From contig JALGVI010000055.1 of assembly GCA_029838215.1 (NCBI GenBank), positions 1 through 24,969 on the forward strand: a stretch of DNA of 24,969 bases, written 5' to 3'. The notes beneath the pieces are model-generated. The model was not told the origin of the DNA. It ran no database searches and saw nothing but the letters and a program-made list of their open reading frames with translations. This stretch comes from Candidatus Helarchaeota archaeon. GTDB lineage: Archaea > Asgardarchaeota > Lokiarchaeia > Helarchaeales > RDOG01. Shown here piece after piece: positions 1 through 24,969 of the stretch (position 1 is its first letter; the number at the start of each line of letters is the position of its first letter). Position numbers and translations under genes: made by a program.

Positions 1-789
1 GATAAAGAAGGACTTTTCAAGGTCGCGAGGTCTAAGGACGGTTTGTTAGTTATGTGGCTCCGACTTCTTAAGTTTCTCAGGGAAAATGATCTCTTGGATG
101 TCATCGAGTGGATCGATCCCATTAATGAGTGGCCGATGAGTTATCCCGATCCTGGCAAGAACTTATGGCTTGCTCAGTTTCGGCGAGGAAAATTGGTTCA
201 ATGGACAAATGATTTTCTGAAACACGTTTTAAAAGGGCTTAAAAGAGAGTTTACAGACATGAAGTACACTTTTTCTTTCGGAATCGGGACGTTTCCACGT
301 CAAAAAGAGAAGAGGAAGCTTGATTTGAGCGGTTTCGATTTGCTTGAACTACATGCTTGGCTTACAGATTACCGTAAATATCGTTGGGGGACGTGGCACG
401 AATTATATGGTTTCTCAAAGATGCTTCCTTGGAAATTTAGCATTGATCGGTTTGCGAAAAAAGCAAAATCCTTGTTTTATAAGAACGAAGTGGAATTATT
501 GGATTATCTTCAAGCCGAATTACAATCACAGGCAGAGTGGGCAAAAGAATTGGGAATACCTCTCTATATTTCAGAAGGTTTCATAACCCTATTCTATGAA
601 AATGGTGAAACCGGATCTAAAGTTGATGTATGGGAGTGGTACAGGGATGCTACTGAAAAGTGTCACTCCATTGCCATCGGCGCGGGTCCTGATGGACTTT
701 GCACGAGCAATTTTTCTGAACCTCTTTTCAAGATGTGGGACGAACCACGATGGCACGAGAAATTAAATGAGAATTTTTTGAACAAGTAA
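1..789 (+). CDS. Cellulase-like (GH-A clan, sugar-binding cellulase-like family) glycoside hydrolase, 5'-partial
   Basis: Frame is open from base 1 (DKEGLFKVARSKDG...) to TAA at 787-789. Has an NEW motif (putative acid/base Glu), LELHAW, ISEG (putative nucleophile) and a C-terminal LCTSNFSEPLFKMWDEPRWH resembling the CTSNF..P.F.GMW.D..WH end of this family. Confidence 0.65.
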   Translation, partial: DKEGLFKVARSKDGLLVMWLRLLKFLRENDLLDVIEWIDPINEWPMSYPDPGKNLWLAQFRRGKLVQWTNDFLKHVLKGLKREFTDMKYTFSFGIGTFPRQKEKRKLDLSGFDLLELHAWLTDYRKYRWGTWHELYGFSKMLPWKFSIDRFAKKAKSLFYKNEVELLDYLQAELQSQAEWAKELGIPLYISEGFITLFYENGETGSKVDVWEWYRDATEKCHSIAIGAGPDGLCTSNFSEPLFKMWDEPRWHEKLNENFLNK

Positions 790-823
790 ATTTCACTAAA
801 TTATCACGTGTAGGGGCGTTCAT

Positions 824-3817
824 TTGAAGCATAAAAAGGCAATCTTTTTCATTGCATCAATAAGCATTGCCATCATTATTGGAATCGTCCCTGCTTTTTT
901 TCCGCCTTCTATAATGGACTATTCACACACTCCCTGGATGGGTGCCGATTTGGCACGAGATATTACTGGAGATGAAGAATATTTCAACCAGACTTATTCT
1001 GAATTCACGAATTCAGGAAATTTAAGCGTGTTCGACTTGCGTGAAAAGTCTTATGAAGAGCAAATAATGCTGACGACATTGCAGGGCTTGGTAAATCAAG
1101 AAAATGCCGAATTATTTTTGATATATCGAGACACGGACTATCTTTGGTTACAACAACTAAATAGTTCTCATGGAATCAATTATACTTATCCGTTCAATTC
1201 TTCTGTCTGGGATGTTGTTGATCGCTATAATGCGACCATTCAAGGTCTTATCATATACGATGAAAACCTGCTAGACACCGTGAACGTAGCCACGTTCTTG
1301 GCTGGAGTCTATAATTGCGTCGTAGTTCGATCAAACATGGCTACAAACTTCACGGGTTTTGGAATCTCCGTTACAGTTGACCTGCGAAGCACGTTTACGT
1401 CCAGGGTGCAATTGTATTCTTGGGCTTGGAACAATTATCAACAAAACGCAACGAAAAAGATTGCATGCAGTCTTGATCCAAACCAGACATTTTTTCGAGA
1501 TTATATCGTGGCTTCGAAAATCTTTACATTTTTCCTTTCAGGAGGTCCATTTGGTCCTGTAGATGAAATTAACCTTTTCAAGGCAATCTTAAGCCAATAT
1601 CCTGCAAACATTCCCGTTTTTGGATGGTTCACCGATCCCGGTGGTGCACTCGGTGAGTATGAATCCGTGAAAATCCTTTCAAAAAATGGCAAATATAGCT
1701 TGTGTGCCGCCATTCCGGACCTGACGATTTTTAGCTCCATCAAGGGCGTTTCATTACAGCAGAAATCCGTGGCTTTTGATCCGACAACATATCCATTTCA
1801 GAATAAAATATACGTATCGGTTATTGTGAGCGATGGTGATAACGTGAATTATTGTGCGGATCGGTTAAGGCAGAATTGGGACGATCCGAATCGAGGAACG
1901 GTTCCGATAGGAATTACTTTAGAACCTGCAATGTTCAAGTTTTTTCCCACCTGTCTTGATTATTACTATAACTCTGCCACGACTAATGAATATTTTTTAG
2001 CAGGTCCTTCTGGAGCCGGATATTGTTACGTTGATCTCAATCCTGTTTTCCCTTCTTATTTGAACATCACGAAACACGCAATGGATCGGGCTGACATGCA
2101 CCAAGCTTGGTTGTTGAATGGTTATGAGCCGTTTCAACTTCAATATTCTGATGAAGTCATTCGTGCTTATGCTTCGGAAAATTGCAATTTTACGGGTCTT
2201 TATTTGAATTACCACGATTATCCAGCAGAATTAAATTACGTGGTAAATGATGTCCCTGTTTTTCAATCCGTATTTGTTGAACGTCCTAACGAGCTTGTTG
2301 GTAAACTCCAATCTATCCGCCTTGCCAGTCCCAATACTCCCGTCTTCGTCTTTGTCGGTTATTGGGCTTGGGATTTCTCTTTCACGGCTCTAAAAAATGC
2401 CGCAGATCAATTGGGTTCTGATTTCGTCTTTTTGAGACCAGATCAGTTTGCGGAGCTATACAAGATGTATCATTTACCTGAAGGAATGCAAGCAGGGATG
2501 GAGTTCATCACCTTTATTTGGACCGGATTAATACCGCTTTTCGGAGCATCGATTGGGCTGGTGGTTTTTTGGCTATTTCGCAAGAAAAATGACAAAAATG
2601 GAACCTCAATTCGTGATGAAATCCCCTCATTGATTGAAAAGGCAGTGTTATTCATGGTTGATTTTATCTTGCTTCTACTGATTCGATATTGCTTTTTTTC
2701 CACGATTTTACAACTATTGTATTTCGTTTACTTGCTGATTTCAATTACAATCGGAATTATCTTGAAAAAATACATGGATCGCTTGCTTGGTGTTCGGGAG
2801 AACTTCATTTTCTCAATGGGAATGGTTTCTGTTGGAGGCTTCCTATTTCTCCTAGATCCTAAATTAGCCATCATCACTGGATTCCCCATCGGAATGCTGT
2901 TAATGCATCAGATTCAATCAACTTTGCAGGTAACTTCTGATGGAAAACGGGATGGTAGAGATTTTATTTACTGCATGTTAATCTCGATTGTTCTAATCTT
3001 GCTGATACCATCTGAATATTATTTTGCGGCTTTGTTCGTCGGCACGATTATTGCTGCGTTCGTTAATGGTCTGGGAATTTATAATTTTTATATTAAAATA
3101 AAAAACGATGAACCGCTTCCATCTATGGGAACGAACATCAAGTTTTGGTATCCAAGTGGCGTGGCTTTTGGTTTTCTTCTCATGTTTCTATTAGCTCCAA
3201 CCATGAGCCCCGAAAACTTATTTTTTCATCTTTTCTGGGGCATTTTATTTTTTCCAACCCGTTTGACACTTTCCTTTTCCATCGCAACATTATACTTGTG
3301 TGCAATTCTGCTCTTTGAAATTCTTTACCTTCGCCATTCTAGATTAATGCAAGATTGGCGTGTCAGTCTTTCACTAATGGCTGGAGCTATTCTTACGTAT
3401 ATTCTCATCCCCATTTTTCTTGACGGAATTCTTGCATTTTTCTTGAGTAATTTTATCTTCATCTTTAGCATGCTAACTACTTGTAATAATGTTCTTAGGA
3501 TATTTCGGCAACCGCCAATGGATTTCACGAAGGATGTCTTGAATCCAAAACCAAATTCACTTAGCGGTTTCACGTCTCAATTCTTATTTTGGTCAATGAT
3601 GGGTTTGTTCTTGACTTTTCTTTATCCATCCATTCTCGTAGTCGATAATCAAGAAATTCTCGCGGCAATTGGAATGACTGGCACGAGTCAGTTGGTTTGG
3701 TCCTCTGTTGTTTGGTTGATTTTCTATTTACCGAATATTTACTTATTTTTGGAAGTACCCGTTACAATTTTTGTCCTGACCGTCGGGTTCATCTCTCTTT
3801 TTCTAAATTTTGCATGA
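824..3817 (+). CDS. GxGYxYP-domain putative glycoside hydrolase with N-terminal signal/anchor and large C-terminal multi-pass membrane domain
   Basis: N-terminal hydrophobic helix. Motifs LQGLVNQ, SDGDN and AGPSGAGYCY (GxGYxY). About 11 N-x-S/T sequons in the soluble part. Roughly 11-12 hydrophobic helices from ~residue 560 onward. Confidence 0.75.
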   Translation: MKHKKAIFFIASISIAIIIGIVPAFFPPSIMDYSHTPWMGADLARDITGDEEYFNQTYSEFTNSGNLSVFDLREKSYEEQIMLTTLQGLVNQENAELFLIYRDTDYLWLQQLNSSHGINYTYPFNSSVWDVVDRYNATIQGLIIYDENLLDTVNVATFLAGVYNCVVVRSNMATNFTGFGISVTVDLRSTFTSRVQLYSWAWNNYQQNATKKIACSLDPNQTFFRDYIVASKIFTFFLSGGPFGPVDEINLFKAILSQYPANIPVFGWFTDPGGALGEYESVKILSKNGKYSLCAAIPDLTIFSSIKGVSLQQKSVAFDPTTYPFQNKIYVSVIVSDGDNVNYCADRLRQNWDDPNRGTVPIGITLEPAMFKFFPTCLDYYYNSATTNEYFLAGPSGAGYCYVDLNPVFPSYLNITKHAMDRADMHQAWLLNGYEPFQLQYSDEVIRAYASENCNFTGLYLNYHDYPAELNYVVNDVPVFQSVFVERPNELVGKLQSIRLASPNTPVFVFVGYWAWDFSFTALKNAADQLGSDFVFLRPDQFAELYKMYHLPEGMQAGMEFITFIWTGLIPLFGASIGLVVFWLFRKKNDKNGTSIRDEIPSLIEKAVLFMVDFILLLLIRYCFFSTILQLLYFVYLLISITIGIILKKYMDRLLGVRENFIFSMGMVSVGGFLFLLDPKLAIITGFPIGMLLMHQIQSTLQVTSDGKRDGRDFIYCMLISIVLILLIPSEYYFAALFVGTIIAAFVNGLGIYNFYIKIKNDEPLPSMGTNIKFWYPSGVAFGFLLMFLLAPTMSPENLFFHLFWGILFFPTRLTLSFSIATLYLCAILLFEILYLRHSRLMQDWRVSLSLMAGAILTYILIPIFLDGILAFFLSNFIFIFSMLTTCNNVLRIFRQPPMDFTKDVLNPKPNSLSGFTSQFLFWSMMGLFLTFLYPSILVVDNQEILAAIGMTGTSQLVWSSVVWLIFYLPNIYLFLEVPVTIFVLTVGFISLFLNFA

Positions 3818-3945
3818 ATTATCACCTTCAATATTCAATCTCTTTCGAATAGCTTAAAAATGAAAATTCTTCTTCTTTTAATACTATATAAGTTTTCAAT
3901 GAGGGCGCAAAAAAATAATATTCTGCTCTAATTGGTGTTGATAAA

Positions 3946-4689
3946 ATGGTAATTTGGGATAAATCCGATGAAATTGTTGATAAAATCAATGGTCTTTATG
4001 TTGTTTTTATCATCATAGGACTTTCCTGCTTGAATCTTATTCCTATCTTTTACTATATTGGGATTTTTAGTCCGAGTAATGCAGTTCTTCCGTTAATCGC
4101 TTTAATTTGCGGAGTCATTTCTGCACTCTTATACCAATGGTTCGTGGTTCCAAAGATCGAGAATAATGAAATGAATGAGATGATGCCATATATTTGGTTC
4201 ATCATTTGCGTCGTGCTTGCATGGATGGGTATCATGAGCGGCTTTTTCGGCATGTGGACCGGAATTCTCCTGACAATTTTATTTGTTTTCAAGGGGATTT
4301 TAGGCGAACAAGTTATTTGGGAAGCTTTTGGTGGCGGTGGTGAAGGAAAAATCAAACCGAAGAAAAAGCCCGAACCAAAGAAGAAAGAAGCCCCTAAAAT
4401 AAGACCGAAACCCGAGCCCGAGCCTGAGCCTGAACCCGAGCCTGAGCCTGAACCCGAGCCTGAGCCTGAACCCGAGCCTGAGCCTGAGCCTGAACCCGAG
4501 CCTGAGCCTGAGCCTGAACCCGAGCCTGAGCCTGAACCCGAGCCCGAGCCTGAGCCCGAGCCCGAACCGAAACCCAAGAAACCTGCAAAAAAAGCGAAAA
4601 AGAAGAAGAAAACAACCAAGAAGAAAAAGAAAACAACCAAAAAGAAGAAGAAAGCAAAAAAATCAAGCAAAAAGCCTAAAAAAACATGA
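3946..4689 (+). CDS. Hypothetical membrane protein: ~4 TM helices, (Pro-Glu)26 repeat and Lys-rich C-terminal tail
   Basis: ATG preceded by GGTGTTGA and a TATA-like CTATATAAG near 3884-3892. Four hydrophobic segments, then a GGGGEG hinge, the PE repeat and the KKKKKTT tail. A T-rich tract follows the stop. Confidence 0.85.
4411..4566 (+). repeat. Coding hexamer tandem repeat, 26 x CC(C/T)GA(G/A), encoding (PE)26
   Basis: Counted directly. Includes higher-order 18-bp (CCTGAGCCTGAACCCGAG) and 24-bp units. Confidence 0.97.
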
Positions 4690-4692
4690 AAT

Positions 4693-4718
4693 CCTTTTTT
4701 ATTTTTTATTTTTTGTTT
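4693..4718 (+). terminator. Archaeal T-tract terminator candidate
   Basis: CCTTTTTTATTTTTTATTTTTTGTTT immediately after the stop of 3946-4689. Confidence 0.55.
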
Positions 4719-4896
4719 CAGGAAATATTGAAATTCATCGTTCTGTTTTTAAAAGGAATTTTATTTTATAAAGATTTCAATTTATAGATATTTTTTTGAA
4801 TCTAGATTCTATTTCTGATTTCAAAGGAATTTCATGAGCTGAGATTGATTTAAATGACTGATGGTAAGATTTAGACGTGAGGTAATTTCTTTGGAT

Positions 4897-5415
4897 ATGG
4901 ATGAGAAAATCATAAAATCCGTTCAAGAGAAGTTGGATGAGAGTAAAGAAGTCAAGATTAGAGGATATACGAAAGCTGATTATGAAGAAGTCAAAATTTT
5001 AATGATGGACTTAGCTGAAATATATAACACTAGGTTTAATGAAGGGATATGGAAGAAAGCTATTGAAAAGAGGCAATATAATCGAGAAAAGCTTACCATT
5101 GTTGCAGAATACAAGAAACATGTTGTTGGTGTTTGTTTCGTCGATTTTCATTGGAATGACCTCGGTCTTTTTATCGGCACGATCAAGCACATGATGATAA
5201 AGAAAGATGCCAGGGGCATGGGAATTGGTCGCAAGATGACCGTTCATATCATGCAATTGTTGATGAAGATGAACGTGGATAAGGTTCGAATAAACATTGC
5301 TGAAGCCACTAAAGATCTGGAGAAATATTTTGCAATTTTTGGATTTAAACCAATTTATTTTGCCTTAGAACGAGATGCCAAAAACGTGAAGTTTCCTTTC
5401 AGCATTAAAGAATGA
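4897..5415 (+). CDS. GNAT-family N-acetyltransferase
   Basis: Acetyl-CoA motif ARGMGIG and beta-strand TIVAEYKKHVVGVCFV. The ORF is open from 4861, but GAGGT at 4879-4883 favours a start at TTG 4891 or ATG 4897. Confidence 0.8.
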   Translation: MDEKIIKSVQEKLDESKEVKIRGYTKADYEEVKILMMDLAEIYNTRFNEGIWKKAIEKRQYNREKLTIVAEYKKHVVGVCFVDFHWNDLGLFIGTIKHMMIKKDARGMGIGRKMTVHIMQLLMKMNVDKVRINIAEATKDLEKYFAIFGFKPIYFALERDAKNVKFPFSIKE

Positions 5416-5696
5416 ATCGAAGCAATTGATTTTATGAACGTGAGTTGCACGCGGTCCATTCTTGTCTGTCCTAAAAAATGATGTGAAAATTTATCTTCTA
5501 AAAGCAAATTTCATTAGAATTGGTCGTTCTTTCGTTTTTTCAATTTTGTCGTTTTAAACAAATTTACGTGATGAATGGATTCATGCTAAATTCTCATGAA
5601 ATCAGAAAGTTTTTAAGCAAATTCACTACTGTCTTGTATCTATCTGATGTACGACTATTTTATCCTTTTTAAGTTCGACAAGTTTTCACGATTTGA

Positions 5697-6848
5697 TTGA
5701 AATTGATGGGGCAATTACAGGGATTTGACATCTTAAAATCCTGTTATCAATGCGGAAAGTGCACTGGTTTTTGTCCTTTGAGCATGTTCGGCAATTTTTC
5801 ACCTCGAATCATTGCAAGAGACTTTTTAATTGATTCAAAACCATCGCAAAAAATATGGAAATGCCTCACGTGTGATCTTTGTTCTACTAATTGTCCCATG
5901 GATATTAAATTTTCGGAATTTATATTGTCTTGCCGCCTTCACTCCAACGAATTGGGTTTAGAGAAACCCGAAGAAGCTCATTCTTGCTATTTTTCGAGCA
6001 TTTCGAAATTCATGTCTCATGAGGTACTTCAACCCAAACGACATGTTGACATTTCGAGCGATATCAAGCACGTAAAGACGGGTGATATTTTATTCTTTAG
6101 GGGCTGCGTGCCTTTTTTCAATCTTGAATCTCACGTTTCAGGGCTTGAAAAGGATTATACTATTTTCTCGAGAAGTGTGGTCCGTCTTCTGAATTATCTT
6201 GATATAAAACCGATCTTGCTTGAAAACGAACGCTGTTGCGGACACGACGCGTTGTGGCAGGGTGATTTCACGACATTCGAGCGACTGGCAAGGCTCAATA
6301 TCGATTCAATTGAGAAGACAGGCGCAAAACTGGTGATCTTCAACTGTGCTGAAGGCTATCGAACATTCAAGATCGATTATCCCAATTATTTTGGTAAATT
6401 GAACTTTCAAGTAATTTCATTTCCCGAATTTTTGGATCGCACGTTGAAAGAAAGTGGAAAAGTCCTTCGATCTTTTCGTGACATTTCCGTGACATATCAT
6501 GACCCCTGCAGATTAGGGCGGCAATTAAAAGTCTTTGATGCTCCACGTGACGTGCTTAAAAACATTGATGGAGTAAAACTCTTAGAAATGGAAAACAATC
6601 GTGAACAAGCCAGTTGTTGTGGTGTTAATAGTTGGTTGAATTGCAATCAAGAAAGCAAAGCCCTTCGCAAAATGAGATTACAAGAAGCTGAAGATACTGG
6701 TTCTGATTATTTAATCACGACTTGTCCTAAATGTCAGGTTCATTTCAACTGCTTGAAGAAAGAACTTGTAAAAGAAAATAAGCAAGAATTCAAGATTGAA
6801 ATAAAGGATTTTGCAGTCTTTATTGCCGAAGCGTTGAATTTGATATGA
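5697..6848 (+). CDS. hdrD: HdrD-like (HdrC-HdrB fusion type) Fe-S oxidoreductase: 2x[4Fe-4S] + two CCG domains
   Basis: CYQCGKCTGFCP and CLTCDLCSTNCP. CCG domains GC...CCGH...NCAEG and HDPCRLGR...SCCG...TTCPKC. Start is TTG 5697 or ATG 5706. Confidence 0.85.
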   Translation: MKLMGQLQGFDILKSCYQCGKCTGFCPLSMFGNFSPRIIARDFLIDSKPSQKIWKCLTCDLCSTNCPMDIKFSEFILSCRLHSNELGLEKPEEAHSCYFSSISKFMSHEVLQPKRHVDISSDIKHVKTGDILFFRGCVPFFNLESHVSGLEKDYTIFSRSVVRLLNYLDIKPILLENERCCGHDALWQGDFTTFERLARLNIDSIEKTGAKLVIFNCAEGYRTFKIDYPNYFGKLNFQVISFPEFLDRTLKESGKVLRSFRDISVTYHDPCRLGRQLKVFDAPRDVLKNIDGVKLLEMENNREQASCCGVNSWLNCNQESKALRKMRLQEAEDTGSDYLITTCPKCQVHFNCLKKELVKENKQEFKIEIKDFAVFIAEALNLI

Positions 6849-6857
6849 TGATGTCTC

Positions 6858-9800
6858 ATGGCTGAAAAAAGGAGTCCCATTGTGGTCATAGGAGGCGGTA
6901 TTGCAGGCATTCAAGCAGCATTGGATCTCGTCGATTCCGGATTCGATGTAGAGATCATTGACCGTGAAGCCAGCCTGGGAGGCTTGATCAGCAAGCTAGA
7001 CATCATGTTTCCAACTCATAATTGTCGTTTTTGCACGATCAATCCCGAATTCGTTAAAAGGGCAAGGTATGAAAACCTTACAATTCACGTTAATGCAGAA
7101 ATAAAAGAAGTTGAAGGGTCGTTCGGCAATTTTTCCGTAACCGTTGAGAAATCTTGGAATTTCTGCGATGAAAAAAGATGTAATAACTGCGGTAAATGCG
7201 TTGACTTTTGTTTGAATGAGATTCCCAATGGAAATTTTGCCTTATTAAAAGAAAAGCACCTTCCTTTTTTCAAATATACATTCCGATGTCGTCCCATTCC
7301 CAATCATTTCCATTTTGATCCCGAAATTTGCCTGACCTGTAAAAAATGTCAGGAAATCTGTGACTTGAACGCATTAGATTTCTCCCGCGAAAAAGAAACC
7401 ATCGAAATCGATGCGGCAGCCATCGTGATTTCCACCGGACTGCCAATGTTAGATGCATCGAACTTGAAATCATACAATATGGGTAAGTTTCCTAACATTA
7501 TAACGGGTCTGGAGCTTGAACGCATTTTGAGCCCTCTCGGACCAACGAAAGGAAAGTTAAAGAGACCTCATGATTCTGTCTTTCCGAAAAGAATTGCATG
7601 GCTTTTGTGTGTTGGATCGCGTGATCGCAGGTCCGGTAACAATTATTGTTCACGCATTTGCTGTGAATATTCAATGAAGGAAGTCTTGATGGTAAATGAT
7701 CGATTTCCCGAAATTGAATGTTCCATCTTTTACATGGACCTGCGTATTTCCGAAAAAAACTACGTGCAATATTTGAAACAGGTTAAAGAATCAAGTAATA
7801 TCAGACTCATTTCCGGAAAAGTCTCCTTTATTGAGGAAGATCCCATGTCGAAGAATCTTTACTTGTATTATGAAGATCGAACGACAAATAAATCCCTGAT
7901 ATCTGAGTTTGATTTAGTTGTGCTGGCAACAGGACATGAAGCTACTGCCAGAAGTCTAGAATTAGCAAATATTTTGAATATTGAGTTGGATCAAAATGGT
8001 TTCTATTCATTTGACCCCTTGAAACCAACTGAAACCAATATCCCTGGCGTATATACTTGTGGTTCTTTCACTATGCCCCGAACAATATCTGAGTGCATCG
8101 TATCTGCAAACGCCGTTGCAGGATGTATTTCGAACAGATTATCTTTCTTGAAGGTTCCTTCTCAACAAGTAGTCGTGCATGGGGAACTTTCAGGATCGAA
8201 AAATGAAGAAAGAATCGGTATCTTTATCTGTAATTGTAATGGTCAAATTTCTGACAACGTCAAGATGGATGATGTTATAAAATCAGTCAGCAATTGCAAT
8301 GACGTGAAATTCACGAGTAATGATTTTAATGCATGTGAAAATGCCGATATTTCAAGAATAAAAGAAATAATAAAACTAAATGGGTTGAACCGAGTAGTTT
8401 TTGGTGCATGTCAACCGACAATTTACGAAAAACAAATCAAACAAGAAATCGTTAAGACGGGTTTAAACCCTGATTTAGTGGAGATCGTTAACATACGTGA
8501 GAATTGTTGTTTAACACATGGAAACGACTTGAACTTGGCAACACGAACCACTATAGATCAAATTTTGATCGCTTTATCACGGATTACTGATGTAATTCCT
8601 AATTCAACCATCACGCTCTCTTGCATTAAATCCGTTCTCATTATTGGAGGGGGATTGGCAGGATTGGTCGTGGCTCGGGAATTGGCCAGCCAAGGTATCG
8701 ACTTGTATGTTGTTGAAAAAGAGGGCGAATTGGGTGGAATGCTGAAAAAGATTAACTTGTTGATAGAAGGTCCCGACCCCCAAATTTTTTTGAAATCATT
8801 GAAAAAATCCGTAAATTCTTGGGATAACGTTCACGTTTTCTTAAACTCAGAATTGAAATGCGTGGAAGGACATGTCGGTAATTTCCGCGTTGAGCTAGTC
8901 CAAAATGACAAATGCTTGAATTTCAGAGTCGGGGCGATTGTTATTGCTACTGGGGCAAGAGAATACAAGCCTACTTCTCTAAAAACTCCCGAAACACCTT
9001 TGATAATTAGCCAATTTGAACTCGAACGTAAGATAAAAAATGATGAAAAAATCGGTAATGACCTGATAATGCTGACTCATCCCGAAGATCTTCATTTGAA
9101 TTATCGGCGCTTCAGCAAGATTTCCGTGATTCAAGCTTTAAAGAACGCAATTTTTTTGAAAAACATCAATCAAGATAAAGAAATTGTTGTTTTAACTCGA
9201 AATATCGATCTTTTCGGCACTTATGAAAAATATTACGAAAAAGCCCGTGAGATGGGCATCAATTTCATCCGATTGAGAGAAAACGGCTACCCCGACATCT
9301 CAACGCTCAATGATCGCGTGAAGATCAAATTCCGTGACGAATCAGGGGAGGAAAAGACACTCTTCTCGGATTTATTAGTCCTTAGTTCGGGACTAATGGA
9401 AAACGGAAATGAAAAACTTGCAAGAATATTAAATGTTCCGTTGGATGATGATTTCTTTTTCAAATTACGTGATTCGAAATTACATCCTGTAGAGACCGTG
9501 GTTCCGGGGATCTTTGCGTGTGGGACTGCAACGGGTGCAAGGTTGGTGTATGAAACAATACTTGAAGCCCTTGCTGTATCTTCAAAGATATCCATTCTTT
9601 TAAAGAATGATGTCGTGCAGTTCAGGAAAAATTTCGCTGAAATTGATCCCGACACGTGTATTGGTTGCGGGTCGTGTGCTGAAATTTGTCCGATAGGAGC
9701 AATATCACTTATACATTTATCAAGACAACTGGGAGAGATACTGCTTGAAATGAGAATTTCGGAAGTTGACCCTGTAAAATGCTTGGGATGTGGTACCTGC

Positions 9801-9902
9801 GTGCCGAGGTGTCCTGTTGGGGCGATAAAACAAAAGAACCTATCTCGGGAACAAGTATATATTATGGAAGACATCTTACTAAAAGGTGAAAAGAATAACT
9901 GA
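6858..9902 (+). CDS. hdrA: Long HdrA-like flavoprotein with two FAD modules and ferredoxin domains
   Basis: GGGIAG...FPTHNCRFC, an inserted ferredoxin (CNNCGKC, CLTCKKC), CVGSRD...YCSRICC, an internal IGIFICNC domain, a second GGGLAG module, and C-terminal CIGCGSCAEICP / CLGCGTCVPRCP. Confidence 0.88.
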   Translation: MAEKRSPIVVIGGGIAGIQAALDLVDSGFDVEIIDREASLGGLISKLDIMFPTHNCRFCTINPEFVKRARYENLTIHVNAEIKEVEGSFGNFSVTVEKSWNFCDEKRCNNCGKCVDFCLNEIPNGNFALLKEKHLPFFKYTFRCRPIPNHFHFDPEICLTCKKCQEICDLNALDFSREKETIEIDAAAIVISTGLPMLDASNLKSYNMGKFPNIITGLELERILSPLGPTKGKLKRPHDSVFPKRIAWLLCVGSRDRRSGNNYCSRICCEYSMKEVLMVNDRFPEIECSIFYMDLRISEKNYVQYLKQVKESSNIRLISGKVSFIEEDPMSKNLYLYYEDRTTNKSLISEFDLVVLATGHEATARSLELANILNIELDQNGFYSFDPLKPTETNIPGVYTCGSFTMPRTISECIVSANAVAGCISNRLSFLKVPSQQVVVHGELSGSKNEERIGIFICNCNGQISDNVKMDDVIKSVSNCNDVKFTSNDFNACENADISRIKEIIKLNGLNRVVFGACQPTIYEKQIKQEIVKTGLNPDLVEIVNIRENCCLTHGNDLNLATRTTIDQILIALSRITDVIPNSTITLSCIKSVLIIGGGLAGLVVARELASQGIDLYVVEKEGELGGMLKKINLLIEGPDPQIFLKSLKKSVNSWDNVHVFLNSELKCVEGHVGNFRVELVQNDKCLNFRVGAIVIATGAREYKPTSLKTPETPLIISQFELERKIKNDEKIGNDLIMLTHPEDLHLNYRRFSKISVIQALKNAIFLKNINQDKEIVVLTRNIDLFGTYEKYYEKAREMGINFIRLRENGYPDISTLNDRVKIKFRDESGEEKTLFSDLLVLSSGLMENGNEKLARILNVPLDDDFFFKLRDSKLHPVETVVPGIFACGTATGARLVYETILEALAVSSKISILLKNDVVQFRKNFAEIDPDTCIGCGSCAEICPIGAISLIHLSRQLGEILLEMRISEVDPVKCLGCGTCVPRCPVGAIKQKNLSREQVYIMEDILLKGEKNN

Positions 9903-10332
9903 ACGAAGTATTTTAGCCTTTATTTGCAATTGGTGTGCCCGTGCAGCTCTGGAATCTGCAGCTCTTCATCGAATGGAGTATCCATTTAATGTGAAGTTTA
10001 TCAAATTATCCTGTGTTGGGAGATTGGAACCCATCTTCATTTATAGGGCATTTTTGGAAGGATTTGATGGCATATTGGTATTTGCCTGTCCTCAAAATGA
10101 TTGTCATTATGTCCAAGGTAACATTATCGCTCGAGCCCGAATTGAAAAAATACATGCAACATTAGACTTACTGGGGTTTGATCAGGAGCGATTGAAGGTC
10201 GTTTGGTTAGCTGCAAACGATATTGAAAAGTTTCAAAGATCCATTTTAGAATTCGGAGACCTCCTCGACAAATTGGGGTCTAATCCAATATTCTCGAATT
10301 CAAAAGGAGGTGGTGAGCAGGTTTATGACTGA
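9886..10332 (+). CDS. mvhD: MvhD / hydrogenase iron-sulfur subunit ([2Fe-2S] adaptor), all-Cys form
   Basis: FICNWC, SCVGRLEP, DGILVFAC...DCHY..GN. The GTG start overlaps the upstream hdrA-like stop. Confidence 0.92.
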   Translation: MKRITERSILAFICNWCARAALESAALHRMEYPFNVKFIKLSCVGRLEPIFIYRAFLEGFDGILVFACPQNDCHYVQGNIIARARIEKIHATLDLLGFDQERLKVVWLAANDIEKFQRSILEFGDLLDKLGSNPIFSNSKGGGEQVYD

Positions 10333-12271
10333 AGAAAATGTTCGCATCGGAATTTTTCTATGTCAGTGAGGCAAGAACATCGCAGAAGTTTTAGAAATGA
10401 AAGAACTGGTCAACTTTGCAAAGCAATTTCCAGATGTTGTCGTCGTGGAAGAATCAGTATCATTATGTACTGAATCAGGAGCGGCACAAATTGCAGAAAA
10501 TATTAAAAAGCACGACTTGAATCGAATCATCGTTGCCGCCTGCACGCCAATAACTCACCGAAAAGTCTTTGAGACCATCGTAAAGGAGCACGGCCTAAAT
10601 CCCGGGTATCTCGATTTTATCAATCTCAGAGAACAAGATACTTACGTCCATCGTGATGATCGAGTAAATGCACTCCAACAGGCCAAAGATCTTCTTCGAG
10701 CAAATATTGCACGTTCAAGATTACTTGAAGAAATACCTGTCCGACTTGTCAGGCTTACACCAGAAGCCCTGGTTGTTGGCGGTGGTGTTGCGGGAATTCG
10801 GACGGCTTTAGACCTCGGTTATCATGGATTCAGCACGTATATCGTGGAAAAGTTTCCGTCTATTGGAGGCAATTCCGCAAAATTGGATCGAATATTTCCC
10901 ACGGACGATTGTTGTATCTGAATATTAGGCCCACTCATGCTAAAAGTGGAACGAAACCCTCACATATCTCTGGTGTACGGGGAAATTGAAGACATCGATG
11001 GATATATCGGAAACTTCAAGGTAAAAGTCAAGAAAAAACCGCGGTACATTCGATCTGAACGCTGTAATGCCTGTGGTTCTTGTGCAGAAGTCTGTCCTGT
11101 CATGGTTCCAAATGAATTTAATTGTGGTTTGGATGCACGGAAAGCAATTTACATCCCATTCACGCAAGCAGTTCCTGCTACCTACACGATTGATAAAGAC
11201 CATTGCATAGAATGCCAATTGTGCGTAAAAGCCTGTGACCAAGATGCCATTGACCTCACGCAACAACCGGAAAATCTCGATCTAACCGTTGGGATCATTG
11301 TCGTGGCTACGGGCTTTGAACCATTCAACCCAATCGGGGTATATGGCTATGGACGATACGAGAATGTCATCACGCAACTTGAATTGGAACGAATACTTGC
11401 TCCCAACGGACCCACCGAAGGCAAGCTTAGGAGAATCACGGGTGACAAGGTTCCAAAACGCATTCTAATGATTCAATGCGTTGGTTCAAGGTCTCCAAAA
11501 ACACACGACTATTGTAGTTCTGGAATTTGTTGCATGGTTGCAATAAAAAACGCGCGTCTACTGAAACAACACGATCCTGAAGCGGAAATTACAATTGCTT
11601 ACATCGACATTCGGGCATCTGGAAAACGATATGAAGAATACTATAAAGAAGCACGAGAAATGGGCATCAAGTTCCTGCGCGGGAACGTATCTAAAGTAAA
11701 GGAAGACCCAAAAACAAAGAACATAACTGCACGAATTGAAGACACGCTCAACAATTCCGTGAGAAATCACGAATTTGATCTGGTGGTACTCTCCGTGGGG
11801 ATGGAACCCGCGAAAGAAACAAGTCGAATGGCACGGATGCTGGGAATTGACACGAGCACGGACGGATACTTCAAAGAACTCCATCCTCGCTTGTATCCAA
11901 TCACGACAAAAGTCCCTGGTGTATTTCTGGCGGGTGCTTGTCAAGGTCCACGATCTGTCGATCAAACCGTTGCAACGGGGAAAGGAGCTGCATCTGCTTC
12001 CGCAATCCTAATGTCACACGGTGTCTACGAAATGGAACTGATAAAGGCAGAAATTGATCTCGCAAAGTGCAGCAGGTGTGGACTATGCGTGGAAGTCTGT
12101 CCGTACCACGCGATCTCAATCAAGCACGGTCGAACAATCGTGAATGAAATTACCTGTCGAGGTTGTGGGGCATGTGAAACCGTGTGCAAGAACGATGCCA
12201 TCGAACTTCGCTACTATAGGAACAGGCAGCTGGTGACTTATATCGAAAATTTGGTTCAAAAAGCACGATAA
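10325..12271 (+). CDS. hdrA: Heterodisulfide reductase subunit A, selenoprotein with two in-frame UGA (Sec15, Sec199), 648 aa
   Basis: ATG 10325 follows GGAGGTGGTGAG. The sequence reads MTEENVRIGIFLCQ-UGA(10367-10369)-GKNI (canonical C-x-C-G-x-N-I) and FPTDDCCI-UGA(10919-10921)-ILGP (canonical D-C-x-x-C-I-L-x-P). The pieces at 10397-10921 and 10937-12271 are in this same frame and end at TAA. The length matches a standard HdrA, and a SECIS-like hairpin follows the stop. Confidence 0.93.
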
Positions 12272-12292
12272 CTTGCCTGCATTGAAAATTTA

Positions 12293-12365
12293 ATGTTAAG
12301 ACGAATGATCTTTTTAGGTAAAGGCTCACTAAAAAGGGACAACTCCACGCCAGGAGTCTTGACAT
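12293..12365 (+). promoter_or_regulatory. Eukaryote-type SECIS-like element in the hdrA 3' UTR
   Basis: AUGA (12305-12308), then a 9-bp stem UCUUUUUAG/CUAAAAAGG (12309-12317/12329-12337) with an 11-nt loop GUAAAGGCUCA containing AAA, then GA (12338-12339). Lower helix AUGUUAAG(AC)/(GU)CUUGACAU at 12293-12302/12356-12365. Confidence 0.85.
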
Positions 12366-12452
12366 GCTTTAAAATATCCTGACCTCATCAAGTCGACAAT
12401 TATTTCTTGAGAATTGGGTTTTTGGTTAAAAATATTATTTCAAATGTCATTT

Positions 12453-12785
12453 CTAATGAAACTTAATTCCGGTTCGAATGGCTTCGCGGATGATACTTAT
12501 TTCGTTCCTTCTTCGTTGAAATTCAGTATTAGTCAAACAAATCGGTTCAAGAGAGATTCTATCTTCTGTCCAGTATTGAATGATATTAATGATCCTATCT
12601 CGAAATGATAATTGGTCGAACTTGTCTGATACTACGAGTAAATCCACATCGCTTGACCTAAGATGAGTTTTAGTTGCTCTCGAACCAAATAAATATATTT
12701 GAACTTTGCTATCGAAGCACGTTTTCAATTTTTGACAGAATTTTTTTATGGTCTTATTTACTTCTCGATCATCGATGTGACCCAT
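12453..12785 (-). CDS. Minimal nucleotidyltransferase (MNT) domain protein, antitoxin-type
   Basis: IYLFGSRA...SDVDLLVVSD is the Pol-beta GS/DxD motif. 110 aa, overlapping the HEPN gene by 28 bp. Confidence 0.9.
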   Translation of the reverse strand: MGHIDDREVNKTIKKFCQKLKTCFDSKVQIYLFGSRATKTHLRSSDVDLLVVSDKFDQLSFRDRIINIIQYWTEDRISLEPICLTNTEFQRRRNEISIIREAIRTGIKFH

Positions 12786-13141
12786 TTTATTATTCTTTCT
12801 CCTTTATTCAAAATACGAACGGCAATCTCTTCATCATATAATTCGGCAGGTATCCCATTTGCGGCATCGGGATATCTTGTTGTCATGTAATCGGGAGTTA
12901 ATTCTCTCAGAAAAGAGTAAAAATCTTCAGGTAATTCAATTTCCCTCCCTAATTCCAAAAGGTTGTGAGTTTTTAATGGTAAATCATTTTTACTATGAAT
13001 AAACAGGGCTTTTAGAGATTTTTCAACTGCTTGATGGAGAAAATATACGCTCGCGTAATAATTCTCCAACCCTATGTTATCTCTTGCTGTCTTGAGATCT
13101 GCTTTTGCCTGGTACCACCATCTCCGTGTTTCTTCCCGCAT
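12758..13141 (-). CDS. HEPN domain protein (HEPN-MNT toxin-antitoxin-type pair)
   Basis: W..QAKADLKTA...F.LHQAVEKSLKA...KTHNL..L...Y..TRYPD is typical of archaeal HEPN proteins paired with MNT. Confidence 0.9.
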   Translation of the reverse strand: MREETRRWWYQAKADLKTARDNIGLENYYASVYFLHQAVEKSLKALFIHSKNDLPLKTHNLLELGREIELPEDFYSFLRELTPDYMTTRYPDAANGIPAELYDEEIAVRILNKGERIIKWVTSMIEK

Positions 13142-13181
13142 TAATGCTCACGAATTATCTAGTTTCATCATTCATTAAAAT

Positions 13182-13190
13182 TTTATATAA
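13182..13190 (-). promoter_or_regulatory. TATA box candidate for the HEPN-MNT operon
   Basis: TTATATAAA on the minus strand ~40 nt upstream of the HEPN ATG. Confidence 0.5.
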
Positions 13191-13220
13191 CATCCTAAAT
13201 AAATCCATCCTAAATAAATC
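13191..13220. repeat. Perfect 15-bp tandem duplication CATCCTAAATAAATC x2
   Basis: Read directly; it abuts the HEPN TATA candidate. Confidence 0.95.
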
Positions 13221-13508
13221 CCGTATTTTAAATTTTCTATTTGTTTTTCCAGAAAGACCGCTTGAACTGACGTGAGATTCCTTTGATGAGATTTATTTCT
13301 CGAGTTAGATGATGTTGTTCAGAATATTTTCTAACAAATCGGTTATAAAAAGATTCACGATGATGAGAGATTTTTTAAATCATGTATGAAGAGAATTCGT
13401 TATTCGTTAATATTTACTTTAAGAATTTTAAAGAAATCAACATATTTATCTTCAATTTTCACGGATTTTTAAAGATGTTCAATTCATGTTATCAATGGAG
13501 GATTAAAA

Positions 13509-14675
13509 ATGGTCGAATTTATTCAAGTCAAAGGCAATCATCGTGAAATGGGTGTTCAGCAAGCCGAAAATTTCAAGATCAAAGAAATAATCGCAGAAGT
13601 GATGAAATCAGACATAATGCAGGATGTTAAACCGAAGTTTGTCCCGATATTCCTCGTCAAGTTTGCGTTAGGGTTGATGGGACGCATGAACATTAAAAAA
13701 GCCGTTCAGAAATACGTTCCAAATCAACACGAAAAATTGATAGGAATTGCAGAGGGTGCAGGAATCAGCAAGAATCTCACGTACGGACTCCATTATATCG
13801 AGGTCTATACAGGTGATCCCAAAACAACGGCTTACATATCGCCCGGATGCACGCAATTATTTGCGTTACCTCCTGCTACTGCAGACGGTTCACTTCTCTT
13901 TGGTCGAAACTATGATTTTCCCAAAGCATTACAACCATATCAAATGGTAAGGCTCGATGAACCGGATGATAAATTGAAATGCCTGACCATCTCACAATAT
14001 CCACTTGCAGGAGCGCACATGGGAATTAATGAGAAAGGACTAGCCATTGGCATTAATTATGCTCGAACGTGGGAGAAATATCCCGACGATTTTTCATTTA
14101 AAGGAGTCCCTCCCACGCTAATCGTTCAGGAAGTGCTTGAAAACTTCGAAACTACTGAAGAAGCAATTAAATACATAAGCAATTTTCCGGCGCGTTCGAA
14201 TGCCCAACATTATGGAATCATGGATGAATCTGGAGATGCTTGCGTCCTCGAAACGACTCACACGGATTTTGCCATTAGACGACCAAAGGATGGCATCATG
14301 GCACACAGCAACACGTTTCGCACGGAAAAATTCTTCGATCATAATTGCCCTGACGATCACCATTGGAAAATCAAGAAAATGAGACACATCTCCTACATCA
14401 AATCTCCAAAGATGCGATATGAGCGAGCTCATGAACTTCTGGTCAAGCACAAAGGAGACATCACGATGGAGACCTTTAAAGAAATTTTGGGCGACCATCA
14501 GTACCCGAGCTCTCATCCTGAAAAAAATAACGGAGAACCAGACGATTTTACGGTGTGCACTCATGGCGAAACGGGGATCACTCTGGCGTCCATAATCATC
14601 AGACCGAAAACACGTCAAATGTTCGTCACAGACAGGCAACCGTGCCACTCCATGTATGAAGAATTCAAATTCTAA
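13509..14675 (+). CDS. Ntn-hydrolase, peptidase C45 / acid-ceramidase-NAAA-like amidase
   Basis: RBS GGAGG. Autoproteolysis site G113-C114 (PG|CTQLFA), followed by LLFGRNYDF, GINEKGL and HSNTF. Confidence 0.85.
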   Translation: MVEFIQVKGNHREMGVQQAENFKIKEIIAEVMKSDIMQDVKPKFVPIFLVKFALGLMGRMNIKKAVQKYVPNQHEKLIGIAEGAGISKNLTYGLHYIEVYTGDPKTTAYISPGCTQLFALPPATADGSLLFGRNYDFPKALQPYQMVRLDEPDDKLKCLTISQYPLAGAHMGINEKGLAIGINYARTWEKYPDDFSFKGVPPTLIVQEVLENFETTEEAIKYISNFPARSNAQHYGIMDESGDACVLETTHTDFAIRRPKDGIMAHSNTFRTEKFFDHNCPDDHHWKIKKMRHISYIKSPKMRYERAHELLVKHKGDITMETFKEILGDHQYPSSHPEKNNGEPDDFTVCTHGETGITLASIIIRPKTRQMFVTDRQPCHSMYEEFKF

Positions 14676-14685
14676 CTGAATCAAA

Positions 14686-16020
14686 ATGACAAGACAGAAA
14701 GTCATTCTCCCGAAGAAAGGAAAGCCCGAAGAAGAATTGTTTGATGAGATGGAAAAAGCACGAAAAAACGATTTGAAGTGGAGAGAAGCGCGGAACTGGA
14801 GCTTGGTTTATACGGGTGGTCCCAAGCACGATGAGATCATCAAGAAAGCGTACACGATGTTCTTCTCGGAAAATGCATTGAGTGGAATGGCATTTCCAAG
14901 CCTGAAGAAATTTGAAATTGAAGTCGTTGCAATGACTGCCGACCTGCTGGGTGGCGATCGAAGGGTCGTAGGAACATTGACGTCCGGTGGAACTGAAAGC
15001 ATTCTCATGGCAATGAAAACCTATCGCGATTGGGCACGCGAAAAGCACCCCGAAATAAAAAAGCCCGAAATCATCTTGCCAATGACAATTCATCCTTCTT
15101 TCGGAAAAGGCGCGCATTACTTTGACATTAAACCCGTGTACACTCCCATTGATCCCGAAACACTCCAAGCGGACGTGAACGCAATTCTTGATGCTGTTAA
15201 CGAAAAAACCATCGCAATTGCAGGCTCTGCGGTCTGTTATCCATACGGAGTCGTGGATCCCATTCCTGAAATGGCTGCTATCGCCGAAGAACGCGGGATC
15301 GGATGTCACGTAGATGCTTGCCTGGGCGGGTTTTTCTTACCATTCATTCGCAAATTGGGATATCCCGTTCCCGAATTTGATTTCAAGATTCGAGGAGTCA
15401 CTTCAATTTCGGCTGACGTGCATAAATATGGTTATGGTGCAAAAGGTGCGAGTGTCATTCTTTATAGAAAAGAAAAGTGGCGCTTATACCAATATCACGC
15501 TTATTGCGATTGGGTTGGCGGACTTTATGCGTCTCCAGCAATGTTAGGCACGCGTCCGGGTGGTGCCGTGGCGGCTGCATGGGCTGCCATGATGTCCCTC
15601 GGAGAAGAAGGATACTTGGAACGAGCAAAAATCATAATGGAGACTGCTGAAAAAATAATCAACGGGATTAACTCCATTCCTGAATTAATCGTCAAGGGAA
15701 AGCCCACGATGGGCGTGCTTGCATTCGAATCCGAAAAAATTAACATTTACTCGGTCGGAGACGAAATGGAGAAGCTCGGATGGCACTTGGATTATCTTCA
15801 AAAACCGCCTTGCTTGCATCTGATAATAAATCCACATCATGTTCCTGTTGCAGACAAATTCATTGAAGACCTACAAAGAGCCGTGATGAGAGTTCGAGAA
15901 AAACCAACCGAAACAATTGAAGGAACGGGTGCCATGTACGGTATGATGGCAAAGATCCCCGATAGAGAATCCGTCCACGATTTCGTTGTCAAGTTTCTCA
16001 GCGATTTCTACAAATTATGA
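14686..16020 (+). CDS. PLP-dependent group II enzyme, sphingosine-1-phosphate lyase-like
   Basis: TSGGTESIL, HVDACLGG, SADVHKYGY (PLP Lys247), YASP..LGTRPG and an N-terminal W...R.W.LVY...N.L..FP. These resemble SPL more than MfnA/GAD. The gene starts 10 bp after the amidase. Confidence 0.8.
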   Translation: MTRQKVILPKKGKPEEELFDEMEKARKNDLKWREARNWSLVYTGGPKHDEIIKKAYTMFFSENALSGMAFPSLKKFEIEVVAMTADLLGGDRRVVGTLTSGGTESILMAMKTYRDWAREKHPEIKKPEIILPMTIHPSFGKGAHYFDIKPVYTPIDPETLQADVNAILDAVNEKTIAIAGSAVCYPYGVVDPIPEMAAIAEERGIGCHVDACLGGFFLPFIRKLGYPVPEFDFKIRGVTSISADVHKYGYGAKGASVILYRKEKWRLYQYHAYCDWVGGLYASPAMLGTRPGGAVAAAWAAMMSLGEEGYLERAKIIMETAEKIINGINSIPELIVKGKPTMGVLAFESEKINIYSVGDEMEKLGWHLDYLQKPPCLHLIINPHHVPVADKFIEDLQRAVMRVREKPTETIEGTGAMYGMMAKIPDRESVHDFVVKFLSDFYKL

Positions 16021-16055
16021 ATTTTCCAATTGGAGAAAAAGTAATGAAGAAGACT
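15994..16055 (+). repeat. Direct repeat copy 1 (3' end of SPL-like gene + 3' UTR)
   Basis: Matches 17008-17068 at 54 of 62 aligned columns by manual alignment. Confidence 0.9.
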
Positions 16056-16116
16056 TGATGTAGATTTTTACTTGTGAATTCGGAATTCCAAGCACTAAAA
16101 TTTAATTTTAATGCCG

Positions 16117-16139
16117 TTTAGAGAAATCTTTAGAGAATC
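16117..16139. repeat. Near-perfect tandem duplication TTTAGAGAAATC / TTTAGAGAATC
   Basis: Read directly in the intergenic region. Confidence 0.75.
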
Positions 16140-16159
16140 AATATTTTTTTTAAAAAGAA

Positions 16160-16885
16160 TTACTTCATGCAGATGATCTTTCTCCTTCCTAAAAGGTATA
16201 GATCAAAAATATCCAATACATTTCTTCCGATCATTCCTTGAAATGGAAGAATTTTTGAAATCGGTGTTGAAATACATCCTACTTGCAATACTTGCCCGAA
16301 GATTTCCAAATTGAGTTTAAAGACCGATTTTTTTTCAATTCCAGAAACCGTTTGAACTGTTTTCTCATCGATTTCTTCTAATTTAAATTCATCAAAAATA
16401 TCAGATCTAAGCAAACATACTGATGCAGCAGTATCGGGAATAACAGCAATGGTCTTTTTAATATCTTTTTTCACGAGTTTAACAGGAATAATGGGATACG
16501 TGTTGGCATCCACTCTGTGGTAATCCCAACAATTCAATTCAACCGAATTTGCTGAAAAAGCATATTCCAGTTTTGGTATCTTTTTATTTTTGCGTTTAAT
16601 TACTATTCCCTTAAAAGGAAATTTACCTATGAGATCTTCCATCAAAGATGACGGTGAATCTGCCACGCCTATTATTGCACCCTTAATCACTGCATAGTAT
16701 TTTCCATCAGGAACCCAGTCAGGAGCTTCTACTTCTTCAGCCTGACTTTTCAATTCTTCAATTTTTAATTTCTCACTTATCGCTTTTCTTACAAACTGAC
16801 TAATCGTATTGTATTCACGATCAGATAATATTTTTTTAATGCGCTCTTTTTCCTTCATTGGTATCTTTATGTTCAATAATGGCAT
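16160..16885 (-). CDS. Ribbon-helix-helix + DUF5678-like + retropepsin-like (clan AA) aspartyl protease fusion
   Basis: N-terminal LNIKIP...TISQFVRKAISEKL (RHH). Middle GKYYAVIKGAIIG.AD (DUF5678-like). C-terminal YPIIPV...PDTAASV...GMIGRNVL (retropepsin-like, DTAA instead of DTGA). Confidence 0.7.
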   Translation of the reverse strand: MPLLNIKIPMKEKERIKKILSDREYNTISQFVRKAISEKLKIEELKSQAEEVEAPDWVPDGKYYAVIKGAIIGVADSPSSLMEDLIGKFPFKGIVIKRKNKKIPKLEYAFSANSVELNCWDYHRVDANTYPIIPVKLVKKDIKKTIAVIPDTAASVCLLRSDIFDEFKLEEIDEKTVQTVSGIEKKSVFKLNLEIFGQVLQVGCISTPISKILPFQGMIGRNVLDIFDLYLLGRRKIICMK

Positions 16886-17007
16886 TTCACATCACGATCA
16901 GTGTAGATAAATTGTATATAAAAAACGTATTCTAGTGAGATATTTTTTCAAAAGTCTTAAAACCTTTATTTTTCTAGCTTGCTATTCATTTTCATCGAAT
17001 TATTGAA

Positions 17008-17068
17008 TTTCTCGGTGATTTCTACAAATCATGATTTTCCATTTGAAGAAAAAGTAGTGAAAAAGACT
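17008..17068 (+). repeat. Direct repeat copy 2 (degenerate duplicate of SPL-like 3' end)
   Basis: Translates as ...IIEFLGDFYKS*, compared with SPL ...VVKFLSDFYKL*. Confidence 0.9.
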
Positions 17069-17083
17069 CTGAAGTCTTCTTTT
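17063..17083. terminator. Small hairpin AAGACT-CTGA-AGTCTT followed by CTTTT, at the stop of 17082-18254
   Basis: Perfect 6-bp inverted repeat read directly; function is inferred. Confidence 0.35.
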
Positions 17084-18254
17084 AGTCGCGAAATACCGTA
17101 TTTTCGCCCATTCCTTGACTTATGATGCGTTTTGGTGAGATGTCGGCTTCTAATCCATCGTGGTGCGTGATGTCTAAAAGAATGCCATTTAATGCTTCAT
17201 CTACGGAATCGATCCCGAGATCTTCCAGCATGATCCGCGTGTGTTTCGGATATTTCCATTCCCATCGTTCGTCAAATTCCACGTTTTCAAAAAATTTCTT
17301 ATCTTTCGTGTTAGTGGTTTTGCATTCCATCGTGGCAGCAGGTAGCGGGATGCCCTTGGCAAACTGTTCGATATATCCTATTCTCCAGAGTTCGGGAAAG
17401 TCGTTCTTTAGCCATTCGCGAGCATTTTCGTGCAGCGTGGTAATGAACAATTGGAGATCGGAAAAAAGTCCTGCACCGCGCAAGCAATATTTTGGTCTGG
17501 GCATGCCAAACATGGTCCTTAAGAGCGGTGGCCAAGGCGTGAAGCCTGCCAAGAATTCCTTCAGACCATATTTCTCTTTTGCATTCACGGCATCCCAAAA
17601 CAACGCGTGATTTTCCCAACAAGACGTTTCGAACGTGATGTTCACGGCTGTAGTGATCCAAGATATGCTACCTAAATAAGGGGATGTTCCCCACTGAGGT
17701 GTTCTTTCATTCCTAACGTCCTCCAGAGCTTCGATCACGCGAATGCCCGCTTTCTTGAATGTTTTTTCCTTTTTGGGAATGTCCTTTATCTTCACGCCTG
17801 ATTTCATATGGCGCCGTTCCATGACATCGTCATTCTGTCCCACGATCCACCAATCAACGGGAATTCCATCTTCTAGATGGGCATTGAAAATGAACAGCAT
17901 TTCTTTTTTGAAATCGTCCACGAGTTGAAATGAGCAGTCTAAACTATCTCCATACAGGAGCTTCATGGTACCTTGCATCAGGTCCGTCCGTGTCGGGACA
18001 ATGGGCGGATGTAACATGAAACACATGGTTTTATCTGGTTGCGGCAACGCCCCATCGATGACTTTCTTGCTAACCAAGATGGCTTCGTCTAACCGAACTT
18101 TTAACAGGTCGTAAATTAGATCGGTAAGCGTCTTGACGGAGTGTTCGTAAAATTCCCATCCCAACTCTTTAAATACGGGCCAAATATGGTTATACAACGG
18201 CATTGCAAGTTTTGTTTCCACGTCATCGGGGAGTTCTGAAAAATTGTGCGGCAT
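17082..18254 (-). CDS. Hypothetical protein (390 aa, soluble, Trp/Pro-rich)
   Basis: Long ORF with natural composition; no family recognised. Confidence 0.8.
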   Translation of the reverse strand: MPHNFSELPDDVETKLAMPLYNHIWPVFKELGWEFYEHSVKTLTDLIYDLLKVRLDEAILVSKKVIDGALPQPDKTMCFMLHPPIVPTRTDLMQGTMKLLYGDSLDCSFQLVDDFKKEMLFIFNAHLEDGIPVDWWIVGQNDDVMERRHMKSGVKIKDIPKKEKTFKKAGIRVIEALEDVRNERTPQWGTSPYLGSISWITTAVNITFETSCWENHALFWDAVNAKEKYGLKEFLAGFTPWPPLLRTMFGMPRPKYCLRGAGLFSDLQLFITTLHENAREWLKNDFPELWRIGYIEQFAKGIPLPAATMECKTTNTKDKKFFENVEFDERWEWKYPKHTRIMLEDLGIDSVDEALNGILLDITHHDGLEADISPKRIISQGMGENTVFRD

Positions 18255-18409
18255 TTGGTCGTCCTCAATGATTCTCTTTCGATGAATTAATTTATTAAAA
18301 TTTTTTATACTTCTTGTTGAGAAGAATTAAAATCTTTATTACATTCGGTGTTTAGCAATTTTCGATCGATCGAGTTCTTATTAAATTTGTAATTTTATTA
18401 TTCTATTGA

Positions 18410-18425
18410 ATTAAAAGCTTTGAAA
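18410..18425 (+). repeat. 16-bp direct repeat copy 1, ATTAAAAGCTTTGAAA (near-palindromic)
   Basis: Identical to 19678-19693. Confidence 0.8.
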
Positions 18426-18446
18426 ATTCTATGTAAGGAGAAGGAC

Positions 18447-19490
18447 ATGTTCATTAAAAATCTTGATATTTCAGAATTCAGGGGAATAAAAAAAAGTAAA
18501 AAACCAATCGAACTTTCTCACTTCACAGTTTTAATTGGAAAAAACAATTCTGGCAAATCCTCGATATTAGAAGCATTATCTTTGCTACCTGCCCCTCAAG
18601 TCAACGACTATTTTACGAAAACTAAAAAGATTGAAGCAGTTCAAAAACTTCATAGATCAAATGTAATGGATTATAAATCATTAATCTATTTGTATGCAGG
18701 CTCAGCTTCTCTTAAATACGAATTCAAGCACATTATATCGGACAAATCCAATCTTATTGGGGATTTTGAATATCAAATCTCATTTAAAATCATGGAAAAG
18801 GAAATAAAAATTTGGATTTATAACGAAGAAGTTAGCAAGCGGACTGATGAAGCATTAAAAGAATATTTCAAAATTGGGGAGCAAAAACCCAAGAAATCAT
18901 GGCAATTAACTCCAACATTATCGAGTCTTGTTTTATTCATTCCGAACAATACTTCGATTTTGAGATCATTAGAAGAAAACATGGAAACTCTAAAGGACTC
19001 AATAATGAAAAGTGGTTTTCATGCTAAAATAGCAAAAGACCTAAACGAATGTATCGATGATGAGTATAGTGAAATAGTCTTTTTGACACCGATTTCCATC
19101 AGAAAAGTTTTTCCAAATAGTTCAAACTACATAAAATTAGGCGATCTCGGATCTGGAGCTGAAAGAGCCATTAAAATAATCGCTTTAACCGAAGCCATCA
19201 ATCCAAGACTTCTTTTAATAGATGATTTTGGGGCTGGACTTCATCCTTCTCTGATAAAAATGATGATGAATTGGATGAAAGAAAAAAAATGGCAAACGAT
19301 CATATCAACTCACAGCATTGATGTTTTATACATGTTAGCGGACTTGAAACCAGAAAAAACGACTATCTTGCAGTTAAAGAAATCAAATGAAGATATCTTA
19401 GATTATGTAACCCTAACAATAGACGATTTAGAAGATATACTTGATGCCAATAACGATCCTCGTTTACTAGTTAAAACATTTGATTTATAG
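18447..19490 (+). CDS. ABC-type / AAA_15-21-like ATPase (OLD/AbiEii-like, putative defence or TA)
   Basis: I..FRGIK, Walker A GKNNSGKS, signature LGSG, Walker B LLLIDD...GLHP, H-loop STHS. RBS AAGGAG at 18435-18440 favours ATG 18447. Confidence 0.85.
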   Translation: MFIKNLDISEFRGIKKSKKPIELSHFTVLIGKNNSGKSSILEALSLLPAPQVNDYFTKTKKIEAVQKLHRSNVMDYKSLIYLYAGSASLKYEFKHIISDKSNLIGDFEYQISFKIMEKEIKIWIYNEEVSKRTDEALKEYFKIGEQKPKKSWQLTPTLSSLVLFIPNNTSILRSLEENMETLKDSIMKSGFHAKIAKDLNECIDDEYSEIVFLTPISIRKVFPNSSNYIKLGDLGSGAERAIKIIALTEAINPRLLLIDDFGAGLHPSLIKMMMNWMKEKKWQTIISTHSIDVLYMLADLKPEKTTILQLKKSNEDILDYVTLTIDDLEDILDANNDPRLLVKTFDL

Positions 19491-19516
19491 CTAATTTTAA
19501 GGTTAAGGGGAGAAAT

Positions 19517-19717
19517 TTGAGATTAATAGATGATCCTAAAAATCAAACTCCGTCATATCATGTCATTTCTGGAGACGGTAGAAGCGATATCCGTGTACTT
19601 AGAGGTTTTTGTGACAAGTATAATGGATATGATATAACTTTATATTTTCCAAAGCATCCCGTTGGAAAACAAACTGGATTAAAAGCTTTGAAAGTATATA
19701 AAGAAATGGATATATAA
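19517..19717 (+). pseudogene. Short, probably truncated partner of the ATPase (TOPRIM/DUF3226-like N-terminus)
   Basis: 66 aa with YHVISGDGRSD.RVL, resembling the acidic first-strand motif of ATPase-associated TOPRIM-like proteins. It ends just after the second 16-bp repeat. Family call is from recall only. Confidence 0.45.
19678..19693 (+). repeat. 16-bp direct repeat copy 2, ATTAAAAGCTTTGAAA
   Basis: Identical to 18410-18425; followed immediately by TATATAAA (19695-19702). Confidence 0.8.
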
Positions 19718-19725
19718 TAGTCAAG

Positions 19726-20889
19726 ATGAAAATAAAATCATCACTTTCCGTGAGGGAAGCGGCTGTTAGGCTTGCAGCCGAAAGTTCTATTGGAACTTGG
19801 ACGGATATATCTACGATGAAGCCAGAGATCAGGAAGTTGGCAGCCAAAATCTTCGAAATAAAAGAAGACGTTATAAAAGTAGCATATCCGTTGGATATCT
19901 TTGAGCCCAGCATTCCTCAAATCCTTGCGGATGTCGCAGGTAATATTTTCGGCATGCTTGATGTTGATGAATTACGGATTGAGGATATTATCATTCCAAG
20001 TAAATTTCTCAAACAATTCAGAGGTCCCTCGCACGGGATTGATGGCGTCCGGAATATGATGCAGATCAAGGATAGACCACTGGTAGGGACCATCATTAAA
20101 CCTAAAATTGGGCTTCCTTATAAAGACCATGCCAGAGTTGCATTCGAAGCATGGATTGGAGGGATTGACTTTGTTAAAGATGATGAAAACCTCACGAATC
20201 AATCATTTAATCCCTTTAAAGAACGCGTCATCGAGACTTTACAGGCGCTTGACAGGGTTGAGACTAAAACAGGTGAAAAGAAAAATTATGCAGCAAACAT
20301 ATCTGCTCCATATAATGAAATGCTAGAACGGGCTGATATTCTCAAAGATCATGATGGAAAGTGTGCGATGATCGATGTCATAACTTGTGGATTTTCAGCA
20401 GTTCAAAGTTTCATCACGGAAGAACGTTTTAACTTCATTCTTCACGGACATCGTGCAATGCATGCTGCCATGACGCGAAATCCTAATCACGGAATTCACA
20501 TGAGCATGTTGGCTTTACTATCTCGCATGTGTGGTATGGACCAATTTCACGTTGGTGCGGCTTTTGGAAAGATGGAAGGTGATGTTGAGGAAGTTACAAG
20601 GAACATTCACTCTTGCACGTTTGATTGTGGTTTAAAAAAGACATTTCCTGCCTGTTCGGGCGGCTTGCACCCTCGAGTCATCCCTGACATTATTGAAACT
20701 TTCGGAAAGGACATCATCATTCAAGCCGGCGGTGGAGTTCACGGACATCCAAAGGGAACAACTGCTGGTGCAACGGCAATGAGGCAGGCTGTCGATGCCG
20801 TGATGGATGGCGTTTCACTTGAAACTCATGCAAAAACACACGAAGAATTAGCCGGTGCATTACAAAAATGGAAATCTCAATATTCCTAA
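19726..20889 (+). CDS. rbcL: Form III RuBisCO large subunit, short N-terminus
   Basis: AAESSIGTWT, AGNIFG, GTIIKPKIGL, GGIDFVKDDE (carbamylated Lys151), HGHRAMH, GKMEG, SGGLHP and QAGGGVHGHP. The catalytic set looks complete. Confidence 0.95.
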   Translation: MKIKSSLSVREAAVRLAAESSIGTWTDISTMKPEIRKLAAKIFEIKEDVIKVAYPLDIFEPSIPQILADVAGNIFGMLDVDELRIEDIIIPSKFLKQFRGPSHGIDGVRNMMQIKDRPLVGTIIKPKIGLPYKDHARVAFEAWIGGIDFVKDDENLTNQSFNPFKERVIETLQALDRVETKTGEKKNYAANISAPYNEMLERADILKDHDGKCAMIDVITCGFSAVQSFITEERFNFILHGHRAMHAAMTRNPNHGIHMSMLALLSRMCGMDQFHVGAAFGKMEGDVEEVTRNIHSCTFDCGLKKTFPACSGGLHPRVIPDIIETFGKDIIIQAGGGVHGHPKGTTAGATAMRQAVDAVMDGVSLETHAKTHEELAGALQKWKSQYS

Positions 20890-21813
20890 AGACGTTTAAA
20901 TCTGGAGAATCTTCACGTGAAAAAATATTTGGTCTTCGATTTAGGTGCAAGCTCTGGACGTGCAATGCTTGGCATTTTAGATGATAAACTTCTAAAGCTT
21001 CATGAAATTCATCGTTTTTCTAACAAGGGAATTCGAGTTTTTGATTCTCTCTATTGGGATGTCCTGCATCTTTTTGAAGAGATGAAGATCGGGCTTAAAA
21101 AAGCGGCGGAAAAATACGGATCTCGATTTGATGGTATTTCGACCGATTCTTGGGGCGTTGATTTCGTGCTGCTTGATGAAAACGCAAATTCCGTTGGTTT
21201 TGTTCACCATTATCGAGATAATAGAACGAATGGCATGCTCGACAAAATGCTGAAAGTCGTTTCAAAAAAGGAGATTTTTGAACGAACGGGCATTCAATTC
21301 ATGCAACTCAATACATCTTGTCAATTATATTCGATTGTCAAGGCAAAGGCTCCCCAACTTGCCATCACGAAATCATTTTTAATGATTGCCGATTATTTCA
21401 ACTTCCTTCTCTCCGGTCAAAAATGCCAAGAGCGATCACTGGCCAGCACCACACAGCTATACGAGCCCGTGAAAAAAGAATGGGCACGGGATATCATCGA
21501 AAAACTAAAATTAAAATTCGAGTGGTTTCCAAGACTCGTTGATTCAGGAACGATAATCGGTCCCCTTTTTCCAACAGTCGCGGCTGAGACTGGTGTTGAT
21601 GGGGTGTCTCCGGTCATTGCCTCACTCAGTCATGATACTGCTTGTGCTGTTGCAGCGGTCCCCGTTGAGCAAAATATCAAGACTTGGGCTTTCATAAGTT
21701 CAGGCACGTGGAGTCTCATGGGACTCGAATTGAAGCAACCAATTATTAATGATGCGGTTCTCGACTGCAATTTAACGAATGAAAGCGGAGCATTTGGAAC
21801 CACGCGTTTTCTA

Positions 21814-21829
21814 AAGAACATAAGAACAT
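21814..21829. repeat. Perfect 8-bp tandem duplication AAGAACAT x2 (frameshift 1)
   Basis: Read directly. Confidence 0.97.
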
Positions 21830-22201
21830 TATGGGACTTTGGCTCATTCAAGAATGTAAAAATTTGTGGGAAAGGCGAAATGGTAAAAAAATTTCCTTTG
21901 ATGATATCTCGAAATGGGCTGAAAAAGCCGAACCGTTTAAAACTCATGTTGATCCTGATGATATTGCCTTTTTAAATCCTCCAAACATGATTGAAGCATT
22001 ATTAGATCACGTCGAAGCAAGAAATCAAAAACCGCCAACAGAAATGGGCGAAGTTGCTCGCATGATTTTTGAAGGATTGGCATTTCGTTATCGTGAGGTC
22101 CTCGAACAACTCCAGAAGTTTTCTCCTGACAGAATTGAGAAGATTTATATCGTTGGTGGTGGCTCAAAAAACGAGCTCCTCTGTCAGTTCACCGCCAATG
22201 C

Positions 22202-22227
22202 AACCGGGCTTCCTAACCGGGCTTCCT
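22202..22227. repeat. Perfect 13-bp tandem duplication AACCGGGCTTCCT x2 (frameshift 2)
   Basis: Read directly. Confidence 0.97.
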
Positions 22228-22531
22228 GTCGATGCAGGACCTGCTGAAGCCACGGCAATCGGAAACATCTTGATGCAAGCCATTGCCACGAAACAATTAA
22301 AATCTTTTAAAGAAATGAGAAAGATCGTGCGGAATTCATTCGAAATCAAAACATACCTGCCCAAAAACGTCTCTGAATGGGATGAAATGTATGAAACTCA
22401 CACCTAAAAATCGTTAAAGGAAAACTTCATTAATTATTGAGTAAGATACTTTTATTATTATCTATACATATAAACATCCGTCTAGCTATATTTGAAACAT
22501 TCAAAAATGGTCCGGGCTTAAGTAAAATATC

Positions 22532-23137
22532 ATGTTCATTATTTGTTTTGATCTTGAGGGCGTTTTCACGCCAGAGGTATGGATAAACGTTGCAAAAGAA
22601 ACGGAAATCGATGAACTCAAATTGACAACGCGAGATATTTCCGACTATGATGCTCTAATGAAACAACGACTAAAAATTCTGAAAGAACACGGCATTACCT
22701 TGAAAAACATCCAAGATATCATCTCGAAGATGGAACTACTGCCCGGAGCCCGCGAATTTTTAGATTGGATCAGGACCATTACTCAGGTGTTGATTCTTTC
22801 CGATACTTTCATCGAGTTTGGAATGCCATTCATGAAAAAACTGGGTTATCCCACGCTTCTCTGTCACGACCTTGAAGTTGATGAAAAGGGGATGATCTCA
22901 AATTACCGCCTTCGGATTCGGGACATGAAAAGACAGACCGTGATTGCTCTAAAAAAGATGAATTATGACGTGATTGCCATTGGAGATTCCTATAACGATA
23001 CAGGGATGCTATCAGAAGCAAAACACGGAATACTATTTCGTCCGCCTGAGAGCGTGATTAAAGAATTCCCACAATTTCCTGTCGTTACAGGATATTCTGA
23101 CCTGAAAAATCTCATTTCCAAGTATTTGGAAACTTGA
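22532..23137 (+). CDS. thrH: Phosphoserine phosphatase / homoserine phosphotransferase (HAD)
   Basis: DLEGVFTPEVW...TTRDISDYDALMKQRL...ILSDTF...GDSYNDTGML matches ThrH closely. Confidence 0.92.
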   Translation: MFIICFDLEGVFTPEVWINVAKETEIDELKLTTRDISDYDALMKQRLKILKEHGITLKNIQDIISKMELLPGAREFLDWIRTITQVLILSDTFIEFGMPFMKKLGYPTLLCHDLEVDEKGMISNYRLRIRDMKRQTVIALKKMNYDVIAIGDSYNDTGMLSEAKHGILFRPPESVIKEFPQFPVVTGYSDLKNLISKYLET

Positions 23138-23287
23138 ATTCAAATCAAAACGGATTTATTGGATTTTAAATTCGAAATCTTCTTTGCTTGAATTTGCTAC
23201 TTTTGTAGAGAAGTTATAAAAACTTCATGAAGAAATATTATTTCAGAAACTTTTCCATCAATATTTAATTTATATAGGTGAGATATC

Positions 23288-23809
23288 TTGCCGAAACCGT
23301 TGTGGGCTACTTATATTGACCTGTTGAAGTTACCATTAATGGAGTATAAAAAAGTAAAGGGATTAACGATTAGGAATCCAAAAAATGAGTCCGATTTAAA
23401 GATGTTTGTCCAATTGTTTAATGAGATTTGGGCACCAGCGAAACAAGTCCCTGGTATTACGACCACGGAATTGAGCTTAGATGATGCAAAGGCGATTTCT
23501 GCAGAAAAAATCCTGTTGGCGGAATTGGAGGGAAAAATCGTTGGTTTCCTGGTCGTGAATACTGAAGTCGAAAATGGTGAAAAAATCGGCGTCTACACTC
23601 ACCTTGGAGTAAAAAAAGAATATAGGAAAAAAGGAATCGCATCTGCCTTGACTTTCAAGGGTGGTCAGTATCTCGTTGATAAATATGGCATAACGAAAAT
23701 AAAATCAATCATTCATAGAAGTAATAAAGCGGCAATGGATTTCATAAACTTCATTAAATTCTCAAAAACTGTGGAGGTAGATGAGGATTCCAAGTTGCCG
23801 ATCCCGTGA
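23288..23809 (+). CDS. GNAT-family N-acetyltransferase
   Basis: RBS GGTGA before a TTG start. Motifs LAELEGKIVGF and LGVKKEYRKKGIASAL. Confidence 0.85.
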   Translation: MPKPLWATYIDLLKLPLMEYKKVKGLTIRNPKNESDLKMFVQLFNEIWAPAKQVPGITTTELSLDDAKAISAEKILLAELEGKIVGFLVVNTEVENGEKIGVYTHLGVKKEYRKKGIASALTFKGGQYLVDKYGITKIKSIIHRSNKAAMDFINFIKFSKTVEVDEDSKLPIP

Positions 23810-23825
23810 GCCAAGCTATACTCAC

Positions 23826-24191
23826 TCATTTAACGATTTGTCTTCCCAGCAGAGCAAATCCTTTTTCATGACAAAACTCTTCAATTTGTTGATATGAAGC
23901 ATGAACCGCCATGAACTGATCTATGAGTATGAGGAGAGAGCATTCATCAATGAATCGGGCAATCTTATATTTTGCCAGTTGTTTTTCTATCTCGTCCAAA
24001 TCTCCCGAATCTCCGACAAGGTGCAGGTATAATTCATGTTTTTTTCCTTTGACCTGCTCCAGTTCATAGTCATATTCCTTGTTTTTTGGCGTGCCGGGCT
24101 TCTTGCAAGGAGGGTTTTTGAATATGTTTTTAAAATACCCGTACATCCACGCTTCCCCATACGAAAGTAAGTATTTTCGATGTTCAAGCAC
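23826..24191 (-). CDS. Hypothetical protein
   Basis: 121 aa, GTG start preceded by GGTGA on the minus strand. Confidence 0.7.
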   Translation of the reverse strand: MLEHRKYLLSYGEAWMYGYFKNIFKNPPCKKPGTPKNKEYDYELEQVKGKKHELYLHLVGDSGDLDEIEKQLAKYKIARFIDECSLLILIDQFMAVHASYQQIEEFCHEKGFALLGRQIVK

Positions 24192-24248
24192 TCAATCACC
24201 AGGGAACCAGTTTAGGATTTTCTTAGAAACAGAGAATTAAATCATTTA

Positions 24249-24587
24249 TCATTTAGTCTGTGATTTTATAGTGTCTTCAAGTGCCTTTAAGCGTTTCTGA
24301 CACAATTCGTGTTTCAGGCTCTTTAGACTATTTAAATCTCCAAGATCCTTGATCTGGATCTGTTTGGGTGTCATGTGAAATATTTCAAAACCGGGAAGCA
24401 TTTTCAAGATGTCTTTCAATTGCTCGTAAAGTTCCATTGAGAATTCCGAAAATTTCAATTGAAAATCTGTCTTGCCCGCAATGTACAATTCAATCATGAC
24501 CTTTCTGAGTTGTGCAGCGTCTTCTACTGAGAAGCACTCGAGTTCATCCATGTTGTCTTCCCATTCATCTTGCACGCTTTTCATCAT
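24249..24587 (-). CDS. Hypothetical protein
   Basis: 112-aa acidic ORF, co-oriented with 23826-24191. Confidence 0.7.
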   Translation of the reverse strand: MMKSVQDEWEDNMDELECFSVEDAAQLRKVMIELYIAGKTDFQLKFSEFSMELYEQLKDILKMLPGFEIFHMTPKQIQIKDLGDLNSLKSLKHELCQKRLKALEDTIKSQTK

Positions 24588-24934
24588 GATCTAAACCCTT
24601 TTCTCATCAAGCAAAGAGGATAATTAACCTAAACTCGATTAGAACTCATTAGTAATAAGAACCAAAATCAAGAAGGCAAGTGAAACCATTGCTATTTAAA
24701 ACTTAGTATAAAGAATCAAACAGATCAGAAGAAAACAATTTTTTTTATGCTAACCTTTTATATACAAGTAAGCTTTTCAAAATATCTTTCTAAGATTTAC
24801 ACGATCATGATAAAAACAATGATACGAAATCTGTCAAAAATGAATTGGTTCATTAAAAACTGGTTGATCATGTAATTTGTTCTAAATAAATTGATTATTT
24901 TGATCGTTATATATAATTTTATAATGATATTGCC

Positions 24935-24969
24935 ATGGATCGTGATTTCAGAAAATTAAAGATTTTTTC
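24935..24969 (+). CDS. Possible start of a CDS running off the window (MDRDFRKLKIF...)
   Basis: ATG ~20 nt after TTATATAT (24907-24914). Only 11 codons are visible. Confidence 0.25.
   Translation, partial: MDRDFRKLKIF

Follow-up and report, generated by a model that had tools for sequence, protein, structure and literature searches.

The window, by which we mean the whole stretch of 24,969 nucleotides that was analysed (contig JALGVI010000055.1), comes from a member of the Helarchaeales, the order of Hel_GB_A and Hel_GB_B, within the GTDB class Lokiarchaeia, a placement taken from two genomes of the same order with loci identical in sequence to those of Hel_GB_B and Hel_GB_A; the host genome assembly is of 3.6 Mb, 94% complete and 6% contaminated. 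It holds, in this order, a gene for an HdrC/HdrB-like fusion protein, a gene for a fused double HdrA-like protein, an all-cysteine mvhD, an hdrA gene with two in-frame UGA codons proposed to encode selenocysteine (Sec), and a SECIS element; a HEPN/nucleotidyltransferase gene pair lies 3′ of the SECIS on the other strand. The features with which we are concerned are:

5697 to 6848, forward strand: HdrC/HdrB-like fusion with a ferredoxin domain and two CCG domains (Pfam PF02754 CCG, E 1.3e-28; Fer4 families)
6858 to 9902, forward strand: fused double HdrA-like protein of 1014 aa, all-Cys (Pfam, self-genome search, column mapping)
9886 to 10332, forward strand: mvhD (FlpD family), all-Cys, 148 codons (Pfam PF02662, E 7.6e-41)
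10325 to 12271, forward strand: hdrA, 648 codons plus a TAA stop, encoding a five-domain HdrA (translation, Pfam, PDB match)
10367 to 10369, forward strand: UGA codon 15, proposed Sec, at the second position of the N-terminal C-x-C-G motif
10919 to 10921, forward strand: UGA codon 199, proposed Sec, at the canonical C-x-x-U site (C196...U199)
12293 to 12365, forward strand: whole SECIS structure, with a closing helix (12293-12302/12356-12365) that encloses the core hairpin and, 3′ of it, a short side hairpin, forming a three-way junction (fold)
12305 to 12339, forward strand: lokiSECIS core of AUGA, a 9-bp stem (12309-12317/12329-12337), the 11-nt apical loop GUAAAGGCUCA and GA (pattern scan of the whole genome, covariance model)

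When the forward strand from 10325 to 12365 is translated with TGA read as U, a frame of 648 residues is obtained which ends at the TAA at 12269-12271 and contains exactly two TGA codons, giving U15 and U199 in the motifs FLCQ-U-GKNI and DDCCI-U-ILGP; translation of the opposite strand meets stops throughout. Under standard ORF calling the gene falls into three parts, a head of 14 codons and the ORFs at 10397-10921 and 10937-12271. The product has an N-terminal Fe-S domain, a FAD/thioredoxin-reductase domain (matched by Pyr_redox_2, FAD_binding_2 and DAO in Pfam), an inserted ferredoxin domain and a C-terminal ferredoxin domain, and Fer4 family matches at residues 244-306 and 575-628 show that both of these 2x[4Fe-4S] ferredoxin domains are present. 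Searching the PDB matched residues 6-647 to HdrA of Methanococcus maripaludis (9sfi_A, E 1.8e-208), the Sec form of the solved protein, and the full length to HdrA of Methanothermococcus thermolithotrophicus (5odc_A, E 4.8e-207), which is the Cys form.

These alignments place both UGAs at positions occupied by cysteine or selenocysteine in known enzymes. U15 stands opposite Cys13 of the C-Y-C-G motif of 9sfi_A, and within the N-terminal Fe-S domain C13, U15, C48 and C73 occupy the columns that read CCCC in Cys-type homologues. U199 stands opposite the X of 9sfi_A that denotes the known Sec197 of M. maripaludis, so that C196...U199 faces DDCAMX; this agrees with the statement, in a preliminary description of the locus, that the Sec-HdrA of Methanococcales has its Sec at C-x-x-U. 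That description had proposed that two in-frame UGAs join three ORF pieces into a 648-aa HdrA with a UAA end, both UGAs falling at conserved Cys positions. Translation confirms the first part, and the PDB alignment together with the columns of relatives confirms the second; since frame, motifs and alignment agree, the observation was right in every detail.

Related genomes carry the same signature. An hdrA match was found in all 31 genomes of the class that were searched, most of the best ones having 2-5 in-frame TGA codons. When the best locus per genome is taken, the column of U199 holds U in all 29 relatives and that of U15 holds U in 24 of the 27 best loci which cover it; columns 48 and 73 are also U in some of these best loci. 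Exchange with cysteine is seen at both columns once Asgard archaea are left behind: non-Asgard homologues (from Bathyarchaeia, Methanobacteriaceae, Halobacteriota and Dehalococcoidia) have Cys at both, and many HdrA proteins of Syntrophobacteraceae have U at the canonical site only.

Genome-wide reassignment of TGA was considered and is ruled out: 11 of the window's 21 main ORFs stop at TGA, and the code has therefore not been reassigned. The genome does hold the machinery for Sec decoding. Genes for tRNA-Sec (52.9 bits), SepSecS (424.6 bits) and EFSec (282 bits) lie side by side on one contig (C165), and SelD, on contig C55, itself has one in-frame TGA and is thus a Sec-SelD; the matches of these four exceed curated cut-offs. 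A PSTK-like gene on contig C112 (E 6.5e-47) scores 160.6 bits, below the NCBIfam cut-off of 290.5.

The SECIS core at 12305-12339 starts 33 nt past the hdrA stop and reads ATGA, TCTTTTTAG, GTAAAGGCTCA, CTAAAAAGG and GA; its AUGA lies 1936 nt 3′ of the first UGA and 1384 nt 3′ of the second. Its geometry is identical to that described for the lokiSECIS by Mariotti et al. 2016 (PMC4989117): AUGA, a 9-bp stem, an 11-nt loop and GA. The whole structure folds with a minimum free energy of -20.4 kcal/mol (z -2.7 against shuffles), and an architecture with the closing helix also folds in most relatives. All 9 stem pairs covary among the relatives, whose sequences had been chosen by pairing pattern. 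A covariance model made from the equivalent elements behind the hdrA or hdrA-vhuD units of 19 other genomes, with the window excluded, was run over the window and over three loci of the host genome, all filters being switched off; the best match (26.7 bits, E 0.0017) was at 12299-12345 and the second and third were behind the two other hdrA units of this genome that have a double TGA. The next-best match in the window reached 11.4 bits, and everything else in the window and the three loci stayed at or below 11.5 bits. Pattern, fold and covariance model thus all recover the one SECIS, about 1.9 and 1.4 kb downstream of the UGAs, that had been noticed beforehand.

A relaxed SECIS pattern occurs 119 times in 7.25 Mb (both strands of the genome), and follows 26 of the 29 related hdrA or hdrA-vhuD units, where 0.43 occurrences would be expected in 29 x 910 nt. 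Rfam gave no match at gathering score in the window, and in the 3′ region only chance-level matches (E of at least 1), none to a SECIS family. Hairpins of the bacterial type were looked for directly 3′ of each UGA and none was found (fold z +1.25 and +0.12).

Two further hdrA genes of the same genome carry two TGAs at the same columns (C-N-U-G and C-R-U-G at the N-terminal site, DDCCIU in both at the canonical site). Each of these units has a SECIS 3′ of it, and their products are 50-57% identical to the HdrA of the window. The genome also has four full-length hdrA paralogues that are all-Cys. From this body of sequence evidence we consider it very probable that the gene of the window is a functional Helarchaeales hdrA whose product would contain two selenocysteines.

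Other readings of the two TGAs have to be weighed against this. If both were genuine stops, hdrA would be a pseudogene or three separate pieces, as standard ORF calling, in a window where TGA is a common stop, makes it appear. We regard that as highly improbable, however, for both TGAs sit on invariant Cys columns of a frame which has no other interruption in its 648 codons and matches a solved HdrA at about 1e-208; the same two TGA positions recur in the 50-57% identical paralogues and in dozens of genomes; and the genome supplies both a SECIS and the full Sec machinery. A little less remote, though still very unlikely, is readthrough of the UGAs that does not, or does not always, insert Sec: near-cognate tRNAs might supply Cys or Trp under selenium shortage, or only one of the two sites might be recoded efficiently. 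One SECIS would have to act over 1.9 kb on two sites, and the four all-Cys paralogues could substitute for the Sec form; but the Sec machinery, the Sec-SelD and a SECIS right behind hdrA argue for programmed Sec insertion, and at the canonical site Sec has been proven in Methanococcus (PMC13518236).

The TGAs could also be sequencing or assembly errors for TGY (Cys) codons, the contig being part of a metagenome-assembled genome (MAG). The preliminary description had named reads with TGY at these codons as a finding that would speak against Sec; at 10919-10921 the TGA is instead unchanged in contigs from two public metagenome runs of different studies, while the TGA at 10367-10369 is covered by one short piece from a public run, bearing 4 mismatches, and so has no clean, independent read support. 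These two DNA runs carry 5-11% of sampled words, and most of hdrA is without clean cover in them. Random error cannot, however, put TGA at the same positions in three paralogues and in the majority of related genomes, and together with the reproduced second TGA this makes sequencing error hardly credible.

How would two Sec codons be served by one element? We suggest that the single 3′ SECIS recruits EFSec with Sec-tRNA-Sec during translation, and that it would recode both UGAs, 1.9 and 1.4 kb upstream of it, as proposed for other Loki HdrA genes. The neighbouring genes make this proposal less simple. The three genes that precede hdrA on its strand have TGA stops, which lie some 2.0, 2.4 and 5.4 kb before the SECIS; hdrA itself stops with TAA. 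If all lie on one operon mRNA, the SECIS must tell these UGAs apart from those in hdrA, and the published model in which any distant UGA is recoded does not explain this. Either the upstream genes belong to a different mRNA from hdrA, or their stops are protected, by codon context or by termination-reinitiation coupling. Such genes, which end in UGA and must terminate, are relevant to the question of which codons a distant SECIS selects.

The nearest of the upstream genes, mvhD, has no internal TGA, and its TGA stop (10330-10332) overlaps the hdrA start codon as ATGA; the same mvhD-hdrA junction is found in a genome of the same family (G001) and on contig C12 of the host genome. Recoding of that stop would add at least 39 extra out-of-frame residues. 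Upstream of mvhD, column mapping shows that the two halves of the fused HdrA-like protein are complementary: half 1 has the CxxC pair and is without the N-terminal Fe-S domain, while half 2 has the four N-terminal Cys and is without CxxC, an arrangement of HdrA halves which Chadwick et al. interpret as a built-in heterodimer. The HdrC/HdrB-like fusion is likely to be the disulfide-reducing partner of HdrA, and in five related loci a gene of this kind is found together with Sec-hdrA. HdrA, MvhD, the fused HdrA-like protein and the HdrCB-like protein would then probably form a flavin-based electron-bifurcating disulfide reductase. A gene for the MCR alpha subunit was not found in the genome (94% complete), and the disulfide substrate is therefore probably not CoM-S-S-CoB.

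Solved structures suggest where the two Sec residues would lie. U199 would be the selenium-bearing member of the C-x-x-U pair, with the bifurcating FAD on one side and the partner protomer's [4Fe-4S] ‘shuttle’ cluster (HA3/A3) on the other, and U15 would be one of the four invariant Cys positions in the N-terminal domain that holds HA3. With U199 beside HA3 and U15 in the HA3 domain, both selenium atoms would therefore act at one gated electron-transfer junction. In a crystal structure Cys197 is described as a ligand of the N-terminal cluster of the partner (PMC9012536); in the cryo-EM structure of the M. maripaludis complex density at Sec197 was interpreted as a selenosulphur bond between A3 and FAD (PMC13518236); and in the M. 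marburgensis complex there is an unknown ligand on Cys202/Cys205 (PMC13580544).

From its place among the four invariant N-terminal Cys positions we infer that U15 may be an Fe-S ligand. The selenoproteome papers, which were written before or without the Hdr structures, hold that the additional Sec residues do not ligate a cluster (PMC4989117, PMC11227280). It is possible, and we put it forward tentatively as a reading we think somewhat doubtful, that U199 and U15 of opposite protomers both contact HA3, giving either a naturally selenium-ligated Fe-S cluster or a Se-Se or Se-S switch next to the cluster. The two selenocysteines would then be a pair serving one metal centre rather than independent substitutions; such paired Sec, if real, would tune the gated low-potential branch of flavin-based electron bifurcation. 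As cryo-EM places the canonical Sec at the junction from FAD to the shuttle cluster, a Sec in the very domain of that cluster is structurally interesting.

The more practical consequence concerns annotation. Gene callers split Sec-hdrA genes, and the Hdr inventory of Helarchaeales is thus under-counted unless UGA is read through; the genome of the window alone has three hdrA genes split in this way. Biologically the gene of the window brings little: the literature on multi-Sec HdrA and the lokiSECIS goes back to 2016, and a wide catalogue followed in 2024.

The suggestion of the preliminary description that the N-terminal Sec is an additional one does not stand as a novelty, as it is already in Mariotti et al. 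2016 (PMC4989117), who reported five Sec positions and up to four Sec per protein in Loki HdrA, with one SECIS serving all of them over about 2 kb and hdrA never ending in UGA. The ISME J 2024 study (PMC11227280) lists HdrA as one of five widespread selenoprotein families in Asgard archaea. In its supplementary FASTA, where Sec is written as X, C-x-X-G is present in at least 337 sequences among 440 Asgard HdrA entries (CRXG 175, CQXG 131, CHXG 23, CKXG 6, CNXG 1, CTXG 1), so that an N-terminal Sec is the majority state of published Asgard HdrA. The DDCCIXI motif occurs 3 times in that supplement, and the CQXGKNI of the window is not among its sequences.

Set beside the methanogen enzymes, the HdrA of the window resembles the Sec-HdrA of Methanococcales and Methanopyrus in its five-domain architecture, in the Sec at C-x-x-U and in its association with MvhD/VhuD. 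In contrast, only one Sec is present in those proteins, their C-x-C position is occupied by Cys and their SECIS is of the archaeal type, and methanogen HdrA works in methanogenesis with MCR, of which we found no alpha subunit in this genome. With published Asgard HdrA it shares Sec at position ~200 and at conserved N-terminal Cys positions, a non-UGA stop and one eukaryote-like SECIS. The apical loop of the window begins GUAAA rather than AAAAA; G[U/G]AAA has been reported for other clades (PMC11227280).

It is in gene order that the locus departs from the published Asgard pattern, in which hdrA is always followed by a Sec-vhuD/frhD and a shared SECIS lies behind vhuD (PMC4989117, PMC11227280), an arrangement called invariable by Mariotti et al. 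2016. Here mvhD is upstream and all-Cys, no Sec-vhuD follows hdrA and the SECIS is directly behind hdrA, while a classic unit of hdrA, vhuD (2 Sec) and SECIS is present on contig C110 of the same genome. Similar arrangements were found elsewhere. On contig C12 an hdrCB-like gene, a fused hdrA-like gene, an mvhD (Cys) and an hdrA (2 Sec; product 57% identical to that of the window) are followed by a SECIS, differing from the window in that the hdrA stop is a UGA within the AUGA of the SECIS and that the core ends in AA, not GA. The unit of G001 keeps the order in part, but lacks the fused hdrA-like gene between the hdrCB-like gene and mvhD. In Hel_GB_A, Hel_GB_B and one more MAG, the unit opens with a Sec-hdrA and the SECIS belonging to it, and the HdrCB-like and fused HdrA genes lie after these. 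Helarchaeales hdrA genes thus often have their own SECIS, with mvhD upstream or absent, and the rule of an hdrA-vhuD unit with a shared SECIS is not universal. Given these loci on C12 and in G001, Hel_GB_A and Hel_GB_B, the hdrA-owned SECIS is a recurrent Helarchaeales variant of the known multi-Sec HdrA system, and not a new kind of system.

The module that carries the two-selenocysteine hdrA is present twice in this Helarchaeales genome, the second copy lying on another contig:
contig C12, about 26246-32912 (4241-10912 of locus L136), - strand: second copy of the module.
Its gene order is that of the window (hdrCB-like, fused hdrA-like, all-cysteine mvhD, hdrA with two Sec, SECIS element), and protein identity between the two modules is 33-57% over the four genes, with 33% for the fused hdrA-like protein and 57% for hdrA. 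In the C12 copy the hdrA stop codon is the UGA within the SECIS AUGA, and the SECIS core has a terminal AA.

The fused gene of the window module encodes a protein whose halves are complementary:
6858-9902, + strand: fused double HdrA-like protein, 1014 aa.
Residues 9-421 hold the CxxC pair (C56/C59) and lack the N-terminal Fe-S domain; residues 452-1009 hold the four N-terminal cysteines (458, 460, 493 and 518) and lack the CxxC. The fusion is all-Cys, with Sec absent. Downstream, mvhD and hdrA (both + strand) overlap by an ATGA, such that the mvhD stop TGA is shared with the hdrA start; read-through of this TGA would add at least 39 residues, out of frame. TGA is the stop codon of each of the three genes at 5697-10332 (+), which is hard to square with the published model, in which recoding extends to every UGA lying far upstream in the same transcript.

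At its 3′ end hdrA is met by convergent genes:
12453-13141, - strand: overlapping nucleotidyltransferase (110 aa) and HEPN (127 aa) genes.
These form a typical HEPN/MNT toxin-antitoxin-like pair, and their convergent position limits the hdrA 3′ UTR to about 180 nt. At 12293-12365 (+), as in relatives' loci, a closing helix of 6-10 bp encloses the lokiSECIS hairpin and a short side hairpin on its 3′ side creates a three-way junction, a fold common to most relatives (the loci named for it being L100, L101, L103, L104, L109, L113, L119, L121 and L125).

The genome, which is 94% complete, encodes at least seven full-length hdrA genes together with many fused forms, and the MCR alpha subunit (PF02249) was not found in it. 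Two further candidate Sec genes were seen on other contigs:
contig C111, end at about 41856: small ORF with two adjacent in-frame TGA codons (…DAGC-U-U-DPF…).
contig C49, 15830-15865, + strand: VhuU-like peptide (…DC-U-LSCAAH…), after a [NiFe] hydrogenase large subunit.
The small ORF is followed by a perfect lokiSECIS (41853-41888, +), whose AUGA provides the ORF stop. The VhuU-like peptide likewise ends at a UGA inside its own SECIS AUGA, an arrangement that it shares with the described Loki VhuU.1.

Follow-up and report, generated by a model that had tools for sequence, protein, structure and literature searches.

A form III RuBisCO gene beside FGGY-family sugar kinase genes in a clade of Helarchaeota, with a possible role in pentulose salvage

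The form III RuBisCO of a family-level clade of Helarchaeota has, as the trees show or imply, left its ancestral neighbour, the R15P isomerase gene (e2b2), and entered sugar-kinase contexts. The resulting association with FGGY kinases is real, and it appears to be undescribed: our literature searches on archaeal and Asgard RuBisCO, sugar kinases and the pentose bisphosphate pathway found no paper that describes it. Archaeal form III RuBisCO is understood either as the final step of nucleotide and nucleoside salvage (AMP to R15P to RuBP) or as the partner of PRK. On the basis of gene context we infer, with a probability of about 0.4, that the kinase next to RuBisCO feeds RuBP formation, as part of a pentulose-salvage route that would converge on ribulose-1,5-bisphosphate (RuBP).

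The window, by which we mean the whole stretch of 24,969 nucleotides analysed here, carries rbcL, an FGGY kinase gene and a thrH-like gene in that order on the forward strand, as read from open reading frames (ORFs) and profile matches. The sequence-only reading had described the same layout, with the kinase 27 bp after rbcL and thrH behind it, all co-oriented, and its statement that the window lacks AMP phosphorylase, R15P isomerase and PRK genes also held, none of the three being found among the window ORFs scanned against Pfam and NCBIfam (most of those of at least 100 aa). The features of the locus are as follows.

19705..19706, + strand: point at which 64 bp present in a sibling assembly are missing, so that rbcL lacks its ATG, its first codons and its AGGTG ribosome-binding site (global alignment to sibling L095)
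19726..20889, + strand: form III RuBisCO large subunit, a 5'-truncated ORF of 387 aa (intact allele 409 aa) (Pfam and NCBIfam matches, alignments to 6HUN and 2CWX, Helarchaeota clade)
20890..20916, + strand: 27-nt spacer with GGAG at 20904-20907, 9 nt 5' of the kinase GTG (sequence reading)
20917..22407, + strand: RhaB/FucK-like FGGY ketose kinase in three frame pieces (intact allele P0129, 497 aa) (GTG start, profile matches, sibling alignment)
21814..21829, + strand: perfect 8-bp tandem duplication, AAGAACAT twice, a frameshift; the sibling has one copy (sequence reading, sibling alignment)
22202..22227, + strand: perfect 13-bp tandem duplication, AACCGGGCTTCCT twice, a frameshift; the sibling has one copy (sequence reading, sibling alignment)
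22399..22400, + strand: 2-bp CA insertion, with the last kinase residues altered and the C-terminus 8 aa shorter (sibling alignment)
22408..22531, + strand: AT-rich spacer of 124 nt that contains T-runs and separates the kinase gene from the thrH-like gene (sequence reading)
22532..23137, + strand: homologue of ThrH-family HAD-IB phosphoserine phosphatase/phosphotransferase, 201 aa, intact and identical in siblings (profile matches, sibling alignment)

Judged by its domains and motifs, the window RuBisCO is a genuine form III enzyme, with predicted carboxylase activity. Both the N-terminal and the catalytic large-subunit domains are present (PF02788, 1.4e-27; PF00016, 8e-82), and the motifs ESSIGTWT, GNIFGM, KPKIGL, KDDEN, HGHRAMHAA, FHVGA, GKMEG, SGGLHP and AGGGV align with the same motifs in 6HUN and 2CWX; they cover the catalytic and RuBP-binding residues, which in spinach numbering are E60, T65, N123, K175, K177, K201, D203, E204, H294, R295, H327, K334, S379-G381 and G403-G404. 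Against the form III model TIGR03326 the window protein scores 493.9 bits and its intact sibling 497.3 (cut-off 497.45), and against the subfamily model NF003252 they score 465 and 468, above the cut-off of 438. The spacer to the kinase gene is 27 nt in sibling L095 and 25 nt in the relative L075, and RuBisCO and kinase are probably co-transcribed.

Evidence for the association comes from the RuBisCO neighbourhoods of relatives. An FGGY kinase adjoins RuBisCO in eight of the nine loci of the Helarchaeota clade, in three arrangements, and e2b2 does so in none; by comparison, e2b2 lies beside RuBisCO in 22 of 28 order- and class-level relatives, and in all 28 no FGGY, GH172 or ThrH gene lies closer to RuBisCO than 1.5 kb. 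The RuBisCO tree recovers the FGGY-linked clade as monophyletic (SH-aLRT 99), in a position nested within lineages linked to e2b2. Six loci (G001, L077, L078, L079, L081 and L082) share a tight series of GH172, RuBisCO and a type B (XylB-like) FGGY kinase, with RuBisCO and kinase genes overlapping by 13 nt in G001 and L077, and with a vertically inherited type A (RhaB-like) kinase lying convergently just past type B in L078, L081 and L082. In the window species and L075 a type A kinase instead stands directly 3' of RuBisCO, a pairing known only from one lineage of two species-level taxa; the L075 proteins are 79% (RuBisCO) and 63% (kinase) identical to those of the window. The sequence-only reading had counted an adjacency unique to this genome as evidence against it, and the pair is in fact intact in three sibling assemblies as well as in L075. 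Its expectation that the adjacency would anticorrelate with e2b2, prk and deoA stood in part: the clade counts and the lack of PRK agree with it, but AMP-phosphorylase-like and e2b2 genes lie elsewhere in the same genome.

What the kinase does is harder to read. Its architecture is FGGY_N plus FGGY_C, with PF00370 and PF02782 matching across the three frame pieces and over the full length of P0129. The best models are those of rhamnulokinase (TIGR02627 and NF007925), yet the intact protein falls under every equivalog cut-off (TIGR02627, 455.9 against 527.95; NF007925, 399.7 against 639; E. coli-type FucK, 125 against 470.9). The closest solved structures are FucK of S. pneumoniae (4C23, 306 bits) and RhaB of E. 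coli (2CGJ, 293 bits), and the kinase contains HDT within SHDTACA, which we take to be the substrate-contact motif of RhaB. In the kinase tree the window and L075 proteins group with the g9 kinases (95/92), apart from the vertical Helarchaeales copies, and the trees thus show or imply that the kinase of the window subclade is RhaB/FucK-like, xenologous and of Lokiarchaeia-type ancestry. Its nearest homologues (64-71% identity in G032, G026, G010, P0122 and P0124; 60% in P0130) all adjoin a class II FucA/Ru1P-type aldolase, often together with MFS transporter, ADH or AFOR genes. Neither the window nor L075 has a class II aldolase or sugar isomerase beside the kinase, and no orthologue of the partner aldolase occurs in the window genome, where the best match has 34% identity and a non-sugar context. 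The kinase has moved without its aldolase.

Because its close homologues stand beside class II aldolases, the kinase may serve a classical ketose-1-phosphate route rather than a PRK-like role. It would then phosphorylate L-fuculose, L-rhamnulose or D-ribulose at C1 for a class II aldolase that yields DHAP and lactaldehyde or glycolaldehyde, RuBisCO would receive its substrate in the usual way, through AMP phosphorylase and R15P isomerase from other loci, and the adjacency would reflect a shared scavenging island, co-regulation or the chance landing of a transferred gene. We consider this quite possible. The model and structure matches speak for it, as does the aldolase beside each close homologue outside the window and L075 lineage; so do the single class II aldolase, the AMP-phosphorylase-like gene and the R15P-isomerase-like gene of the genome, and glycoside-hydrolase candidates in the window and near the L075 pair. 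It leaves unexplained, however, why RuBisCO of this clade lost its e2b2 neighbour and came to be flanked by FGGY genes in eight of nine loci, through three arrangements, two non-orthologous kinase types and, in G001 and L077, overlapping genes; nor does it account for the missing orthologous aldolase partner or for a spacing of 25-27 nt kept despite the divergence of the kinases (63% identity).

The metabolic setting bears on both readings. A search of the genome, which is 94% complete, gave no PF00485 match and hence no PRK; since the kinase is an FGGY protein, it could share a role with PRK only by analogy and not by homology. The genome encodes HPS(-PHI) and RpiA, both Ru5P-making. It also has an AMP-phosphorylase-like gene, which scores 522-524 bits (cut-off 535) and whose product in this family lacks about 80 N-terminal residues and stays under the equivalog cut-off. 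A further gene is the orthologue of the e2b2 that relatives carry beside RuBisCO. With these two genes a canonical feed exists, and RuBP supply needs no new route. Two parts of the operons of other Helarchaeota were not found in the window genome, namely an orthologue of the type B kinase (best match 30%) and an orthologue of the operon-type GH172 (a paralogue only, 36-39%), so that a two-kinase scheme is incomplete there. GH172 enzymes release D-arabinofuranose or D-fructofuranose (PMC8605356, PMC10115798). Glycoside-hydrolase candidates, GxGYxYP and cellulase-like, occur in the window, and others near the L075 pair.

Under our preferred reading, in which the kinase feeds RuBP formation, a C1-kinase of this type together with a C5-kinase, XylB-like or another pentulokinase, would convert D-ribulose or Ru5P to RuBP, which RuBisCO would turn into two 3-PGA, and an organism that lacks PRK could break down free pentoses in addition to using the AMP/R15P route. 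The sequence-only reading had cast the kinase as a possible PRK analogue supplying Ru1P or RuBP; the adjacency beyond this genome, the lack of PRK and the Ru5P-making enzymes favour that claim, whereas the canonical feed genes and the aldolase-paired homologues weigh against it, as does the point that, to our knowledge, no FGGY kinase phosphorylates a sugar phosphate. A bolder version would have the FGGY kinases of Helarchaeota replace PRK altogether, as C5- and/or C1-kinases that take free D-ribulose (for example from D-arabinofuranosides released by GH172) or Ru5P to RuBP, with RuBisCO as a C5-splitting step independent of both nucleotides and PRK. We regard this as distinctly doubtful.

The thrH-like gene is a separate, unlinked neighbour of the RuBisCO-kinase unit. 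Its product is well matched over residues 1-199 of 201 (NF010109, 305.4 bits, cut-off 133; TIGR02137, 287.7 bits, cut-off 223.4). Of 40 relatives, 10 have an orthologue, never on the contig of RuBisCO or kinase, and in L075 the gene that follows the kinase is NMO/FabK-like, not thrH; any serine drain thus lies outside a conserved unit. The earlier scheme joined all three genes into one pathway, the kinase making RuBP, RuBisCO making 3-PGA and the ThrH-like enzyme draining it to serine. Co-orientation, the same arrangement in sibling assemblies and the textbook position of 3-PGA as precursor of phosphoserine recommend it, but the linkage proved to be species-specific, the 124-nt spacer is probably a transcript boundary, the thrH-like gene is free of the lesions found in the other two genes, and the window has neither SerA nor SerC. 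Non-conservation has already largely refuted the serine scheme, and we think it very improbable.

The lesions themselves concern the window allele. Three sibling assemblies from this Helarchaeota species have the locus intact (three contigs), with a RuBisCO of 409 aa and a kinase of 497 aa, so the intact kinase that the sequence-only reading had wanted sought in relatives exists in siblings. Over 5.3 kb of global alignment the window and L095 differ by no substitution and by four indels, all in rbcL and the kinase gene, and the thrH and GNAT genes are unchanged. The truncated rbcL ORF begins at Met23 of the intact protein and is identical to residues 23-409 of sibling allele P0244, which has the native start absent from the window. 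This damage had gone unnoticed in the earlier reading, which had called the kinase broken and 489 aa long once repaired: its two breaks are indeed the tandem duplications, and removing one copy of each gives a 489-aa frame, but it missed the third lesion, the CA insertion, and the intact length is 497 aa. A reading of the stretch upstream of the rbcL ATG as a decayed N-terminus, with a stop in frame and five codons deleted, was withdrawn, as the sibling shows a clean 64-bp deletion, at which a short microhomology is possible (the left flank and the deleted segment both end in GAA). Nor is the unit decaying in the species as a whole, given the intact genes on three sibling contigs.

In the window, then, the RuBisCO-kinase unit is either non-functional or mis-assembled. 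An origin of the four indels in assembly or consensus error, with an intact pair in the organism, would touch only the damaged-allele part of our account, and we think it rather unlikely. No substitutions against four indels in 5.3 kb is odd for natural divergence, the 6.7 kb upstream showing the opposite (12 substitutions, no indels), and the assembly is a MAG of 170 contigs with 6.2% contamination. On the other hand, replication slippage classically yields changes such as the 64-bp deletion and the perfect tandem duplications of 8 and 13 bp, which are atypical of short-read assembly error. All four indels fall within two adjacent genes that make up about 22% of the 12 kb compared, which would happen at random with a chance of about 0.003. 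Such duplications are also rare, with 129 units of 8-20 nt in a scan of the 3.6-Mb genome and only two of 13 nt, a rarity that does not decide whether the indels are real.

Set against known systems, the locus shares some features with each and differs in others. The pentose bisphosphate (AMP) pathway of Thermococcales comprises AMP phosphorylase, R15P isomerase (e2b2) and form III RuBisCO (PMC9700705; PMC12628685). The window genome resembles it in a form III RuBisCO with all catalytic motifs and in its AMP-phosphorylase-like and R15P-isomerase-like genes, but in this clade RuBisCO never stands beside e2b2 and is found with FGGY kinases, with or without GH172. FucK/FucA and RhaB/RhaD are modules of a ketose-1-kinase and a class II aldolase for the catabolism of L-fucose, L-rhamnose and D-arabinose in E. 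coli. The FGGY kinase is most similar to these, and in Lokiarchaeia-type genomes its nearest homologues form divergent pairs with a class II aldolase gene; by contrast, in the window and L075 an upstream RuBisCO takes the place of the aldolase, no sugar isomerase is nearby and the rhamnulokinase score stays under its cut-off (455.9 < 527.95). PRK-RuBisCO pairs serve the Calvin cycle and the reductive hexulose-phosphate pathway of methanogens. As there, a kinase adjoins RuBisCO, Ru5P could be made via HPS-PHI and RpiA, and the proposed C1 phosphorylation of a 2-ketopentose would be PRK chemistry, but the kinase has the actin-like FGGY fold, not the P-loop fold of PRK, and we know of no FGGY enzyme active on Ru5P. 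The non-carboxylating pentose bisphosphate pathway of haloarchaea uses a HAD-type RuBP 5-phosphatase and a FucA-type Ru1P aldolase, with neither RuBisCO nor an FGGY kinase (PMC9700705). There too the enzyme families that cluster around ribulose phosphates include a HAD hydrolase and a class II aldolase, with RuBP/Ru1P chemistry, and in Helarchaeota a HAD-IA hydrolase is the partner of the vertical type A kinases; however, HAD matches to the RuBP phosphatase model reach about 50 bits against a cut-off of 330, and the HAD protein of the window is of the ThrH-type HAD-IB class. The GH172-RuBisCO-XylB-like operons of other Helarchaeota have a RuBisCO of the same clade (63-66% identity), an FGGY gene immediately downstream and often an adjacent RhaB-like type A kinase, whereas the window-subclade locus lacks GH172 and the XylB-like kinase and has a xenologous RhaB/FucK-like kinase instead.

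For the biology of these archaea, the finding means that in a whole Asgard family RuBisCO has been uncoupled from R15P isomerase and shares operons with genes for sugar kinases and a glycosidase. The window may represent a natural experiment, in which one strain lost RuBisCO and kinase together, with their neighbours untouched. Were the link only positional, this would be an ordinary fuculose- or rhamnulose-type kinase beside an ordinary salvage RuBisCO. If, as we tentatively propose, the kinases make RuBP, they would provide a third, undescribed entry to RuBP and a new reaction class for FGGY kinases. Asgard archaea have few pentose-phosphate-pathway genes (PMC6478937), and such an entry would explain how archaea so poor in these genes burn pentoses.

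In the Helarchaeota clade to which the window's RuBisCO belongs, the canonical pairing of RuBisCO with a gene of the e2b2 family, which includes R15P isomerase, has been lost, and linkage to FGGY kinases has been conserved. In the window itself the relevant genes are:

19726-20889: RuBisCO large-subunit ORF with both domains, 387 aa, best model form III
20917 (GTG start) to 22407: FGGY kinase, best models rhamnulokinase, with two frame changes
beyond a 124-nt AT-rich spacer with T-runs: ThrH-family HAD-IB protein, 201 aa, 305 bits (cut-off 133)

The RuBisCO is genuine, scoring 493.9 bits on TIGR03326 (cut-off 497.45) and 465 on NF003252 (cut-off 438). All catalytic motifs are present in HMMER alignments to the solved form III enzymes 6HUN and 2CWX, and because this set is complete (ESSIGTWT, GNIFGM, KPKIGL, KDDEN, HGHRAMHAA, FHVGA, GKMEG, SGGLHP, AGGGV) the protein is, judged by its motifs, of the carboxylase type and not a RuBisCO-like protein; the second homologue of the genome, on contig C131 (35% identity), is a form IV RLP. 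A 27-nt spacer separates RuBisCO from the kinase, with GGAG 9 nt ahead of the kinase GTG, and the two genes form a probable bicistron. ORFs and models thus bear out the gene order described in the sequence-only reading (RuBisCO, 27 nt, rhamnulokinase-family kinase, thrH). Its statement that the window holds no AMP phosphorylase, R15P isomerase or phosphoribulokinase (PRK) also stands for the ORFs scanned against Pfam and NCBIfam, which comprised most of those of at least 100 aa.

Across 40 GTDB relatives, the orthologous RuBisCO and RhaB-like kinase genes lie far apart or on separate contigs. Flanks within 1.5 kb of RuBisCO were surveyed in 28 order- and class-level relatives (L038-L065), and in 22 of them the immediate neighbour of RuBisCO, co-directional or convergent, is an R15P-isomerase-like gene of the e2b2 family; these genes are about 50% identical to the window genome's own copy on contig C15, whose best model is R15P isomerase. 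FGGY, GH172 and ThrH genes were found within that distance in none of the 28. The Helarchaeota clade comprises nine distinct loci with 63-79% RuBisCO identity to the window (L079 and L080 being one entry), and here the rbcL-FGGY adjacency that the sequence-only reading had picked out for comparison with other genomes does recur: an FGGY kinase adjoins RuBisCO in eight loci, L076 being the only one without, and e2b2 does so in none. In the RuBisCO tree the nine loci are monophyletic (SH-aLRT 99), with e2b2-linked lineages around them, and split into a GH172-bearing group and a group of the window species, L075 and L076. Because kin are not independent, we counted events instead of genomes: RuBisCO left the e2b2 context at least once, and three different kinase arrangements followed.

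Two kinase types are involved. Type B, XylB-like, stands directly behind RuBisCO in six loci as part of a tightly packed GH172, form III RuBisCO and kinase series: in the relative genome G001 (L066 8821-12438), L077, L078, L079/L080, L081 and L082, with RuBisCO and kinase overlapping by 13 nt in G001 and L077. Its identity to the window kinase is only about 21%, and it scores best, below cut-off, on xylulokinase and ribulokinase models. A second, RhaB-like FGGY gene lies convergently just beyond the series in L078, L081 and L082; in L078 a gene for a Macro-domain protein closely precedes GH172. Type A, RhaB/FucK-like, is the window's type: its intact allele scores 455.9 bits on the rhamnulokinase model (cut-off 527.95) and is about equally similar to Streptococcus pneumoniae FucK (4C23, 306 bits) and E. 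coli RhaB (2CGJ, 293 bits). L075, whose RuBisCO is 79% identical, carries an intact 493-aa orthologue (63%) after a 25-nt gap. In a tree of type A kinases, those of the window and L075 cluster with kinases from three genus-g9 genomes of Lokiarchaeia type (support 95/92) within a clade of sequences from other orders (95/97), and the vertical-looking Helarchaeales copies of G001, L078 and L082 (100/100) branch apart. Given this grouping in the one tree, the window kinase looks horizontally acquired. Each of its closest homologues adjoins a class II aldolase of the FucA/Ru1P-aldolase type, the pairing of the classical route by ketose-1-kinase and aldolase; frequent further neighbours are MFS sugar transporters, Zn-ADHs and aldehyde:ferredoxin oxidoreductases. 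In the vertical copies of type A from Helarchaeales, the partner is a HAD-IA hydrolase instead.

How such a kinase might serve RuBisCO follows from the positions of the phosphates of ribulose-1,5-bisphosphate (RuBP), at C1 and C5. RhaB/FucK-type kinases phosphorylate 2-ketoses at C1 and XylB/ribulokinase-type enzymes at C5, and in E. coli the fucose enzymes catabolise D-arabinose via D-ribulose. GH172 glycosidases liberate D-arabinofuranose or D-fructofuranose (PMC8605356, PMC10115798). A pentose or pentulose would accordingly be converted to RuBP by the kinase or kinases, and RuBisCO would turn RuBP into two molecules of 3-PGA. We give this route a probability of roughly 0.4. The functional evidence throughout is gene context. 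The route would fit every gene of the clade's clusters, and likewise the lack of PRK and the report that Helarchaeota have few pentose-phosphate-pathway genes (PMC6478937). On the other hand, the type B kinase is absent from the window genome and the nearest relatives of the window kinase are aldolase-linked, both of which count against the route. So does a third point: we know of no FGGY enzyme that acts on a sugar phosphate.

The main rival, which we regard as possible if doubtful, keeps the kinase in its classical role with an aldolase and has RuBisCO fed by the AMP/R15P route. The window genome, of which the window is one whole contig, is a MAG of 3.62 Mb in 170 contigs (94.3% complete, 6.2% contaminated) in which PRK was not found. 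It encodes a single class II aldolase, whose gene surroundings are not sugar-related, an HPS(-PHI) gene, RpiA and three e2b2 paralogues, among them MtnA on contig C1 and the R15P-isomerase candidate on C15. An AMP-phosphorylase-like gene lies at C120:786-2036 (522-524 bits, cut-off 535). Like that of G001 (C11:375225-376469), it lacks the first ~80 residues, matching the model from about 81-84 onward; the two genomes' proteins score 504-524 against 535, compared with about 600 bits for the full-length versions of sister families, and they may be an N-terminally short variant with altered function. Of the anticorrelation with prk, deoA and e2b2 that had been envisaged, the part that concerns the AMP route therefore holds only at the level of loci, where e2b2 is missing from all nine, and not at that of genomes, since candidates for both AMP-route enzymes are present. 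The suggested drain of 3-PGA to serine through ThrH finds no such footing: orthologues occur in 10 of the 40 relatives, always away from RuBisCO and kinase, L075 has an NMO/FabK-like gene at the corresponding position, and thrH is free of the damage described below. We consider it an unrelated neighbour.

The window allele is damaged, at four sites:

19705/19706: 64-bp deletion relative to the sibling alignment
21814-21829: perfect 8-bp tandem duplication in the kinase, AAGAACAT, changing the frame
22202-22227: perfect 13-bp tandem duplication in the kinase, AACCGGGCTTCCT, changing the frame
22399-22400: CA insertion relative to the sibling alignment

The kinase had been called broken, with an intact version to be sought in relatives, and both points held: besides the two frame-changing duplications, a homology search with a relative's intact kinase recovered a 497-aa protein (P0129), 100% identical to the window's first kinase frame piece, that is encoded by three contigs, 42-107 kb long, of sibling assemblies (e.g., GCA_054384155.1). 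Gene order there matches window 12981-24969, with the same ThrH-like gene and a 409-aa RuBisCO (P0244), annotated by NCBI as Candidatus Helarchaeota archaeon. Without its three insertions the window kinase equals P0129 exactly, and the window RuBisCO is identical to residues 23-409 of P0244. With the 64 bp, rbcL has lost its AGGTG ribosome-binding site, its ATG and its initial codons, and with these roughly half of the first conserved beta-strand segment (GYIIVKMKIK); any 387-aa product that is still made is probably impaired. In DNA alignments with the sibling locus L095, window 12981-19706 shows 12 substitutions and no gaps, and 19580-24969 no substitutions and exactly four indels, a contrast that points to either a recombination boundary or a composite assembly close to the 5' end of rbcL. 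An assembly artefact, in keeping with the indel-only spectrum, seems to us the less likely cause of the lesions. All four lesions are confined to the adjacent RuBisCO and kinase genes, with none in thrH, GNAT or beyond, and perfect tandem duplications of this kind are rare: the 3.6-Mb assembly has 129 whose unit is 8-20 nt long, only two of them with 13-nt units. We consider it likelier that both genes were truly inactivated, very recently and at strain level.

Two copies of a 19-nt direct repeat (18/19 identical; 18407-18425 and 19675-19693; TGAATTAAAAGCTTTGAAA and TGGATTAAAAGCTTTGAAA) flank the gene of an AbiLi/AriA/OLD-like ABC ATPase (18420-19490) and the greater part of a 66-aa ORF just ahead of rbcL; the segment has the look of an inserted cassette of defence type, and the sibling assembly carries it too. 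Profile scans also yielded cellulase-like and GxGYxYP glycosidase candidates. The latter, a 997-aa putative glycoside hydrolase (824-3817), recurs in L075 (4266-7259) two genes from the RuBisCO-kinase pair, which hints at a common glycan-use neighbourhood. Other genes of the window encode a choloylglycine-hydrolase-like protein, a PLP decarboxylase, GNAT acetyltransferases and, on the minus strand (12453-13141), a toxin-antitoxin-like pair in which HEPN (127 aa) overlaps a minimal nucleotidyltransferase (110 aa). The window also holds an Hdr/Mvh-type redox cluster. Two same-frame ORFs for an HdrA-like flavoprotein/ferredoxin (10397-12271) are divided solely by an in-frame TGA (10919-10921), possibly a selenocysteine codon and not the mark of a split gene. 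Tandem repeats of 18 nt (4417-4520) encode a repetitive Pro/Glu-rich stretch of a 247-aa ORF (3946-4689).

The description of Helarchaeota mentions RuBisCO only as type III and type IV genes (PMC6478937), and our literature search found no description of RuBisCO-FGGY or RuBisCO-GH172 linkage. To this linkage the window adds a second arrangement, with a type A kinase directly behind RuBisCO, along with a locus-level switch away from e2b2 and an allele in which the two genes were possibly inactivated together.
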